NCBI GenBank assembly: GCA_017467335.1 | Contig: JAFTSJ010000027.1 | Span: forward strand, 109-64,108 | Direction: 5' to 3' | Source of the DNA: Alphaproteobacteria bacterium | GTDB taxonomy: Bacteria > Pseudomonadota > Alphaproteobacteria > CAAHEQ01 > UBA3637 | DNA: 64,000 bases | Shown here: positions 1 through 64,000 of the stretch, piece by piece | Layout of the letters: the number at the start of each line of letters is the position of its first letter | How positions within the stretch are numbered: the stretch's first letter is position 1 | Position numbers and translations under genes: made by a program | Notes under the pieces: model-generated | What the model saw: only the letters and a program-made list of their open reading frames with translations | Database searches by the model: none | Told to the model about the DNA's origin: nothing

Positions 1-1
1 T

Positions 2-145
2 TTTATCAACCTATCAGGTCAACGGGTTTCGTGCACGGCTAATGACACTGAAATTCCCGACTCGCAAGATGCCCGTAATTTGTGTACACAATGCAGTGAT
101 CGTTATGTCGAAACAACAGGAGATCAAATTATGTGCCGTCAATAA
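2..145 (+). CDS. C-terminal fragment (cut by the window edge) of a Cys-rich CxxC-repeat protein, paralog of 44659..47391
   Basis: Frame 2 is open from the window edge to TAA at 143-145. It translates to ...SCTANDTEIPDSQDARNLCTQCSDRYVETTGDQIMCRQ*, which parallels IPNEDQARLQCTACTNRVW...YIC in the 910-aa protein. Confidence 0.6.
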   Translation, partial: FINLSGQRVSCTANDTEIPDSQDARNLCTQCSDRYVETTGDQIMCRQ

Positions 146-164
146 GGTTATATAAAAAACACTC

Positions 165-202
165 AAAAAAAGATGAATCAATCAAATGATTCATCTTTTT
201 TG
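165..202. terminator. Bidirectional rho-independent terminator between convergent genes
   Basis: 10-bp stem agatgaatca (171-180) / tgattcatct (187-196) with a 6-nt loop, flanked by an A-run and a T-run. Confidence 0.7.
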
Positions 203-271
203 TTTTTATGAAAGGCGTTCTTTGACGATAAAACGGTGTTATTATTTAAAATTATTTTCAGCCGTTTTGCT

Positions 272-949
272 TTAAAAATCCAAATCAGCGTAATTAGCGG
301 ATGGTAATATCCCTGTCAATTTGTCATTTAAAAGTGTATTAAAAGAAGGACGGGATTTCATTTTAGCATACCATATTTTAGCATCAGGATAGGCATTCCA
401 ATCAATTTCTCCCAGATAATCCAATATGGATATGTGAGCAGCAATTCCCAAATCAGCCATAGATAAATTACGTCCGCCCAGATAACTTCTGCGAGCAGCT
501 AACCAATCAATATATCCCATATATCGGTTCAAATTTGCTCGGCCGATTCTTATCAGTCCCGATTCAGGAGCCCCATTTTTTCGGATAGCTTTAAAAACAC
601 GTTCTCCGACCAACGGTTTAAATACATCCATATAAAAAGACGTATCAAATAAATTGGTCAATCGTCTGATTTCAGCCCGTCCTCGAGGTGTTTCTCCCAA
701 TAAATTCGGCAAGGTTTTAATTTCATTTATATATTCACAAATCGCCACATGGTCACTTAAAATATGACCATCCGGTTCAATTAAAACAGGGACTTCGCCA
801 AACGGATTTAATTTCAAAAATTCCGGACGCCGTAACCACGGTGTTTCAAAAATCATACCGTAAGGTAACCCTTTTTCAAATAAAAGCAAACGTACTTTGC
901 GTGAAAAAGGACATAATGTATAATGATATAAAGTTCTACGCTCTGCCAT
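272..949 (-). CDS. Glutathione S-transferase family protein
   Basis: 225-aa ORF. The N-terminal thioredoxin-like part (YHYTLCPFSRKVR...NPFGEVPVL) plus a helical C-terminal domain is typical of GSTs. Confidence 0.75.
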   Translation of the reverse strand: MAERRTLYHYTLCPFSRKVRLLLFEKGLPYGMIFETPWLRRPEFLKLNPFGEVPVLIEPDGHILSDHVAICEYINEIKTLPNLLGETPRGRAEIRRLTNLFDTSFYMDVFKPLVGERVFKAIRKNGAPESGLIRIGRANLNRYMGYIDWLAARRSYLGGRNLSMADLGIAAHISILDYLGEIDWNAYPDAKIWYAKMKSRPSFNTLLNDKLTGILPSANYADLDF

Positions 950-2093
950 TTTTTTCTACCATTTCTATCATTTTTAATGCTATTTTTTCCGATGGTGTTG
1001 TACCCGACCCAATACCAAAACAAGAAAGGGCTTGTGTTGTGTCTTGTTGCCCAGTTTGAATCAAATTTTCAGTTGTTTCAAGTATTTTTTCGACTGTACA
1101 ATCTTCTTGTAATAATTCAGGAATAATTTCTTTGTCCATTTGTAAGTTGATTAAGTTGACATATTTTATTTTTAACAGTTTCCGAGCTAACCAACCGGAT
1201 AATTTTGACACTTTATAGGCTATCAGATGAGGAACACCGGCTAACGCTAATTCTAAACTAACCGTTCCTGAAGCGGCAATAGCCATTTGTGCGGCTGCAA
1301 ATGAATCGTAACGTTCTTTTTCGCCTTGAACAATGATATACGGAACATGCCAAGCAGAAAAATAGGTTTTAAGTTTATCGGCAACCGTATCTACCGTGGG
1401 GATAATAACAACCAAATTAGGATATTTTTGATACAACCGTTCAACAACCGATTTAAAAATAGGAACAAGATATTTAATTTCGTTTTTGCGACTCCCGGGG
1501 AGCAAACATAAAACATTTTTATCATCCGAAATATTATATTTTTGTCGAAATAAATGAGCGTTTCCTTTGTCTGCCCCCCCTTCAATAACAGGATGACCGA
1601 CAAATTCAGCCGTTAATCCGTAAGGTGTAAAATAAGCCGGTTCAGACGGAAGCAAACAAAACAGATGTTGCACATACTGTCCCAGTGTTTTGGCTCGTTC
1701 CTTTTTCCATGCCCAAACTTGTGGGGCAACACAGTGGATATGAGGGATATCTATACCGTTTTTTTTTAATTTTTGATGGACCCGAATAGAAAAACTAAAA
1801 CTGTCAATTGTCATGATAATATCGGGTTTTTTTTGACGAATATCTGTTATAATTTCGTTTAAGTGCTTTAAAATACGGGGAATGCTCGGCAACACTTCAA
1901 CAAATCCCATGACAGCTAAATCTTTAATATCAAAAAGACTCGATAACCCTTCTTTTGTCATGGTTTCTCCGCCGACTCCTTCAAAACAAACGGCGTTGTT
2001 CGTTTGTTTTTTCAAGGCACGCATAATGCGAGAACCCAATAAATCTCCGGACGGTTCTCCGGCAATTAAATAAATACATAATGGTTTATTCAT
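936..2093 (-). CDS. lpxB: Lipid-A-disaccharide synthase
   Basis: GT19-like N-terminus IYLIAGEPSGDLLG. Last gene of the lpxD-fabZ-lpxA-lpxI-lpxB row. Start moved to MNKPL (ATG ending at 2093) because the 26 upstream codons of the ORF overlap lpxI. Confidence 0.9.
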   Translation of the reverse strand: MNKPLCIYLIAGEPSGDLLGSRIMRALKKQTNNAVCFEGVGGETMTKEGLSSLFDIKDLAVMGFVEVLPSIPRILKHLNEIITDIRQKKPDIIMTIDSFSFSIRVHQKLKKNGIDIPHIHCVAPQVWAWKKERAKTLGQYVQHLFCLLPSEPAYFTPYGLTAEFVGHPVIEGGADKGNAHLFRQKYNISDDKNVLCLLPGSRKNEIKYLVPIFKSVVERLYQKYPNLVVIIPTVDTVADKLKTYFSAWHVPYIIVQGEKERYDSFAAAQMAIAASGTVSLELALAGVPHLIAYKVSKLSGWLARKLLKIKYVNLINLQMDKEIIPELLQEDCTVEKILETTENLIQTGQQDTTQALSCFGIGSGTTPSEKIALKMIEMVEKNGRA

Positions 2094-3012
2094 GACTGCC
2101 TTTCGATTTTTGCGTTGTTTGGTTAATATGGATTGAAAATTGATTGATCTGTTCACGTATAGTCGGATCAATTAAATCACACGATTGAACACCGATAACA
2201 AAAATGCCCAGTTTATCAGCTGTTTTGACAACTTGTTCAATGTTTGTAATTAAAACTTTTCCTGCTTCAATCGCAATTCCTTTTAATTTAGCATCATAGA
2301 CAGATTGAATTGTTTCAGGTCCGATTGTCGGCATGTCAACCCGTATATCTTGCATCGGCTTGATGGTTTTTACCAATACCCCGCCGTTTCCTTTGCGTTT
2401 AAGTGTTTTTGTTCGTTCAATTAAAGCTTTTGTCCCTTCTATTCCTTCTACGGACAGAACAAGTCCGTTTTGTACAGCAACAGATTGTCCGACATCTGCT
2501 AAGCCCAGTAATTGAGCAACAAAAAATCCACGTTCAATGTCATTTTTATCCGTACCGGAAGGCTCACATTTTGTTAAAGTACCCAGTGGAGCTAACAAAT
2601 TCGGCAAAAATTCATGAATACCTTTGACGTGAAATCCCAATGTTTCAATTTCCCGAATAACATCCCTGAGTAAGCCGTCATCCCCTTTTTTATTTAATCC
2701 GATACGAGCCAATAATTGTAACCCTTTGGCATCCGGTAATAATTCCATAACGGATGGACGGCGAACATGACCAATCATAACAATATCCGTCACATTATTT
2801 TGCTTTAATAATTTTATGGCTTTTCCGATTGACCCGATACGAATCCACGCAATATCACAATTTGTCGGTAATAATTGAGGTTGAGCATGATTTTTAAGGG
2901 CTAACACAAAAAAAGGCAGATTTGTTTGACGACAAAATTCAACCAATGTAGCCGGTAACGTACCACCACCGGCAATAATTCCTAATTTACGTTGTGTTGT
3001 TTTGGTCATCAA
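2086..3012 (-). CDS. lpxI: UDP-2,3-diacylglucosamine pyrophosphatase LpxI (DUF1009 family)
   Basis: 308-aa ORF with N-terminus LGIIAGGGTLP. It lies between lpxA and lpxB, as in alphaproteobacteria that lack LpxH. Confidence 0.8.
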   Translation of the reverse strand: MMTKTTQRKLGIIAGGGTLPATLVEFCRQTNLPFFVLALKNHAQPQLLPTNCDIAWIRIGSIGKAIKLLKQNNVTDIVMIGHVRRPSVMELLPDAKGLQLLARIGLNKKGDDGLLRDVIREIETLGFHVKGIHEFLPNLLAPLGTLTKCEPSGTDKNDIERGFFVAQLLGLADVGQSVAVQNGLVLSVEGIEGTKALIERTKTLKRKGNGGVLVKTIKPMQDIRVDMPTIGPETIQSVYDAKLKGIAIEAGKVLITNIEQVVKTADKLGIFVIGVQSCDLIDPTIREQINQFSIHINQTTQKSKGSHE

Positions 3013-3021
3013 ACAATAATC

Positions 3022-3825
3022 CTATTCTTCCGGTTGTAAAATATTATTTTTAGACGGATGTGAAACAAAATCAACTAATTTTGCAATTAAAGGATTGGCC
3101 ATCATTTCTGCATGAGATGATAATTCGGACAATCTGTCAGCAAAAGTGTTATCTGCTTCTTTTGAAAATAACGTTTTATAGGCTTTTTGTAATTCCAAAA
3201 TGCGTGATTTTTCGAATCCCATACGTTGCAAGCCGATGAGATTTAAACCGGCAACACCGCTACGTGCTCCACCCATAACAATTCCGTATGGAATTAAATC
3301 ACGTGTAACACCACACATCCCACCAATCATGGCACCGTCACCAATACGGGTAAATTGTAAAACAGCTGATAATCCGCCAATTGTTACATTATTACCGACT
3401 TGTACATGACCGGCTAAGGTGGCATTATTACTCATCACAATATCGTTTCCCAAAATACAGTCATGTGCAATGTGACTGGCAACCAAAAAGAGATTTCGAT
3501 CCCCAATACGGGTTATTTTATTATCTACTTCGGAACCGACATGAGCCGTTACATGTTCTCGAAATGTATTATCATTTCCGATAATCAATAACGCATCAGG
3601 GGCATTAGACCGTTTATGTTGGGCAAGCATACCTAATGTTGCAAAGGGATAAACCGTATTTCTTTCTCCCATTGTTGTATAACCATCGACAACAACATGT
3701 GATATTAAACGGCAACCGGCTCCCATTTTGACATGTGCTCCAACCGTGCAATAAGGACCAATTTCAACGTCATCAGCCAATTCGGCTTGTGAATCAACAA
3801 CGGCAGTCGGATGAATTTTAACCAT
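3022..3825 (-). CDS. lpxA: Acyl-ACP--UDP-N-acetylglucosamine O-acyltransferase
   Basis: 267 aa with hexapeptide (left-handed beta-helix) repeats and a helical C-terminus. Conserved position after fabZ. Confidence 0.92.
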   Translation of the reverse strand: MVKIHPTAVVDSQAELADDVEIGPYCTVGAHVKMGAGCRLISHVVVDGYTTMGERNTVYPFATLGMLAQHKRSNAPDALLIIGNDNTFREHVTAHVGSEVDNKITRIGDRNLFLVASHIAHDCILGNDIVMSNNATLAGHVQVGNNVTIGGLSAVLQFTRIGDGAMIGGMCGVTRDLIPYGIVMGGARSGVAGLNLIGLQRMGFEKSRILELQKAYKTLFSKEADNTFADRLSELSSHAEMMANPLIAKLVDFVSHPSKNNILQPEE

Positions 3826-3860
3826 GATGATACTCCTTTATGGTAAAATAAGAAAAAATA

Positions 3861-4346
3861 CTATGATTTTTTAAAGACCATAGCACTGAATAATGCTTGC
3901 GAAACAACTTTTCCGTCAACCCGAGCTTCCCCTCTGAACTTAAAGACATTTCGGACGGATTGTTCCTTTTTAACGGTAAATTCAATCACATCCCCCGGTA
4001 AAATCGGTTTGCGGAATTTAACTTCATCAACTGTCATAAAATAAACACTGTTACCGCCTCGTTCTTCTTCGGGGAAGGACATTAAAACAATAATACCGGC
4101 TGTTTGAGCCATGGCTTCGATTTGTAATACCCCCGGCATAACCGGATTTTCAGGAAAATGACCCATAAAAAACGGTTCATTCATCGTAACATTTTTAATC
4201 CCGATACCGGATTCCCCCGGAATAACGTTTTTCATTTTATCAACCAGTAAAAACGGATAACGGTGTGGTAATAATTTTAAAATTTGATGAATGTTAATTT
4301 CTTCTACAAAATTATCCGGTTTTGTTTCTTGCATTTCTTCTGTCAT
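3861..4346 (-). CDS. fabZ: 3-hydroxyacyl-ACP dehydratase
   Basis: 161 aa with hot-dog fold motifs LLPHRYPFLLVD and FFMGHFP..PVMPGVL. Confidence 0.95.
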   Translation of the reverse strand: MTEEMQETKPDNFVEEINIHQILKLLPHRYPFLLVDKMKNVIPGESGIGIKNVTMNEPFFMGHFPENPVMPGVLQIEAMAQTAGIIVLMSFPEEERGGNSVYFMTVDEVKFRKPILPGDVIEFTVKKEQSVRNVFKFRGEARVDGKVVSQALFSAMVFKKS

Positions 4347-4376
4347 AATTAACCCTTTCTTTTCGTATTTATAATT

Positions 4377-5393
4377 TTATTTCTTTTTCTTTGATAATTG
4401 ACGCAAAGCAATCACTTGTCGCATATATTCCGTGCGGGGAACAGCCGGAGAACCCATTAAAATCGAACCGGCAGGAACATCTTCCATTAAGCCGGATTGA
4501 GCCGCAATCTGAGCACCTGTTCCGATTTTTAAGTGACCGGCAAAACCAACTTGACCGCCGGCAACAACAAAATCTCCAAATTCACAACTACCGGCAATGC
4601 CGACCTGTGATACCATTACACAACAGCGACCTAATTTTACGTTGTGAGCAACTTGTACTAAATTATCAATGCGTGAACCTGAGCCGATAACCGTGTCACC
4701 CATAGCCCCTCTGTCAACGGTTGTTGATGAACCGATTTCAACGTCATCGCCAATAATAACCCGCCCCAATTGAGGAACCTTGACCGGTCCCTTGGCGGAC
4801 ATGGCAAATCCAAAACCATCTTGTCCGATATGAGCTCCGGGATAAATATACACTTTGTGACCGGCAATGCAATGAGAAACAGTTGCATTTGCACCAACCG
4901 TACAATCATCTCCCATTTGAACACCATCATCAATAACAGCATTTGCTTTAATATGACAACGGTTCCCTAAAACAACATGTTTACCGATATAAGCACCGGC
5001 TTCAACACAACATCCTTCTCCTAAAATGGCTGTTTCATCAATATTGGCTCGAGGCGAAATAACCCCTTCAACCACGCGTGGATAAAAAGCAGAAGCAATT
5101 AACCCATAGGAACGATGTGCATCTTGAGAAATTAACGCAATAACACCGTTTGGTACATATTCCAAAAATTTTTCAGGGACGATAACAGCTCCGGCTTTTG
5201 TCTTTTTTAAAGTTTCTCGCACAGCGGGTATGAATGCCCAACTAATATCATTTTCAGTTGCTGAATCAAGAGCCGCAACATCTGTAAAAATGCATGTTTC
5301 ATCAACACCTTCGGGTAATGTTACTTCACCGATTTGAGCGATTTCAGCCAATGTAAGTTGTTCTTTTTTATGAAAAAAACGTGTGTCAGCCAT
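4377..5393 (-). CDS. lpxD: UDP-3-O-acylglucosamine N-acyltransferase
   Basis: 338 aa with a long run of hexapeptide repeats. Conserved position upstream of fabZ. Confidence 0.92.
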   Translation of the reverse strand: MADTRFFHKKEQLTLAEIAQIGEVTLPEGVDETCIFTDVAALDSATENDISWAFIPAVRETLKKTKAGAVIVPEKFLEYVPNGVIALISQDAHRSYGLIASAFYPRVVEGVISPRANIDETAILGEGCCVEAGAYIGKHVVLGNRCHIKANAVIDDGVQMGDDCTVGANATVSHCIAGHKVYIYPGAHIGQDGFGFAMSAKGPVKVPQLGRVIIGDDVEIGSSTTVDRGAMGDTVIGSGSRIDNLVQVAHNVKLGRCCVMVSQVGIAGSCEFGDFVVAGGQVGFAGHLKIGTGAQIAAQSGLMEDVPAGSILMGSPAVPRTEYMRQVIALRQLSKKKK

Positions 5394-5402
5394 TTGATAT
5401 CC

Positions 5403-6080
5403 TTATTTTTTGGTTGTTTTTTCTTTTTGTTGTGGTTTTATTTCTTCTTTGGGTTGAGCCTGTTGTTTTTCAGGTTCTTGTTTTTGTGTTTCAAGTGTTT
5501 GTTGTGTTTTTGCTTGTGCAACCAACTGGGCCGGATTCGGGAATGAAATGTTTATTTTTTTCGAATCTAAACGGCGAATAAATTCAGCTGTGATGTCTGT
5601 ATGAGAAGCACTGTACATTGTTGTTTTTTTCGGTAAAATGACTTGGTAGCCCGTTTTTCCTATTTCATTTAATACTTCTTGAACAACCGGATCCAATTGT
5701 TGACGGGCAATACCGCTGGCTTTCGCAATTAAAGCCTTTTGTAATTGATATGTTTGATTGTAAAAGGCAACTTTTTGTTGAAATTCGGAAACTTCTTTTT
5801 GGAAAGCTTCAGGTTTTTTACCTGAATCTTGAATTTTTTTCTGTAAGGCAGCTAATTCGGCTTGTAACATCTTTTCATCTTCTGCCTGACGAGCCGTTAA
5901 CGCATTCAAGTATTTTTGTTCTTCGCCAATAATAGCACGAAATGGAGAAGCTGTCATTAAAACTTTATCATTATCCAAGATACCGATTTGTTCTTTTTCT
6001 TCGCATGTTAACCCCATTCCTAAACTAATGAAGGCAACACCTAAGGCCAATAATCCGCTATATTTCAAAATTTTATCCAT
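5403..6080 (-). CDS. skp: Periplasmic chaperone Skp/OmpH family, with a long K/E/Q/P-rich C-terminal tail
   Basis: Signal peptide, coiled-coil-rich body, and conserved position between bamA and lpxD. Confidence 0.8.
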   Translation of the reverse strand: MDKILKYSGLLALGVAFISLGMGLTCEEKEQIGILDNDKVLMTASPFRAIIGEEQKYLNALTARQAEDEKMLQAELAALQKKIQDSGKKPEAFQKEVSEFQQKVAFYNQTYQLQKALIAKASGIARQQLDPVVQEVLNEIGKTGYQVILPKKTTMYSASHTDITAEFIRRLDSKKINISFPNPAQLVAQAKTQQTLETQKQEPEKQQAQPKEEIKPQQKEKTTKK

Positions 6081-6082
6081 GA

Positions 6083-8350
6083 TTAAAATCCTTTTCCAAA
6101 GTTTAAACGAAAGATTTGAGTTTTATCACCGGTTTCTTTAACAACCGGAGCAGCAAAGTCTAAGTTAATCATTCCCATCGGCGATTGCCATAACACACCG
6201 GTACCGACAGATAACCGAATTGAATTTTTGTATTCCATTGTTCTGGAATCATAACCATCCGGTTTACCGATGTAACCTGCATCAGAGAATAATTTTCCCT
6301 TAATTCCTAACTCTTTGGGTAATCCGACCGGAAAGACAACTTCCGTTGAAGCCGTAGCATACCAGTTACCACCCAATGAGTCATCCGTATAACGGTCCCG
6401 AGCACCGACACCGCCATATTCAAACCCACGCAAAGAAGCATCACCTAAAAAGTAGCGATTGTTAATACGAACATCTTCTCCGCCCAGACCCCAGATACGA
6501 CCGGCATCACCTCGAACAGATAAAACAACTTCATCAGCAACAGGGAAATATTGGATACCGGTTAAGTTGGCTCTGAAAAATTTTGTATCGCCCCCCAAAC
6601 CGGCAATATCTGCCCCGAAAGACAAATAATATCCTTCGGTTGGATTGATACGACTGTCTCGTCTGTCGTAAACAAAATCTTGACCAATCATAGATACATT
6701 TGTTTTACCTTCTTGTTCTTTAATGTAAATAGAGGCATCATCATCAATATCCGTAACATCATCTTGACGTAACGTATAACGAACTGTTTGACGTAATCTG
6801 TCCGTGTAATCCCAGCCAAAACGGACAGCTCCACCGGTTGATGTTGAACTGTATGAACTGTAATCACTGTTATCACGAGTTGTTCGGAAAATTTCAAGAC
6901 CAGCCAACAATGGCATATCCATAAAATACGGATTTGTAAATCCGGCTGTATATTGTGTTTCCCGTTGTGAAATTAAAGCATTCAAATTGACGATATTACC
7001 CGTTCCCAAGATATTACGTTCCGTGATACCCGTTTCAAATAATAATCCGTCATATGATGACCAACCGACACCGATATTAAATGAACCGGTTGATTTTTCA
7101 GATACTTGAACATCAACATCTGTTTTAGATGAATCACCGTAAAGGGGAATTGTTTTAAAATCAACTTTATCAAAGTAGTCCAAGTTTTCAATCCGTTGTT
7201 TAGAACGGCGTAATTTAGCCGCATTAAAGGCATCGCCTTCCTTTAAACGAAATTCACGCCGAATAACCGTATCTTTTGTTCGGGAATTACCATGAATGTT
7301 GATTTTGTTAATTTTAACTTTAGCACCTTCCTGAACACGGAAAACAACCCGAACCGTTTTTTTATCTGTATCTTTAAAAAATTCAGGTGTAACTTCGGCA
7401 AAAGCGTAGCCGGCATCTAAAAATTCATCTGTTAAATTTTCAATGGTTTTATCAATCAATTCCGAATTAAATCGATCACCGGCTTTAAATTCAAAAAATT
7501 CTTTTAAGTTTGTTTTTGATTTTTTTTGATATTCCGGTAAAGAAACAACAATTTCAGGTTGGGCAAAACGGTAACGGTTCCCTTCATCAACTTCAATCGT
7601 CAAAACAAAACCCGATTTATCCGGTAATAATTCAGCAACAGCATTTTTAACTTCAAAATCAACATATCCTTCTTGCAAATAAAACCGTCTTAACATTTCC
7701 TGATCATAATTTAATCGATCCGGATCATACGTATCCGTGCTGGCAAAAAAACGGTACCACGCATTTTCTTTGGTAATCATGACATCTTTCAAATCATCAG
7801 CCGAAAAATGTTGATTGCCGATAAAATTGATTTTTTCAATAACGGTTTTAGCCCCTTCATCAATTTCAAAAACAACATCAACTCGGTTTTGGTCTTTTTG
7901 AATGATTTTTGGTGTAACCGTTGCCCCAAATCGACCGCTTCTTTTATAAACATCCAACAATCTGTCGGCATCGGATTGAGCTTTATTTTTTGTATAGACA
8001 GAACGAGGCTTTAACATTATTTCCGTTTTTAAAACATCATCATCTAATTTATCATTTCCTTCAAAAAACACATCTCGAACAATGGGATTTTCTTCCAATT
8101 GAACAGACATTGTACCGCCGTTCATTTTAACCCGAACATCTGAAAACAAACCGGTGGCAAACAGTGTTTTTGTAGCTTTATCTAAATCAGCAGCAGTAAT
8201 ATTTTGTCCTTTTTTGACGTTTAAATAACTCATGATTGTACTGTCTTCAAGGCGTTGAGTCCCATTGACGGTAACGTCTTTTAAAACGGCAGCAGTAGCC
8301 GTTGTCGTTAAAAAAGAACCTAATAAAAGTAATCCGATTGTTTTTTTCAT
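6083..8350 (-). CDS. bamA: Outer membrane protein assembly factor BamA
   Basis: 755 aa with a signal peptide, POTRA-like repeats, and a C-terminal beta-barrel ending ...FRLNFGKGF. Confidence 0.95.
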   Translation of the reverse strand: MKKTIGLLLLGSFLTTTATAAVLKDVTVNGTQRLEDSTIMSYLNVKKGQNITAADLDKATKTLFATGLFSDVRVKMNGGTMSVQLEENPIVRDVFFEGNDKLDDDVLKTEIMLKPRSVYTKNKAQSDADRLLDVYKRSGRFGATVTPKIIQKDQNRVDVVFEIDEGAKTVIEKINFIGNQHFSADDLKDVMITKENAWYRFFASTDTYDPDRLNYDQEMLRRFYLQEGYVDFEVKNAVAELLPDKSGFVLTIEVDEGNRYRFAQPEIVVSLPEYQKKSKTNLKEFFEFKAGDRFNSELIDKTIENLTDEFLDAGYAFAEVTPEFFKDTDKKTVRVVFRVQEGAKVKINKINIHGNSRTKDTVIRREFRLKEGDAFNAAKLRRSKQRIENLDYFDKVDFKTIPLYGDSSKTDVDVQVSEKSTGSFNIGVGWSSYDGLLFETGITERNILGTGNIVNLNALISQRETQYTAGFTNPYFMDMPLLAGLEIFRTTRDNSDYSSYSSTSTGGAVRFGWDYTDRLRQTVRYTLRQDDVTDIDDDASIYIKEQEGKTNVSMIGQDFVYDRRDSRINPTEGYYLSFGADIAGLGGDTKFFRANLTGIQYFPVADEVVLSVRGDAGRIWGLGGEDVRINNRYFLGDASLRGFEYGGVGARDRYTDDSLGGNWYATASTEVVFPVGLPKELGIKGKLFSDAGYIGKPDGYDSRTMEYKNSIRLSVGTGVLWQSPMGMINLDFAAPVVKETGDKTQIFRLNFGKGF

Positions 8351-8383
8351 TTTTTATCCTCTAATATTCAAAATTAAACCGTC

Positions 8384-9481
8384 CTATCCAAATATCCGAC
8401 CGATAATGCGAGGCACATCTAAAAACATGGTATATGCCAACAGTAAAAGCAATAACCCGATTCCCATGACTAAAAAGCCGTTTTGTGTTTTTTCGGAAAG
8501 AGGTTTTCCTCGAATGGCTTCCACGATGTAAAAAGCTAAATGTCCACCATCCAGAACAGGAACAGGTAATAAATTCATAAAACCGACAGCAATAGAAATT
8601 TGAACAATGAATCCCAACAATGATAAAAATCCGCCTTTCATGGCATCACCTGATGCTTCGGCAATACCCAAAGGTCCCCTCATATCTTTTGCGGACCGAT
8701 TTGAAAACAAAACCTGTTTTAAATAGGTTAATGTATCTGCTGTCATTTGATAGGCTTCTTTAACCGCTAATGAAAAGGCCTTTACTATATTAACGTTCGT
8801 ATTTGTCGAAATCAATTCGGCAGTCGGACGAATTCCGATGAGTGGAAATTCCGAACCATTGACAATGCGTGGTTTTAATGTAACTTCTTTTTGTGTACCT
8901 TGTCTTTCTAAAACAATAGATAATGGTTTTTCAAATTCCGTCAAGCGAACAATTCGTTGAATATCTGCAAACCCGGTAATAGACAGTCCGTTAATCGTGA
9001 GTAATTTATCCCCTTTTTCTAGTCCGGCTTCCGAAGCTGCCGAATTAGGAATAACTTCACCAATAATGGCCGGTATGGTTACTTCACCGAATTTAAAAAT
9101 AATTCCTGTCAATAAAATAATAGCGAATATATAGTTCATAGCAGGACCGGCAAAAATAATAGCCGCCCTTTTCCATAACGGTTGTGCTAAAAATGTATAT
9201 TTAACCATATCTTCGGCAACTTTTTGCGTGGAAGATTTAGCACTGGCTGCATCTTCATCACCCAACATTTTAACATAACCGCCTAACGGAATTAAGCAAA
9301 TTTTCCACCGTGTTCCTTTTTTATCAACCCGATGCCATAGTTCTTTTCCAAAACCGATTGAAAAATCAGTTACATGAACCCCACATAACCGAGCAACGTA
9401 AAAATGCCCTCCTTCATGGATAACAACAACCAAAGAAAGAACAAAAACAAATGCAAAAATATAAATGAACGATGATAACAT
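8384..9481 (-). CDS. rseP: Site-2 (M50) zinc metalloprotease RseP
   Basis: HEGGHF (HExxH) in TM1, a central PDZ-like segment, and a LDGGH motif near the C-terminus. Confidence 0.92.
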   Translation of the reverse strand: MLSSFIYIFAFVFVLSLVVVIHEGGHFYVARLCGVHVTDFSIGFGKELWHRVDKKGTRWKICLIPLGGYVKMLGDEDAASAKSSTQKVAEDMVKYTFLAQPLWKRAAIIFAGPAMNYIFAIILLTGIIFKFGEVTIPAIIGEVIPNSAASEAGLEKGDKLLTINGLSITGFADIQRIVRLTEFEKPLSIVLERQGTQKEVTLKPRIVNGSEFPLIGIRPTAELISTNTNVNIVKAFSLAVKEAYQMTADTLTYLKQVLFSNRSAKDMRGPLGIAEASGDAMKGGFLSLLGFIVQISIAVGFMNLLPVPVLDGGHLAFYIVEAIRGKPLSEKTQNGFLVMGIGLLLLLLAYTMFLDVPRIIGRIFG

Positions 9482-10329
9482 TAGAATAAAACGCCCCCAT
9501 CGTTAAAATAACATATTATCAAAGCCGTAACAACTGAAGCAAACAATAATCCGTCAACCCGATCAAACAATCCGCCATGTCCGGGTATTAAATTGCTGGA
9601 ATCTTTTAGATTTAAACGCCGTTTGATGTAAGATTCGAAAAAGTCTCCGATTTGTGAGACAATAGCTAAGATTCCGGCTGATGAAACCAAAACGAATACC
9701 AGTTGGTTAAACGTAACGGTACTTTCCGGTAATAAATAATTGTATGCTTTCAGATAAAGAGCAAATCCATAAGCAACTAACATTGCAAATAAGATGGCAC
9801 CGGCCAGACCGGACCACGTTTTTTTGGCACTGATTTTAGGAGCCAGTTTAGGGCCTTTGACTGTTTTCCCGACTACATATCCGCCAATATCCGTAGCCCA
9901 TACAACGAAAAATAACCATAAAACAATTTCACGGCTGATTCCTTCGTTAACATAATAAATATAACCCAGTGACAAAATGGGCAAACAAATATAAAGTGTT
10001 CCCAATGAAAAAGCCAACCGACCATCTGTTTTCCAATATACAATAGTTAAGCCCAGTAAGGACAACCATAAAGCAAATCCCGGATTGCCTTCTGTCAAAA
10101 AAGCAACCAAACAGGCAAACAATGCCATAATAACGGTATTTGATGTCACTTTTTTATCAAACATAATGCTCCATTCCCAAGCAAGACCAACGCCGAATGT
10201 AGCTAATAGAATTGTATATAGCGGGATGGAATAAATTTCATAGAAAAATTTTCCGAACCAAATACTTCCCAAAACCAACGGAGCTAATACAACCGCTGAT
10301 ATTGTTCTTAAAAACAAATTTGAATGCAT
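9481..10329 (-). CDS. cdsA: Phosphatidate cytidylyltransferase
   Basis: Polytopic membrane protein carrying the CdsA signature SYIKRRLNLKDSSNLIPGHGGLFDRVD. Confidence 0.93.
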   Translation of the reverse strand: MHSNLFLRTISAVVLAPLVLGSIWFGKFFYEIYSIPLYTILLATFGVGLAWEWSIMFDKKVTSNTVIMALFACLVAFLTEGNPGFALWLSLLGLTIVYWKTDGRLAFSLGTLYICLPILSLGYIYYVNEGISREIVLWLFFVVWATDIGGYVVGKTVKGPKLAPKISAKKTWSGLAGAILFAMLVAYGFALYLKAYNYLLPESTVTFNQLVFVLVSSAGILAIVSQIGDFFESYIKRRLNLKDSSNLIPGHGGLFDRVDGLLFASVVTALIICYFNDGGVLF

Positions 10330-10569
10330 GTGTTAATCCTTTCATCAGTTGCACTCAATATTGCAGATTTTAGTGTTCCTGTCAAGCCTTTATTCATCTT
10401 TTAAAACAGGAAAAGAATATTTTTAACCACTTGATTTTTATTGTTAATTATTTGTTTACTTTTAACCATAATAAAATATTCATTTTTTTTATTGTTTTGA
10501 TTTCAAGGTTAAAATCGTATTGTAAAAAACGGATTTCGGATAATCGAAGGGGCTTTTTTTAAAAATAAC

Positions 10570-10598
10570 TTGACGAGAAAGAAAAGAAAACGTACACT
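10570..10598 (+). promoter_or_regulatory. Candidate sigma-70 promoter for ptsP
   Basis: TTGACG (10570-10575), 17-nt spacer, TACACT (10593-10598). About 40 nt upstream of the ptsP ATG. Confidence 0.4.
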
Positions 10599-10639
10599 AT
10601 TTTGCAGAAAGTGTTTTATTCATAAAGAGGATATGCTTT

Positions 10640-12919
10640 ATGCAGTCAACATCAACAACCTTTAATCGAACCGTTACGGCTCAAAAAGCCGTTTCGGAAC
10701 AATTATTAAAAGGTGTTCGAAAAGAAGTTCGTAAATCGGATGTTGCAACGGAAAATAAACTCAATAAGATTGTTTCTGAAATTGTTCATATATTAAAAGT
10801 TGATGTTTGCTCTTGTTATATTGTTCGCCCCGGTGATGTATTGGAGTTATATGCAACAAAGGGATTAAACGATAAATCCGTGCATGATACTTTTTTGCGT
10901 GTTGGGGAAGGGTTGGTTGGAGAAATTGCTCTTAAAAGAAAACCGCAATCTTTTAATAATATATGGGAACATGCTAGTTTTGTTTATAAACCTGAAACGG
11001 GTGAAACTCATTTTAATTCTTTGGCCGGTGTTCCGATTTTGCATGAAAACGTACTGTTGGGAGTATTATGTGTTCAAACGGTTGAACCGGCTATATATAC
11101 CAATGAAACGTTGGATTTGTTACAAATTATTGCGATGGCCTTGTCGGGTATTTTATCCGGAATAGCCATTGGAAGTGTTGAAAAGAAAATCGGTGTTGGT
11201 CGTCAGCATAAAAAATTTGAAGTTGATAAGATTATTTCCGGTATAGCATTGGGGCGTGCATTTGTGCATAAGCGGCTTGTATTGGGGAAGGTTATAGCCG
11301 GTAGCGTTACGAAGGAAATTAAACGTCTTGATACGGCTATGAAGGCTGTTGAAACAGAAATCAATCAAATGTTGTCAAAGCCGAATATGTCAGAAGAACA
11401 AACGGGTATTTTAGAAACCTATTTAATGTTTGTTCGTGATAAGGGATGGCATAACAAGATACTTAAATCGATTCATGACGGCTTAACGGCGGAAGCATCT
11501 GTACAACGTTCTTGTGGTGAAATGACGGAACGTATGCGTCTGATTACAGATACGTATATTCGGGAACGCATACATGATTTTCAAGATTTAACCAATCGAC
11601 TGATGCGTCATTTGCAAGGAGAACAGGTATCAGTTGTTAAAAAACTGCCTAAAAATACGATTTTGGTTGCTGAAAGTTTAGGGCCTGCTGAATTGTTGGA
11701 TTATGATATTTCTCGCATAAAGGCAATTGTTTTGGAAGAAGGGTCGCAAACAATGCACGTTGTTATTGTTGCCCGTTCATTTAATATACCGGTTGTTGCC
11801 GGTGTTAAAAATATATCTTCCATCGTTTTAAATGATGATGTTTTGGCAGTTGATGCAGATGATGGCTTCTTATATTTGAATCCGTCTGATGAAGTTTTAG
11901 ATGAATTTGAATCAAAAATTAAAATTCATCGCCGATTGCAAAATCGATTAGAACAGTTAAGCGGATTACCGGCCATTACCTTGGATGGAGTTGATATTTC
12001 TCTTAATATCAATGCCGGTTTACCCAGTGATTTGATTAAGGCTAAATCCGCTATGTTTGACGGCATTGGTTTATATCGGACGGAATTGCCATTCATGTCT
12101 TCGGAACAATTGCCGGATGTTAAAGAACAAACGGCTATTTATCAGCGAGTTACCCAAGAAATGAAAGATAAGCCGGTTGTGTTTCGGACGCTGGATATTG
12201 GTTCAGATAAGGTTTTACCTTATTTTGAAAACAAAGGTGAAAAAAATCCGGCGATGGGATGGCGTTCTATTCGGATTACTTTGGATAGGCGGGCTATTTT
12301 GCGTGGGCAATTAAGAGCTTTTATTCGGGCATGTGCCGGTAAGAAATTGCATGTTATGTTCCCGATGATAACGACCATAGAAGAGTTTCGTCAGGCAAAA
12401 GAGGCTTTAAATATTGAATTGTGCCGAGAACGTGAAAAAGGTAAACCGTTGCCGAAAGAAGTGCAAATCGGGACAATGTTGGAAGTACCGTCTTTGTTAT
12501 TTCAGATGGAATCGCTTGTGAAAGAAGTTGATTTTGTATCAATCGGAACAAATGATTTAGCTCAGTTTTTATTTGCAACCGATAGAAGCAATTCAATGAT
12601 ATGGACACGATATGACACCTTATCACCGGCTTTTTTGAAAATGTTAAGATATGTTAATACAACCTGTCAGCAGGCCGGTATTTCGTGTTGTGTGTGTGGT
12701 GAAATGGCCTCTCGTCCGTTAGAGTGTATGGCTTTGATTGGATTGGGATTTAAAAAAGTTTCCATGAATCCTGGAGCATTGGGGCGTATTAAGGCACTTG
12801 TTCGAACGGTTAATCAATCGCAGTTGGAATCGTTTATTGTGCGTCATTTGTCGGATACAACGGAAACGTTAAGACCGCTTTTGCAATCGTATGCAATTGA
12901 TCATGATATATTTATATGA
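10640..12919 (+). CDS. ptsP: Phosphoenolpyruvate-protein phosphotransferase EI-Ntr (GAF domain plus PEP-utilizing enzyme domains)
   Basis: 759 aa with an N-terminal GAF-like region and EI motifs (GSQTMHVVIVARS, GIGLYRTE, IGTNDL). Confidence 0.9.
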   Translation: MQSTSTTFNRTVTAQKAVSEQLLKGVRKEVRKSDVATENKLNKIVSEIVHILKVDVCSCYIVRPGDVLELYATKGLNDKSVHDTFLRVGEGLVGEIALKRKPQSFNNIWEHASFVYKPETGETHFNSLAGVPILHENVLLGVLCVQTVEPAIYTNETLDLLQIIAMALSGILSGIAIGSVEKKIGVGRQHKKFEVDKIISGIALGRAFVHKRLVLGKVIAGSVTKEIKRLDTAMKAVETEINQMLSKPNMSEEQTGILETYLMFVRDKGWHNKILKSIHDGLTAEASVQRSCGEMTERMRLITDTYIRERIHDFQDLTNRLMRHLQGEQVSVVKKLPKNTILVAESLGPAELLDYDISRIKAIVLEEGSQTMHVVIVARSFNIPVVAGVKNISSIVLNDDVLAVDADDGFLYLNPSDEVLDEFESKIKIHRRLQNRLEQLSGLPAITLDGVDISLNINAGLPSDLIKAKSAMFDGIGLYRTELPFMSSEQLPDVKEQTAIYQRVTQEMKDKPVVFRTLDIGSDKVLPYFENKGEKNPAMGWRSIRITLDRRAILRGQLRAFIRACAGKKLHVMFPMITTIEEFRQAKEALNIELCREREKGKPLPKEVQIGTMLEVPSLLFQMESLVKEVDFVSIGTNDLAQFLFATDRSNSMIWTRYDTLSPAFLKMLRYVNTTCQQAGISCCVCGEMASRPLECMALIGLGFKKVSMNPGALGRIKALVRTVNQSQLESFIVRHLSDTTETLRPLLQSYAIDHDIFI

Positions 12920-12926
12920 GGAAAAA

Positions 12927-13655
12927 ATGAAAATAAAAGCAATTATATTAGGGGCAGGCATGGGAACAAGAATGGGTTCCCCGATACCGAAGGTATTGAA
13001 TACTATTTGTAATCGTCCGATGATTAACATTTTATTAGATACGGTAAAAGAAAGTAAGATTGATGATGTAACGGTTGTGATTGGACCGGATATGGATAAT
13101 GTTAAAAAGGCTGTTCAACCGCATAAAACGGTTGTGCAACAGGAACGATTAGGGACGGCTCATGCCGTATTGGCAGCTGAAACGGAAATTGCTCCTTTTA
13201 ACGGCTGTGTTTTAATTTTATTTGGCGATCAACCTTTATTCACACCGCCGACATTACAAAAAATGTGTGATAAATGTATGACCGGTTCGGATGTGGTTGT
13301 TTTGGGATTTATTCCGACTGATGCTCGACGTTACGGTCGTTTGGTTATGGGAGAAGATGGTTTGGATGCTATTGTCGAATATAAAGATGCGACTGATGCC
13401 CAACGAGCGATTAAATTATGTAATTCGGGTGTTATGTGTGTTAATGGTCAATATTTGTTATCCCTTTTGAAAAAAATTAAAAATGAAAATGCCGCTCATG
13501 AATATTATTTGACGGACATTGTTGCGTTGGCGAAAGAGCAGGGATTGAAACGGGATGTTGTCATTGGTGATTCAGATGAATTGCATGGCGTCAATACGCC
13601 TGAAGAATTAGAATTAGCGGAAGCCATCTATAAAAAAAGGATGAATGTATGTTAA
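12927..13655 (+). CDS. Stand-alone GlmU-like sugar-1-phosphate uridylyltransferase domain, with no acetyltransferase domain
   Basis: ILGAGMGTRM..PKVL, QQERLGTAHAV, FGDQPL, YGRLV, EYKDAT, EYYLTD and GVNT match the GlmU N-terminal domain. The ORF stops before any hexapeptide-repeat domain. Start set at ATG 12927, behind a GAGGA RBS. Confidence 0.75.
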   Translation: MKIKAIILGAGMGTRMGSPIPKVLNTICNRPMINILLDTVKESKIDDVTVVIGPDMDNVKKAVQPHKTVVQQERLGTAHAVLAAETEIAPFNGCVLILFGDQPLFTPPTLQKMCDKCMTGSDVVVLGFIPTDARRYGRLVMGEDGLDAIVEYKDATDAQRAIKLCNSGVMCVNGQYLLSLLKKIKNENAAHEYYLTDIVALAKEQGLKRDVVIGDSDELHGVNTPEELELAEAIYKKRMNVC

Positions 13656-13879
13656 AATTGATATGGGTTACTTTTTGGCTCATTTTGATTTTGGCGGCAT
13701 TTACGTTATTGGTTGGTTTTTTTTCGAATGACAGCGTGGCTCAAAAATGCAGTCAATCATTGTCGGATTGTTTAACAAAAACATCCGAATATGACGGTTG
13801 GCGAAAATATATTCAAGGAATAAATTGTTTGGGGTTAAATGCTGTTTGTATTGTACAACAGATAAAAGAGGTGTTTTAA
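13649..13879 (+). CDS. Small membrane or secreted protein (76 aa, 4 Cys)
   Basis: Hydrophobic N-terminus LIWVTFWLILILAAFTLLVGFF. The start overlaps the upstream stop (ATGTTAA) and the stop overlaps the glk start (TAATG), so it appears translationally coupled on both sides. Confidence 0.5.
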   Translation: MLKLIWVTFWLILILAAFTLLVGFFSNDSVAQKCSQSLSDCLTKTSEYDGWRKYIQGINCLGLNAVCIVQQIKEVF

Positions 13880-14916
13880 TGTCGGTTTTTTTATTAACAG
13901 ATATTGGTGGTACGCATGTTCGGTTTTCTGTATATGACGGGGAAAAAGCATCAAAACCGGAACGTTATGCAACTCAGGATTTTTTAACATTTGAAGATGC
14001 TGTTCGTCACTATATGCAGACAAAGGACGTTGTTTTGTCCGGTATGGTTATCGGAGCGGCCGGTATGCGTCAAAATAATTGTGTTCGTTTGACAAATTGT
14101 CCATGGGTTATCAATACGGAAACATTGCAGACACAATTTCGCTTAAATCGAGTCATTTTGTTGAATGATTTTGCTTTGCAGGGGTTAGGCGTATTGCATT
14201 GTGAAACATCGGATTATATTTTGATTGGAGAAACGGAAACATTACCGATTGGACCGAAAGCAATTATCGGAGCCGGAACCGGTTTAGGGGTTTGTTTTTT
14301 AACATCTGATACAAATAATCGGTATCAGGTTTTTGAATCGGAAGGCGGGCATTCGACTGTTGGAGGTGTTACACCGATAATGCGTATGATAATACAAAAA
14401 GCAAATGAAAAATTGCCTCATGTATCTTATGAACGATTTATATCCGGGCCGGGATTGATGTTTTTGTATCAAATCATGGGTGAAAATTATCAAGAATGGT
14501 CTCATCATTTATTATCTGATGAAATTATGAACATGCAACGAGCATGGTCTTTTGTACCGATTTCTTCGGAAAATGATAAATGGCAAGCTGTTTCAACGCC
14601 CCCTGAAATTACACAACTGGCAGAGCAAGGTAATGAAATTGCTTTAATGACCTGGTGGTTGTTTTTTGAATTTTTAGGTGTTTTTTGTGCTGATATGGCA
14701 TTAACCCTTAAAACGACAGGAGGTGTTTATTTGGTTGGAGATTTATTGAAACAACCGTTTATAGCCAAAATGTTGCAACGGTCATATTTAAGAAAGATGT
14801 TTGAAACAAAAGGACGTTTTTCAAAATTTACGAAACAAATACCACTCATGTTGGTTACAAAAAATGATATACCACTTTGTGGATTGACACATATTGCCAA
14901 AAACGTTTGGAAATAA
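13879..14916 (+). CDS. glk: Glucokinase
   Basis: N-terminal LLTDIGGTHVRFS ATP-binding motif and Glk-family layout. Start moved to ATG 13879. Confidence 0.85.
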   Translation: MSVFLLTDIGGTHVRFSVYDGEKASKPERYATQDFLTFEDAVRHYMQTKDVVLSGMVIGAAGMRQNNCVRLTNCPWVINTETLQTQFRLNRVILLNDFALQGLGVLHCETSDYILIGETETLPIGPKAIIGAGTGLGVCFLTSDTNNRYQVFESEGGHSTVGGVTPIMRMIIQKANEKLPHVSYERFISGPGLMFLYQIMGENYQEWSHHLLSDEIMNMQRAWSFVPISSENDKWQAVSTPPEITQLAEQGNEIALMTWWLFFEFLGVFCADMALTLKTTGGVYLVGDLLKQPFIAKMLQRSYLRKMFETKGRFSKFTKQIPLMLVTKNDIPLCGLTHIAKNVWK

Positions 14917-15088
14917 AGTTTTTGAAGTTGGATAGTTTTCTATGGAGAGAATGATTAGAGTATTCTTTTGTGTTTTTTGCATATGAATATTCTTTTAAAA
15001 TAAATGGGTTGTAAAAAAAATACAAAAAATACAAAAAAAGTTCTTGCAATTTGAAAAGAAATCTGATAGAAATACATTCATACCCGAT

Positions 15089-15165
15089 GGGGGTGTAGCT
15101 CAGCTGGTTAGAGCGCCTGCCTGTCACGCAGGAGGCCGAGGGTTCGAGTCCCTTCACTCCCGCCA
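15089..15165 (+). tRNA. tRNA-Asp (GTC)
   Basis: Cloverleaf folded by eye: acceptor GGGGGTG/CACTCCC, anticodon loop CTGTCAC, T-arm GGTTCGAGTCC, encoded CCA end. Confidence 0.93.
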
Positions 15166-15167
15166 TT

Positions 15168-15196
15168 AAAAAACCACCGTGAAGGTGGTTTTTTTT
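15168..15196 (+). terminator. Rho-independent terminator after tRNA-Asp
   Basis: aaaaaaccacc-gtgaa-ggtggtttttttt hairpin followed by a T-run. Confidence 0.8.
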
Positions 15197-15421
15197 ATGT
15201 TCGAGTTTCAGAATTCTCACCCTATGGGTTCTCGTCTAATTCCACCATCTGTTCAACAAAGGCTTTTGGGTTGCAGGTGTATGTTTGAATGAGTGGAATT
15301 TGACTAGATGGTTTAACTCCTACGATTGGGAGATAATATTGTATTAAATGACCGTACTGCTTTTATTTGTTTTTTCACCTTCAAATATCTGTTAAAGATT
15401 ATTAGTGAAAGTAAAAAGAAG

Positions 15422-15450
15422 TTGACACCTAAACCTAAAACAGGTATTAA
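15422..15450 (+). promoter_or_regulatory. Candidate sigma-70 promoter for the Cys-rich/MORN gene
   Basis: TTGACA (15422-15427), 17-nt spacer, TATTAA (15445-15450). Confidence 0.45.
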
Positions 15451-15548
15451 CCTATATATTGCACGTAAGGGGAGAACAGAAAAATTGATGTCAGAACAAC
15501 ATCATTCCCCTCTCATCATTTGTTTGTGCATTAAATGAGGGAAATAAA

Positions 15549-17321
15549 ATGAAAAAGATATTATTTGTTATTTGTTTGATAATTAGTTCATCTGTTTTTG
15601 CCCAAGAACAAATTATGTTTGCAAGTTGTCCGGATTCGTATGTTATGGACGAACAAGGAAAGTGTCGTCCTTGTTCTGAATTGATGAAATTTAAGACCTT
15701 GAAAAATGCTGATTGTTCTCAAAAGTGTCGAACAAAAGATGGGCAATATATCAGAAAAATCGGTCGTTGGGGGTGTGAATTGGTTGCATGTCCCAATGGT
15801 TCATTTGATAGTTTTGGCAACTGTCAGGTTGCAAAAACAACAACGTGTCCATCAGATCGCCCTTTACTGGATAAGGAAGGTAAATGTCATCCATGTGATG
15901 AATTATCTAGAATTAAATTAAAAAATAAGGATGATTGTGAAGCCCTTTGTCAGATTGACGGAAAGTCATTAAGACACGATACATTTTGGGGATGTTCTTT
16001 AAAGGAGTGTCCCCCAAACGCTCAAAAAGACAATTTTGAAAATTGCCATATATTCCCCAGCAAGTGTCCGGCAACACATCCGTTACGTGAAAAAAATTAT
16101 TGTTTTGATTGCGCATATGAAGGGGTTGTCGATTTAGATGAGAAAAATGTTCATTTGTGTTCACAAATGTGTCAAGACAGCCAAGGTAATCCGACACGAC
16201 AATTATTTCAAAATGCCGGTTGTGGGTTAATCACTTGTCCAACAGATAAACCGTTAAGAAGTAATGGAAGTTGTGTATCTTGTGATAGTGAAATGTCTTA
16301 TCCGACAAATAAATGTGATATATGTCCTCAAAGAACAATTGTTAATTTTGATAATCAGGAATGGTGTGCTTTAAAAACATGTCCGACAGACAAACCGTTA
16401 CGGGGATTGTATGGTGATTGTTATTCTTGTGATGATGACGAGGAAGTTTATGTTGAACAGCAAGTTTGTTTATCAAGTTGTCCTAATCGACAGGTTGAAA
16501 AAGTAGATTTGTCTGATATCGGTATATATGATAAAAGTGTTCAATCGATAGAAGCCTGTCTTTTGAAAAAATCAAAGAAAACAAGTAAAAATATTGATTT
16601 TTCATCGATGAGTAGAAACAGGACTGTTTTGAAACCTAAATTTGAAACAAGTCATTGTCCGGAAGATAAACCGTTAATGGATTATAATGGAGAATGTTAT
16701 ACATGCGATGATCCCGGATTGATTACTTTAGAATTAGAAGATTTATGTTCAAAATGTCCGAATAGAGTATATACGGATTTGTTCCATTATACAGAGGAAG
16801 GTGTTTCATATCGGTACATTTGTAAAATTGCCGAGGAAAAGGATATCCGACTTCGTCGTGAAGGAAACAGTTTTTACTATTATGACCAAAACAATCAATT
16901 AGTTGAAGAAAAACATCTGTTATCGGATAATCCTGAATCGGATACGTTATACAAATATTACAAAAACGGCGTTTTGTGGCGTGTTCAATATCAGCTGAAT
17001 TATCGAAGAAACGGTATTGAACAACGATATGATGCTAATGGAAAATTAGAATCAGAAATACCTTATAAAAATAATAAAATGGATGGGATTGTGAAAAACT
17101 TTTTTCCGGACGGAAAGATAAAATCTGAAATTCCGTATCAAAACAATAAAAAATCCGGTTTGGGGAAATGGTACCATCCTAACGGTGTGTTGTCATCAAC
17201 CGGATACTATAAAAATGATGTTTTCGAGGGGGAATATAAACTGTTTAATCAACAAGGAGAAGTGATTGAAGTTGGTGTTTATAAAAATGGAAAAATAATC
17301 AATCGCCAAAAATTAAAATAG
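15549..17321 (+). CDS. Secreted Cys-rich repeat protein with C-terminal MORN-variant (YwqK-like) repeats
   Basis: Sec signal peptide MKKILFVICLIISSSVFA|QE. Six modules of the type CP.D(K/R)PL....G.C..C(D/S) ... C..(.)C. The C-terminus carries repeats with a period of about 23 aa (Y.NGkl.sEIPYkNNK.dG). Confidence 0.8.
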   Translation: MKKILFVICLIISSSVFAQEQIMFASCPDSYVMDEQGKCRPCSELMKFKTLKNADCSQKCRTKDGQYIRKIGRWGCELVACPNGSFDSFGNCQVAKTTTCPSDRPLLDKEGKCHPCDELSRIKLKNKDDCEALCQIDGKSLRHDTFWGCSLKECPPNAQKDNFENCHIFPSKCPATHPLREKNYCFDCAYEGVVDLDEKNVHLCSQMCQDSQGNPTRQLFQNAGCGLITCPTDKPLRSNGSCVSCDSEMSYPTNKCDICPQRTIVNFDNQEWCALKTCPTDKPLRGLYGDCYSCDDDEEVYVEQQVCLSSCPNRQVEKVDLSDIGIYDKSVQSIEACLLKKSKKTSKNIDFSSMSRNRTVLKPKFETSHCPEDKPLMDYNGECYTCDDPGLITLELEDLCSKCPNRVYTDLFHYTEEGVSYRYICKIAEEKDIRLRREGNSFYYYDQNNQLVEEKHLLSDNPESDTLYKYYKNGVLWRVQYQLNYRRNGIEQRYDANGKLESEIPYKNNKMDGIVKNFFPDGKIKSEIPYQNNKKSGLGKWYHPNGVLSSTGYYKNDVFEGEYKLFNQQGEVIEVGVYKNGKIINRQKLK

Positions 17322-17344
17322 TATTCCTATATTTTTAAAATTGC

Positions 17345-17392
17345 AAAAACGTCCGTTTGATATATCAAAATGTATTCAGACGGCGTTTTTTT
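17345..17392 (+). terminator. Rho-independent terminator
   Basis: aaaaacgtccgt ... acggcgttttttt hairpin (one bulge) followed by a T-run. Confidence 0.6.
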
Positions 17393-17475
17393 AGGGACAA
17401 AAAATAGAGTTGTTTTTAAGATAAAAATATGATAAATTATATAGGAATGTGTCATGGATGATTGAGGAGAAAAAT

Positions 17476-20400
17476 ATGCTTGTTACCGAAATGAAGCAGA
17501 GAATGCGTGCAGATTTTGAAGATAAATTCCGAATTTTAACCGGTACAGCGGAACAAGAACAACAATGGCAAGATTATTTTCAAGGAATTTGCCAACGTTT
17601 GTTAGGACCTCAAATTAATCTTGAAGAACATCCCATTCGCTTTTGCGTTTCTGATAGAAATAGTGTTAATGCGTTTTATCTGCCTCCACAAAAACCTCTT
17701 CCCAACAAATTTTATTTACCGGAAGAATTGGAAGAATTTGAACATCAAATTCCGTGTATTATTATTTATAAAGGTATGTTAGAGGCTGTTCAAAATGAAG
17801 ATCAACTGGCTTTCTTTTTAGGACATGAATTGGGACACTGGAAGACGGATGTATTTGATACAAAAGATACAGAAACACATGAAAATACAAAACTTGAAGA
17901 AGAAACTGCTGATATTCAGTCACTACAGATGATGGCTGATAGTGGTTACAATATCAATGAAGCATATAAAATCAGTGAAGGTTTCTTACATTCGGAAAAA
18001 TTGAATAATGCGGATGAAATAATTACCCGTTCATTGGATCATCATTTGAATAATGAAGACCGATTATTGGCAATCGGGACGACTATTCGACAGTTGGATG
18101 TTGAATATGCCGTTAAGGGGATTGATTTGGATTCTTATTCAACTCATGATATCCCGTTGGAATTTCGGGAGGAAATTAAGCAAAAACATCATGTTTCTCA
18201 AATTAAAAAAGATTTGCGTTCTTTGGGATATTATGATGTGTCTCTGGCTGAAAAACAAGATATTTTATTCAATTATTTAAATACGGTTTTAGCTAGTCGT
18301 GATATAGATGAAGGTTGGTATCTTTCTTTATTAAAAGACGTGTTACAAGAACATATTTTAGAACTGATGCATAATATTCCCAGAACAATTGTTCGTCAAA
18401 GCGATTATAATCTTTTGACACAACGTTTGTCAAAAGATGAATTGCAAAAATTAAAACCCTTATGGCAACAAATTGTTGGGAAACAATATGATTATGAATT
18501 TAATTCCTTTTACCGAAAAGATGTGTTGGATGCTTTTCCGTATAAAGTTGTTCCGGATGATGTGTACGAGCAAGAACACGCCGAGCAGGAAGAAAAACGC
18601 AAGCTGTTTTATCGACAAATTGATTCGGAACAAAATTTAAATGTATTATTTTGGAATCAACTAATGGATTGGGCTGCTCATGGTTATGCAAAAGATTTGT
18701 TTCTTTCATGTGCGGGATTACCTTTATCGGTTGTTCCTCAAATTGATTTAACAAAAACATCTTTTGGGCGTTGGACCAATTCATTTTTTAATGAAGATCA
18801 ACGTGTTTTTGTTGAGTTGATGTCTTACTCAATACACAGTATTCGTGAAAGTGATTTTTCATTGTTGCCGACAGAATTTTTACCTTTTGAGATTCAAAAT
18901 CCTTATCATTGCCTACAACATATTTTTTATCGATTTACCCCTAATTCATTTCCTGAATTAGATTTGGAAATGAGTGAAAATGATTGTCAAAAGTCTATGC
19001 CTCGGTGCTGTTTTGTATCTTACTTATCAGACTCATTCGGTGTCAGAGAAATTAACTATAGCGGACCATCTACAATTGTATCATATGTTCCTCATAATCG
19101 TGACCCGTTTAACAGAAAAAACGCCGAGTGGTGTTATGTTATTGAAAATGGTAAAATTGTTGATTCATTTCCTTATCAGAATAAAGAAAAAACTTGGGAA
19201 CGTGTTCGTAGCAGACACAAATATCAATTTCAAAAAGCAGTTGCCGATCATATCAAAGATGTGTATGGTATGCTTATGAAAATAAAAGAAAATTATCAAA
19301 CTCACGGATTAAACGCTCATCAATTAAGATTGGTAAAATCGTTCACATCTCCGGGGGCGTTTTTTAAAATTTCGTCATCAGCGGCTCAACGATATTTTGA
19401 TACATTAAACGATGAACAAAACGTATCTTATACAGGACGGGATCGAAAAAAACAAATAATGGCTTTTTTCCGTTCACAAGGTAATATCGGTTATCTTTTT
19501 GATTTTGAAACTTTCTACGATGAAGATTTGTTAAAAACATTTTTAACGGAAGAAGAAAGAGCCTTTTTCTTTGACGGATATAATGCTGATAATGACAACC
19601 TTGTTTTTCAAGCACTTCGAGCCGGTCATTTTGAAAATCCGGAAGAATTTAAGTGGTTGTTGGCGTGTGGAGATAATTTTTGTTGGTTTTCAGAATATGT
19701 TGAGATAGAGAACGGATATGACCACTTGCATACGAATCGGCAAGTTTTACAATATTTACATGATTATTTGAACCAGTTGTCAACGGATGAAATCCAGAAA
19801 CAGACACAATTACAACAAAGAGTTTTTGATGTTGAATGGAGAAATTTACATTATTTTGTGGAAAAACAATTAGAGGAAAATCCGCAACTGACAGGAGCTG
19901 ATGTTGATTTTTCGTCTTATTCTTATTTGATATTGGATGAAATGGCTGAAAAATTGGGTGTTCCCATTCATTTTTCGGATTACAGTATTGCCGAACATGG
20001 CATTCATAAAGGAAAAGTTGATTTTAGATGGAATAATCGTATTGCTGAAATTTTGAAAAAAAATAAAATTGCTGATAAGGGTATGAATATAAATCGTTAT
20101 AATATACAGTCGTTTATGCTTATCATGTATATTTTAACTGATGAAACACATACATTGCCGTTAGGTGAAATTTTTATTGATCAAGATATCATCTATTCAT
20201 TACTTCCTTATCCGTGTTTGGAAGAAAAATTATTACCATTTTTGTATCGCCGCAAAAATTACCCGACTGATTCGGTTGAAGCGTTGAAAACTTTTAGTAA
20301 TATTATTCGACCGTTAAGAAAAAGTACGGCTCCTATATTTAATGTCGCATTGGATATTGTGCTTGATGAAAAGGATATTCAAAAATCACTGGAAGCGGCT

Positions 20401-29739: not shown

Positions 29740-30558
29740 TTATTTTGTTCGTGTGTTCTGATAATCAAGCGGTCGTGATTTCGGATGAGATGTATTATCA
29801 ATTTTAAACGGTTTATTGGGTGTTGTTTGTTTTTGATAATCATTATAAATATAGACACCGCCGGCTGAAGCTGTTGCAACAAAAGCGAATGATACCGCAA
29901 ATAAAATAGCTTGTCTTATTTTACCGGCTCGTGTTAAGCGTGTTGTTCGAGGAGAAGATAATTCTTTTTGTACTTGAACAGATACACCATCATCGTTTAA
30001 GTGTAGAGCATGTACATTTTGGGCACTTCTTTCCGGACGTCCGTTTTTATTATATAATGTCCAACGGGATTGTTGTTTTTGTTCATCATAATGACAAACG
30101 GCTATATAATCGTAAAAATCTTCGTAATCATGGCCGACAGCAAATGTTTTGCCGGTTTTGTTTGATTGGACAACATATTGTAAGCGACCGTCATATTCTT
30201 CCAATTGAACAGTAAAAAATTGTGTGCAACGGTACGGATGAGCATAATCAACACCATCAGCTGTATAAATTGTATCATAAATATCAATTTTTTGACAGCC
30301 GTTTTCAGTGCCGGATAAAGGTTGCCCGTCTGTATTATATAAATATAAACGGCCGTTCTTTTCAACTTGTACACAGGGTAAATCATCAAATAATTCCCAA
30401 TCATCAACCTGCTGTAAATCAACAACTAATAAACCGTCTTTATTATAAATACCATCTTTTTTCTTGCGACTGAAATTGACAACATCAAAAAAATCATTCT
30501 TCATCGGTCTATACAAATATGTACTGGTGTAATCAAACATAAACTTGTCTCCAAACAC
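29740..30558 (-). CDS. Hypothetical protein with a single C-terminal TM helix (tail-anchored type), with weak WG/beta-propeller-like repeats
   Basis: 272-aa ORF. TM segment AILFAVSFAFVATASAGGVYI lies near the C-terminus. Confidence 0.5.
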   Translation of the reverse strand: MFGDKFMFDYTSTYLYRPMKNDFFDVVNFSRKKKDGIYNKDGLLVVDLQQVDDWELFDDLPCVQVEKNGRLYLYNTDGQPLSGTENGCQKIDIYDTIYTADGVDYAHPYRCTQFFTVQLEEYDGRLQYVVQSNKTGKTFAVGHDYEDFYDYIAVCHYDEQKQQSRWTLYNKNGRPERSAQNVHALHLNDDGVSVQVQKELSSPRTTRLTRAGKIRQAILFAVSFAFVATASAGGVYIYNDYQKQTTPNKPFKIDNTSHPKSRPLDYQNTRTK

Positions 30559-30669
30559 TTAAAATAAATCACATCGATAGAATATATGATTTTTGTTTGT
30601 TTGTCAATATTTATTTCAATATTTTTAAGAAGAAGCGTTAAAAAAGTACAATGATATGAATTTTTTTAG

Positions 30670-31125
30670 TTAATTGGCTTTAAAAACATAAGCATTTTCA
30701 TCGCAATTATCAATTTTAGGACACATTAAACAGTCTCCGAATACCTTATGTGGTAACGATTCCCGTTCAACATATTTAAAACCGCACCTTTCAAAGAACG
30801 CTTTTTGATAAGTTAATGTAAAAAATTCATAAATACCGATCATTTTACCTTCTTCAATGATTTTTTGTACCAATAAACGCCCGATACCTTGTCTTTTGAA
30901 GTCGGGTGATACGGCTAAAGATGAAACCTCCGCCAAATTTTTCCAAATAACATTCAGTCGGCAACAACCAACAACTTGTTGATTTAACTCACACACATAA
31001 AAACTTTGAATGTTGCGATAAATTTGATAAGGTGTTTTCATCAACATCAATCCGTCTTTGGCATAATTGTTTACCAAGGATAAAATGGTAGGAACGTCAT
31101 CCATAACGGCTTTTCGAATAATCAT
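30670..31125 (-). CDS. GNAT family N-acetyltransferase (ArgA C-terminal-like)
   Basis: Acetyl-CoA motif RQGIGRLLV. Start taken at MIIRKAV. Confidence 0.75.
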   Translation of the reverse strand: MIIRKAVMDDVPTILSLVNNYAKDGLMLMKTPYQIYRNIQSFYVCELNQQVVGCCRLNVIWKNLAEVSSLAVSPDFKRQGIGRLLVQKIIEEGKMIGIYEFFTLTYQKAFFERCGFKYVERESLPHKVFGDCLMCPKIDNCDENAYVFKAN

Positions 31126-31271
31126 GTAATATCTCCTTTGTCTGATAATGCAAAAGTGTATCAAAAATCGAATAATTTTTCAAGGGGAAAGGAGTTTATA
31201 AGGCGTTGTTTTTTGCTTGCATTTGAAAAATGAAGTGCTTATAATGGTAAAAAACATCAAAGGAGCCTTTA

Positions 31272-32246
31272 ATGAATAAGAAATATATTGAAGAAATTGA
31301 CGACCTGAACGCTAATGAACAAATTCACGAACCCTCTGTTAAGAAGCCTAAAAATATACGGCGAATCATGCGAACGTTTTTTATCGGATTTTTGTCTGTT
31401 TTGTGTCTTGTTGGGATTGTGTTGATTCATAAACTACATAAGGATTCTCAAAAACATCCTTCAACAGGGGTGACCCACTTCAATCGAATTGTCAATACAA
31501 AATTGCCGGTTTTGGCTCAACCGATAAAAAGTATATCATCATCGGTTAAGTCTTTGGAAACGGTTAATCAGCCGGCTTTTCCCGTTACACAAGAACCGGC
31601 TTTTCTTTCACCAACGCCATCAGCCCCATCATCAGATAATATATCGGAATTGACAACACCGACCGATACACCGGCCGTTGCGTTGCCTGTATCTGACAAA
31701 ACAGACGCAAAACAGGTTGCCATACCTGTAAAAAAAACAGATTATACGTTACAAAGTGCTTTGATTTTTAAAGAACATTTTTTAAAGGGTCTTCCTTGTG
31801 TTCAAGATTATCAACGTCTTTTATCGGCTCAGTATAAAACACCTGAAATGATGACGGTTTTGAATAATTTATCTCCGTATTGTGCCAGTGAAACAGGTGT
31901 TCGGCAAAATATCAAAGATATTTTTTTGAAAGAAAAGAAACGTTCTTTAATTGCCGGTTATGAAATGAAAAATGCAAAGTGGTTGGCGTATGTTAAAGCA
32001 TTGGTTGTTTCCGTCATTGAAATTCGTAAACTGAATCCGACAACGTCTAAGCCAAAAGATATTATTTATCAAGCTCAAAATGAATTATACCACCAAAATA
32101 TTCGTCAAGCCGTTGCTTTATTGAAAACATTACCGCCTCATATGCAAGATGCCATGAGTCACTTTTTTCGAGAAGCAGATATTTACATTCGGGCGGATGA
32201 CAGTTTGAATAAATTGATTTTATCTTTTGAACATGCAGGAGAATAA
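31272..32246 (+). CDS. Membrane-anchored protein with a mitofilin-like C-terminus (alphaproteobacterial Mic60-like)
   Basis: N-terminal TM (FFIGFLSVLCLVGIVLI), a P/S/T-rich linker, and a C-terminal helical segment (...QAQNELYHQNIRQAVALLKTLPPHMQDAMSHFFREADIYIRADDSLNKL). It sits directly upstream of a HemY-like gene. Confidence 0.55.
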   Translation: MNKKYIEEIDDLNANEQIHEPSVKKPKNIRRIMRTFFIGFLSVLCLVGIVLIHKLHKDSQKHPSTGVTHFNRIVNTKLPVLAQPIKSISSSVKSLETVNQPAFPVTQEPAFLSPTPSAPSSDNISELTTPTDTPAVALPVSDKTDAKQVAIPVKKTDYTLQSALIFKEHFLKGLPCVQDYQRLLSAQYKTPEMMTVLNNLSPYCASETGVRQNIKDIFLKEKKRSLIAGYEMKNAKWLAYVKALVVSVIEIRKLNPTTSKPKDIIYQAQNELYHQNIRQAVALLKTLPPHMQDAMSHFFREADIYIRADDSLNKLILSFEHAGE

Positions 32247-32248
32247 AT

Positions 32249-33436
32249 ATGCTTAAATTGATTATTATCTTTGCTTCATTATTTTTTGTCGGTTATCTGA
32301 TTGTAAATGATTATTGGACCATTACGGTTACAGGTTTTGGGTATGAAGTGACTGTATCAACTGTTTTGCTTTTGGTTGTCGGTGTTTTATTGGCTTATTT
32401 GGTACATGTTATCAAAAAACCGTTTCGGGTATTAGGTCGTTTTCGTGGGCGAAGAACATTATCGCAACAAAATAAACGGGAAACATATTTTTTTGATATT
32501 ATCAAAACCGTATTGGAAGATAGTCCGGCTCAACGACACCTTCTTTTTAAACAGGCCGGTCAATTTGTCGATAAAAAAACATATCGATATGATTTGATTG
32601 AAGCTCTTTTAAAACCAAATAAGGCTGTTTTTGAAAAATTGACACAGCAATCAGAAACACGATTAGCCGGTTTACATGGATTGTATGAAGAACAATCCCG
32701 TAAAGGAAATATGAAAGAAATGGGGCATATTTTAGATAAGGCATTAGTTCATCATGCTGATGTTCCATGGGTTATTCAAGCTAAATTCAATTTGTTATTA
32801 CAAGAAAGTGATTGGGAAAATGCGGCACACTATTTGGAAATTTTAAAGAAAAACAATTTAATTTCCAAAGAAGAATATCAAAAAGGTTATGCCGGATTAC
32901 TTTATAAAAATAATAAAATAAAGGCGGCTTATGAAGCCGATAAATCAAACCCGACATTTGCAATTGCATATGCACGAGAAAATCCGGCAAAAGCGGCAGA
33001 TATTTTATATACCTCCTGGCAATTAACACCGTGTTGGGAAACATACTGTCATTATATGGATGTTTATAAAGATGAAACGCCGACAAAACAGATGAAAGCG
33101 TTGAAACGGTTAACGGCTAAAAATCCGACAAGTCGTTTGTCGTTGTTAATTGCTGTTGACACATCCATTCGTTTGGAATTATGGCGGGATGCCAAAGAAA
33201 CAATGGAAGTTTATATGCAAACATATCCGTTGACAAAACAGGCAGCTGATTTGATGGCTACTATTGTTCGTAAAGGATGGCATCACGAAGAAGAAGCCCG
33301 AGAATGGGAACAAAAAACCGTTGAAACAGATGATAAACATGGTTGGACATGTAGCCATTGTCATCAAGAAACATATGGTTGGGACATGCTTTGTCCGCAC
33401 TGTAATCGGTTTGGTACAGTTATATATAACAGGTAA
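32249..33436 (+). CDS. HemY-N domain/TPR protein with a C-terminal zinc ribbon
   Basis: Two N-terminal TM helices with the HemY_N pattern, a helical repeat body, and C-terminal WTCSHCHQETYGWDMLCPHCNRFG. Confidence 0.7.
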   Translation: MLKLIIIFASLFFVGYLIVNDYWTITVTGFGYEVTVSTVLLLVVGVLLAYLVHVIKKPFRVLGRFRGRRTLSQQNKRETYFFDIIKTVLEDSPAQRHLLFKQAGQFVDKKTYRYDLIEALLKPNKAVFEKLTQQSETRLAGLHGLYEEQSRKGNMKEMGHILDKALVHHADVPWVIQAKFNLLLQESDWENAAHYLEILKKNNLISKEEYQKGYAGLLYKNNKIKAAYEADKSNPTFAIAYARENPAKAADILYTSWQLTPCWETYCHYMDVYKDETPTKQMKALKRLTAKNPTSRLSLLIAVDTSIRLELWRDAKETMEVYMQTYPLTKQAADLMATIVRKGWHHEEEAREWEQKTVETDDKHGWTCSHCHQETYGWDMLCPHCNRFGTVIYNR

Positions 33437-33441
33437 TCAAG

Positions 33442-34374
33442 ATGACACAACAAAATTTTCCACGTGTAACAATTGTAACGGTTGTTCTTAATTTAATTCA
33501 AAATAATCGAGAAGATATGTTTCGCAGATGTGTTCAAAGTATTCGTCAACAAACGTATCCTCATATTGAACATATTGTTATTGATGGAGCCTCTACGGAC
33601 GGAACGGTTGAATTACTTCAATCAATGGGGTTAACTTTTTTTTCAGAGAAAGATACCGGCATCTATGATGCGATGAATAAAGGGATTTTAAAAGCAACAG
33701 GTCAATATATTGCTTTTATGAATTCTGATGATTACTATGCTTCGCCGACAGCCGTTGCTTCCATGGTACAAAAAATGGTTGAAACGAATGCAGACGGAGC
33801 CTATGGTCGAGCCTACATTGTTGGTCGTCCCGGAAAAAAAGATTTATTGAAATCATATTGGATAGGACAGGCTTTTTATCGTATGCCGGTTTGTCATCAA
33901 GCCTTTTTTTGTACGGTTGCTTCGCTAAAAGAACAAGGATTATTTGATACATCATTTCGAATAGCCGGCGATTATAATTCTATTTATAAAATGGTTATGA
34001 ACGGTAAGTTAATTGTTCCCGTGCAGGAAAAAATTGCCTGTTTTGTTTTAGGTGGTATTTCAACTCAACTTATTCAAAAATCCAAGGATGAAAGTATTCG
34101 AGTTATTGAAAATAATTTAAATATACCTTTATCGGTGGCTCAAACAATTGCTCAAAACAAATATGTGCCGTTTCGGTTATATCGACAGTTAAGAAAACGG
34201 CTTCATCCCAAAATGGTATCAGCATTTGACTATGTCTTTTTAAAACAACTTTTGTATCGATTTATTCATTCTGTGGCAACCATTCATTTAAGAAAAGGAT
34301 CACGATACATTCAATTGTTTGGAATACGTATTATCGGTCAAAATAACCCAACAACTCGGATTGAAAAGGAATAG
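33442..34374 (+). CDS. Family 2 glycosyltransferase
   Basis: VTIVTVVLN....SIRQQTYPHIEHIVIDGASTDGT and NSDD (DxD-like). Confidence 0.85.
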   Translation: MTQQNFPRVTIVTVVLNLIQNNREDMFRRCVQSIRQQTYPHIEHIVIDGASTDGTVELLQSMGLTFFSEKDTGIYDAMNKGILKATGQYIAFMNSDDYYASPTAVASMVQKMVETNADGAYGRAYIVGRPGKKDLLKSYWIGQAFYRMPVCHQAFFCTVASLKEQGLFDTSFRIAGDYNSIYKMVMNGKLIVPVQEKIACFVLGGISTQLIQKSKDESIRVIENNLNIPLSVAQTIAQNKYVPFRLYRQLRKRLHPKMVSAFDYVFLKQLLYRFIHSVATIHLRKGSRYIQLFGIRIIGQNNPTTRIEKE

Positions 34375-34375
34375 T

Positions 34376-35380
34376 ATGTCTGATTGGTTGGAAGATAATT
34401 TGGCAGAAGAAACAGAACGGAATGATTTTGCCGGTCCAATTATGACGCCGAAAGTTGTATCGGAATGGGCTAATCAACGGTTAGATAAATATTTAGTCAA
34501 TGTGATGAAGGGATATTCCCGTAATCAGATTATTCGTTTTATTGAAACAGATTGTGTGAAACATCACTCAACAGACACTTTTATTAACGAACCTGATTAT
34601 CGTACGAAAACAGATGATGTTTATGTTATTACTTTACCCCAAGCCCAACCGGCTGAGCCGAAAGCAGAAAAAATTTCATTAGATATTTTATATGAAGACA
34701 ATGATGTTATCGTTGTGAATAAACCGGCCGGTATGGTTGTTCATCCGGGGGCGGGTAATTATACGGGAACGCTTGTTAATGCTTTATTATATCATGCGGC
34801 GGATTCGTTATCCGGTATAGGAGGCGTTAAACGTCCGGGAATTGTTCATCGTATTGATAAAGATACCAGTGGAATATTGGTTGTTGCTAAAAATGATTAT
34901 GCTCATATCCGATTATCAGAACAATTTTCAGCTCATACCATTGAACGGGTTTACCAAGCTTTTGTATGGGGGTTTGTCCAACAAAAAACGGGTACTATAT
35001 CTGGCAATATCGGTCGTAGTCCGACAAATCGCCAAAAGATGGCTATTGTTAAAAATGCCGGTAAACCGGCAACAACGCATTATGAACGATTGGCTTCCTA
35101 TCAACAGTTAGCTTCCCATGTTCAATGTGTATTGGAAACGGGTCGAACACATCAAATTCGTGTTCATATGGGTTCAATCGGTCATTCGTTAATCGGCGAT
35201 TCGGTTTATGGTGTTGTTCCCAAACAGGCTCCTCATTTTTTACGGTTTTTCCCACGTCAGGCATTGCATGCCGGTTCGTTAGCCTTTATTCATCCGAAAA
35301 CGGGAAAACGATTGTATTTTGAAACACCTTTACCATCAGATTTGATTGAGTTAAAATCATTTTTAGAACAAATGTCATAA
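34376..35380 (+). CDS. rluD: 23S rRNA pseudouridine synthase, RluD family
   Basis: S4-like N-terminus, catalytic motif HRIDKDTSGILVVAKN, and GRTHQIRVH. Start moved to ATG 34376. Confidence 0.9.
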   Translation: MSDWLEDNLAEETERNDFAGPIMTPKVVSEWANQRLDKYLVNVMKGYSRNQIIRFIETDCVKHHSTDTFINEPDYRTKTDDVYVITLPQAQPAEPKAEKISLDILYEDNDVIVVNKPAGMVVHPGAGNYTGTLVNALLYHAADSLSGIGGVKRPGIVHRIDKDTSGILVVAKNDYAHIRLSEQFSAHTIERVYQAFVWGFVQQKTGTISGNIGRSPTNRQKMAIVKNAGKPATTHYERLASYQQLASHVQCVLETGRTHQIRVHMGSIGHSLIGDSVYGVVPKQAPHFLRFFPRQALHAGSLAFIHPKTGKRLYFETPLPSDLIELKSFLEQMS

Positions 35381-35384
35381 AAAA

Positions 35385-35414
35385 TGCGTGGTGCCCAAGG
35401 AAAAACACCACGCA
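35385..35414. terminator. Bidirectional terminator between convergent genes
   Basis: 9-bp stem tgcgtggtg / caccacgca with a 12-nt loop. Confidence 0.65.
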
Positions 35415-35440
35415 CGCCTCTATATTTTTAAGAGAATGTC

Positions 35441-36031
35441 TTAAAAATAGTATCGAGCAGTTAATTTGACATCGTTTGAACGAACGTCTTGTTTTGTTTT
35501 TCCGGTATAACCTTCACGTGTTTTAACACGGGCTTGACCTAAATCCGTATAACGGTAACCTAAGTCCAAAGACAGACAGTTATTAACCATATAGTCTAAA
35601 CCGACACCGGCAGTCCAAGCAAAGTTTGTTTTTGTTGCACCTTTGGCATCCGGCATATCATCCGTTACGTTCCATGCCATACCCAAACCACCCATACCAT
35701 AGACGCTTAAGTTGTGGTTTAACGGCATTGTTGCATAGATATTTGCTAAAACCGGAACAGACCACATATCTGTTTTTCTTTTACCGACAGTTGTTTTCAT
35801 ATCAACATCGCTCCAACCACGATAACCGACTGTTAAATCGGAACGAAGGTATTCGTTAACATGGTAACCCATACCGATACCTAAAATACCGGCATCGCCT
35901 GTATCTTTGATACCGAATGAATAACCGGCTTCACCCAGTACGTAAGGTTTGCTGAAATCAACGGCATGAGCATTGCTTGTTGCCATCAATAAACCGGCAA
36001 TTGCCAAACCTGATAATAAATACTTCTTCAT
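35441..36031 (-). CDS. Outer-membrane beta-barrel protein (Omp25/OmpA-like porin family)
   Basis: Signal peptide ...TSNAHA|VD, alternating beta-strand pattern, C-terminal ...LTARYYF. Confidence 0.8.
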   Translation of the reverse strand: MKKYLLSGLAIAGLLMATSNAHAVDFSKPYVLGEAGYSFGIKDTGDAGILGIGMGYHVNEYLRSDLTVGYRGWSDVDMKTTVGKRKTDMWSVPVLANIYATMPLNHNLSVYGMGGLGMAWNVTDDMPDAKGATKTNFAWTAGVGLDYMVNNCLSLDLGYRYTDLGQARVKTREGYTGKTKQDVRSNDVKLTARYYF

Positions 36032-36262
36032 TTTATATTCTCCTTTCTTAAAAATATTACGAAGCAATTTAAAACTAGGGTCAGAAAGTTATCTTGTCTA
36101 GCGAAAATAATCAAAATAGATAAAATAAATAGGACTGTATGTAAAAATCATAAACCTATATGTTTCAAATGGTTATTTTAATTTATAAAAAACTTGTGTC
36201 TGACTAAAAAATGTGTTAAACTGTAAAAAAACAGGAAAGGCGATTCGGTCAGAGGAGTTTAT

Positions 36263-36718
36263 ATGCGTATCAATGATAAAATCATATCAAACATGATTGG
36301 CAAAGATGAAAAATTTATTTGGGAAGTAACCGGTTCGATTGCTGATGTGTTATATAATCCTCTTTTTTGGATTTTAACGGTTCTAACATGTGGTATTTTT
36401 ATTATTGTGTTGTACTATAATAGGATTTATCACAGTTACGTTTTAACAACACAACGGTTGATTATTATTTCCGGTATTTGGACAAAAGACGTTGATGAAA
36501 TTGAATTGTTTCGTATTGTTGACAGTTCGTCATCACAATCAATGATTGATTTATGGTCGGACTTGGGGGATATTTTCATCAATTCAACAGATAAAACGGG
36601 TTATTTGAAAATGCACAAAATTCGCAATCCGCACGCTGTTCGTGATTCGTTGCGTTATCAATATATGGCTTCTCGTCAAAAAAAAGGGACGGTTGTCTTG
36701 GAAAACATTTCTCGTTAA
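36263..36718 (+). CDS. Bacterial PH-domain (bPH_2/YdbS-like) membrane protein
   Basis: TM hairpin followed by YVLTTQRLIIISGIWTKDVDEIELFRI. Confidence 0.7.
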   Translation: MRINDKIISNMIGKDEKFIWEVTGSIADVLYNPLFWILTVLTCGIFIIVLYYNRIYHSYVLTTQRLIIISGIWTKDVDEIELFRIVDSSSSQSMIDLWSDLGDIFINSTDKTGYLKMHKIRNPHAVRDSLRYQYMASRQKKGTVVLENISR

Positions 36719-36740
36719 TCTGTTCAGGAAATTATTGTAT

Positions 36741-36764
36741 AGGCGAGCCGGTATTGGCTCGCCT
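36741..36764 (+). terminator. Rho-independent terminator
   Basis: GC-rich 9-bp stem aggcgagcc / ggctcgcct with a 6-nt loop. Confidence 0.7.
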
Positions 36765-37004
36765 TCTTGACGAATCGATGTGTATTTTGTGTATCAATTG
36801 ATATAAGTACGATATAAAACCGTTTTATCATATTTTCCTGCCAAAAAAATGCTTCCGCTGGTTACCGCTTTTTACCGTTTTTTACCTAACATTTCCGATA
36901 AATACCTGAATTTTCTTATTTTAATTGTTTATATGAGAGGTAAAATTTCTTATACTGTCAAAAGGGAATAATCCCGATAATCATATTTTTTAAAGGAGAA
37001 AAAA

Positions 37005-37775
37005 ATGCCATTTGACAGTGAAGGAAATTTTACACGGATTCACAGTTGGGAAGATGACCGTGTAAACGGAATTGAAATTGTAACGGAAAGACATGATGAA
37101 GAAGACGATAATTTTGCCGCCGGATTTAATGAAACATTTTTGCGAGATGGTCGTGTTGCCATGACCGGTGTTATAGATATGGGTGGTTATAAAATTCAAA
37201 ATTGTGGAAAAGGTGTTATTGGTACAGATTTAATTACCAAAGACCAGTTAACGGATAATGTGATAACAACAACCAATAATTTGATGTTAGTTGGTGATAT
37301 AAAGGCATCTGTTATTCCATATAACCATTCATGTTGGTTATTGTGTAACGGGCAAGCTGTTTCAAGAACGGAATACAGTGAATTATTTTCTTTGATTGGA
37401 ACAACATTTGGAGCCGGTGATGGTGTTACAACATTTAATATTCCGAATTATCAAGGAAAATTTTTGCGAGGATTGGGAGGGGATAGTGCAGGCAGTATTG
37501 CAGAAACCCAACAAGAAGGATTACCGAACATTTACGGACGAGCCGGTATCGGTATTCAAGAAAATTTGGCACCTTTTGATATTTCGGCAGCAAACGGTTC
37601 ATTTTACAATGCCGGTGTTACAGGTGTTAATAAAGCCCATTATCCGGATTGGCAGGTTCAATCATATTATCTTGATTTTGATGCATCTCGTGTCAGTCAT
37701 ATTTACGGGGCCAGCACGCATGTTACACCGGTCAATCAAGCTGTTTACTATTTTATAAAAGCCAAAAATTTATAG
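37005..37775 (+). CDS. Phage tail-collar-domain fibre protein
   Basis: WLLCNGQAVSRTEYSELFSLIGTTFGAGDGVTTFNIPNYQGKFLRG is the canonical Phage_Tail_Collar motif. The N-terminus (F.R...W..D...G..I....HD.EDDNFA.G....L.RDG...MTG..DMGG.KI.N) is typical of tail-fibre N-termini. Confidence 0.85.
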   Translation: MPFDSEGNFTRIHSWEDDRVNGIEIVTERHDEEDDNFAAGFNETFLRDGRVAMTGVIDMGGYKIQNCGKGVIGTDLITKDQLTDNVITTTNNLMLVGDIKASVIPYNHSCWLLCNGQAVSRTEYSELFSLIGTTFGAGDGVTTFNIPNYQGKFLRGLGGDSAGSIAETQQEGLPNIYGRAGIGIQENLAPFDISAANGSFYNAGVTGVNKAHYPDWQVQSYYLDFDASRVSHIYGASTHVTPVNQAVYYFIKAKNL

Positions 37776-37783
37776 GAGGAAAT

Positions 37784-38137
37784 ATGACAAGTCGTATTAC
37801 ATCTACATCAATTACTGTAACACAGGGTGATTCTTTACCGATTTTATTAACTTTTAACCAAGATATTACCGGTGCTGTTATTACAATGCAAGTTCGCAAT
37901 GATGACGATAAGCTGATATTAAGTAAAACAGTGACGGAACATTTAAATCCACTCAAAGGAGAAACACTTTTAAATTTAACGCCTAAAGAAACATCTGTTC
38001 CTGTTGGTATATATCGAACGGATATGGAAATTACGTTTTCAGATGGAGCTAAATATACCTTTTATCCGCCTCAAATCGGTAAAACGGCCTGTTTTCATGT
38101 GACAACGCAAATTACACGAGAGGATGGTTTAATATGA
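37784..38137 (+). CDS. Small all-beta (Ig-like) phage tail accessory protein
   Basis: 117-aa ORF, 8 nt after the collar gene and overlapping the next gene by 4 nt. The beta-strand-rich sequence resembles BppU-N/Ig-like fibre adaptor domains (weak). Confidence 0.5.
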   Translation: MTSRITSTSITVTQGDSLPILLTFNQDITGAVITMQVRNDDDKLILSKTVTEHLNPLKGETLLNLTPKETSVPVGIYRTDMEITFSDGAKYTFYPPQIGKTACFHVTTQITREDGLI

Positions 38138-39597
38138 TAAGATTAGCAAATGAAACAGATATTGTCCCCCAACATGAACTTGTCGTTGATATAAAACCAC
38201 AAAATGAAGTTCATGTAACGGTTGGGGCACTTCATTGTGTTTTACAAACCGATGCGGTTTGGGTTCGTAATGGTGAAAAAGAAGTTCAATATTATGTTGA
38301 TACGGTTGTTAAACCGGAATTGAATCAAATTATTACGCAAGGAAAAGATGATTTTCAGCATATTATTTCGGAAGAAACAGATGAATTAAATCAATTGCTT
38401 GTGGACAATAAAGAATCGTATCAATCTTTTACTGATGAACAAAAAGATTTTTTTAATGCAAATGTACAAGAACAAACATCACAATTTAATCAACATGTGA
38501 TTTCTCAACAAAATATGTTAGATAATCATATTCTGGAAATTGAAGATACCTTTAATCAAAAACAATCTGATATAGAAGTATTGGCAGAACAAGTTGCTCA
38601 AAATACATCTGAAACGGCACAAAATACCGTTAAGACACAACAATATGTTGAACAATCTTCTCAATCGGCTCAAACAGCCCAAACAGCTGTTCAATCTGTT
38701 CAAGCAATACAAACCGATATTGGTCAAATCAAGAACGAAACAATATCTGTTTATGAACAGACCGTTGAACAGATTGATTTAGCCGCTGATTACACATTGA
38801 AAGCTCAACAATCAGCCCAAACGGCAACAGACAAATTAAACGAGGTTCAAACCTATGTTCAAGAAGCATCTCAATCAGCTCAAACAGCATTAACGGCTCA
38901 ACAATCAGCTCAAGACAGTTTACAACAAATGCAAATGTTGATGGATGATACGGTTACGGTAAGTGGCAATCAAATAATTACAGGTCGTAAAACATTTATA
39001 ACACCTCTTTATCGACAATCTGAAGAATTTGATTCAACTCAAAACAGCGTAGCGAACTACACTGCTGAGCCAATAGCCCAAGCAACGGACAAATCCGGTC
39101 GTTGTTTTATGAATTTGCAATATGGGAAAGAAACAAATGGAACATTGTTTGGACGATTGTCATTAAGTCGTTTAGTTAACGGTGCCACTCATGAACATTC
39201 TTTAAATATGGGGATTTCCAATGAGGGAATTGGTTTTATTCAGTGTCTATCACCTCAACCGGAAAGTAATTCAGCCGATATTGCCACAACACAATGGAGC
39301 AGGAATACCATTCGGGATATTACATTTCCTGATTGGGCAACATGTGTTGAAATTTCAGGAACGGGACAAAAATATGCCCCATATGACGGTGTTTTAATTG
39401 TCACACCGGAAGATCAAGGAGAATCTTGTTTTACAATGATAATCGGTGTTCATGAATATAATTTAGCTCAAGAATATTTTGGTGCAGACTATGGCCATAC
39501 GGGGTATGGTTTTTTCCCAATGAGAGCAAATTTACCTTATTCAATTACGCATATGTTCGGTTGTTATTGTCGGTTTTTCCGTTATATAGGAGGATAA
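38134..39597 (+). CDS. Phage tail-fibre protein (Q/A/S-rich coiled-coil shaft plus C-terminal globular domain)
   Basis: Repeats SQSAQTAQTAVQSVQ and SQSAQTALTAQQSAQ, followed by the fibre motif VSGNQIITGRKTF and about 210 aa of C-terminal domain. Confidence 0.75.
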   Translation: MIRLANETDIVPQHELVVDIKPQNEVHVTVGALHCVLQTDAVWVRNGEKEVQYYVDTVVKPELNQIITQGKDDFQHIISEETDELNQLLVDNKESYQSFTDEQKDFFNANVQEQTSQFNQHVISQQNMLDNHILEIEDTFNQKQSDIEVLAEQVAQNTSETAQNTVKTQQYVEQSSQSAQTAQTAVQSVQAIQTDIGQIKNETISVYEQTVEQIDLAADYTLKAQQSAQTATDKLNEVQTYVQEASQSAQTALTAQQSAQDSLQQMQMLMDDTVTVSGNQIITGRKTFITPLYRQSEEFDSTQNSVANYTAEPIAQATDKSGRCFMNLQYGKETNGTLFGRLSLSRLVNGATHEHSLNMGISNEGIGFIQCLSPQPESNSADIATTQWSRNTIRDITFPDWATCVEISGTGQKYAPYDGVLIVTPEDQGESCFTMIIGVHEYNLAQEYFGADYGHTGYGFFPMRANLPYSITHMFGCYCRFFRYIGG

Positions 39598-39981
39598 ATG
39601 AAAAAAATTATTGTACATTATGATTTGGAAACAAAAACGTGTGATGTTGCAGACGTAACACCGCAAAATACATTGTTGTTTCCCGATAAACCAATTGTTG
39701 AATGTGGTCAAGATTGGCGAGGTTGGTGGTATAAAGAATCTGAAATACCATCAAAGCCTGTAACTGTTCTGGAAGAAGAAGTACGAAAAAAAAGAGATAA
39801 TTATTTAAAAAAATATGTCGATTGTATTCAATTGGTATTACGATGGGAAACATTAACATCATCGGAACGCGAACAATATCGATTATATCGACAATATCTT
39901 TTGGATATTCCGCAACAAGCACAATTTCCGCAAATAACCGTTTTAACGTTTGACGAATGGTGTCAACATCCGTCAATTTGA
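39598..39981 (+). CDS. Tail-fibre assembly chaperone-like protein
   Basis: 127 aa, directly abutting the fibre gene. The C-terminal pattern RWETLTSSEREQYRLYRQYLLDIPQQAQFPQ resembles Tfa/DUF4376-type chaperones. Confidence 0.55.
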   Translation: MKKIIVHYDLETKTCDVADVTPQNTLLFPDKPIVECGQDWRGWWYKESEIPSKPVTVLEEEVRKKRDNYLKKYVDCIQLVLRWETLTSSEREQYRLYRQYLLDIPQQAQFPQITVLTFDEWCQHPSI

Positions 39982-40128
39982 TACATTTTCCAAAAAAGAA
40001 GTTGTTTTTTGAAAAATTTTCCCTTGGTAAAAAGAATTGTGAAAAAACAAAAAAAATAAAAAATTATTAACTAATTTTTCATACTTTTTTGTGAGAATAA
40101 AAGCACTATTTGTCAAGAGGAAAAAATC

Positions 40129-42006
40129 GTGTTTAACATTGGAAAGATAAACCATAAATTTTTGATGATTGGTTTAGGACTTGTATGTCTGATAGGGGTT
40201 GGTTATTTCAGCCCCTCGTTGCGATTAGATACGATAACGCCCAATCATCATGAAAATTTTATTAAGCAAATTTCCAAACAGCATTTTTCGGATGCGGTTG
40301 TTTCCACTTTTCCGGATTATGATTATCATTTGTCTGAAATGGCTCAACGGGCATTAAGTGTCTATACCAATTCAGAAAATATCCATGTTATCGTTCGAAC
40401 GGATTTGTCTGTCAGTCATGAAGATACGGTTCGCCGAGATGTTTTCCCTGAAACATCGGTGATTCGCCGTCAATTGACGACAACACAAGAAAATAATGTT
40501 GTGATTAAAGATGCGACATACGATTATTCTACCGTTACAACAAAAACGCAAGCCTATTATTATCATATTAAAAAGATGAATGTATTGATTTTTTTGACAC
40601 AACATCAGCAATCATCGCTTGTCTTTGATAAATCTAAAATTCAAGAAATTATACAAACATCAATCGGATATGATATAAATCGAGGCGATTTGTTGCGGTT
40701 GATAGAAATACCGCATTCAATCAGTCATATGACCTTTACAAATAATCGTAACATACAAATTCGACAAATTTTTGCCATTATTTTTATGTGTTTGTTGGGT
40801 ATTCTTATTGTTAGTGGTGTTTTGATACCGCTATGTATTTCATTGGGACGTAAGCAACCGGTTATGTGTCAAAAAGCATTTGCACAAAAAGATGGTTATC
40901 ATCATCAAATCGTTGGACATATGGAAGAAAATTTAATTTTAAAAGCCCAAGATTTGTGCATGCGTATGCCCGAAGCAGCCGTTAATATCCTACGTAATTG
41001 GTTGTCATGGGAAAATCGTAAAAATAAAGAAAACGGCTCTTTTTCACCGGCTCAAAAGGCTGCCATTGTTTTACTGTGTTTGGGAGATAATTGCATTCGT
41101 CATTTGTTTAAAAAAATGACGGACACTGAAATTTTTTCTTTATCTCGTTTAATGGCTTCATTGGGTCAAGTTAAAGCCATAGAAATTCAACCGATTCTTT
41201 TATCTTTTTGTCATTCTATGAATGAACCGCAGGATATTCGAGAAACGAAACCGTTGATTGAAACAGTGATAAGAAATACGTTGCCGATTGATAAAGCGGC
41301 TGTTTTGTTAAAAGAATTGAAAATTCAAACGACACAAAAAACAATTTGGGATAAAGTTAATCAAGTACCGACTTCTCATTTAAGTTCTTTTTTATTGCAG
41401 GAATATCCGCAAACATCAGCTGTTATTTTGTATCACTTGACAACGGAAAAAGCCGCAGCGGTTTTGGCGGAAATGGATGCAAAAACAGGGGCTCAAATTT
41501 TATTAAGGTTAAGTTCTTTGCAATATATGGATAAAAATAATATTCATATGATTGAATTGAATTTAGAAAAACAAATAGATTCATTGATGAAGCGGGTCAA
41601 TGGTGTCGGGGAGAAAAAAGCCTCGGCCATATTAAGTTTGCTTGACAAAAAAACACAAGGGCGTTATATATCGTCATTAGAACGATTATCTCCGCAAACA
41701 GTTGGTGTACTTGAAAAAAATATTTTGAATTTTGATGATTTGGCTCATTGGCATTCTAAGGATTTAATTATCTTATTAAAGCACATTGACAATCAAACAT
41801 TGGTTTTGGCTTTATCGAATGCTCGTAATGCGACAAAAGAAGCGTTTTCTCGGGTTATTTCACCTCAAAAATGGAGTAAAATGCTAAATCAAATGCGACA
41901 AATGCCAATCGGTAAAATAGAAGATATTGATATGTCACAACGAGCCGTTATTCGTATTGCTCAACAATTGATAGAAAGTAAAAAATGTAAAGGAACAATA
42001 ATATGA
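40129..42006 (+). CDS. Natural FliF(shortened)-FliG fusion protein
   Basis: GTG start behind an AGAGGA RBS. Order of parts: TM1; a periplasmic part of about 185 aa ending KIQEIIQTSIGYDINRGDLLRLIEIP (the FliF motif that precedes TM2); TM2; the FliF tail motif EAAVNILRNWLSW; then a complete FliG (AAIVLLCLGDNCIRHLFKKMTDTEI..., EYPQ, C-terminal domain). Confidence 0.8.
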   Translation: MFNIGKINHKFLMIGLGLVCLIGVGYFSPSLRLDTITPNHHENFIKQISKQHFSDAVVSTFPDYDYHLSEMAQRALSVYTNSENIHVIVRTDLSVSHEDTVRRDVFPETSVIRRQLTTTQENNVVIKDATYDYSTVTTKTQAYYYHIKKMNVLIFLTQHQQSSLVFDKSKIQEIIQTSIGYDINRGDLLRLIEIPHSISHMTFTNNRNIQIRQIFAIIFMCLLGILIVSGVLIPLCISLGRKQPVMCQKAFAQKDGYHHQIVGHMEENLILKAQDLCMRMPEAAVNILRNWLSWENRKNKENGSFSPAQKAAIVLLCLGDNCIRHLFKKMTDTEIFSLSRLMASLGQVKAIEIQPILLSFCHSMNEPQDIRETKPLIETVIRNTLPIDKAAVLLKELKIQTTQKTIWDKVNQVPTSHLSSFLLQEYPQTSAVILYHLTTEKAAAVLAEMDAKTGAQILLRLSSLQYMDKNNIHMIELNLEKQIDSLMKRVNGVGEKKASAILSLLDKKTQGRYISSLERLSPQTVGVLEKNILNFDDLAHWHSKDLIILLKHIDNQTLVLALSNARNATKEAFSRVISPQKWSKMLNQMRQMPIGKIEDIDMSQRAVIRIAQQLIESKKCKGTII

Positions 42007-42971
42007 AACTGAAAACGTTTTTTGCAGATAGCATTCCTTCGGCCATGAGTGAAATTCGGCAAGTATTTGGTGAAAAGGCTGTTATTGTTTCTTCTTTTCG
42101 TACAAATGATAAAGGAGTGCGGTTAATTGTAGCGACTCAAGAACAAGACATGTTTTTTAACAGTCCCATTCAAGATGAAATGCACAAAAGCAAACAACGC
42201 CGGATATTTTTTAAAAATATCCTTTCTCATCGCCATTTGTCAGATGAATATATTGAACGGTTGGTTAATGCCGTAGCTCGTAAGAGCATTAAGACATCGG
42301 AAGACAAATTATTATCACGAGCATTATCGGAAATGTACACCTATAAATCAATTGAACCGTTAAAAAAAAACGGATTGTATGTTTTTATGGGTACAGCAGG
42401 ATGTGGTAAAACAACAGTTGTATCTAAATTGGCTTTTCATGCAAAAATGCTTAAAATGAAAACCGCTCTCGTTACATTAGATACACACAAATCAATGCAA
42501 TCAAATGAATTGATTCGATATGCCCGTTTAATGCAGATGCCTTGCAAAATTGTGCATGAATGGGATAAGTTAAATGAAACCGTAACGATGTTAAGATTAA
42601 ATCATGATTTGATACTGATTGATACGCCATCATTTAATCCCTATCGTTCAGAAGATATGTTACGGATGAATGTGATAAAGACGCAATTATCTGATGCAGA
42701 ATTAGTTTATGTTCAATCGGCCGGATTAGATTGTCATGAAGCTCAAGGACAAGGGGCTGTTTTTTCTCATAACGGTTGTACGGAAATGATTGTTACAAAA
42801 GTTGATATATCCGCCAGTTACGGTGGTTTTTTGCAAAGTGCTTTATTTAGTGCTTTTCGTTTGGGTGGTTTATCTACATCATCGCAAGTAACGGAATATA
42901 TACAAGAAATAACACCGGATAAGTTGGCTTCTTTGTTAAAAAATGGTATTTCAGAAGGGGAAGATGAATGA
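42003..42971 (+). CDS. flhF: SRP-type GTPase FlhF (short, with divergent G motifs)
   Basis: G1 GTAGCGKTT, LDTHKS, DTPS in place of DTAG, TKVD. It overlaps the upstream gene by 4 nt. Confidence 0.8.
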   Translation: MKLKTFFADSIPSAMSEIRQVFGEKAVIVSSFRTNDKGVRLIVATQEQDMFFNSPIQDEMHKSKQRRIFFKNILSHRHLSDEYIERLVNAVARKSIKTSEDKLLSRALSEMYTYKSIEPLKKNGLYVFMGTAGCGKTTVVSKLAFHAKMLKMKTALVTLDTHKSMQSNELIRYARLMQMPCKIVHEWDKLNETVTMLRLNHDLILIDTPSFNPYRSEDMLRMNVIKTQLSDAELVYVQSAGLDCHEAQGQGAVFSHNGCTEMIVTKVDISASYGGFLQSALFSAFRLGGLSTSSQVTEYIQEITPDKLASLLKNGISEGEDE

Positions 42972-43756
42972 CACAGACAAATGATTTTAAAGGTGCCAAA
43001 GAAATTTATCAACGGCTTGACGGAAAAAACATGATTGCGATTGCTTCCGGCAAGGGTGGTGTCGGAAAAACATTTTTAGCAATAGCATTGGCTCAATCTT
43101 TTGCTGATAAAGGGCAACGGGTTTTGTTGTTTGATGGTGATTTAGGGTTAGCCAATGTGGATATACAGTTAGGGATTAACACAACGCATGATCTTCAACA
43201 TGTTTTTCAAGGTAAAATGCCAATGAATCAAGCTGTGTTTCATGACGAAGCATTAGGATTTGATATTTTATCCGGTCATTCTGGCGTACAATCATTATGC
43301 GGTTTGACACATGGTCAATTACAATTATTACGGGATGATTTGTATATTTTGGCTCAACATTACGACAAAGTCATTATTGATTTGGGAACCGGAATTGATA
43401 AAACATTAACTTTTCTGGCCGGTTGTGGTGGTATTGTTTTAATTATGTGTAATGATGAACCAACATCATTAGCTGATGCGTATGCTTTTATTAAAATTCT
43501 TTCTGATTCTGAAAAATCTCCACAGATTAAAATTATTGTTAATGGAGCCAATACATTTAAAGAAGGTGAACGCACTTTTCAAACATTATCGAAGGCTTGC
43601 CAAAATTTTTTGAATGTTGAATTGGTGTTAGGCGGTGTTTTACATCAAGATTCACATGTTAAGGAAAGTATTAAAATGCAAACGCCGTTGTTGTCATCGT
43701 TTCCCCAATCCGTTGTTGCGGAAGATATTAAAAAATTGGTTGAAACTTTGGTTTAA
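42968..43756 (+). CDS. flhG: MinD/ParA-type ATPase FlhG (FleN)
   Basis: Deviant Walker A IASGKGGVGKT and FDGDLGLANV. Follows flhF with a 4-nt overlap. Confidence 0.85.
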   Translation: MTQTNDFKGAKEIYQRLDGKNMIAIASGKGGVGKTFLAIALAQSFADKGQRVLLFDGDLGLANVDIQLGINTTHDLQHVFQGKMPMNQAVFHDEALGFDILSGHSGVQSLCGLTHGQLQLLRDDLYILAQHYDKVIIDLGTGIDKTLTFLAGCGGIVLIMCNDEPTSLADAYAFIKILSDSEKSPQIKIIVNGANTFKEGERTFQTLSKACQNFLNVELVLGGVLHQDSHVKESIKMQTPLLSSFPQSVVAEDIKKLVETLV

Positions 43757-43760
43757 TATT

Positions 43761-44249
43761 TTAAAAAAAAGGATTATATGCCCACTGTAATAAAGCTTGT
43801 CGTTGTTTTAAACGACACGTGGTATCAAAAGGTAAACAATTATTCAAAATTTGTGCTTTATGTCGTTTAAACGCTTTCCAACGGCGAATTTGAATGGCAT
43901 CAATATTGTGAAGACGTCTTCCCATATAATAGCGACAATACCATTGAAACCATCCCCGTACATCCGGTCCGATAATCCACCCTTTTTGTTGCCAGATTTG
44001 AAGAGATTGGCGGGATTTAATATGAAAACAATTACATTTAATATCCGGCTTATCGGATAATTTTGCATTTTGAAACCAATGCTGTGGAAATTCATGTTGG
44101 CAATCGGTCATATAATGTCCTTCAAAGATACCCATTGAAAGCATTTCTTGGGGCGTTAATTCAGGTTGAAAATCGGGGCTGAAATTTTGTCCGATTGGTT
44201 CAGAATAGTCATAAATATAATCTTGTTGCATTTTATCATGAACAATCAT
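43761..44249 (-). CDS. Conserved-looking hypothetical protein (Trp/Cys-rich, no export signal)
   Basis: 162-aa ORF with a GGAGGA RBS. Contains the distinctive segment GWIIGPDVRGWFQWYCRYYMGRRLHNIDAIQIRRW. I could not assign a family. Confidence 0.6.
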   Translation of the reverse strand: MIVHDKMQQDYIYDYSEPIGQNFSPDFQPELTPQEMLSMGIFEGHYMTDCQHEFPQHWFQNAKLSDKPDIKCNCFHIKSRQSLQIWQQKGWIIGPDVRGWFQWYCRYYMGRRLHNIDAIQIRRWKAFKRHKAQILNNCLPFDTTCRLKQRQALLQWAYNPFF

Positions 44250-44450
44250 AAGTCCTCCTTTTTTAAGAAGATAGGTAAGACAAAGGATAAATAAAAGTCT
44301 TTTGTTGATTTTTGGTTATATTTTTATCATTATTTTTTATTTTAAGAGATACAACATGGGTAAAATAAATACCCCAAAAACCGTTTGAAATTTTTTAAAA
44401 CGGGAAAAATAAAAAATAAATCAAATCAATATGTTAACTTGAAAAAATAT

Positions 44451-44476
44451 GTCAAAAAAACGTCCCTTTTTTTGAC
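44451..44476. repeat. Hairpin repeat copy 1 (GTC-A7-CGTCCC-T7-GAC)
   Basis: Read directly: gtcaaaaaaacgtccctttttttgac. Confidence 0.8.
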
Positions 44477-44579
44477 ATAATATTTCATATCATTTCGTTT
44501 GTCAACTAAAATTTGTAATTATTTGATTTTTAATTATTTTTTCATTTTTAAAAAAGTGTACCCCTTACCAAAAAAAAGC

Positions 44580-44605
44580 GTTCAAAAAAGGGACGTTTTT
44601 TTGAC
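44580..44605. repeat. Hairpin repeat copy 2, in inverted orientation relative to copy 1
   Basis: gttcaaaaaagggacgtttttttgac equals the reverse complement of copy 1 at 24 of 26 positions. A 103-nt AT-rich spacer lies between the copies. Confidence 0.8.
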
Positions 44606-44658
44606 ACATTTTTGAAAAATAACCGTCTGATTTTATTAACTTTTAAAATGGGGGTTCT

Positions 44659-47391
44659 ATGGAAATTTTAAACGCTTTTTTAAACGGATATTTTAAACAA
44701 AAAAATGCTGAAACCGGACGCAGTATGGTGGAAATGCTGGGCGTTTTAGCAGTTATCGGTGTTCTTTCAATCGGCGGGATTTATGGTTACACCTTTGCGA
44801 TGGATAAATATCGAGCAAACGATATTGTGTATGAAGTCAATCTGCGTGCCAATGATGTTTGGCATAAATATCAAGAACAACCCCTGCCTGATCCCAGTGA
44901 AGACGGCACGGATTTTGACGAATTTCCGGATACAACGGGAACGGGTTATCCGATTTACATGACATCACACCCCGATGTTGCTTTTAAAACATATGTTGAA
45001 GGTGTTTCTTCCCGTGTATGTAAAAATGTTGTGAACATGAACTTAAACGGTGTTATTCAAGGCATACAATTTGTGCAGGTTGCCCAAGGGGACGGGGATT
45101 TAGTCAAATATACAGGCAGTGCGTCGATTTGTGGGGAAGAAGAAACAGATAATACACTTGTTTTTACATCATTTTTGGATTCTGAAAGTAATGAAGGCGA
45201 AGGTCAAAGTGGTGACCCATGCGTTGAAGAAGAAGATTGTAATATGTTGTGTGCTCCCGTTACATGTGAAGACGATATGACATGTCATAACAGTTGTACA
45301 GGAACCTCAACACCATTTTGTTATGATAATGACAGTGGCGGTATTTGTGTTGAATGTTTAAGTAATAAAGATTGTCCAAATGAACAAATTTGTGATTTAA
45401 CGAAACATGAATGTGTGGCATTGCCTGAATCATGTGGCGAGGGCGACCGCTATGGCAAAGAATATCGGGCAGCAAATGGATCGTGTGTCAGTTGTGATTA
45501 TATGAGCGAAATTATCATCATGAACTCGGATGATAATGACGGTATTTTTGAAAAACAAGTTGGTAGTGTGTCTATTAAAGATACACATAGTGGAATAGAA
45601 ATGTGTCAAGCGTGTGCTTCGATTCAACACCGGATTGAAGAAGCAGGGACGGGCGATAACATTAAAACCTATTGTGCCACCGGTTGTATTAAAGGCAATA
45701 GTTTTTTAAGTAAAACAAGTGGTTGTATTCCATGTAATTCTTTAACGGAGATAGCCATTCCGAATGAGGATCAAGCACGATTACAATGTACGGCTTGCAC
45801 CAATCGGGTATGGTTTCGGGAAAATACGAGTCCTAGTGCGGATTATATCTGTGTTTTACGTACTTGTCCTGATGGTTATTTCAAAAATCATACCGGAAAA
45901 TGCCGTAAATGTGTCATAAACGGTTGGCCAAGCGATCAGGATTTTTACAATGCCATTATATGGTTTTCTTATTTAGGTACGTCTGCCGGTAATTTGGCAG
46001 AAGAATGGTCTGAAGGGTGTTTGCAATGTGCTAATGCAACTGATCCAAAACTGCGTAAAAAATATCAAGTCGTAAAACAAGGTAGTTCTTATGTTTGTAC
46101 AGATGTATGTGGTCCTAACCAATTCCAAGATTCAGCAGGAAATTGTTACGATTGTAATACGGAGGAAGCCCCCGGATTGGGAACATTTTCTGGGTGGGTA
46201 AGTGGTATGAAATCATGGTTAGTCAATTTATGCACATCCTGTACAACGGCAAAACGAGAAGTGCAAGATGGTAAATGTGTTAAAGTAGGTGATAGTGATT
46301 GTTCTTCAGAACCCGTGCCATCATTTATGGGAACAGATTATACATGTTATCCATGCACACACAATGCCCGTGTTCAGGTATTTACAGATGCCAACAAAGA
46401 CGGTGTTGATGATTACGGTGGGTGTACTTCCGTTTGTGGTGAGGATAAGCGATTTATGCTAAATGGCTATTGTTATAAAAAATGTGATGCAAATCAGGTT
46501 ATGAGTGTGTGGGGAGCCTGTCAAGACTGTTCTAAAATAGGATTGTCCTATAAGATTGGTGAAGGAAGTAATCCTCCTATTGTAGATGAATTATGCCGAA
46601 CGGCTTGTGGTAAAGGCACTCATGATGTTTATTCATGTGATTATATCTATTGTGCCCCAACAGATTGTGGTGAGGGGCGATTACATACATTGTTAAATGA
46701 TTATAATGGACCATGCGACAAGTGTCCGACAGCCAGTTCAAAATCAATTAACGTCAGATCAGATAATGCAACATTTAAAGCCGAATGTGAAGCCTGTGGA
46801 AATCATGCGTTTATCAATCAATATTGTGTTTATATGAATCCCAGTCAATCAGGCATTTGTAACAGTGATAGTCCAGATACAACCAAATGGTCGAATTATA
46901 CAGCCGGTATCGGCGTCCTTTATCGGGATAATACAGGTGTTTGTCGTCGTTGTGATGATCAAAGTAATTCATATGCGTCAACACAAACAGAATGCGAAAG
47001 TTGTATTGTAAATGGTGTTCAAATTCGTCGTTGGGTTGGAGGCAGTTGTGTCTATGGCGGTTGCAGTGAAGGTGATACATTCAGAACAGCAAATGGGTGT
47101 ACCAGTTGTACCACAAATGCCATCAAAGTTGCCACAACGGGACAAGATGCCGACTTGCTTTGTAATGCGTGCCATCGGCGAATTATGACAGATGTGAATG
47201 AAATAAAATATTGTGTTCAAAAATGCGATTCGGATGAATGGCAAGATATTAACGGCGACTGTTGGGGCGCAGAAACGGATGTCGGTAGTAATGAAATCGG
47301 TACGGATGAATTATCGGCTCAATTATGCCGAAATGTATCACGAACACCCAATAAAGATACCGCAACAGGAAAAGTGTATTGTCAACAATAA
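44659..47391 (+). CDS. Giant prepilin-leader protein with furin/VSP-like CxxC cysteine-rich repeats
   Basis: N-terminus MEILNAFLNGYFKQKNAETG|RSMVEMLGVLAVIGVLSIGGIYGY, with G at -1, E at +5 and a hydrophobic helix. The remainder contains 17 CxxC motifs in alternating C(P/G).G.(Y/F)....G.C..C and C..C units. Confidence 0.85.
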   Translation: MEILNAFLNGYFKQKNAETGRSMVEMLGVLAVIGVLSIGGIYGYTFAMDKYRANDIVYEVNLRANDVWHKYQEQPLPDPSEDGTDFDEFPDTTGTGYPIYMTSHPDVAFKTYVEGVSSRVCKNVVNMNLNGVIQGIQFVQVAQGDGDLVKYTGSASICGEEETDNTLVFTSFLDSESNEGEGQSGDPCVEEEDCNMLCAPVTCEDDMTCHNSCTGTSTPFCYDNDSGGICVECLSNKDCPNEQICDLTKHECVALPESCGEGDRYGKEYRAANGSCVSCDYMSEIIIMNSDDNDGIFEKQVGSVSIKDTHSGIEMCQACASIQHRIEEAGTGDNIKTYCATGCIKGNSFLSKTSGCIPCNSLTEIAIPNEDQARLQCTACTNRVWFRENTSPSADYICVLRTCPDGYFKNHTGKCRKCVINGWPSDQDFYNAIIWFSYLGTSAGNLAEEWSEGCLQCANATDPKLRKKYQVVKQGSSYVCTDVCGPNQFQDSAGNCYDCNTEEAPGLGTFSGWVSGMKSWLVNLCTSCTTAKREVQDGKCVKVGDSDCSSEPVPSFMGTDYTCYPCTHNARVQVFTDANKDGVDDYGGCTSVCGEDKRFMLNGYCYKKCDANQVMSVWGACQDCSKIGLSYKIGEGSNPPIVDELCRTACGKGTHDVYSCDYIYCAPTDCGEGRLHTLLNDYNGPCDKCPTASSKSINVRSDNATFKAECEACGNHAFINQYCVYMNPSQSGICNSDSPDTTKWSNYTAGIGVLYRDNTGVCRRCDDQSNSYASTQTECESCIVNGVQIRRWVGGSCVYGGCSEGDTFRTANGCTSCTTNAIKVATTGQDADLLCNACHRRIMTDVNEIKYCVQKCDSDEWQDINGDCWGAETDVGSNEIGTDELSAQLCRNVSRTPNKDTATGKVYCQQ

Positions 47392-47400
47392 TGTACATCC

Positions 47401-47421
47401 GGCGTATTTGTAAAAATACGC
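47401..47421 (+). terminator. Probable terminator hairpin
   Basis: ggcgtattt-gta-aaatacgcc, immediately after the stop codon. The T-run is weak. Confidence 0.5.
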
Positions 47422-47552
47422 CGTTACCATATTCAAAATCGGTGCTGTATTTGTAAATAAATAATTGTATTTTATATCAAAAAAGGATATTCTTGACATT
47501 ATAAACAAAATATGATAATAATCCTCTTTATATTTTTAATTAAGGAGAAAAA

Positions 47553-48155
47553 ATGTTTAAATGGATGTTTCCCCATCTTTTACCGATAAAACAAACGGAT
47601 ACAAAGCGAATTGAACGATTGTTTTCATCAGAAGAATTGGCTCATGAATATATTACAGACAATCGTATAGAAGATAAAGATTTTAATATTCAAGATTCGA
47701 ATGGTGATACGTTGCTTCATCGATATCCGACTTTGATTTTTGATTTGATACCTCGAGGAGCTAATCCGAATATTTGTAATCGGAAAGGTGATTCTCCCTT
47801 GATTATTGCTATGCGAGCCGGTGTATTTTCGATGTTTTTAGTTAATACCACGCATGCGGATTTGTTAAATAAGGTTTATTCTGACGGTCAAACAATTTTA
47901 ACAACTGCCTTAAAGATGGATAGTGTTAATTTGCGTATTATAGCCAAATTATTGGAAAAGGGAGCCAATCCCCTTCAACCCAATCGATTGGGGCAAACAC
48001 CATTTGATGTGAGTGCCATGTATCATCCGCATAATCAGGAATTACACCGATTATTACGCCGATATGTTCCAACACCTCAACAGATTAAACGGTCCCATCA
48101 TTTATTGAAACAGGTCGTTGCCGGTAAGGTTGAAAGCAATATACATGACAAATGA
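47553..48155 (+). CDS. Ankyrin-repeat protein
   Basis: DSNGDTLLH, NRKGDSPLIIAMRAG and DGQTILTTAL...LLEKGANP..PNRLGQTPFD are ANK repeats. No signal peptide. Confidence 0.85.
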   Translation: MFKWMFPHLLPIKQTDTKRIERLFSSEELAHEYITDNRIEDKDFNIQDSNGDTLLHRYPTLIFDLIPRGANPNICNRKGDSPLIIAMRAGVFSMFLVNTTHADLLNKVYSDGQTILTTALKMDSVNLRIIAKLLEKGANPLQPNRLGQTPFDVSAMYHPHNQELHRLLRRYVPTPQQIKRSHHLLKQVVAGKVESNIHDK

Positions 48156-49224
48156 TGAAATCAGACAAATTGCGGCTTCGTTATTAGAAACGATTGATGG
48201 TAAATCTCAATCAGCGAATGAAATTATCAATGCTTATACAAAATCACATCGGTATATTGAAGCACAAGATCGTCAGATATTACTGGAAATGATCTGGCGT
48301 GTTATTCGGTTGAAAGCACGGCTGGGATATGTGTATCCGACAGCAAGTTGGTATGATAAAATTGCTTTATCCGAACAACCTTTACCGGATTTAACGCACG
48401 CCCCTGATTGGATACGCTGGGAAGTACCCGAATGGTTGATTGCACATATCCCCAATGCTGAAAATGAATTGCCGGCTTTGTTAGATACAGCCCCGATTGT
48501 TTTGCGAGCCAATGGGCCACGAGATAAAATTATCAAAATGCTTCAAGAAGAAGGATTGAAAGTACATGCTTGTCAGCATTCTCCCTTAGGTATTATGTTG
48601 GAGGAGTATGTTAATTTAACGGATGTTAAGGCATACAAAAAAGGACTGATTGAAGTGCAAGATGAAGGAGCTCAACTTTTATCCATTGATATAGGGGTTA
48701 AACCGCATAGTGATGTGTTTGATTTTTGTGCCGGAACGGGTGGTAAGTCATTGATTTTTGCCCAATTGATGAACAATAAAGGATTGATACAGGCATATGA
48801 TATATCATATAAACGATTAAGTGAATTAGGAAAACGGGCACGGAGAGCCAATGCTTCTATTATTAAACCGGTTACACGGTTGCCCGAAACACATAAAAAA
48901 TTTGATTTTGTTGTTGTAGATGCCCCATGTACGGGAATTGGTACATGGAGAAGAACTCCCGATATGCGTTGGAATATTACACAAAATCAAATTGAAAGCA
49001 TTGTTCAGACACAATCTGAAATTTTGGATAAGGCATCTGATTACGTTAAAAACGGTAAATCTTTGGTTTATATAACATGTTCTTTATCACAAGATGAAAA
49101 TGAATTACAAATTCAGCAGTTTTTACAATCTCATCCTCGGTTTGTATCTGTTTTTGAAAAACGATATTCGCCATATTTAACACAAACGGACGGTTTTTAT
49201 TTGCATGTGATGCAAAAAAGATAA
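48145..49224 (+). CDS. RsmB/Sun-family rRNA (cytosine-C5)-methyltransferase
   Basis: SAM motif DFCAGTGGKS and catalytic VVDAPCTGIGTWRRTPD. Start taken at MTNDEI, which overlaps the ankyrin gene by 11 nt. Confidence 0.85.
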   Translation: MTNDEIRQIAASLLETIDGKSQSANEIINAYTKSHRYIEAQDRQILLEMIWRVIRLKARLGYVYPTASWYDKIALSEQPLPDLTHAPDWIRWEVPEWLIAHIPNAENELPALLDTAPIVLRANGPRDKIIKMLQEEGLKVHACQHSPLGIMLEEYVNLTDVKAYKKGLIEVQDEGAQLLSIDIGVKPHSDVFDFCAGTGGKSLIFAQLMNNKGLIQAYDISYKRLSELGKRARRANASIIKPVTRLPETHKKFDFVVVDAPCTGIGTWRRTPDMRWNITQNQIESIVQTQSEILDKASDYVKNGKSLVYITCSLSQDENELQIQQFLQSHPRFVSVFEKRYSPYLTQTDGFYLHVMQKR

Positions 49225-49284
49225 AAACATCTTGATTTATTTTTTTGTTTCTTTTATGCTAATTAAAAAGAGAAAGGGTAGGGT

Positions 49285-49755
49285 ATGCGTATCATTAAAA
49301 TCATTTCACTTATCAGTTTAGTTGTTTTTTTATCGGCTTGTCGGACGGAAAGTATTCAACCGTCATTCAAATCTGAAAATACGTTTGAAAACGGTGTTAT
49401 GCAGTCAACACCGAATTTTGCTCAATTTCGGGAAATTCCCATTCCGGAAAATGCAACAATGGATTTAGAAAGAACGTTAATGTTCGGAAATGATCCGTTA
49501 GTAGGGCGTTTGGCGTTTAAAGTACCTTATAATCAAGCGAATATGTTTGATTTTTACATGCAGGAAATGCCTAAGTTCGGATGGAATGAGTTGACAAGTA
49601 TTCGGGCTACGAACAGTTATTTAACGTATCAAAAAGATACACGTATGGCTACAATACAATTACGGTCAACTTCATTAAACGGGACAGAAGTTTTGTTTGA
49701 TGTTTCTTTAACTAAAAATCCGATGTCTGCTTCATCCGGTAAAAGTTACTATTAA
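49285..49755 (+). CDS. Lipoprotein of unknown function
   Basis: Lipobox VVFLSAC after a hydrophobic leader. 156 aa. Confidence 0.7.
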   Translation: MRIIKIISLISLVVFLSACRTESIQPSFKSENTFENGVMQSTPNFAQFREIPIPENATMDLERTLMFGNDPLVGRLAFKVPYNQANMFDFYMQEMPKFGWNELTSIRATNSYLTYQKDTRMATIQLRSTSLNGTEVLFDVSLTKNPMSASSGKSYY

Positions 49756-49779
49756 CAGGAAATAAGAGGTGTAATATAA

Positions 49780-50607
49780 ATGCGGTTTTTAAACTTTTTA
49801 TTTGCATCTAAAAAAAGTGAGTCTCCCGATACGTTAGGGGCATATCCGGAAGGTATGCAGGTTCGGGCTTTACCGGAACGGCGTTATTTAAAAACATCTC
49901 GTTTCTTGGCTGTGATTATTTTGTTGACAACTGCCGTTATGATGGTTGTGGCCGGTTTTTTTGTATATGTTGCTCAACGCATTGATATTTCCATTGCCAA
50001 CCGTCAAGTTGTTAATTTATACACGATCGATTCGGCCAGAAAAGTGATTGTTCCTGCAGAATATAAAGAAAAAGTTGTACGTGCAACGGATTTATATGTG
50101 GAATCGCTTTTACGTGATTATATTATCAAACGAAATGAAATTGTCTGGGATAATACCGAAATGAAATATCGGTGGGGTGATAACGGTCCGATAGCCGGTC
50201 TTTCGGATTATAAACGGGTTTATTCAGCGTTTCAATTGGAAGCTGATTTGATGTTTAGCGAATCCAGAGCAAACAATTTTGTGCGTGATGTTCACTTATA
50301 CGACTTAAATCGTTTAACAGGAAGCGTTTGGGAAGGTGTGTTTGATACCTTTGATATGCCGATACCGGATTCGTATAAGCCGTTATGTCCTTGTAAGGAT
50401 AATTCGAAAGCCTGTATTGAATGCAAACAAAAGCATGCAAGTCGTCATCAACGGTTTCGGGTTGTCATTCGTATTATAAGAGTTCCCGAAAAGCAGGTTA
50501 GTAATCCGTTGGGGTATCAAATTCGCAGTTATAATATTTTATATGTACCGATACACGAAGGTAAAAAATATTGGGATATTCCGGCAGATTTAAAGCCTGA
50601 ATTATAA
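49780..50607 (+). CDS. VirB8-like bitopic inner-membrane protein (type IV secretion component family)
   Basis: A cytoplasmic N-terminus of about 40 aa, one TM (FLAVIILLTTAVMMVVAGFFVYV), an NTF2-like periplasmic part with ATDLYVESLLRDYIIKRNEI, and the C-terminal NPxG motif (SNPLGYQIRSY). Confidence 0.55.
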   Translation: MRFLNFLFASKKSESPDTLGAYPEGMQVRALPERRYLKTSRFLAVIILLTTAVMMVVAGFFVYVAQRIDISIANRQVVNLYTIDSARKVIVPAEYKEKVVRATDLYVESLLRDYIIKRNEIVWDNTEMKYRWGDNGPIAGLSDYKRVYSAFQLEADLMFSESRANNFVRDVHLYDLNRLTGSVWEGVFDTFDMPIPDSYKPLCPCKDNSKACIECKQKHASRHQRFRVVIRIIRVPEKQVSNPLGYQIRSYNILYVPIHEGKKYWDIPADLKPEL

Positions 50608-50693
50608 TCTAAATAATAAAATACTTGAAAAAATAAGAAAAAGGGTGTAGGATTACGCTTACATTGTTTTAATAGAAAAAGAAAGGATTTTTT

Positions 50694-52403
50694 ATGCGTT
50701 CAAGTCGCTTGGTGTCCAGAAAACACAAAGAAAAACCGGCAGAAGCTCAATTAACCAGTCATATATTTTTATTACGGGGTGGTTATGTGCGTCCGTTAGC
50801 AAATGGTATTTATTCATTGTTAATGCCGGCCAAACGGATACAACAAAAAATTATTCATATTATTCAAGAAGAAATGGATAAAATTGATGGACAAGAAATT
50901 CAAATGCCGATTGTTTTGCCTCGTGAATTATGGCAAGAATCCGGTCGTTGGGATTCGGTTGAATCTGAATTGTTACGTTTCAAGGATAGAGCCAGTCACG
51001 ATATGTTGTTGGCAATGACGCATGAAGAAGCTGTTGTTGCGTTGGCTCGCACGGAAGTATCCAGTTATAAAGATTTTCCTTTCATGATGTATCAATTTCA
51101 AACCAAATTCCGTGATGAAGCCCGTTCTCGGGGTGGTTTAGTTCGTGTGCGTGAATTTATTATGAAAGATGCTTATTCATTTCATACCACGCAAGATGAT
51201 TTAGATAATTATTATGATAAATGTGCTCAGGCTTACCACACTATTTTCAAAAGATGTGGTATTCCGGAAGTTGTTTCCATTCAATCAGACAGCGGTATGA
51301 TGGGAGGAAAAGTAGCACATGAATATCAATTGCTTACAGATTCAGGTGAAGATAAAGTTGTTGTTTGTGAAAAATGTAATACGTATGCCAATGCAGAAGT
51401 TGCGACCGGTATTTATCAATCTCAACCGGAAGAAATGTTGGATTTTGAACAAATTGAAACACCAAATGTCAGAACAATTGATGAATTGGTTTCTTTTACG
51501 GGATTGCCGGAAGAAAAGATGGCGAAAACCGTTTTTTATACAACGGATAAAGGCGAAACGATTTGTGTGGTTGTTCGGGGTGATATTGAAGTCAATGAAT
51601 GTAAATTACAAAAAATTGTACAGGCAACATTGGCTTTTGCGACTGATGAAGAAGTTTTAAAAACAGGGGCTGTCCCCGGATTTGCTTGTGCTGTCGGCTT
51701 AACGTGTCGTGTTTTTGTTGATTATTCCGTTGCCAAAGCCTACAATTTGATTTGTGGTGCTAATAAAGAAGGCTATCATATGAAAAACTTTAATGTTTCT
51801 CGTGACCTGCCTCATGCTGATATTGTTGATATTGCAACAGTTAAGACGGGCGATATATGTCCGAAATGTGGGGGAGAGTTAACCATTAAACGAGGTATTG
51901 AAGTTGGTAATATCTTTAAATTGGGTACTCGTTATACCGAATCAATGCGGATGGTCTTCACGGATGAAAACGGAAAAGATAAGTATCCGATTATGGGATG
52001 TTATGGTATTGGAATTGGTCGTTTGTTGGCTTCAATTTGTGAGGTTCGTCATGATGATTACGGACCGATATGGCCGTTGTCTGTTGCTCCGTGGCAAGTT
52101 CAAATTTGTGCCGTAAAAATGGATAAACAAAATGTTTTTGAAACCGCTGAAACGGTGTACCATGATTTGCAACAGGTTGGTGTGGAAGTTTTGTTTGATG
52201 ATCGTAATTTGTCGGCCGGTGTTCAGTTCGCTGATGCAGATTTAACAGGTATTCCACTTCGGTTGATTGTTGCCCCTCGTGCTTTGGAACAAGGCATGAT
52301 TGAATATAAAGTACGGGGTACCAATGAAAATGGTTTAATTCCTATTGATGAAATTGTTTCTTTTGTTCAAAATTGGATTACAAAAGAAATGGAAAAATAT
52401 TAA
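50694..52403 (+). CDS. proS: Prolyl-tRNA synthetase
   Basis: 569 aa with class II aaRS motifs (FRDEARSRGGLVRVREF, GCYGIGIGR) and an anticodon-binding C-terminus. Confidence 0.95.
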   Translation: MRSSRLVSRKHKEKPAEAQLTSHIFLLRGGYVRPLANGIYSLLMPAKRIQQKIIHIIQEEMDKIDGQEIQMPIVLPRELWQESGRWDSVESELLRFKDRASHDMLLAMTHEEAVVALARTEVSSYKDFPFMMYQFQTKFRDEARSRGGLVRVREFIMKDAYSFHTTQDDLDNYYDKCAQAYHTIFKRCGIPEVVSIQSDSGMMGGKVAHEYQLLTDSGEDKVVVCEKCNTYANAEVATGIYQSQPEEMLDFEQIETPNVRTIDELVSFTGLPEEKMAKTVFYTTDKGETICVVVRGDIEVNECKLQKIVQATLAFATDEEVLKTGAVPGFACAVGLTCRVFVDYSVAKAYNLICGANKEGYHMKNFNVSRDLPHADIVDIATVKTGDICPKCGGELTIKRGIEVGNIFKLGTRYTESMRMVFTDENGKDKYPIMGCYGIGIGRLLASICEVRHDDYGPIWPLSVAPWQVQICAVKMDKQNVFETAETVYHDLQQVGVEVLFDDRNLSAGVQFADADLTGIPLRLIVAPRALEQGMIEYKVRGTNENGLIPIDEIVSFVQNWITKEMEKY

Positions 52404-52410
52404 TTCAGAT

Positions 52411-52440
52411 AAAAAAGTGTGCATTAAAGCACACTTTTTT
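52411..52440. terminator. Bidirectional terminator between proS and the U32 gene
   Basis: aaaaaagtgtgc-attaaa-gcacactttttt. Confidence 0.8.
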
Positions 52441-52452
52441 ACTGGGATTTCA

Positions 52453-54717
52453 TTAGGCGAATTTTTTTTTGAAATTACCTGTATATCGATTTTTTAAGGA
52501 TTGTCTGTTTTGAATTTTATGAATTAAATCATTCATTTGTCGGGCAGAATATTGTCGATGACAAAAATCCATTCTCAACCATGTAACCGGCAAATTATCA
52601 ATCATATCTCCGATATAAAACGGTTCATTTTTAAAGACGGTTGTTAAACAATTTTGGGAAACAGCTTGTAATAAATCGTGACCGTTTGATAAGGTATATC
52701 GTTCTAATTGATGCGTGCAGGAAGCACAATCATTCGGACGGATACAGTTTGCTGATATAAATAACGGTGTATCTTGATACACAATCAATGTTGTATTTGA
52801 TACGATATGCGTCAATTTATTGATGTTATCATATGTATCTTCAACACTCAATGTGATACCTGACGCATTATTTTCAAACATCATTGCGGCTGCCTGACTG
52901 TTTAAAACAGGGAGTGTGTAATCAAAATCAATATCTGCTTCTTTGGGTAAAAGATTTAATCCACTCCAATTGGTTATCTGCCATTTTGTATATCCTTCCT
53001 GCCAAAATGAATGAATAACCGTCTGAAAATTCATTTGACGCATAATGGTTGGAAACGCCAATCTGATTTTTGGAGTTGGTAACCCAATTAAATCTGCCGG
53101 CTTCATGAGTGTATTGATTTCAATAATAATTTCATCAATTGATGATAAATCCACCTCTTTTAAAACAGCAATATTATCTGTTTTTAAACGCCATTTAGGT
53201 ATGATTTGATTCGTTTTAAAATGAACGGACGGTAACGGCGGTATGGTCTGATTGATTGTTTGTTGGGCTTTTTTTTCAAACAGTTGACGCCGTAATTCAT
53301 TTAAAACAGATACGGGAATAAACAATTGATGCGGATTATGAATAATCAATGAATTGATTTGGAATTTTGTATCTCCTGTTTTTTCGAAACAATTTTGAAT
53401 ACTTTGTGATACCTTTTCAATTTGTCGGGCAGGAGAAAACGAATCGGTTAATGTTATTGATACATTACCGGAAACAGCCGTGACAGATGTCGGTTCAATA
53501 TAAACATTGACATCAATCGGTAATCTGTTTTTATAAAGCCCTTTTTTGGGACGTGTATAAGCATAAGAACTTTTAACCCGTGTTGAAGATGCTAAATATA
53601 CAGGGCTTCCTTTTTTGATGAAGGGAGCATTATCCGGTAAACAAACTGTAACAGATTGATGAGCTGAAACTTCAAATGTATGTTTTCCGTTGCTTGTCAT
53701 TTTTTCAACCGAAAAACCAAAAGGTTTTTCCATGCCTGCAACATCGATTTGAAGACCGTCATAACGAGCCAAAGCCGATGTGGGTCGAAATGTTATTTGT
53801 TTGTTCGCTATTTTTTCAACTTGCCCGATAAGTAATCCTCTATGTCCGACAAAATCAGGTTCTATCACATCTTTGTTTTTTTTGTTAAAATGCAATTTAG
53901 TCCATGGTCGGGCAAAAATTTGTTTTAAATTGGCTGTTAAAGAGGTATCAATTTTTCCCGTATCTAAAATACGTCGATAATAATCTGTAACTGCCCCGAC
54001 ATAGAGTGCATTTTTTTTACGTCCTTCAATTTTAAGTGATAAACCGGTTAATTGACAGACGTCTTTTTCCAATGCAAAATCTTTCATTGAAAACGGGTGA
54101 TATTGGTGATTATTTAATTTAAATACATTACGGCAGGAATAAACACATTTTCCACGATTAGCACTACGTGCCGTTGTCATTGATGAAAAATAACATAATC
54201 CGCTGTATGAATAACATAATGCCCCGTGAATAAATACTTCAACTTCTAATCCGGATTTTTGTTGAATGGTTTTAATTTCATTGAGTGATAATTCTCGTGC
54301 TAAAACAACCCGTTCAAAGCCTATTTTTTTCAAAGATAAGGCACCAGATAAATTATGAACAGCCATTTGTGTACTGGCATGTAATGTTAAGTTTGGAAAT
54401 GTTTTTTTGATGATACGGGCAACCCCGATATCTTGTACAATCAACGCATCAACTTGACAATCAGAACAAACCTGTAAGTGAAACATCAATTCGGATAGTT
54501 CATTTTCCTGCATTAGCGTATTTAATGCAACATATACTTTTTTTTGATGTGCGTGTGCAAATGCCGTAATTTCATCTAATTCTTCCGGTGAAAAATTAAC
54601 GGCTTCGGCACGAGCCGAAAAACGGTGTAATCCTAAATAGATAGCATCGGCTCCAAAATAAAAGGCACTGTATGCTGCTTCAATATCGCCGGCAGGGGCT
54701 AATAATTCCGTTTTCAT
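52453..54717 (-). CDS. U32-family protein (long RlhA/YdcP-like form)
   Basis: E.FIHGALCYSYSGLCYFSS...RSANRGKCVYSCR is the U32 signature. 754 aa with a long C-terminal extension. Confidence 0.8.
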   Translation of the reverse strand: MKTELLAPAGDIEAAYSAFYFGADAIYLGLHRFSARAEAVNFSPEELDEITAFAHAHQKKVYVALNTLMQENELSELMFHLQVCSDCQVDALIVQDIGVARIIKKTFPNLTLHASTQMAVHNLSGALSLKKIGFERVVLARELSLNEIKTIQQKSGLEVEVFIHGALCYSYSGLCYFSSMTTARSANRGKCVYSCRNVFKLNNHQYHPFSMKDFALEKDVCQLTGLSLKIEGRKKNALYVGAVTDYYRRILDTGKIDTSLTANLKQIFARPWTKLHFNKKNKDVIEPDFVGHRGLLIGQVEKIANKQITFRPTSALARYDGLQIDVAGMEKPFGFSVEKMTSNGKHTFEVSAHQSVTVCLPDNAPFIKKGSPVYLASSTRVKSSYAYTRPKKGLYKNRLPIDVNVYIEPTSVTAVSGNVSITLTDSFSPARQIEKVSQSIQNCFEKTGDTKFQINSLIIHNPHQLFIPVSVLNELRRQLFEKKAQQTINQTIPPLPSVHFKTNQIIPKWRLKTDNIAVLKEVDLSSIDEIIIEINTLMKPADLIGLPTPKIRLAFPTIMRQMNFQTVIHSFWQEGYTKWQITNWSGLNLLPKEADIDFDYTLPVLNSQAAAMMFENNASGITLSVEDTYDNINKLTHIVSNTTLIVYQDTPLFISANCIRPNDCASCTHQLERYTLSNGHDLLQAVSQNCLTTVFKNEPFYIGDMIDNLPVTWLRMDFCHRQYSARQMNDLIHKIQNRQSLKNRYTGNFKKKFA

Positions 54718-54725
54718 GGTTATCC

Positions 54726-55598
54726 TTATATCGTATCAAAAATAAGTGTTCCTTTATTTGCGTCTAAACGGGCGTTGCAACCCAACGGAAAAACAATATG
54801 GTCTTGCGTGTGCCCATATGGAAAATGTGTAACAACCGGTATTTTTTTATTTCCGAAATAATCATTGAAAACATCAATGACCGTGCCATCCGCCGAATCT
54901 TTGGCTGTGCAGTCTGAACAATCGGCAATAATAACGCCAGCTAGTTGAGATAATGAACCGGCTAATCTTAATTGATTAAGCATACGATCAATACGATACG
55001 GTTCTTCATGTACGTCTTCAACAACTAAAATGGTATCTGTTAAGTTGGGCATATAAGATGTTCCCAGTAATCCGCATAACAGCGTTAATGTTCCACCCAA
55101 AACAGGAGCATATGCCGTGCCGGGGATAATATGTTTTAATCCGGTAACTGTCAGGGGTTCTCCACGCAGTGCTTTTAATAACGTTTTTTCCATTTCAGAT
55201 CCCATTGGTTTTAAAATGAAGTTCGCATTAAATCCGGTGTAAGAAGGTAACTGAACCTGATGATAAAGTGCCATTTGTAAAGCCGTTAAATCACTAAAAC
55301 CGATAAACGGCTTTTTATGTTGGCGTATCATTTTGTAATCTAATTTATCTAAAATACGAGGACTGCCGTATCCACCCCTTAAAGCAATGATAACATCGGT
55401 TTGATTATCGGCAAATGCTTTGTTTATATCTTCGGCACGGTTGATATCCGTTCCGGCTAAATAGCGGTTTTGTTCAAAACAATGGGGGGCAAATTGTGCT
55501 TGAAATCCATGAGCTGAAAACCAATTTAAAATTGTTTCTTTTTCTTGTTGGGTTATTTCAATCGGCGAAGATGGGGCTACAATCGTTACGTTGGTCAT
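54726..55598 (-). CDS. ldcA: LD-carboxypeptidase (S66, muramoyl-tetrapeptide carboxypeptidase)
   Basis: Nucleophile motif GFSDLTAL, a later E...H pattern, 290 aa. Confidence 0.85.
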   Translation of the reverse strand: MTNVTIVAPSSPIEITQQEKETILNWFSAHGFQAQFAPHCFEQNRYLAGTDINRAEDINKAFADNQTDVIIALRGGYGSPRILDKLDYKMIRQHKKPFIGFSDLTALQMALYHQVQLPSYTGFNANFILKPMGSEMEKTLLKALRGEPLTVTGLKHIIPGTAYAPVLGGTLTLLCGLLGTSYMPNLTDTILVVEDVHEEPYRIDRMLNQLRLAGSLSQLAGVIIADCSDCTAKDSADGTVIDVFNDYFGNKKIPVVTHFPYGHTQDHIVFPLGCNARLDANKGTLIFDTI

Positions 55599-55614
55599 TT
55601 TTTTTCCTGTTATT

Positions 55615-56979
55615 CTATGAAAGAGTTGTTAATATGGTTTGAGCAAAATCACTTAATGTGTCATCACGTGCCCCCATAACAACGATTCTATCGGTCGGTT
55701 GCACATGGTGAATTAAAAATTGAAGTGTTTCTTGCCGTGTCGGTATGTAAAATGCTTGTTGATTACTTTGTGATACAGGGGCAATAACATCATTCGATGA
55801 AATATTTCGAACAACCGTTCCACCGGCATAAAATACGTCATTCATAATCCAAAATGTTCGGCTATCCAGTTGATTTTTTAATAATGTAATCAAATTGTCT
55901 TTCATCATACGCAACGGAGCAAATCCATGAGGTTGATAAACAACAAAAATCCGTCCTTTATGTAATTGCAACGCCTGTAATGCTGCTTTGATTTTTTCAG
56001 GATTATGTGCATAATCATCAATAACCGTTATGTTGTTGACAGAGCCGATGGTTTGCAGTCGCCGTTTTGTACCTAAAAAAGATTGCAAGGCAAAAATACT
56101 TTCTTCCACTGAAATTTCAATATGAAGGCAGGCACAAATAGCCGTTAACGCATTTTCAAGATTGTGTTTTCCGATAAACGGCAAATGATATGTTTTTCCT
56201 TGTAATTGAAAAGAAATACCCGTGTCATCGTATTGAATGTGTTGCGGACTGATAGTTGCTTCCTGTCCGGTAACGGAAAAAGAAACAATATTGGCATGAG
56301 TTAAATTAAGTTGAGCTGAATAGGGGCAGTCTTTATTGATAACACCGCCTTTTTCGGCTCGATTCAAAAAATCCGAAAACAAAGGTAATGTTTCTTCGAT
56401 TGGTTTGTGGTCAAGCGAAATATTTGTTAATACGCTGATATACGGATTGTACAGAGCAATAGAACCGTCTGACTCATCGGCTTCAATAACACATAATTCA
56501 CCTTGTCCGTAAATTAAATTAGATTTATCCTCTTTATGATAAGTATTCAGTCCGATACCACCGTTAATCATTGTCGGACTTTTTTTTAACACATATAAAA
56601 TATGACCAATCATTGCCGTAACGGTTGTTTTACCGCTTGTGCCTCCGACCGCAATACCTTTGTGCATGTGAAAAATATCAGCCAATACTTCTGCTCGTTT
56701 GATGATTTTTAATCCTAAATCTTTGGCTTTTTTGACATCCGGAATAGATTCTTCAATTGCACTGGATACCACAAAAACATTTATGTCAGGTGTAACACCG
56801 CTTCCATCTTGAGGTACAAGTTGAATACCGTTTTTAAGCAATGTTTCATGAACGGCATTATGTTGTCGATTATCAAAAGACCTATCTGACCCGATAACAC
56901 GATGTCCGTTTTTTTTCAGATAAAGTGCAATTGCACTCATCCCTATTCCGCCAATACCACAGAAAAAAAAGGTTGCCAT
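55615..56979 (-). CDS. Mur ligase, MurC-type (possibly an Mpl-like recycling ligase)
   Basis: FFCGIGGIGMSAIALYL..G..V.GSD, GGTSGKTT, EADESDGS. It lies outside any dcw cluster and next to ldcA. Confidence 0.75.
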   Translation of the reverse strand: MATFFFCGIGGIGMSAIALYLKKNGHRVIGSDRSFDNRQHNAVHETLLKNGIQLVPQDGSGVTPDINVFVVSSAIEESIPDVKKAKDLGLKIIKRAEVLADIFHMHKGIAVGGTSGKTTVTAMIGHILYVLKKSPTMINGGIGLNTYHKEDKSNLIYGQGELCVIEADESDGSIALYNPYISVLTNISLDHKPIEETLPLFSDFLNRAEKGGVINKDCPYSAQLNLTHANIVSFSVTGQEATISPQHIQYDDTGISFQLQGKTYHLPFIGKHNLENALTAICACLHIEISVEESIFALQSFLGTKRRLQTIGSVNNITVIDDYAHNPEKIKAALQALQLHKGRIFVVYQPHGFAPLRMMKDNLITLLKNQLDSRTFWIMNDVFYAGGTVVRNISSNDVIAPVSQSNQQAFYIPTRQETLQFLIHHVQPTDRIVVMGARDDTLSDFAQTILTTLS

Positions 56980-57066
56980 TTTAAAATAATTCCTCTAAAA
57001 TAGATAATATAACTTAGAGATTACTCTACACTTATTTTTTTTTAAAGTAAAGGGAGGTTTGCTGAA

Positions 57067-57720
57067 ATGATTAAATTTTTGTGTTTGTTAGCGGTGTTTA
57101 TGATTGCAACGCAGGCAACGGCTCAAAATACGGATGGATTGTTTCCTGAATTGGCTTCACGGAAACGACCTGTTCAAGAACAAAAACAAGATCAACCGGT
57201 TGTTTCGTCATTGTTTGATGAGGAAAGTGAGCAAGAAGCTGAAACACGGCAAAATGAAGCTATCCGTTCTGCATTAAGCGAACCGGATGGTAACTTTGAT
57301 GATGCCTTACAACAAGGGGGGCAAAATCAAGCACCGACAGTCAGTAAAGCTGAACAAGGCTTTTTTATTTTTAAGCCCAGTAATGTTCAAATTGTGACAC
57401 CGACAATTGCTCGCTTTCAATTTTGTACATCACATTTAACTTTATCAAATTATTCAGACGGTAATTTAAAAACATTAGGTGTTGTTTTTGAATATACGCC
57501 GATTGTCCTGCCATATACATACACCAATATCAATATGGGTGACCAAAAAACAAATGTCTTATCGTTAGGTGGGGAAGCATGTCAAATGTTACGGCGAATA
57601 CCGAATATTAAGATAACGAAATGTGAAGCAACTCGTATCGTTGAAAAAAATGGTCAGAAGACGGAAGAACCTATTTCAGAAGAAGAATGCAAATCAAAAG
57701 TTAAATTCGTGATGAATTAA
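57067..57720 (+). CDS. Secreted hypothetical protein
   Basis: Signal peptide MIKFLCLLAVFMIATQATA|Q, an acidic low-complexity N-terminal half, 4 Cys in the C-terminal half. GGGAGG RBS. Confidence 0.6.
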   Translation: MIKFLCLLAVFMIATQATAQNTDGLFPELASRKRPVQEQKQDQPVVSSLFDEESEQEAETRQNEAIRSALSEPDGNFDDALQQGGQNQAPTVSKAEQGFFIFKPSNVQIVTPTIARFQFCTSHLTLSNYSDGNLKTLGVVFEYTPIVLPYTYTNINMGDQKTNVLSLGGEACQMLRRIPNIKITKCEATRIVEKNGQKTEEPISEEECKSKVKFVMN

Positions 57721-57721
57721 C

Positions 57722-59422
57722 ATGAAACGATTTTTGGTTTGGATATGTTGTTGTTTTGTTATGGTATGTGTGGTTTCTACGGAAGCCACATCTTCCGTTC
57801 AATTAAAGAAAACAGATGTTCAAATTCTTAAAAATGTTTTTTCATTACACCGTCAAGGGCAATATAAAAAAGCATCGGAACAAGCTAAAAAAATTCAAAA
57901 TCCTGTTTTAAACGGGTATGTTTTGTTTCATAAATATATGAGTGCCCGATATAATACAAAAAAATCAGAAATTGAGCAGTGGCTGAAAAAATACGGTGAT
58001 TTAGCTGTTGCTCCGGAATTATATGCGTTGGCAAAACGAAAAAACATGTCTTTAAAAACACCTAAACCCAAAGATGTTTTATATGGGGGGCAATCAAAGG
58101 CTTGTTCTTATATTCGTCGAGATGAACCCATTGATTTAATTCGTAAAAGAACTTTTTCAGAATTATCGGGTGAAAAGCAAAAAAAAGCCCGTCAATCTTT
58201 TAAAAAATTGCGACAATATATTGTAAAAGGCGAAACGTTGAATGCGAAAAAATTGATAGAAAGTCGTGATTTTCAGTCACTACACCAAGACAAAGACATG
58301 GCGTTGGCTCATACGGTGTTGGCTTTTTCGTATTTTTTAGATGGTCAGTTCGGATTATCTTTATCACAGGCTGAAAAAGCAATTGGGAGAGATGCCTTAT
58401 CAACACCGTTGGCATATTGGACGGCCGGTTTGGCATCGTGGCAGTTGGAAAATTATCGAAAAGCAGCTCAATATTTTTCACAAACGGTATCTCATGCAGA
58501 TATTTATCCTTTATTAAGAAGCAGTTCTGCTTTTTGGGCGGCTCGTTCTTTTTTAAAAACAGGGTCGTATGATAAAGTAGGGGATTTATTGGATATTGCT
58601 TCTCAACAGCCTGATACGCTTTATGGTATGTTGGCTATGCACATGTTGGGAATGCCCATCAGTTCGATTTGGAATCGTCATTTAATTATTCAAAAACAAA
58701 AAAGCATTCGTTTTTCACATCCGGCATTGAATCGTTTTTATACATTAAAACAAATAGGACAAGATGAATGGGCGACCAAAGAATTAACAAAATTGTATTT
58801 AGAATCTGAAGATAAAACAAAGAAAAAATTATTGCATATATCTCAAAAACACGGATTTGAAAATGAATTGATTGATTTAGCGGGTGTGTCCGGTCATAAA
58901 AACGAACGTTTCCCGTTACCTCAATGGAAACCGATAAACGGTTGGCAATTGGATAAAGCTTTGGTGTATGCTTATGTTCGTCAGGAATCATGTTTTAATC
59001 CGTCTGCCAAAAGTGCAGTCGGGGCTCGGGGTGTTATGCAGATAATGCCGGCAACGGGGCAATATATGGCTCAAAAAAACAATATGAAGTGGAGTTTAAG
59101 CCGAATGGAAAACGTTTCATATAATTTATCATTGGGTCAATATTATTTAGAATATTTAATGAAATTACCGGTTGTTTCAGATAATTTGATTTATTTAGCC
59201 GTTGCTTATAACGGTGGTCCCGGTAATCTTACCAAATGGAAACGTCAAATTAAACAAACGACTGATCCATTGATGTTTATTGAAAGTATTCCATCTCGTG
59301 AAACACGCAGTTTTGTTGAACGAATTATGGTGAATTATTGGGTGTATCGTTCTTTAACGGGACAATCTTTTTCAACGATGGATGATATCATAGCCGGTCG
59401 TTGGCCATTGTACGTGCCGTAA
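57722..59422 (+). CDS. slt: Soluble lytic murein transglycosylase (Slt70-like)
   Basis: Signal peptide, a superhelical N-terminal region, and an SLT catalytic motif with the Glu in VRQESCFNPSAKSAVGARGVMQIMPATG. Confidence 0.88.
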   Translation: MKRFLVWICCCFVMVCVVSTEATSSVQLKKTDVQILKNVFSLHRQGQYKKASEQAKKIQNPVLNGYVLFHKYMSARYNTKKSEIEQWLKKYGDLAVAPELYALAKRKNMSLKTPKPKDVLYGGQSKACSYIRRDEPIDLIRKRTFSELSGEKQKKARQSFKKLRQYIVKGETLNAKKLIESRDFQSLHQDKDMALAHTVLAFSYFLDGQFGLSLSQAEKAIGRDALSTPLAYWTAGLASWQLENYRKAAQYFSQTVSHADIYPLLRSSSAFWAARSFLKTGSYDKVGDLLDIASQQPDTLYGMLAMHMLGMPISSIWNRHLIIQKQKSIRFSHPALNRFYTLKQIGQDEWATKELTKLYLESEDKTKKKLLHISQKHGFENELIDLAGVSGHKNERFPLPQWKPINGWQLDKALVYAYVRQESCFNPSAKSAVGARGVMQIMPATGQYMAQKNNMKWSLSRMENVSYNLSLGQYYLEYLMKLPVVSDNLIYLAVAYNGGPGNLTKWKRQIKQTTDPLMFIESIPSRETRSFVERIMVNYWVYRSLTGQSFSTMDDIIAGRWPLYVP

Positions 59423-59428
59423 AAGAAT

Positions 59429-60037
59429 TTATTTTAAAAATGAATTGAGGATATCAATTGTTTCTTGCGTATGAGTTGTTGTAAAGGTTGTCATGCCTAG
59501 ATGATGATAAATATCCGTGACGTCTTTTGCCTTGTCAATTAAAATACAATCTTGATACGTTAATTGATGTTTTTTCAGATAGGCAACAAAAAAAGGGTAA
59601 TTGTTATTTTCATCTTGTTGTGTTTTTAAAAAGCCGACTTCGGCAGAAGAAATATAATCATCAAAATAATCTTCCAAATGAAGGTATGGATATAAATAAT
59701 TACCGAAAATATCAACGTGATTTGTGGCGATAACCACTTTGTATCCGTACCGGCGTACTTGTTGAATAAGTGATAATAATTCCGCTTCAACGGTAATATT
59801 TGACATCCAATTCATTGTTTGTGTTTGAATGACTTCTTTGGGAATCCCATAGGTGTTTAAATGATGCCAAATATTACAAAACGATACACGTCCGGTTAAC
59901 CAATCATTTTTCAAAGGTGTATCTAAAACATGTTCTTGTAAAAATTGAAATAACGAATGGTTTTGTGTTTCCAAATGATGCCATATCGGTTGATAGGAGA
60001 GCGTTTGAAACCAATTGATGAAAATAACTTTGTTCAT
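59429..60037 (-). CDS. HAD-like fold protein with a degenerate motif I
   Basis: VIFINWFQTLS occupies the place of the DxDxT motif. VVIATN and LIDKAKD resemble HAD motifs II and IV (weak). Confidence 0.4.
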   Translation of the reverse strand: MNKVIFINWFQTLSYQPIWHHLETQNHSLFQFLQEHVLDTPLKNDWLTGRVSFCNIWHHLNTYGIPKEVIQTQTMNWMSNITVEAELLSLIQQVRRYGYKVVIATNHVDIFGNYLYPYLHLEDYFDDYISSAEVGFLKTQQDENNNYPFFVAYLKKHQLTYQDCILIDKAKDVTDIYHHLGMTTFTTTHTQETIDILNSFLK

Positions 60038-60147
60038 AAGCCCTCCTTTTATATCTATATCCGTCCCATATTTTCAGTGTATCATACTTCCTTTAAAAGT
60101 CAAGGCGGATTATCATGTCGTTTTAATCAAGACGTATTGATTAGAGA

Positions 60148-60717
60148 TTAGTTTTCATTTTTTATTTTAGCAAATATATTTAAATCACGGTACATACGAA
60201 ATTGATTACTCCAACAGGAATGGCGTAGTGTTCCTTCTAATCGATAACCGCTTTTAATAGCTAAATTACGAGCACCGTAATTTTCAATATCACTGCGAAT
60301 CATAATGCGTTCAAATTCTAAAAAGAAAAATTCTTTTTCAATCAAACGCAAAGCTTCACGCATAAATCCACGGCGAGAATAGTCTTTGGCAATCCAAAAA
60401 CCAACTTCAACGCTTTTATGTTCCGGATAGGGTTGATAAACCCCGATAACGCCAATCAGTTTTGATGAACGTGTTTCGTAAATTAAATACTCAAACGCAT
60501 ATTGTGATTTCCATTTTTCAACCATGTTTGTTAAATGAACAAAAGCATCTTCCGGAGAACCGGTAATCATTTTATCTGCCATGTCAACCCACGGTAGTAA
60601 ATATTTACGATTTTTATCAACTAACTGATATAAAGCATTGGCTGTTTCAAATGTTGCCATGGGCTTATGTAGTTGTATGCGGTCACTTTCTAAAACAGTT
60701 CTGGGTTCAAATAACAT
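60148..60717 (-). CDS. GNAT acetyltransferase, RimJ/RimL-like
   Basis: 189 aa with the RRGFMREAL acetyl-CoA motif and the typical RimJ-type layout. Confidence 0.75.
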   Translation of the reverse strand: MLFEPRTVLESDRIQLHKPMATFETANALYQLVDKNRKYLLPWVDMADKMITGSPEDAFVHLTNMVEKWKSQYAFEYLIYETRSSKLIGVIGVYQPYPEHKSVEVGFWIAKDYSRRGFMREALRLIEKEFFFLEFERIMIRSDIENYGARNLAIKSGYRLEGTLRHSCWSNQFRMYRDLNIFAKIKNEN

Positions 60718-60957
60718 CTTTTCTCCTTTGGTTAGACAGGTTAAACAAACAAGGGATATATTCCTGTATGTGAATATAACTATATGTTATCTAAAAATCC
60801 AGTAAAAAAGTTAAAAATTTTAAAAAATATATATCATAAGTTGTTTTTTACAATTTTAAGTTGTTTAAAATATGGTAAAAAAAGCAATATATCAGGTTAA
60901 TATCATATTTTTTTTACATCTGAAACATGCTATTGTAATCATAACAAATCAAATAAT

Positions 60958-60996
60958 AAAAAACCACATCATTTTGGATATGATATGGTTTTTTTT
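60958..60996 (-). terminator. Rho-independent terminator of the RND pump gene
   Basis: aaaaaaccacatca ... tgatatggtttttttt hairpin (one mismatch), directly after the stop at 60999-61001. Confidence 0.7.
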
Positions 60997-60998
60997 AT

Positions 60999-63900
60999 TT
61001 ACATGTTTTTGTGTTTTTGGCTTCGTTCAATAATTGTCTGCACAAGTACATAAAGTAAAGGTATTAAAATCAATCCGATACATGTACCGACCAACATACC
61101 GTAAAAAACGGGAACACCGATTGCACGCCGACTGGCTGCACCGGCACCGGTTGCAACAATCATAGGGAAAACGCCCAAAATGAATGTAAATGCTGTCATT
61201 AAAACAGCTCTGAATCGAACGGTTAACCCTTTTAAAGCCGAATGAATAATATCCGTGCCTGTTTTTCGTTCCTCTTTGGCAAATTCGACAATTAAAATGG
61301 CGTTTTTCGCAGCTAACCCAATCAGCAAAATTAACCCCAATTGTGCATAAATACTTAAAGGTAATTCTGTTAACCACAGCCCGACTAAACCGCCGACAAC
61401 GGCTACTACCACACTCAATAAAACGGAAATCGGAACTGTCCAACTTTCGTATTGAGCAACCAAAAATAAGTAACCGAATAAAACAGCCAATAAAATTAAG
61501 TAAAGGATTTGTCCTTCGTTTTTCTTTTCCTGAAAACTCATATCAGACCATTCATACGCATAATCTTTCGGTAATTGGGTTAAGGCTAATTGTTCAACCA
61601 AATTCATGACTTGACCTGAACTGGCATCAGCATTTGTCATAATTGTAACACCGGCAGCCGGATATTGGTTATAACGCAAAATTTGTCGAGGGGATAAAAT
61701 TGGTTTTAAATCGACAAAAGTTGTTAACGGAACCATTTTCCCCGATTGACTGGGAACGTAAATATGACGCAAACTTTCTATATCTTTTCGATATTTCCAA
61801 TCAGATTGAACAATAACTTGATTAACTTGTGTCCCAAAGTTAATATCATTGATATACCGTGAGCCTAAATAGCTTTCCAACGAGGCGAAAATATTAGCCA
61901 ATGGAACTTGCATGGCTTCGGCTTTCAATCGGTCAATTTCTAAATAAATGTTCGGTGTTTTGGCTGTAAAATTTGAAAATGCATGCGAAACAGATTCATC
62001 CATCATTAAGCGTCCCATAAATGAACGGGTCGTATTGTCTAATCGTTCATAATTTGTATCATTTAATGATTGTATTTTCAATGATAACCCACCGGACATA
62101 CCCAGTCCCGGAATAGATGGTAACTCCATCAATTGAAATTCTGCTTCCGGAAACGGAGCTAATTTTTCTTTAATGCGTTGCAAAATAGAACCGGAATGCA
62201 AATTTGTATCATTTCTGTCTTTCCAGTGAGCCAAAGAAATCATACCCATAGCCATATTTTCACCGCTACCGCCTGTCATACTATGACCGATAATCGTCAT
62301 GACATCCGTTACTCCTTGTTCTTCTTGAAGCAAAGGCGTGACCCGTTTAACAATTTCTTCCGTTCGTTTAAAGGAAGCTCCTTCCGGCAACTGGATATTC
62401 ATCAAAATTTTTCCTTGGTCTTCGTTTGGAATAAAGGATGTTTGTAAAGAAGACAGCATACCATAAGCTGTTGCCACAAATAAAATGAATATAATTCCGA
62501 TAACGGTTAATTTACGAGCCAATTTTTCAACAATCCATCGATAGGCAGATGAAGATTTGTGAACCCCTTTATCAAACAAAACCAACCAACGCAAATGCAA
62601 AAGATTGTTTTTGCGGAGCATTGTTGAACAAATGGCCGGTGATAATGTCAAGGCATTTAATGTTGAAAAACAAACGGCACAAGAAATCGTAACGGCAAAT
62701 TGTTGATAAATTTTTCCGGTTACACTTCCCATAAAAGCAATCGGGACAAAGATTGCCAATAAAACAAGCGTTGTTGCAATAAGAGCTCCCGAAATTTCTG
62801 ACATGGTTTGAATGGTTGCTTCACGAGGTGATTTATTTTCGTTATTCATGAGGGTCATAACCCGTTCAACAACACAAATAGCGTCATCAACGACAACCCC
62901 GATAGCCAATACCAATCCAAACAACGTGAACATATTGATTGTATAATTTAAAACCAGCATAACGGCAAATGTTGCCAATAATGATACGGGAATGGTACAT
63001 GTCGGCACAAGCGTTGCTCGCCAATCCTGTAAAAAAATAAAACAGACAAATACAACCAATATAAATGTTAAAATAAGTGTCCAAGCAACTTCGGATATTG
63101 ATTCATTGATGTAATCGGTTGTATCCATGGCAACGGTATATTGAAAATCGGGAGGAAAAAATTGTTTTAAACGTTCCAATTCTTTTTCAACACCTTCCAT
63201 TGTTGCTAAAGCATTAGCACCGGATGAAAGATTGATACCCATTGTAACGGAAGGTAATGTATTATATTCAGATTGATGTGAATAATTTTCTGAGCCGATT
63301 TCAATTCGGGCAACATCTTGTAGTCGAACAAGACCGCCTTGTTTATCCGTTCTGACGATAATATTGCCAAAATCCTGAACCGTATTGATACGTCCTTTTG
63401 TCTGCAAAGAATAAACCATCAGGTTATCCCCTTCGGCAGGGCGAACACCCAATTGCCCTAATGAAGGCTGATCATTTTGACTTTCAATCGCTGTTCGGAT
63501 ATGGTCAACAGTCAAATTTAAAGCAGACATTTTATCAGCATCCAGCCAAATTCGCATACTTTTTTTAGAACCGAAAACCGTTAAATCACCAACACCATTG
63601 ACTTTTGTTAATGCTTTTTGGATGTTATTTTGAATATAGTCACTCATAAAATAGGTATCATGCGTTCCCTTAGGTGACGTAAATGTGATAAATGCCAACA
63701 TACTGGAAGAACGGCGTCTGACGGTTAATCCACGCCGTTGAACTTCAGGCGGTAAAGATGAATTAGCCTGTTGAATACGATTTTGTATTTTAACTTGAGC
63801 AATATCCGGATCAACATAAGGTTCAAATGTAATGGTTAATGAATAAGAACCATCTGATGATGTTGAACTCATATACATCATGTCTTCAACCCCGTTGATT

Positions 63901-64000
63901 TTTTCTTCTAACGGAATACCGACCGTTTTAGCAATGACATCAGCACTGGCTCCCGGATATTTTGCTCGTACGGAAATTTCAGGAGGGGTAATTTGCGGAT
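60999..64000 (-). CDS. RND (HAE1/AcrB-type) efflux transporter, N-terminus beyond the window
   Basis: The reading frame stays open past the track's ATG 63881 to the window edge (...[45 protein letters not shown]...). This is the AcrB topology of 12 TM helices with large periplasmic loops. Confidence 0.92.

Follow-up and report, generated by a model that had tools for sequence, protein, structure and literature searches.

What is a set of four phage tail-fibre genes doing in a bacterial chromosome with no phage around it? The window, that is, the whole 64,000-nucleotide stretch of an alphaproteobacterial draft genome (hereafter G000; 46 contigs, 1.32 Mb) that was analysed, carries such a cassette at positions 37005–39981, and no other phage genes are found within it. 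The original prediction called the cassette an orphan and offered three options: a domesticated adhesin, a distal accessory locus of a particle resembling a gene transfer agent (GTA) or a tailocin, or the remnant of a decayed prophage. The genome-wide search for a structural cluster that it proposed led to head, neck, packaging and lysis genes on a separate contig (C19, positions 12112–23789). The cassette is probably the operon for receptor binding in a GTA-type particle that derives from a podovirus and has been domesticated, and whose other genes are those on C19. It is thus an orphan within the window but not in the genome.

The cassette consists of four intact open reading frames on the + strand, present in a single copy in G000 and tightly packed with spacings of 8, −4 and 0 nt, as first described. 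The first gene, p1 (37005–37775), encodes a short fibre of 256 aa with a C-terminal tail-collar domain. It matches Pfam Collar PF07484 (E 1.8e-19, 69.9 bits against a gathering cut-off of 24), contains the collar motif GTTFGAGDGVTTFNIPNYQG that the prediction had quoted, and matches many PHROG tail-fibre families, as well as the ‘Long tail fiber’ of PDB 8kec (E 4.6e-9). Its N-terminal anchor spans about 85 aa, and the N-terminus is kept across 78 related loci. The second gene, p2 (37784–38137), encodes an accessory protein of 117 aa with an Ig-like beta-sandwich, a fold borne out by its AF2 model (pLDDT 91.6); 70 sequences of it were aligned, and its gene invariably lies between those of the two fibres. 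Its sole family match is phrog_1084, of unknown function. The top PDB neighbours of the model are immunoglobulin V domains (TM 0.54); the fold was rejected as a functional clue, the Ig sandwich being generic and its structural neighbours uninformative.

The third gene, p3 (38134–39597), encodes a long coiled-coil fibre of 487 aa that carries both the ITGRKTF motif and the Q/A/S-rich helix noted earlier. It is made of an N-terminal domain (residues ~25–150), a coiled-coil shaft of ~225 residues and a beta-rich, lineage-specific C-terminal domain. No family match was found in Pfam or PHROG profiles and no match in a PDB sequence search; AF2 places helices at residues 47–164 and 171–271, with a confidence (pLDDT 40.6) too poor for a fold search. 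Most species of the genus have fibres of 536–940 aa that share the conserved N-terminus of p3. The C-terminal domains of the fibres are wholly different between species, and residues 285–487 of p3 are found in only two clusters, its own, among 5.8 billion proteins. This domain is the presumed receptor binder. The fourth gene, p4 (39598–39981; 127 aa), begins on the base right after the p3 stop codon and encodes the expected Tfa-type tail-fibre assembly chaperone, matching Phage_tail_APC PF16778 (35 bits against a gathering cut-off of 26.6, E 1.3e-8) and phrog_4628, tail fiber assembly. Judged by eye, none of p1–p4 has an obvious N-terminal signal peptide.

The neighbours of the cassette are host genes, as had been noted. 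The gene on its 5′ side is a bPH_2 gene (PF03703), and on its 3′ side lie a FliF-FliG fusion, FlhF and an FlhG-like gene, the last named from sequence reading and position. A hairpin read directly from the sequence at 36742–36763 on the + strand (GGCGAGCC-GGTATT-GGCTCGCC, followed by TTCTTG) lies 3′ of the bPH gene and is probably a terminator shielding the cassette from upstream transcription. The prediction had called it strong; it has an 8-bp G+C stem and only a weak T tail, and was missed by a terminator scan that depends on T-runs. No convincing flanking repeats or tRNA att site surround the cassette, and homologues of the head, packaging and lysis genes of the related element are absent from the window's contig.

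Those homologues, along with the neck genes, were all mapped to C19:12112–23789. The order there is major capsid protein, 204-aa protein, head-tail adaptor, 519-aa nozzle-like protein, GNAT, virion proteins, holin-like protein, lysozyme, scaffold-like protein, GroES-like protein, portal, 132-aa protein and large terminase. The capsid protein matches the major head protein family phrog_9953 (E 5.6e-105) and the portal phrog_12082 (E 1.2e-105), the large terminase is a Terminase_3 and the lysozyme a Phage_lysozyme; the adaptor has a weak SU10-adaptor match. The 519-aa nozzle-like protein had no match in a PDB sequence search, nor did G000 yield a recognisable spanin. As in a GTA, the chromosome encodes a full phage-derived set for heads, tail attachment, packaging and lysis, here at two loci (C19:12112–23789 and window positions 37005–39981) that are both flanked by host genes.

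The two sets of genes belong together in related bacteria. In about 55 of 80 related loci from gut Alphaproteobacteria, the collar fibre, p2, the long fibre and the chaperone lie inside one conserved podovirus-like cluster of 13–16 kb, in which TerL, GroES-like protein, portal, scaffold, capsid, adaptor and c3 protein are followed by fibres, holin and lysozyme. The contiguous clusters contain no integrase, repressor or replication genes; in the species G005, the contiguous copy has host genes at both boundaries and likewise lacks all three. A 17-kb scaffold from human faeces, deposited as ‘Bacteriophage sp.’, also holds the contiguous cluster. In G000 the genes are split, and no integrase, att site, immunity or replication genes are found beside either locus or beside the contiguous relatives. 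The element thus lacks modules for replicating, integrating or maintaining lysogeny by itself and does not have the makeup of a functional prophage.

The two G000 loci also share a rare upstream element. Six phased T(A/G/T)CC(G/T) repeats with a spacing of 9–11 bp lie upstream of p1 at 36853–36907 (+ strand), and another such array precedes the capsid gene at C19:11674–11708. The 1.32 Mb of G000 contain three such arrays and five shuffles of it none; two of the three immediately precede the fibre cassette and the capsid cluster, respectively, and the third sits in a mobile element. Looser array rules gave extra matches that were discarded as chance, all of them inside host coding sequences. 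The array is kept upstream of p1 and the capsid gene in G009, the closest species to G000; in G010 it precedes the adaptor block, and in several species it heads fragments of the element. We propose that the repeats at 36853–36907 are a candidate binding site of a shared activator, although no regulator of the element was found.

Promoter-like boxes (AATTGTTTATAT and GGTAAAAT; 36923–36946, + strand) lie 16–40 bp 3′ of the array. The 12-mer TAATTGTTTATA recurs upstream of the capsid gene and of p1 in G009, and a related GT(G/T)TATA(A/T) box is found 3′ of arrays in six species. The leader of p1 can form a long-range hairpin (36940–37033, + strand) in which it pairs with p1 codons 2–10 and encloses the RBS and AUG; the arms are 26 nt long and 85% complementary, and the predicted RNA fold has −30.2 kcal/mol (z −5.9), compared with −21.8 kcal/mol (z −1.8) for the counterpart in G009. 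More tentatively, the terminator hairpins that the capsid leader also carries might point to control by antitermination.

Of 21 species of the genus, 20 have one intact copy of the capsid gene and 19 have one of p1; neither of these genes nor p3 is present in G006. How the pieces of the element are arranged varies with the species. In G005 and G012, p1 and the capsid gene are contiguous, in G001 a single contig carries them with 110 kb in between, and 14 of 19 species have them on different contigs. For G000, whose two loci also fall on different contigs, the contig flanks put at least ~30 kb of host DNA between them, a lower bound because the genome is a draft. Flanks are common to G000 and G009, and the glycosyltransferase beside the capsid gene is also found there in G001. 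Genes dispersed in this way are not packageable as one unit. A classical mark of GTAs is a head too small for the element's own genes; here this holds through the dispersal of the genes only, as the phages with the nearest capsids have genomes of 39–53 kb.

The genes evolve at the pace of the host. Between G000 and G009, dS is 0.5–1.2 in the element genes and 0.9–1.5 in most flanking host genes, no stop codon was seen at dS ~1, and dN/dS is 0.03–0.2 in all genes of the element but g153 (0.48). Portal and terminase have a dN/dS of 0.07. For the cassette, a dN/dS check of the kind proposed gave values of 0.04–0.21, which indicate purifying selection, among them 0.036 for p1, 0.064 for p2 and 0.09 for p4; the parts of p3 taken singly gave 0.33 (N-terminal), 0.25 (coil) and 0.12 (C-terminal). 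The capsid tree recovers the clades of the MutS tree in two genera, with an overall Spearman correlation of 0.72 and one of 0.95 inside the second genus. The capsid of G005 and G012 conflicts with the MutS tree (p-AU 0.036), which indicates some horizontal replacement; with that exception, the element shows the vertical inheritance and purifying selection of a GTA. None of the family's 15 other genera has the element, and a transfer into the ancestor of the genus and ancient descent are equally likely as its origin. In sum, both loci are present, intact, single-copy and co-occurring, are under purifying selection at the pace of the host, and carry the same rare array.

These data bear on the readings that compete with a GTA-type particle. 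If the cassette and the C19 cluster were remnants of decaying prophages, intact by chance, the missing integrase, the shuffled gene order and the losses in G006 would be expected. Neutral relics at such depth would, however, be full of stops, and a comparison at dS ~1 that gave low dN/dS and no stop codon contradicts this third option of the prediction, as do single intact copies in 19–20 of 21 species whose MutS identity falls to 56% and a capsid tree that follows the MutS tree; we regard it as very improbable. The first option, a free-standing adhesin or receptor-binding module that is linked to the cell surface or the flagella and independent of a capsid, is hardly more than conceivable. 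It draws on the FliF-FliG, FlhF and FlhG genes that adjoin the cassette and on the distance of the cassette from the head genes in most species. Yet the flagellar neighbours occur in G000 and G009 only, and elsewhere the neighbours are unrelated genes and FliF-FliG is on other contigs, so that we rejected a link to them; in addition, p1–p4 appear to lack signal peptides, both fibre N-termini match those of homologues inside the contiguous clusters, the presence or absence of the cassette tracks that of the capsid gene, and the upstream array is common to the capsid locus. It is more improbable still that the genes belong to a virus or satellite that has stayed mobile and depends on a helper for replication and spread: the human faecal scaffold and the discordant capsid of G005 and G012 would agree with it, but the distant, host-flanked loci of G000, G009, G001 and most of the genus are unpackageable as one unit, and there is one copy per genome, with flanks shared by G000 and G009.

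The nature of the particle leaves room for one further reading, a PBSX-type, head-containing killer or defective-phage particle, in which the cassette would have the same role but the particles would kill or lyse competitors, or do something else unrelated to transfer, and no DNA would be productively delivered. All the evidence for domestication fits it equally well, the wholly different fibre C-termini are what strain-targeting weapons would have, and Borodovich et al. voice the same caveat on FpGTA, the element of Faecalibacterium prausnitzii (PMC12946183). Against it stand a short-tailed particle without contractile or puncturing apparatus (Baseplate_J is absent) and the dN/dS of portal and terminase, which argues that DNA packaging matters; we consider it unlikely. 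The distal-locus option of the prediction thus stands in its GTA-like form, with C19 as the second locus and a rare array in common, and falls in its tailocin-like form. A tailocin or eCIS partner was rejected, the particle being unlike either because Baseplate_J PF04865 is absent in the genus; capsid, portal and terminase are present. Nor is the particle RcGTA-like, as neither the HK97 capsid family PF05065 nor GafZ/DUF6456 is present: PF05065 and PF20057 had no match in 13 genomes of the genus, G000 among them, and controls were positive. In another genus, the first gene of the cluster (164 aa) has a weak DUF6456 match (E 0.008), below the cut-off.

The GTA-type reading suggests how the particle could be made. 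An activator would bind the phased T(A/G/T)CCG repeats and turn both loci on together. Capsids would be built on portal and scaffold, the terminase would load DNA, and adaptor and nozzle would seal the head. p1 may dock onto the neck via its conserved N-terminus, p4 would aid the trimerisation of p3, the species-specific C-terminal domain of p3 would bind a surface receptor of kin cells, and p2, with its Ig-like fold, might be a linker or accessory protein. Release of the particles would fall to the holin-like protein and lysozyme. As the genes are split (by at least ~30 kb here and 110 kb in G001) and replication and integration genes are missing, viral propagation of the element is probably impossible, and the predicted cargo is most likely host DNA.

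The closest known counterpart is FpGTA, the first podovirus-like GTA-like element, published in 2026 (Borodovich et al., Nat Commun 2026, PMC12946183). Its head operon and its fibre/lysis operon lie ~125 kb apart (PMC12946183). Both elements are podovirus-like and gut-borne, have no replication or integration genes and carry a head/packaging operon distant from a fibre/RBP operon, and both sets are near-ubiquitous in their own genus. They differ in the host (Firmicutes versus Alphaproteobacteria here), in the lysis genes, which lie with the fibres in FpGTA and with the head genes here, and in the number of pieces, which varies by species here. Moreover, particles and 8.5–9 kb of packaged DNA have been shown experimentally for FpGTA (PMC12946183), whereas the particle of the present element is predicted from its genes.

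RcGTA has a siphovirus-like particle with an HK97-type capsid (PF05065) and a GafA/DUF6456 regulator, and its core head-tail cluster and distal tail-fibre and head-spike loci are under one activator; it has an alphaproteobacterial host and is inherited vertically under purifying selection. On its multilocus ‘genome’, see Hynes et al. 2016 (PMC5026251) and Bardy et al. 2020 (PMC7296036). The present element shares with it a core cluster plus a distal fibre locus, an alphaproteobacterial host, vertical inheritance and purifying selection, but its capsid is of the Mx8/Brucella Tb lineage and the 13 genomes lack PF05065 and DUF6456. The major capsid protein is 28–47% identical to those of the temperate podophages Mx8, Bradyrhizobium ppBjS10J-1, Stenotrophomonas BUCT555 and Brucella Tb. 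Phages of this lineage likewise have a short tail with an adaptor and a nozzle-like protein, collar-type fibres and Tfa chaperones, but they are autonomous viruses of 39–53 kb, whereas the present element is ~15 kb, split and without non-structural modules. The contiguous podovirus cluster of other gut Alphaproteobacteria has the same gene families; in the window's genus it is dismantled, with the fibre module at a chromosomal site of its own and behind a separate promoter region.

To our knowledge, few GTAs are known, and the literature searched contains no description of one from these gut Alphaproteobacteria. The particle kit described here, which this genus of uncultured gut bacteria has inherited and apparently kept functional, is likely a new GTA-like system. 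For annotation, ‘orphan’ tail-fibre cassettes should be checked genome-wide before they are named adhesins or remnants, and the phased T(A/G/T)CCG array provides a concrete cis-element for tracing the regulator. The genus forms a graded natural series, from contiguous clusters (G005 and G012) to genes scattered over 110 kb or more, in which one can directly observe how a virus is taken apart into a regulon under host control. Tentatively, we extend this to the whole genus as an ‘exploded’ podovirus-derived GTA, in which an ancestor of ~15 kb may have become two to five species-specific operons, each headed by an array, with the fibre cassette as a swappable specificity module; this would be the clearest stepwise prophage-to-regulon series and, if true, a second, independent lineage of alphaproteobacterial GTAs.

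The four open reading frames of the fibre cassette (37005-39981) lie exactly where the original prediction had placed them, all on the + strand and with gaps of 8, -4 and 0 nt. The first, p1 (37005-37775), carries a tail-collar domain (PF07484, E 1.8e-19) and the last, p4 (39598-39981), is a Tfa-type chaperone (PF16778, above cut-off), as had been proposed. The only match of p2 (37784-38137) was an unannotated PHROG, and its suggested Ig-like nature was borne out by an AF2 model (70 homologues, pLDDT 91.6) with an Ig-like sandwich. No family was matched by p3 (38134-39597), for which a low-confidence prediction gives a coiled coil of ~225 residues followed by what may be a beta-rich C-terminus. 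The cassette has the G+C content of the genome, is present once in the assembly (1.32 Mb, 46 contigs), and is real and intact.

The neighbours were also correctly named. Upstream, a bPH_2 gene is followed by a G+C hairpin, though its T tail is weak. The flagellar-type genes downstream encode a natural fusion of the C-terminal part of FliF to FliG (40129-42006, 625 aa), FlhF and an FlhG-like protein. This arrangement is conserved in the closest relative, G009, and only in these two genomes of the genus does the cassette lie beside flagellar-type genes. The p1 leader (36940-36965) can pair with codons 2-10 (37008-37033), enclosing the RBS and AUG (-30.2 kcal/mol, z -5.9); the counterpart fold in G009 is weaker (z -1.8). 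This fold could serve translational control or stability. Elsewhere in the window, at ~10300-10650, GC skew changes sign and the genes diverge, those before 10329 lying on the - strand and those after 10640 on the + strand; a replication origin or terminus may be located here.

The cassette had been described as an orphan, and this does not hold for the genome as a whole. We collected 80 loci with relatives of p1, every one from an uncultured alphaproteobacterium of the gut or rumen, and clustered their ORFs. In ~55 of them the genes for the collar protein, p2, fibre and chaperone are embedded in one conserved cluster. It begins with large terminase, GroES-like, portal, 76-aa, scaffold-like, major capsid and 190-aa genes, continues with the adaptor, 518-aa and one or two virion-protein genes, and ends with the fibres followed by holin-like and lysozyme genes; the order is permuted in ~16 of the 80. 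When these proteins were searched against the genome of the window itself, all the partners, a head, packaging and lysis set, were located on a second contig (C19:12112-23789). Profile searches there identified the major head protein (phrog_9953, E 5.6e-105), portal (phrog_12082, E 1.2e-105), large terminase (Terminase_3), a GroES-like protein, a tail protein with a weak SU10-adaptor match, a 519-aa protein (phrog_5107) taken as nozzle-like, a virion protein, a GNAT and a phage lysozyme. These genes are all on one strand, flanked by host BatA/B/D-like genes and a glycosyltransferase. Fibre genes are absent from C19, and the only genes of this podovirus-like element on the contig with the cassette (C13) are fibre genes; the contig flanks put at least ~30 kb between the two loci. 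One contiguous copy is MT835830.1, a 17-kb human-faecal scaffold labelled 'UNVERIFIED: Bacteriophage sp.' (G+C 51%, capsid 68% identical, no terminal repeat), which probably represents a GTA-like cluster of a chromosome and not the genome of a phage.

The two loci share upstream signals. Six T(A/G/T)CC(G/T) units spaced 9-11 bp apart precede p1 (36853-36907). A fixed rule of at least four units, run on the whole genome and on shuffles, found three phased arrays in the former and none in the latter: the one before p1, one ahead of the capsid gene (C19:11674-11708) and one on a third contig (C38:201-249). This third array has on one side a Fic-like gene truncated by the contig end and on the other a block that resembles a mobile element, with DUF2924, a large serine recombinase, a UvrD-like helicase, an ATPase-like gene and two unknown genes. 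It may be a lead to where the regulator comes from, or be unrelated. Applied to 333 kb of loci from relatives, this rule gave three arrays, each immediately before the gene that opens a fragment (p1 and the capsid gene in G009, the adaptor block in G010), and degenerate arrays precede element fragments in G001, G015 and G017. A GT(G/T)TATA(A/T) box follows the arrays by 25-35 bp. The capsid leader (~360 nt from array/promoter to gene) contains two terminator-like hairpins (C19:11776-11796 and 11841-11857), and similar pairs were seen by eye between array and adaptor block in G010, G015 and G017, which hints at antitermination control. Each fragment would thus carry a promoter that depends on an activator and is possibly controlled by antitermination. 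In other genera, p1 has no promoter region of its own and is coupled to the gene before it (median gap 12-20 nt). In a second genus, L024 and similar permuted loci are headed by a divergent gene pair: a 147-aa gene that reads like an HTH/XRE-type regulator without a Pfam match, and a 164-aa gene with a DUF6456 (GafZ-like) match below threshold. No homologues of either were detectable in the genome of the window.

A neutral remnant of a prophage is excluded by the distribution, selection and phylogeny of the element. In this genus, 20 of 21 species have a single, intact capsid gene, which occurs in 0 of 59 genomes from the family's 15 other genera; p1 is single-copy in 19 of 21, and one species (G006) lacks capsid gene, p1 and p3 together. 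Both loci have the same host flanks in the genome of the window and in G009. Between these two, dS is 0.5-1.2 for element genes and 0.9-1.5 for most flanking host genes, and dN/dS is low: 0.036 for p1, 0.064 for p2, 0.21 for p3, 0.09 for p4, 0.028 for capsid and 0.07 for portal and terminase, being higher only in a poorly conserved 153-aa ORF (0.48). Purifying selection acts on all three parts of p3, most strongly on the C-terminal domain (0.12). The capsid tree recovers every MutS-tree clade in this and the second genus except G005/G012, a long basal branch (p-AU 0.036 when constrained to its MutS position), which points to exchange for a foreign copy or to faster evolution; capsid and MutS pairwise identities correlate (Spearman 0.72 overall, 0.95 within the second genus). 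Inheritance looks like a long vertical one with occasional replacement. The contiguous cluster of G005 starts with a small-terminase-like ORF, ends with lysozyme and spanin-like genes, is bounded by host genes (PgpA; glycosyltransferase and PFOR) and contains no integrase, repressor or replication genes. Judged from these sequence comparisons, the element is domesticated and not a prophage.

The nearest capsids from cultured phages (28-47% identity) belong to Mx8, Bradyrhizobium ppBjS10J-1, BUCT555 and Brucella Tb, temperate podophages of 39-53 kb. The distal fibre and head-spike loci of the Rhodobacter GTA are the classical precedent for a separate cassette; RcGTA-like and tailocin-like identities were both rejected. 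The nearest parallel in function is FpGTA of Faecalibacterium, whose description calls it the first GTA-like element of podovirus type, and the first from the human gut, with head and fibre/lysis operons ~125 kb apart (PMC12946183). The literature searched yielded no report of GTAs in these gut Alphaproteobacteria.

Within the genus, the cluster is dismantled to different degrees. The contiguous ancestral order is kept in G005 and G012; in both, the collar domain is missing from the first fibre, which comes with an additional Tfa chaperone. Extra genes separate the capsid pair from the adaptor block in G010 and G017, and in G002, G018 and G008 terminase, capsid, lysozyme and portal are spread over 13-18 kb with foreign genes interspersed. 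In G001, 110 kb of the same contig separate the capsid gene from the cassette, which sits amid ankyrin-repeat and hypothetical genes. Finally, in the genome of the window and in G009, the head/lysis/packaging locus is re-ordered and the cassette separate. The cassette is probably the receptor-binding operon, at a distance from the other genes, of a predicted particle system that derives from a podovirus and is domesticated and co-regulated. Its particles may transfer DNA (GTA), kill (PBSX-like) or serve another purpose. In 14 of 19 species p1 and the capsid gene are on separate contigs, so that having an 'orphan' fibre cassette is normal for this genus.

Follow-up and report, generated by a model that had tools for sequence, protein, structure and literature searches.

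A natural fusion of a shortened FliF to FliG, encoded in an operon with flhF and flhG, in uncultured gut Alphaproteobacteria

FliF and FliG have been joined by engineering in Salmonella and Vibrio, where the fusions are functional or form rings and, in Vibrio, the fused protein supports efficient MS-ring formation (PMC10941966). Formation of the Vibrio MS ring is also promoted by FlhF or by FliG (PMC10941966), and the FliG-interaction domain (FID) of FlhF binds FliG-MC, while FlhF-bound FliG engages FliF (PMC11236974). FlhF and FlhG are otherwise known solely as flagellar placement factors (PMC12826062). In Campylobacter jejuni, an organism without Min, FlhG acts with FliF, FliM and FliN to block division at the poles (PMC3228812). 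Our search of the literature, incomplete in its coverage and directed at natural FliF-FliG fusions, FlhF-bearing flagellar relics and genome descriptions of RF32-type gut Alphaproteobacteria, turned up no account of the protein described here. Here we describe, in a 64-kb stretch of alphaproteobacterial DNA (the window), a gene in which a shortened FliF is joined to a complete three-domain FliG and which shares a compact operon with the genes flhF and flhG (Table 1). On balance, we think, the locus is probably a reduced flagellar assembly-initiation module that has been kept as a non-rotating membrane scaffold positioned by FlhF and FlhG.

Table 1. Coordinates of the fusion gene, its parts and its operon partners in the window.
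Feature	Position (nt)	Strand	Description and basis
fliF-fliG fusion gene	40129..42006	+	625 aa plus stop; ORF list, Pfam, homologues, dN/dS
Shine-Dalgarno-like AGAGGA	40116..40121	+	7 nt before GTG of the fusion gene; direct sequence reading
TM1, aa 11-27	40159..40209	+	hydrophobic FLMIGLGLVCLIGVGYF; AF2 helix 4-27
Periplasmic domain, aa 28-212	40210..40764	+	core aa 62-194, predicted RBM3 plus beta-collar (S-ring module)
TM2, aa 213-238	40765..40842	+	hydrophobic; AF2 helix 202-239; Kyte-Doolittle scans of homologues
Cytoplasmic linker, aa 239-265	40843..40923	+	predicted disordered; pLDDT <50 for aa 240-267
FliF C-terminal FliG-binding helices, aa 266-294	40924..41010	+	two predicted helices directly before FliG_N; includes PEAAVNILRNWL
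FliG N-terminal domain, aa 306-406	41044..41346	+	PF14842, E 7e-20, 72 bits
FliG middle domain, aa 416-487	41374..41589	+	PF14841, E 2e-17, 64 bits
FliG C-terminal domain, aa 516-617	41674..41979	+	PF01706, E 4e-14, 53 bits
Remodelled 'torque helix', aa 577-592	41857..41904	+	ISPQKWSKMLNQMRQM; HMMER alignment to T. maritima FliG; residue table
C-terminal KKCKG motif, aa 618-622	41980..41994	+	gut-clade conserved
flhF-like SRP-type GTPase, 322 aa	42003..42971	+	SRP54 domain; NCBIfam FlhF; PDB match
flhG/fleN-like MinD-type ATPase, 262 aa	42968..43756	+	PDB matches FleN, FlhG; deviant Walker A

The fusion ORF initiates at GTG and continues in one frame through all 625 codons, and its product matches the Pfam families YscJ_FliF_C, FliG_N, FliG_M and FliG_C, each above its gathering cut-off. 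The same single-chain architecture was found by database search in 25 full-length homologue clusters of 611-679 aa, with groups B and C, both distant, thinly represented in word-indexed protein searches, and it is also present at 8 genome loci. Given this recurrence, the fusion needs no resequencing error as its explanation, and the central claim of the original prediction, a natural single-chain fusion, is borne out. The strings that it quoted are likewise all present, namely TM1, the RGD-containing end of the periplasmic region, TM2, MPEAAVNILRNWL, the FliG N-terminus, EYPQ and ISPQKWSKMLNQM. Full-length orthologues at 27-82% identity occur in metagenome-assembled genomes of gut Alphaproteobacteria. 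The ORF is a genuine gene under selection: measured against the 82% orthologue (L001), dN/dS was 0.10 overall, 0.03-0.07 in the FliG domains (0.03 in the N-terminal one) and 0.16 in the periplasmic part, and the housekeeping gene rluD gave 0.10 in the same comparison.

Canonical proteins for comparison came from a metagenome scan with alignment A5. Its 80 loci were rejected as relatives, all being canonical pairs of separate fliF and fliG genes, and were used as controls; the genes are separate in 80/80, and encode FliF of 520-620 aa and FliG of 331-360 aa. An Oligoflexus locus was also rejected as a fusion relative, as it holds a FliG-like ORF only.

The FliF part of the window protein retains the two TM helices that lie on either side of the periplasmic domain in FliF, and G23 and F27 of TM1 are invariant in the fusion family. 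Between the helices lie 185 residues, in agreement with the earlier estimate of about half the canonical periplasmic length, and structure prediction, which had been proposed as a way to see which ring-building motifs remain, indicates that RBM3 and the beta-collar are retained alone, RBM1 and RBM2 having been deleted. The AF2 models of the domain show a helix, a 35-residue beta-hairpin, a helix and a strand (pLDDT 73). When the periplasmic model was searched with Foldseek, the top 17 matches were all FliF RBM3/collar chains (E about 1e-10), with the FliF matches spanning about 150 of 150-156 target residues, and the next was SpoIIIAG (E 1e-4). The YscJ_FliF_C match (PF08345) is partial, covering aa 127-195 with the last half of the profile only. 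PF01514 (YscJ_FliF), the family covering RBM1 and RBM2, has no Pfam match in the window protein, whereas the proteins P0073 and P0164 do match it. Only about 35-50 residues precede RBM3 here, and in the canonical control FliFs longer than 500 aa RBM3 is at about aa 230-450 (68/68). In the gut clade the RBM3/collar domain is under purifying selection, and R185-G186-D187 near the end of the periplasmic region is invariant in the family. Reduction goes further in P0038, P0039, P0178 and P0179, which keep the synteny, FlhF and FlhG and have only about 20 residues between their TM helices.

On the cytoplasmic side, the linker carries a clade-conserved QIxGxxEENL motif at aa 260-269, in which Q260 is invariant and I261, G263, E266, E267 and L269 are nearly so. 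Searching the PDB sequences with the FliF C-terminal fragment alone found nothing, and a motif count was used instead: the motif represented by PEAAVNILRNWL at aa 281-292 occurs within the last 90 aa of 50/68 canonical FliFs, against 8/1249 background ORFs.

The FliG part aligns from end to end with FliG structures (3hjl and 8umd), FliG_C matching the FliGs of A. aeolicus, T. maritima and Salmonella over its whole length. An EHPQR-like motif, which in canonical FliG serves to bind FliM, is kept as E425-Y426-P427-Q428 together with R460. EYPQ in place of EHPQ had been pointed out beforehand; tyrosine takes the place of the histidine in 10/67 canonical control FliGs as well, and because the variant is so common there we do not regard it as a notable feature. 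Beyond FliG_C, the C-terminal motif KKCKG, in which K619 is invariant and C620, K621 and G622 nearly so, is absent from canonical FliG.

The helix that corresponds to the torque helix is different. We compared its residues in 67 canonical FliGs and 46 fusions. K264, R281, D288, D289 and R297 (E. coli numbering), the charged torque-helix residues in contact with MotA, are conserved in 66-67 of the 67 canonical proteins; the window protein has S563, Q580, N587, Q588 and K596 at these positions, and the fusions keep K264 in 5/46, R281 in 3/46, D288 in 4/46, D289 in 12/46 and R297 in 22/46. The original prediction held that the charges had been neutralised. Charge loss is indeed what we find (Q580, N587/Q588, S563), but simple neutralisation does not describe the family, in most members of which the acidic pair, N587/Q588 in the window protein, is replaced by K/K; across the family the helix has been remodelled. 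Even among close relatives the acidic-pair positions read N/Q, H/Q or K/K, and they are therefore ill suited to a conserved electrostatic interface. P579 and W582 are invariant across the fusion family, tryptophan at aa 582 being present in 46/46 fusions and 0/67 canonical FliGs, and such a Pro/Trp surface, fixed on what used to be the torque helix, suggests that a new partner was gained.

The stop of fliFG and the start of flhF share 4 nt, as do the stop of flhF and the start of flhG. These partners, central to the interpretation, had gone unnoticed in the original prediction. The flhF product contains an SRP54 domain (PF00448, E 1e-15); its best NCBIfam model is FlhF (TIGR03499, 110 bits, under the cut-off of 174), its best PDB match is B. 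subtilis FlhF (2px0), and its aa 2-47 match the structure of the FlhF FID (9en1, E 8e-4). Its GTPase motifs deviate, with DTPS(F) in G3 versus the canonical DTAG(R) and DTHK in G2 versus DTYR, and DTP(S/A) is present in all 11 FlhF orthologues that were aligned. In the flhG product the deviant Walker A motif SGKGGVGKT is intact, and among PDB sequences FleN matched best (1e-38, 136 bits), followed by FlhG (2e-32, 116 bits) and MinD (2e-17, 67 bits). The protein ends 8 residues past the aligned core, whereas FleN and FlhG run about 30 residues further, and its orthologues all terminate at the same point; by length and alignment, it appears to lack the C-terminal amphipathic membrane-targeting sequence.

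Across all gut-clade loci the order fliFG-flhF-flhG recurs with 4-nt overlaps, always amid housekeeping genes. Three relatives (L019, L102 and L103) have fliN between fliFG and flhF, in the order fliFG-fliN-flhF-flhG, likewise isolated from other flagellar genes. The window holds no flagellar gene besides fliFG, flhF and flhG, and about 14 annotated contexts held none in the surrounding 10 kb apart from flhF, flhG and, in some, fliN. Searching about 335 kb (the window plus loci L001-L019, which share synteny and are not independent samples) by tblastn with FliH, FliI, FliJ, FliK, FliM, FlhA and FliN gave one genuine match, the fliN of L019; neither the operon nor these 335 kb held flhA, flhB, fliPQR, fliH or fliI. 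A FliI-like match at another of these loci was rejected as the beta subunit of the F1 ATPase. By comparison, fliH, fliI, fliJ, fliK, fliM or flhA lies immediately downstream at three canonical fliF-fliG loci. Terminator-like sites exceeded the shuffled background (8 versus 3.3, sd 1.8), promoter-like sites did not (31 versus 25.1, sd 4.5), and no operon boundary was drawn. The synteny suggests that the locus is what remains of a module, fliFG-fliN-flhF-flhG, that once initiated assembly of a polar flagellum and that one lineage of uncultured gut Alphaproteobacteria has passed on vertically beside rluD.

With the stator-contact residues lost and only flhF and flhG adjacent, the product is probably a non-rotating membrane scaffold, for which we propose the following mechanism. 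The RBM3/collar domain would still oligomerise into a ring in the inner membrane, and the ring would present a fixed 1:1 array of FliG on its cytoplasmic face. FlhF would dock onto FliG and FlhG act on FlhF, so that the two position the ring, probably at a pole, and limit the number of rings. Because the stator-contact residues and RBM1/RBM2 are gone, the assembly would neither rotate nor house a type III export gate. In the most speculative step, its output would be spatial information conveyed through FlhG, for example to keep the poles free of division, the role that MS ring, switch proteins and FlhG have in C. jejuni. The protein may also have lost torque generation, which would be consistent with its remodelled helix, the absence of RBM1/RBM2, the orthologues with no periplasmic domain and the lack of neighbouring flagellar genes. 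Several considerations run counter to the scaffold reading. With the EHPQR-like motif retained, and with fliN part of the module in some relatives, a C-ring-like partner of some kind may still exist; purifying selection still acts on the RBM3/collar, which in real flagella surrounds the rod; and the genomes may carry, beyond the loci searched, all the genes of a flagellum or another fliF/fliG pair of the normal type.

What else might such a gene be? That it is a functionless, decaying leftover, or an artefact of sequencing or assembly that joined two genes, might be suspected from its FliG part, which scores 132 bits against an NCBIfam equivalog cut-off (TIGR00207) of 226.7, from the lack of any matching NCBIfam FliF model and from its NCBI annotation as a hypothetical protein. 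Yet the frame stays unbroken in assemblies made independently from human, buffalo, rabbit and other samples, at identities as low as 27%, dN/dS is low, most of all within the FliG domains, and the family has acquired the new invariant residues P579 and W582, so that we give this explanation almost no credence and regard it, as far as sequence data allow, as already refuted. A more serious alternative, though still an unlikely one in our judgement, is that the protein is the working MS ring and rotor of a streamlined flagellum whose other genes lie elsewhere and whose altered torque helix arose by co-evolution with an altered stator, the fusion merely fixing a 1:1 FliF:FliG stoichiometry. The retained RBM3/collar and EHPQR-like motif, the fliN that adjoins the fusion in relatives, and the existence of a natural full-length fusion (P0073) within a flagellar operon all speak for a rotor, as do the engineered Salmonella and Vibrio fusions that function or form rings (PMC10941966) and the otherwise exclusively flagellar roles of FlhF and FlhG (PMC12826062). 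So does P0058, a short FliF-FliG fusion that adjoins fliN and keeps the canonical charged torque helix, and by which loss of RBM1/RBM2 alone need not mean loss of motor function. Against a rotor stand the variable acidic-pair positions, the degenerate G3 motif of FlhF, the contexts empty of other flagellar genes, the syntenic orthologues without any periplasmic domain, and the missing RBM1 and RBM2, for which every canonical control FliF longer than 500 aa leaves room ahead of RBM3. In MS-ring structures, RBM1 and RBM2 make up the inner ring, which encircles the export gate.

That last point also bears on the proposal, made in the original prediction, that the protein is the membrane platform of a flagellum-derived device for protein export or secretion. 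Insect endosymbionts such as Buchnera keep flagellar basal bodies without filaments, which counts in favour of such a device, as does the retained beta-collar ring; but contact with the export gate is made by just those parts of FliF that are deleted, the neighbourhood holds no export-gate gene, and some orthologues have no periplasmic domain at all, so that an export platform fits poorly and seems to us very improbable. The broader idea of a repurposed platform fares better as one for anchoring or positioning, which the tight operon with flhF and flhG fits. The earlier interpretation is upheld for the fusion, the halved periplasmic region and the charge loss, and finds little support for export. 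A more specific possibility, which we put forward tentatively and hold to be somewhat doubtful, is that the flagellum was lost and its first assembly intermediate kept: a self-assembling FliF-FliG ring, placed by FlhF/FlhG, that would act, much as a Min-like system made from the rotor core, as a flagellum-independent organiser of polarity or of the division site, its Pro/Trp face recruiting a partner other than the stator.

Should the scaffold reading be correct, the S-ring module, FliG-binding tail, FliG, FlhF and FlhG would make up a stand-alone basal-body core, and nature would have run an experiment on how flagellar assembly begins, with the FlhF-FliG-FliF recruitment cascade that was not described until 2024. 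The relatives would then form a reduction series, which starts from fliFG-fliN-flhF-flhG, passes through fliFG-flhF-flhG and ends with FliG joined to no more than a TM hairpin, and which shows the dismantling and possibly the re-use of a rotary machine. They would also provide a testable case of FlhF and FlhG in a role other than placing flagella, cell polarity or division being examples. As public records label the family 'hypothetical protein', its recognition improves the annotation of uncultured gut Alphaproteobacteria. The small fusion protein may also form rings readily, and could suit structural work on the MS-ring/FliG junction.

Compared with known systems, the window protein shares with canonical FliF the two TM helices, the RBM3/beta-collar fold and the C-terminal PExAVxIxRxW motif, and with canonical FliG the N, M and C domains and the EHPQR-like motif; the canonical proteins differ in their separate adjacent genes, their invariant stator-contact residues and the fli/flh genes downstream in the three loci examined. 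The SpoIIIAG ring of the sporulation channel resembles it in having an RBM-type domain with an inserted beta-hairpin and in forming a large ring with a beta-barrel collar, but is a far weaker match than FliF RBM3, lacks a FliG and is part of another system in another taxon. Closer are the laboratory fusions, engineered or spontaneous, from Salmonella and from Vibrio alginolyticus (construct of PDB 8z4d/8z4g; PMC10941966), in which one chain likewise passes directly from FliF into FliG, and to one of which (8z4d) the window protein aligns over aa 264-617. It resembles the 'full-length' type of these fusions, keeping both the FliF C-terminal FliG-binding motif and FliG_N. The laboratory constructs, however, contain the whole of FliF with RBM1 and RBM2 (about 945 aa) and a charged torque helix and work in a complete flagellum, whereas the window protein has 625 aa, lacks RBM1/RBM2 and has a remodelled torque helix. 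P0073 (869 aa) is, like it, a natural single-ORF fusion in a public assembly, but keeps PF01514 and the canonical torque helix; lying between fliE and fliH in a cluster flgN-flgK-flgL-fliW-csrA-fliS-flgB-flgC-fliE, it represents a separate fusion event, and its setting is a genuine flagellar operon. In C. jejuni, FlhG, itself MinD-like, has the MS ring or C ring as its topological marker (PMC3228812), and such a marker function could outlast the loss of motility. There the flagellum is complete, FliM and FliN are required and FliG is not (PMC3228812), and the link to division is one shown for C. jejuni. Finally, the FlhF-FlhG switch for polar placement in Shewanella, Vibrio and Pseudomonas differs in that the window FlhF lacks the G3 glycine and arginine, the window FlhG lacks the C-terminal tail, and the locus shows no flagellar genes to regulate; the FID-like N-terminus of FlhF and the FleN/FlhG-type ATPase are nonetheless both here, and the physical chain known from that switch, FlhF-FliG-FliF, is made of precisely the proteins that the window locus has retained.

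The fliFG gene, the window's fusion of a short FliF to FliG, is preceded at 7 nt from its GTG by an AGAGGA ribosome-binding site, and every motif quoted from it in the original prediction was found in the sequence. Its product carries four Pfam domains, each above the gathering cut-off. Over its whole length, the FliG part can be aligned with FliG from Salmonella, T. maritima and A. aeolicus (3hjl), and also with the engineered Vibrio FliF-FliG chain 8z4d. A protein search recovered the same architecture in 25 clusters (611-679 aa, 27-100% identity), and a genome scan found it at eight loci, all in MAGs labelled Alphaproteobacteria and derived from gut samples of human, water-buffalo, rabbit and others. 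MBQ9090112.1, a member of the window protein's 90% cluster, lies on a 68.8-kb contig and is publicly annotated as 'hypothetical protein [Alphaproteobacteria bacterium]'. The fusion is genuine and not an artefact. A search of the window with HMMs made from the fusion family returned no further fliF-like or fliG-like ORF.

Coordinates of the fusion module and of neighbouring or related features (window positions unless a related locus, L, is named; aa, residues of the fliFG product)
Feature	Position	Strand	Description
fliFG	40129..42006	+	single 625-codon frame, GTG start
YscJ_FliF_C	aa 127-195		Pfam, last half of the profile only
FliG_N	aa 306-406		Pfam
FliG_M	aa 416-487		Pfam
FliG_C	aa 516-617		Pfam
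QIxGxxEENL motif	40906-40935 (aa 260-269)		disordered linker after TM2
PEAAVNILRNWL	aa 281-292		FliF C-terminal FliG-binding motif
KKCKG motif	41980-41994 (aa 618-622)		extreme C-terminus
flhF	42003-42971	+	FlhF is best NCBIfam and PDB match
flhG	42968-43756	+	FleN/FlhG-type ATPase
MORN-repeat protein	15549-17321
Giant ORF	17449-23646		2065 aa
rluD-to-tail-assembly-chaperone block	34319-39981; L010:2100-9393
Phage-tail-fibre-like cassette	37005-39981	+
910-aa protein	44659-47391	+	no Pfam domain, weak Cys-rich-repeat match only
Ankyrin-repeat protein	47553-48155
Small TM protein (examples)	L011:2762-3115; L018:9624-9917		84-131 aa
P0058	L100:1702-3648		648 aa
P0164	L104:6147-8756		787 aa

The gene is conserved and under selection. 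Against the L001 orthologue, 82% identical to the window fliFG, dN/dS was 0.10 for the whole gene, 0.16 for the periplasmic part, and 0.03, 0.07 and 0.03 for FliG_N, FliG_M and FliG_C, compared with 0.07 for flhF, 0.04 for flhG and 0.10 for the housekeeping neighbour rluD, all approximate because dS (~1.1-1.3) is near saturation. A functionless relic or an artefact is very improbable beside these values.

AlphaFold2, run with the family alignment, predicted (pLDDT 70 for the whole fusion, 73 for the periplasmic part alone) an order of TM1, two helices, a 35-residue beta-hairpin, a helix, a strand, TM2, a disordered linker, two helices and FliG. In Foldseek, the best 17 matches of the periplasmic model were all FliF RBM3/beta-collar (S-ring) chains (E ~1e-10), with about 150 of 150-156 residues covered in RBM3-only chains such as 6sd1_A and 8zdt_A; SpoIIIAG came next (E 1e-4). 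The RBM1/RBM2 family PF01514 has no Pfam match on the window fusion and is matched by the full-length natural fusions P0073 and P0164, while RBM3 generally falls at about aa 230-450 in 68 canonical control FliFs of at least 500 aa. Taken together, the RBM3-only coverage, the missing PF01514 match and the RBM3 position in controls indicate, on the modelled structure, that RBM1 and RBM2 have been deleted and the S-ring module kept; the shortened periplasmic region first proposed is thereby borne out, with only RBM3/beta-collar remaining. The FliF C-terminal FliG-binding motif is also retained; it lies within the last 90 aa in 50 of 68 canonical FliFs, against a background of 8 of 1249 ORFs. The FliG N-terminus begins about 13 residues past it in an uninterrupted chain. 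Conservation of the QIxGxxEENL and KKCKG motifs is confined to the gut clade, and neither has a known FliF or FliG counterpart.

The stator face of the fusion is remodelled. By HMMER, T. maritima LALKGA...MSKRAAALLKDELEYMGPVR pairs with window LALSNA...ISPQKWSKMLNQMRQMPIGK, placing five window residues at charged E. coli positions.

Residues at torque-helix positions in 67 canonical FliGs from metagenomic control loci and 46 fusions (positions numbered as in E. coli FliG)
E. coli	Window	Canonical	Fusions
K264	S563	K/R 67/67	K 5/46
R281	Q580	R 66/67	R 3/46
D288	N587	D/E 66/67	E 4/46 (K 23)
D289	Q588	D/E 67/67	D/E 12/46
R297	K596	R/K 67/67	R/K 22/46

The original prediction that the torque-helix charges are lost holds in this comparison, but 'neutralised' understates a family-wide remodelling with a newly fixed surface: a Trp two residues past the R281 position occurs in 46/46 fusions and 0/67 canonical FliGs, and P579 is invariant in the gut-clade alignment of 21 sequences. 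The acidic-pair positions differ even between close relatives (N/Q, H/Q, K/K), which speaks against a conserved electrostatic contact. EYPQ is indeed present in place of EHPQ, yet is ordinary, since Tyr occurs in 10/67 canonical FliGs. In the window clade the EHPQR-type motif persists; about 17 of 46 fusions, the more distant ones, have lost it.

fliFG forms an operon with flhG and with an flhF whose product bears the FliG-interaction domain (FID); flhF and flhG each overlap the preceding gene by 4 nt. FlhF residues 2-47 match 9en1, the crystal structure of the FlhF FID (E 8e-4), and G1, G4 and the FID are retained. All 11 orthologues have DTP(S/A) for DTAGR at G3 (window DTPS(F)) and D(T/R)xK for DTYR at G2 (window DTHK), so that normal GTP hydrolysis is doubtful; judging from these motifs, the window FlhF may bind GTP and hydrolyse it poorly. 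FlhG scores 136 bits against FleN, 116 against FlhG and 67 against MinD, with Walker A intact. Its sequence stops about 30 residues before those of FleN/FlhG, at the same point in all orthologues and where FlhG carries its C-terminal amphipathic membrane-targeting helix, which the window protein therefore appears to lack.

A profile search of 1.84 billion representatives gave about 30 clusters at 50% identity, whose members (520-648 aa) combine FliG with two TM helices; the P-x-x-W helix is present in all except one or two. Wherever context is readable, fliFG is divergent beside rluD, which implies vertical inheritance in one lineage; because of their shared synteny, the loci do not count as independent samples. 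Gene content forms a reduction series, from fliFG-fliN-flhF-flhG (P0031, P0025; L102, L103, L019) through fliFG-flhF-flhG in the window clade (L001-L008, L010-L012) to group B (L015, L018), in which fliFG stands alone ahead of dnaE or other housekeeping genes; in group C (L101) a ParA-like fragment follows fliFG. In the P0038 type (L013), a TM hairpin with a loop of only ~20 residues is fused to FliG ahead of flhF-flhG. No readable context places the module among other flagellar genes: tblastn for FliH, FliI, FliJ, FliK, FliM, FlhA and FliN over ~335 kb (window plus L001-L019) found only the fliN of L019 and an F1 ATPase beta subunit, which is not flagellar, and no flagellar, motor or chemotaxis genes were found elsewhere in the 64-kb window. 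Among 80 canonical metagenomic control loci, fliF and fliG were separate in all 80; in the three whose downstream genes were read, these were fliH-fliI-fliJ-fliK-...-fliM, fliH-fliI and flhA.

Most related loci, in all groups (L004-L007, L010-L019), encode a conserved small single-TM protein directly upstream of fliFG or beside rluD. It has an N-terminal TM helix, a basic stretch and a C-G-E-x-x-C-L-x-T motif, and matches nothing in Pfam or NCBIfam. Its gene usually lies between rluD and fliFG; the window and L001-L003 lack it. The protein is comparable to FipA in size and position, and could be an additional component of the module.

Apart from the module, the window holds housekeeping genes (lpx genes, bamA, mutS, proS, a mur ligase, acrB and others), together with repeat proteins and a tail-fibre-like cassette that has no other phage genes around it. 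The cassette comprises a tail-collar-domain protein (PF07484), a 117-aa ORF, a 487-aa Q/S/A-rich fibre-like protein and a tail-fibre assembly chaperone (PF16778); L001 has a conserved copy (64-93% identity) and L010 a more distant one. Compared with L010, L007, L012 and L013, where rluD is divergent and adjacent to fliFG, the window and L001 carry the rluD-to-chaperone block in inverted orientation. The 910-aa protein, with paralogues or homologues near the module in L002-L005, L007, L008 and L011 (one with EGF/teneurin-type matches), probably belongs to a large surface-protein family. The eukaryote-like repeat proteins hint at a host- or protist-associated lifestyle for this low-GC (~36%) alphaproteobacterium.

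How might such a module work? The FlhF FID binds FliG-MC, and FlhF-bound FliG engages FliF, with FlhG modulating (PMC11236974); Vibrio FliF ring formation requires FlhF or FliG, and a FliF-FliG fusion makes rings efficiently (PMC10941966); and in C. jejuni, which lacks Min, FlhG with FliF, FliM and FliN prevents polar division (PMC3228812). With modest confidence, we read the fusion as a non-rotating scaffold. It would form an S-ring-like membrane ring bearing a fixed FliG array and positioned by FlhF and FlhG, and would neither rotate nor house the export gate. Its present role would be spatial: it would mark polarity or the division site, or anchor a new partner that docks on the Pro/Trp face. 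Some orthologues have lost the periplasmic domain and kept all else, which shows that the function they share lies in the cytoplasm, in their own hosts at least.

A rotor that still works in streamlined form is rather unlikely. Some C-ring-like partner could persist, in view of the EHPQR-like motif, the RBM3/collar under selection and the fliN of relatives, and other parts of these genomes may encode a second canonical fliF/fliG pair or all the parts of a flagellum. A short FliF alone is no proof of lost motor function, because P0058, a short FliF with full FliG, keeps the canonical charged torque helix and adjoins fliN. In P0076, P0085, P0142 and P0154 (454-507 aa) an RBM3-only FliF is joined to FliG_M and FliG_C, and FliG_N is not clearly recognisable; these proteins, like P0058, may represent stages on the way from a working rotor to the window form. 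An export platform would fit the retained S-ring module, but fliH, fliI and flhA were absent from the ~335 kb searched, and we consider this reading improbable.

The literature searched describes engineered fusions only; a short FliF-FliG fusion of natural origin, or the retention of FlhF and FlhG with one, was not found in it. Independent natural full-length fusions that keep RBM1/RBM2 and a canonical torque helix do occur: P0073 (869 aa), unlike the window fusion, is flanked by fliE and fliH in a classic, complete-looking flagellar operon, and P0164 lacks most of FliG_N, as in the Salmonella deletion fusion. The window protein, like the 'full-length' laboratory FliF-FliG fusion, has both interface partners, FliF_C and FliG_N. 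The module is built of known components and is not a new kind of system.

Follow-up and report, generated by a model that had tools for sequence, protein, structure and literature searches.

In the R64 thin pilus, the large minor pilin PilV combines a constant N-terminal part with alternative C-terminal parts, and these decide its binding specificity. TcpB (423 aa) and CofB are also documented as type IVb minor pilins of large size (PMC5207764); both are tip proteins of low abundance that start pilus assembly or serve in binding (PMC5207764, PMC8179133). Pilus function is known to be diversified by modular pilins, and a survey that required a match to IPR012902 (N_methyl) listed more than 1,200 such proteins in 264 architectures, the longest, with 12 repeats, reaching 860 aa (Raynaud et al. 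2021, PMC8179133). The preliminary description of the gene studied here held that pilins normally have about 100-200 aa and was not aware of a description of an architecture of this kind; modular pilins of up to 860 aa, TcpB and CofB show otherwise (PMC8179133, PMC5207764).

The gene lies in a 64-kb stretch of DNA (the window) and encodes a 910-aa protein deposited in GenBank as MBQ9090116.1 (locus IJY58_03615, annotated as a "hypothetical protein"); its coordinates and length were exactly as first described. As lpx genes, bamA and skp were present in the window, the host is diderm. A tRNA-Asp at 15089-15165 was the only match in Rfam and tRNA scans of the whole window. We read the gene as encoding a modular type IVb minor pilin, an interchangeable pilus head carrying an array of Cys modules, and give this reading a probability of roughly 0.6. 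The features on which it draws, and two palindromes upstream, are as follows.

44451..44478, no strand: palindrome 1, TGTCAAAAAAA-CGTCCC-TTTTTTTGACA, within a conserved 5' cassette
44580..44606, no strand: palindrome 2, GTTCAAAAAA-GGGACG-TTTTTTTGACA, its centre 66 nt 5' of the ATG
44650..44654, + strand: GGGGG ribosome-binding site, 4 nt 5' of the ATG, read off the sequence
44659..47391, + strand: whole gene, modular type IVb pilin-like protein, 910 aa, ATG start
44659..44718, + strand: leader peptide of about 19-20 aa (aa 1-20), ending at G20 (-1)
44719..44802, + strand: mature R1-S2-M3-V4-E5 with the hydrophobic helix alpha1-N (aa 21-48), matching TcpA, CofA and type IVa pilins in register
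44719..45183, + strand: pilin module (aa 21-175), comprising the long helix alpha1, a beta sheet of four strands, and C121 and C158, from AF2, Foldseek and conserved Cys
45184..45219, + strand: acidic low-confidence linker (aa 176-187, SESNEGEGQSGD), pLDDT <50 at 176-184
45220..45411, + strand: Cys knot or stalk (aa 188-251), 13 Cys, holding the 17th CxxC
45412..47388, + strand: ten tandem six-Cys modules M1-M10 (aa 252-910), 55-87 aa each

Leader and pilin module

The N-terminus read ...NAETG|RSMVEMLGVLAVIGVLSIGG, placing G20 at -1 and E25 at +5. Both residues were invariant across 75 aligned full-length relatives, and all 96 leader-bearing N-termini, drawn from 23 assemblies, had the string G-R-S-M-x-E-x-L-G. 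Leader length in the relatives ranged from 5 to 84 aa when complete ORFs were measured from their furthest upstream Met, and reached 114 aa once cut ORFs were included. A profile built from the 96 N-termini aligned in register with full-length TcpA (E 9e-4) and CofA (E 0.05), and several type IVa pilins were also matched in register; E11 of the profile fell on E5 of TcpA, CofA, PAK, FimA and PilA. The Gly at -1, the Glu at +5 and the hydrophobic helix of the preliminary description were thereby borne out, as was its assignment of a class III (prepilin-type) signal, which proved to be joined to a genuine pilin fold.

Neither Pfam PF07963 (N_methyl) nor TIGR02532 matched the 910-aa protein at E<=1, and the best score obtained with an N-methylation model was 9.9 bits, in one relative, against a cut-off of 21.2. 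This is a failure of model sensitivity, with R-S-M replacing F/M-T-L, as the motif itself is present. Since the leader escapes N_methyl models, the family is missed by signature-based surveys, and failing IPR012902 made it invisible to the survey of modular pilins. We know of no precedent for Arg at +1 of a pilin, and a literature search on the leader motif string found no paper.

Residues 21-175 are homologous to TcpA/CofA-type pilins. The AF2 model (pLDDT 84.2, pTM 0.70) placed a helix at 34-70 and strands between 98 and 172, giving the long N-terminal helix on an antiparallel sheet that characterizes the alpha/beta pilin fold. In Foldseek, the only confident matches of this model were the type IVb pilins TcpA (3hrv_B, probability 1.00) and CofA, the CFA/III pilin (9iuf_A, probability 0.99), with CofB at rank 46 of the list. 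Thyroglobulin and megalin came top by E-value for the full model and were set aside as Cys-rich noise at probability 0.15. C121 and C158 were kept in at least 90% of the 96 pilin modules and may form a D-region disulfide. A long leader (about 19-20 aa), a residue other than Phe at +1 (Arg) and nearest kin of the TcpA/CofA type together place the protein with type IVb pilins. Some proteins of pilin size (120-157 aa) begin with the same leader; their Cys content is about 1.6%, they have a C-terminal Cys pair, and we regard them as candidate major pilins.

The cysteine-rich modules

The 910-aa protein contained 73 Cys (8.0%). Its mature part held 17 CxxC motifs compared to 6.0 +/- 2.3 expected from 2000 shuffles, in which 17 was the maximum and was reached at most once. 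This count and the positions of the motifs agreed with the preliminary description; the eight units of two alternating types that it had drawn from them gave way to ten homologous modules with the pattern C1-x3-10-C2-x11-27-C3xxC4-x13-36-C5xxC6. Homology of M1-M10 follows from single-module HMMs picking up other modules, M2 scoring 27 bits with the M9 HMM, and M2, M3, M8 and M9 scoring 17-21 bits with that of M7. Both CxxC motifs were kept in seven modules (M1-M4 and M7-M9), the second was Cx3C in M5 and M6, and M10 had lost both, keeping only C3 and C5. Ahead of the modules, the knot at aa 188-251 gave a sub-threshold match to TIGR04201 (Myxo_Cys_RPT).

Cys positions were invariant among paralogues, and the sequence between them was hypervariable. 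C2 and C3 were lost together in 5/5, 2/2 and 3/3 cases and C4 and C6 in 2/2, which suggests C2-C3 and C4-C6 disulfides from a few, possibly non-independent, loss events. In the AF2 model and in a model of a repeat fragment (pLDDT 88.6), the modules contained an alpha helix bearing the second CxxC, which lay at the C-terminal end of the helix in the AF2 model. Neither Pfam nor NCBIfam has a signature for the module, and the PDB yielded no matching fold. When the module profile was run exhaustively with HMMER against 1.84 billion representatives, 88 were returned, nearly all of them members or fragments of this one bacterial family; in some proteins, the same module sat behind an ordinary Sec signal.

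Pilus machinery and paralogues

The preliminary description had proposed looking for pilus machinery and a prepilin peptidase in the genome. Type IVb assembly genes, including the ATPase, were present in five related genomes (L004, L013, L086/87, L088 and L089). In L004 and L013, T2SSF, T2SSE and PAP_PilO genes lay about 5-6 kb from a family member, and a seven-gene operon (an unannotated gene, TcpQ, Secretin, PilO, a second unannotated gene, T2SSE and T2SSF) was kept in the three further species. Its secretin best matched TIGR02520 (PilN, type IVB; E 1e-74), PilP was a weak match for the fifth gene, and the genes lacking annotation did not encode polytopic membrane proteins. The pilus operon of these related gut MAGs is R64-like type IVb. 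An apparent pilus-operon neighbour, the paralogue P0025, was a mistaken lead, its neighbour being gyrB, and a precomputed PF27011 assignment of P0118 was not reproduced by hmmscan at E<=0.01.

Inside the 64-kb window we found no pilus genes, the seven ORFs at 31272-34374 and 57067-63881 being covered by tblastn and motif searches only. Neither tblastn with GspO of E. coli nor a GxGDxK scan found an A24 prepilin peptidase across the window and 89 related loci (about 1.25 Mb); the GxGDxK matches belonged to XerC/D-like recombinases and one hydrolase. Across the window and these loci, tblastn with E. coli GspD, F, G, L, M and C likewise gave no match. None of the five accession-bearing ATPase matches fell in the range of the window's MAG (about MBQ9089509-9090626); the other ATPase matches carried no accession.

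The hosts of the family are uncultured Alphaproteobacteria from human and livestock guts, in which it is a large and rapidly diversifying family. We counted at least seven family ORFs in the window's MAG, of which six were truncated at a contig end. Pilin modules were 85-93% identical among the three same-MAG paralogues that have one, and M2-M9 were 25-53% identical (25-46% in M3-M7), in mosaic blocks, among all four. SIG53 had at least 16 leader-bearing genes and CANQUX at least 15, and more than 594 leader-bearing stretches were counted in species representatives. These genes encoded proteins of 120 to more than 1600 aa, and most lay far from the pilus operon. A 5' cassette of about 90% identity preceded paralogues in unrelated neighbourhoods. 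Its palindrome motif class was enriched about 16-fold upstream of leader-bearing genes, and palindrome 2 looks operator-like in sequence.

Interpretation and comparison with known systems

If the protein is a pilin, the leader would be cleaved after G20 by a prepilin peptidase, leaving R-S-M-V-E5 as the mature N-terminus, and the hydrophobic alpha1-N helix would dock it into the pilus of the clade's R64-like machine (a possible PilL/TcpQ, PilN secretin, PilO, PilP, ATPase and platform). Because the protein is bulky, a position at the pilus tip is most likely, as for TcpB, CofB and R64 PilV. The 720-aa C-terminal part would form an elongated array of ten modules with three disulfides each (C1-C5, C2-C3 and C4-C6), a protease-resistant scaffold whose loops may carry binding or antigenic specificity. 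That promoter cassette, leader and pilin module are nearly identical among paralogues, while the central modules are divergent and mosaic, points to interchangeable heads for one pilus, which could bring about adhesive or antigenic variation in the gut. The protein is thus probably a variable pilus adhesin, an expanded variant of the modular-pilin design. Several points count against this reading: neither the window nor the related loci (about 1.25 Mb) yielded an A24 peptidase, the window yielded no pilus genes, Arg stands at +1, the N-methylation models pass over the leader, and a mature subunit of 95 kDa must pass the secretin.

The preliminary description had suggested that a eukaryote-like ectodomain may be displayed on, or secreted through, a type IV pilus or T2SS-like machine. 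Pilus display remains the best reading, given the class III signal, the pilin fold and a machine in the clade, and the eukaryote-like part found no support. That the ectodomain consists of furin, VSP or ciliate-antigen repeats, acquired from or mimicking protist or host surface proteins, is highly improbable. Its appeal lay in a superficial C-(P/G)-x-G-x-(F/Y)...G-x-C-x-x-C pattern, in the parallel between a CxxC-rich protein of a gut organism and Giardia VSPs, and in R-spondin Fu1-Fu2 and IGF1R appearing among noise-level Foldseek matches (probability <=0.07; R-spondin 0.06, TM 0.22). However, in a Pfam scan of 11 family members (the 910-aa protein and 10 representatives) down to E<=10, none matched the Furin-like, GCC2_GCC3, VSP, EGF or Paramecium antigen families, and a PDB profile search of the repeat region returned nothing significant and no EGFR, IR or furin chain at E<=10. 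Foldseek with the fragment model found nothing significant either (best E 0.68). Such a failure of profile searches had been named at the outset as grounds for dropping the idea. The modules also bear their second CxxC on a helix, whereas Fu repeats are all-beta, and the 88 proteins returned from 1.84 billion representatives, essentially one bacterial family, argue against eukaryotic origin and host mimicry alike. At the level of detectable homology, this reading is already refuted, and the protein is most likely pilus-displayed rather than eukaryote-derived. It is somewhat less far-fetched, but still improbable, that each module binds zinc through its two CxxC motifs, in Zn(Cys)4 sites like those of a zinc ribbon or GATA finger, which would make the ectodomain a metal-binding or redox array. 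Several modules do have CxxC-x17-CxxC spacing, the best PDB matches were GATA zinc fingers and the aIF2-beta zinc ribbon (E 0.18-1.2), and residues 817-850 gave a sub-threshold match to DUF951, but none of these matches was significant. Loss of Cys affected the pairs C2+C3 and C4+C6 and in no case the quartet C3-C4-C5-C6, which together with the pattern of M10 fits disulfides and not a four-ligand site; the second CxxC ends a helix, unlike in treble-clef fingers, and the location is extracytoplasmic.

A rival that accepts the class III N-terminus takes it as a membrane anchor only, which would anchor or export a periplasmic or surface Cys-rich protein that is never polymerised and may be released after cleavage. 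Dozens of leader-bearing genes per genome, of widely differing length, exceed what one pilus obviously needs, and their distance from the pilus operon and the occurrence of the module behind Sec signals are in keeping with such a role. We nevertheless think it unlikely, as E5, which matters for filament docking and not for anchoring, is invariant, the alpha1-N register with polymerising pilins is full, and the complete globular pilin fold is kept at 85-93% identity among paralogues, which argues for selection on an assembly interface. The upstream palindromes raised a separate question, namely whether they are inverted lox-like sites flanking a promoter that a recombinase flips ON and OFF. The two sites, of 27-28 bp and 129 bp apart, have reverse-complementary 6-bp cores, and the best sigma-70-like match of the region (11/12) lies between them on the minus strand, directed away from the gene. 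An invertible promoter was rejected as very improbable, though, because the inner segment had one orientation in 4/4 informative contigs and because other subfamilies have cores that are their own reverse complement (CGTACG, GGATCC), leaving the sites without orientation; moreover, there is often one site only, and no recombinase adjoins the gene. A bolder form of the minor-pilin reading is possible, and we put it forward tentatively: one R64-like type IVb machine would display a repertoire of giant tip pilins, their disulfide-scaffolded ten-module heads diversified by recombination and diversifying selection in convergence on Giardia VSPs, and the Arg(+1) leader would mark a new prepilin class, perhaps processed by a dedicated enzyme.

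Should the paralogues be alternative heads, they would give bacteria a multigene repertoire of adhesins or antigens built on a type IVb pilus, bearing on the persistence of low-abundance commensals on mucosa and strikingly convergent with the CxxC-rich variant surface proteins of protozoa. The repeat itself is Cys-rich and of an undescribed kind, and the six-Cys module may serve as a new scaffold resistant to proteases. The invariant GRSMVE(M/I)LG offers a cheap annotation marker for hundreds of "hypothetical proteins".

Among described systems, TcpB of V. cholerae and CofB of ETEC share with this protein a class III leader with E5, a type IVb pilin module, a linker and large extra domains, beta-rich in their case, and both are much larger than the major pilin; the nearest fold and sequence matches found here, TcpA and CofA, are their partner major pilins. 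In contrast, the protein described here is about twice the size of TcpB (890 aa mature vs 423), its ten-module Cys-rich array has no similarity to the domains of TcpB and CofB, and it has Arg at +1; its gene lies outside the pilus operon and is one of many paralogues in a genome rather than the only one. In the R64/IncI1 thin pilus, the order pilL-M-N-O-P-Q-R is mirrored by the clade's operon (an unannotated gene, TcpQ-like, PilN-type secretin, PilO, PilP-like, ATPase and platform). PilV variants there arise by shufflon DNA inversion in one gene, whereas here they are separate chromosomal paralogues, and the clade's operon had no pilS/T/U/V-like genes and no shufflon recombinase was seen. With the modular pilins PilB and PilC of Streptococcus sanguinis, the protein shares a pilin module as carrier, a short linker, and a grafted functional module presented by the filament. 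Giardia VSPs and furin-like repeats offer a functional analogy only, in high Cys content, many CxxC motifs and a gut habitat; no sequence or fold homology was detected and the origin here is bacterial. As in Giardia VSPs, a multigene family combines a conserved targeting end with a variable, Cys-scaffolded ectodomain, the conserved end being an N-terminal pilin module here and a C-terminal TM-CRGKA tail in the VSPs.

The gene and its pilin module

The 910-aa protein is encoded by an ORF with an ATG start and is entered in GenBank as a 'hypothetical protein' (MBQ9090116.1, IJY58_03615) of a metagenome-assembled 'Alphaproteobacteria bacterium'. The window is an ordinary diderm chromosome (G+C ~36%), with the following features:

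272-10329: lpxB/I/A/D, fabZ, skp, bamA and rseP
Also in the window: ptsP, glk and mutS
Directly upstream of the ORF: flagellar FliF/G, FlhF and FlhG
4 nt upstream of the ATG, + strand: Shine-Dalgarno sequence GGGGG
44659-47391, + strand: the 910-aa ORF
Downstream of the ORF: ankyrin protein and RsmB

Within the flagellar group, a single 625-aa ORF (40129-42006, + strand), followed by FlhF and FlhG, matched the C-terminal part of FliF over residues 127-195 and had the FliG N, M and C domains complete at 306-617; it is apparently either a fusion of FliF to FliG or FliG preceded by a truncated FliF. A 2065-aa ORF (17449-23646, + strand), directly downstream of a 590-aa MORN-repeat protein (15549-17321), gave a Pfam signal only at residues 103-133, a short stretch of the Peptidase_M48 active site, leaving some 1,930 residues with no recognised domain. 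A phage-tail-like cluster (37005-39981, + strand) lay amid housekeeping genes, with no further phage genes seen near it:

37005-37775, + strand: tail collar domain protein
38134-39597, + strand: unannotated 487-aa protein
39598-39981, + strand: tail assembly chaperone

The N-terminus of the protein reads MEILNAFLNGYFKQKNAETG before and RSMVEMLGVLAVIGVLSIGG after the predicted cleavage site, and the preliminary description of it (Gly at -1, Glu at +5, hydrophobic helix) was correct. G20 (-1), E25 (+5) and about 60 Cys were invariant in 75 aligned full-length members. Searched against all PDB chain sequences, a profile of 96 N-termini matched full-length TcpA (E 9e-4), the CFA/III pilin CofA (E 0.05) and type IVa pilins (E 0.1-2.4), always in the same register, with the profile E at pilin E5 and the profile R at residue 1. 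From the alignment of 75 sequences, AlphaFold2 modelled (pLDDT 84.2, pTM 0.70) a long helix (34-70) packed against a sheet (98-172), and the model's only confident Foldseek matches in the PDB were TcpA (probability 1.00) and the ETEC type IVb pilus (0.99), bearing out the earlier inference of a pilin. The protein carries a pilin module of type IVb whose class III signal is intact. Its leader of 19 aa (5 to about 100 aa in relatives) and the non-Phe +1 residue fit the type IVb subclass. Curated N-methylation models do not recognise the leader motif in this protein or its relatives, which is why the family is annotated 'hypothetical' and is absent from InterPro-based surveys of modular pilins (PMC8179133).

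A search of the database yielded 272 relatives, every one of them unnamed and from an uncultured alphaproteobacterium of the animal or human gut. Scanning one genome per GTDB species for GRSMVE[IM]LG gave at least 594 stretches, 576 of them confirmed by tblastn; among the matches listed, all lay in Alphaproteobacteria MAGs from the guts of buffalo, sheep, roe deer, rabbit and humans (Nepal, Hadza, Brazil). The motif string was in no paper found in the literature. Across 80 loci, 115 leader-bearing ORFs ranged from 120 aa to >1600 aa, with Cys content rising with size up to 8-10%; the smallest class (mature length <200 aa, Cys about 1.6%, a C-terminal Cys pair) resembles ordinary pilins.

The six-Cys repeat array

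The protein contains 73 Cys (8.0%). Its 17 CxxC motifs, placed just as listed previously, compare with 6.0 +/- 2.3 in shuffles of the mature part. Beyond the pilin module the chain is organised as follows:

aa 176-187: acidic linker, low model confidence
aa 188-251: 13-Cys knot
aa 252-910: ten tandem modules (M1-M10), C1-x3-10-C2-x11-27-C3xxC4-x13-36-C5xxC6

The modules thus number ten and not eight as first proposed, and they are true repeats, since single-module HMMs built across the family matched other modules with up to 27 bits. Models placed C3xxC4 within a beta hairpin, and a short helix had C5xxC6 at its end. In relatives lacking Cys, C2 and C3 were lost together (5/5, 2/2 and 3/3 cases), as were C4 and C6 (2/2), and the degenerate last module kept only C1, C2, C3 and C5. 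We infer that each module is held by three disulfides (C1-C5, C2-C3 and C4-C6) and not by Zn(Cys)4 sites. A Zn-binding array is improbable; among PDB sequences, a three-module profile found nothing beyond GATA fingers and a zinc ribbon (E 0.18-1.2). Cys660 (46636-46638) occurs in only 3% of family members and the total is odd, so this paralogue may have an unpaired thiol, or one more disulfide specific to its lineage, possibly joining C660 to the C-terminal C908.

A relationship to furin, VSP or ciliate repeats, proposed in the preliminary description, failed every test. Eleven family members had no Pfam match to Furin-like, GCC2_GCC3, VSP or EGF at E<=10, the PDB profile search gave nothing significant, and a fragment model (pLDDT 88.6) had a best Foldseek E of 0.68 against the PDB, with R-spondin Fu repeats at probability 0.06. 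An exhaustive HMMER scan of 1.84 billion representatives recovered 88 proteins, a few with an ordinary Sec signal in place of the pilin leader; as nearly all belong to this pilin family or are its fragments, the module is a narrow bacterial invention. Derivation of the repeats from eukaryotes is accordingly a very slim prospect, and their likeness to VSPs is at most convergent.

Paralogue variation and the upstream cassette

IJY58, the window's own MAG, contains at least seven family ORFs, six of them cut by contig ends (MBQ9089509, 9089546, 9089616, 9089920, 9090282 and 9090626), as expected of assembly-breaking repeats. MAG copy numbers are underestimates, because short-read assemblies evidently break at the conserved 5' cassette and at the pilin module. 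Same-MAG paralogues were 85-93% identical to the window protein in the pilin module and 25-46% in M3-M7, some returning to 81-87% in M1 or M10. P0002, a relative from another sample, was 91-94% identical over M8-M10 and only 36-37% over M5-M6, a mosaic pattern; the putative orthologue P0003 was evenly 54-72% identical. The family is multi-paralogous, with a constant N-terminal and a variable C-terminal part, the repeat array combining an invariant Cys scaffold with variable loops.

Over the roughly 350 bp upstream of the gene, paralogues in unrelated neighbourhoods shared about 90% identity; this stretch includes two 27-28-bp palindromes, 129 bp apart:

44451-44478: first palindrome
44580-44606: second palindrome

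Their motif, CA(5-9)-N(4-8)-T(5-9)G, whose core is GC-rich (CGTCCC, CGTACG, GGATCC or CGATCG), recurs in several species some 100-250 nt 5' of the GRSMVE codons in leader-bearing genes (the window, L006, L007, L025, L035, L042, L045, L051, L065 and other loci), with two copies about 130-135 nt apart in the window family and L065. It is enriched about 16-fold there (17/105 windows versus 0.010 per 300 nt overall). Such paired sites might suggest a lox-like inversion switch around the promoter, but the orientation was the same in 4/4 informative contigs, and in other subfamilies the core is self-palindromic and often present as a single copy. An invertible promoter is therefore very improbable, and the palindromes are more economically read as a putative shared operator.

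In two MAGs, a gene for an XerC/XerD-like tyrosine recombinase ends 80-210 bp 5' of a leader-bearing gene (L034:1201-2253, L046:8901-9920), and in a third such a gene lies on the opposite strand 1.2 kb downstream of a leader gene (L041:9888-10391); they may be a conserved housekeeping neighbourhood or be relevant to paralogue recombination. Upstream of P0002's 5' cassette, tandem direct repeats of about 170 bp (L083:1250-1760; CGTCATGCTGAATTTATTTCAGCATC...GGTGATGG...), with a single similar copy in L085, look like a small repetitive (REP/MITE-like) element.

A type IVb pilus machine in sister genomes

ATPase genes turned up in three loci when E. coli GspE was the tblastn query. T2SSF, 704-710-aa T2SSE and PAP_PilO (R64 PilO family) genes lie 5-6 kb from a family member in L004 (MAG SIG53) and L013 (RGIG7750), and homologues of their ATPase led to a seven-gene operon common to three more species:

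Gene 1: unknown, about 350-380 aa
Gene 2: TcpQ
Gene 3: Secretin
Gene 4: PAP_PilO
Gene 5: unknown, about 350-390 aa, weak PilP match
Gene 6: T2SSE
Gene 7: T2SSF

The secretin is closest to TIGR02520, 'PilN family type IVB pilus formation outer membrane protein' (NCBIfam, E 1e-74). Sister genomes thus encode a type IVb machine. A divergently oriented gene adjoining the operon (L086:3243-3593, - strand, and the same coordinates in L087) encodes a 116-aa protein that has three hydrophobic segments and matches TrbC/VirB2 (conjugative pilin) in Pfam.

Neither pilin nor peptidase genes are in the seven-gene operon. The main gap in the argument is twofold: searches of the window and of about 1.25 Mb of related DNA turned up no A24 peptidase, and the evidence for the operon comes from sister genomes rather than from the window's own MAG. 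The class III N-terminus might be a membrane anchor of a protein that is never polymerised, which we consider unlikely. In the mechanism we favour, the leader would be cleaved after G20 and alpha1-N would insert the protein into a pilus made of small pilins, probably at its tip by analogy with TcpB, CofB and R64 PilV, the alternative heads serving adhesive or antigenic variation.

The architecture had been put forward as undescribed, but a pilin carrier with a grafted module is a known design (PMC8179133). What is new is the Arg(+1) leader subclass missed by current models, a six-Cys repeat without a relative by profile or by fold, a mature length of 890 aa, and the large, mosaically varied expansion of paralogues in uncultured Alphaproteobacteria of the gut. 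In TcpB and CofB, a single large minor pilin per pilus shares the N-terminal 25 residues and E5 (PMC5207764), and the order of the clade operon is that of the IncI1/R64 thin pilus genes, pilL-M-N-O-P-Q-R.
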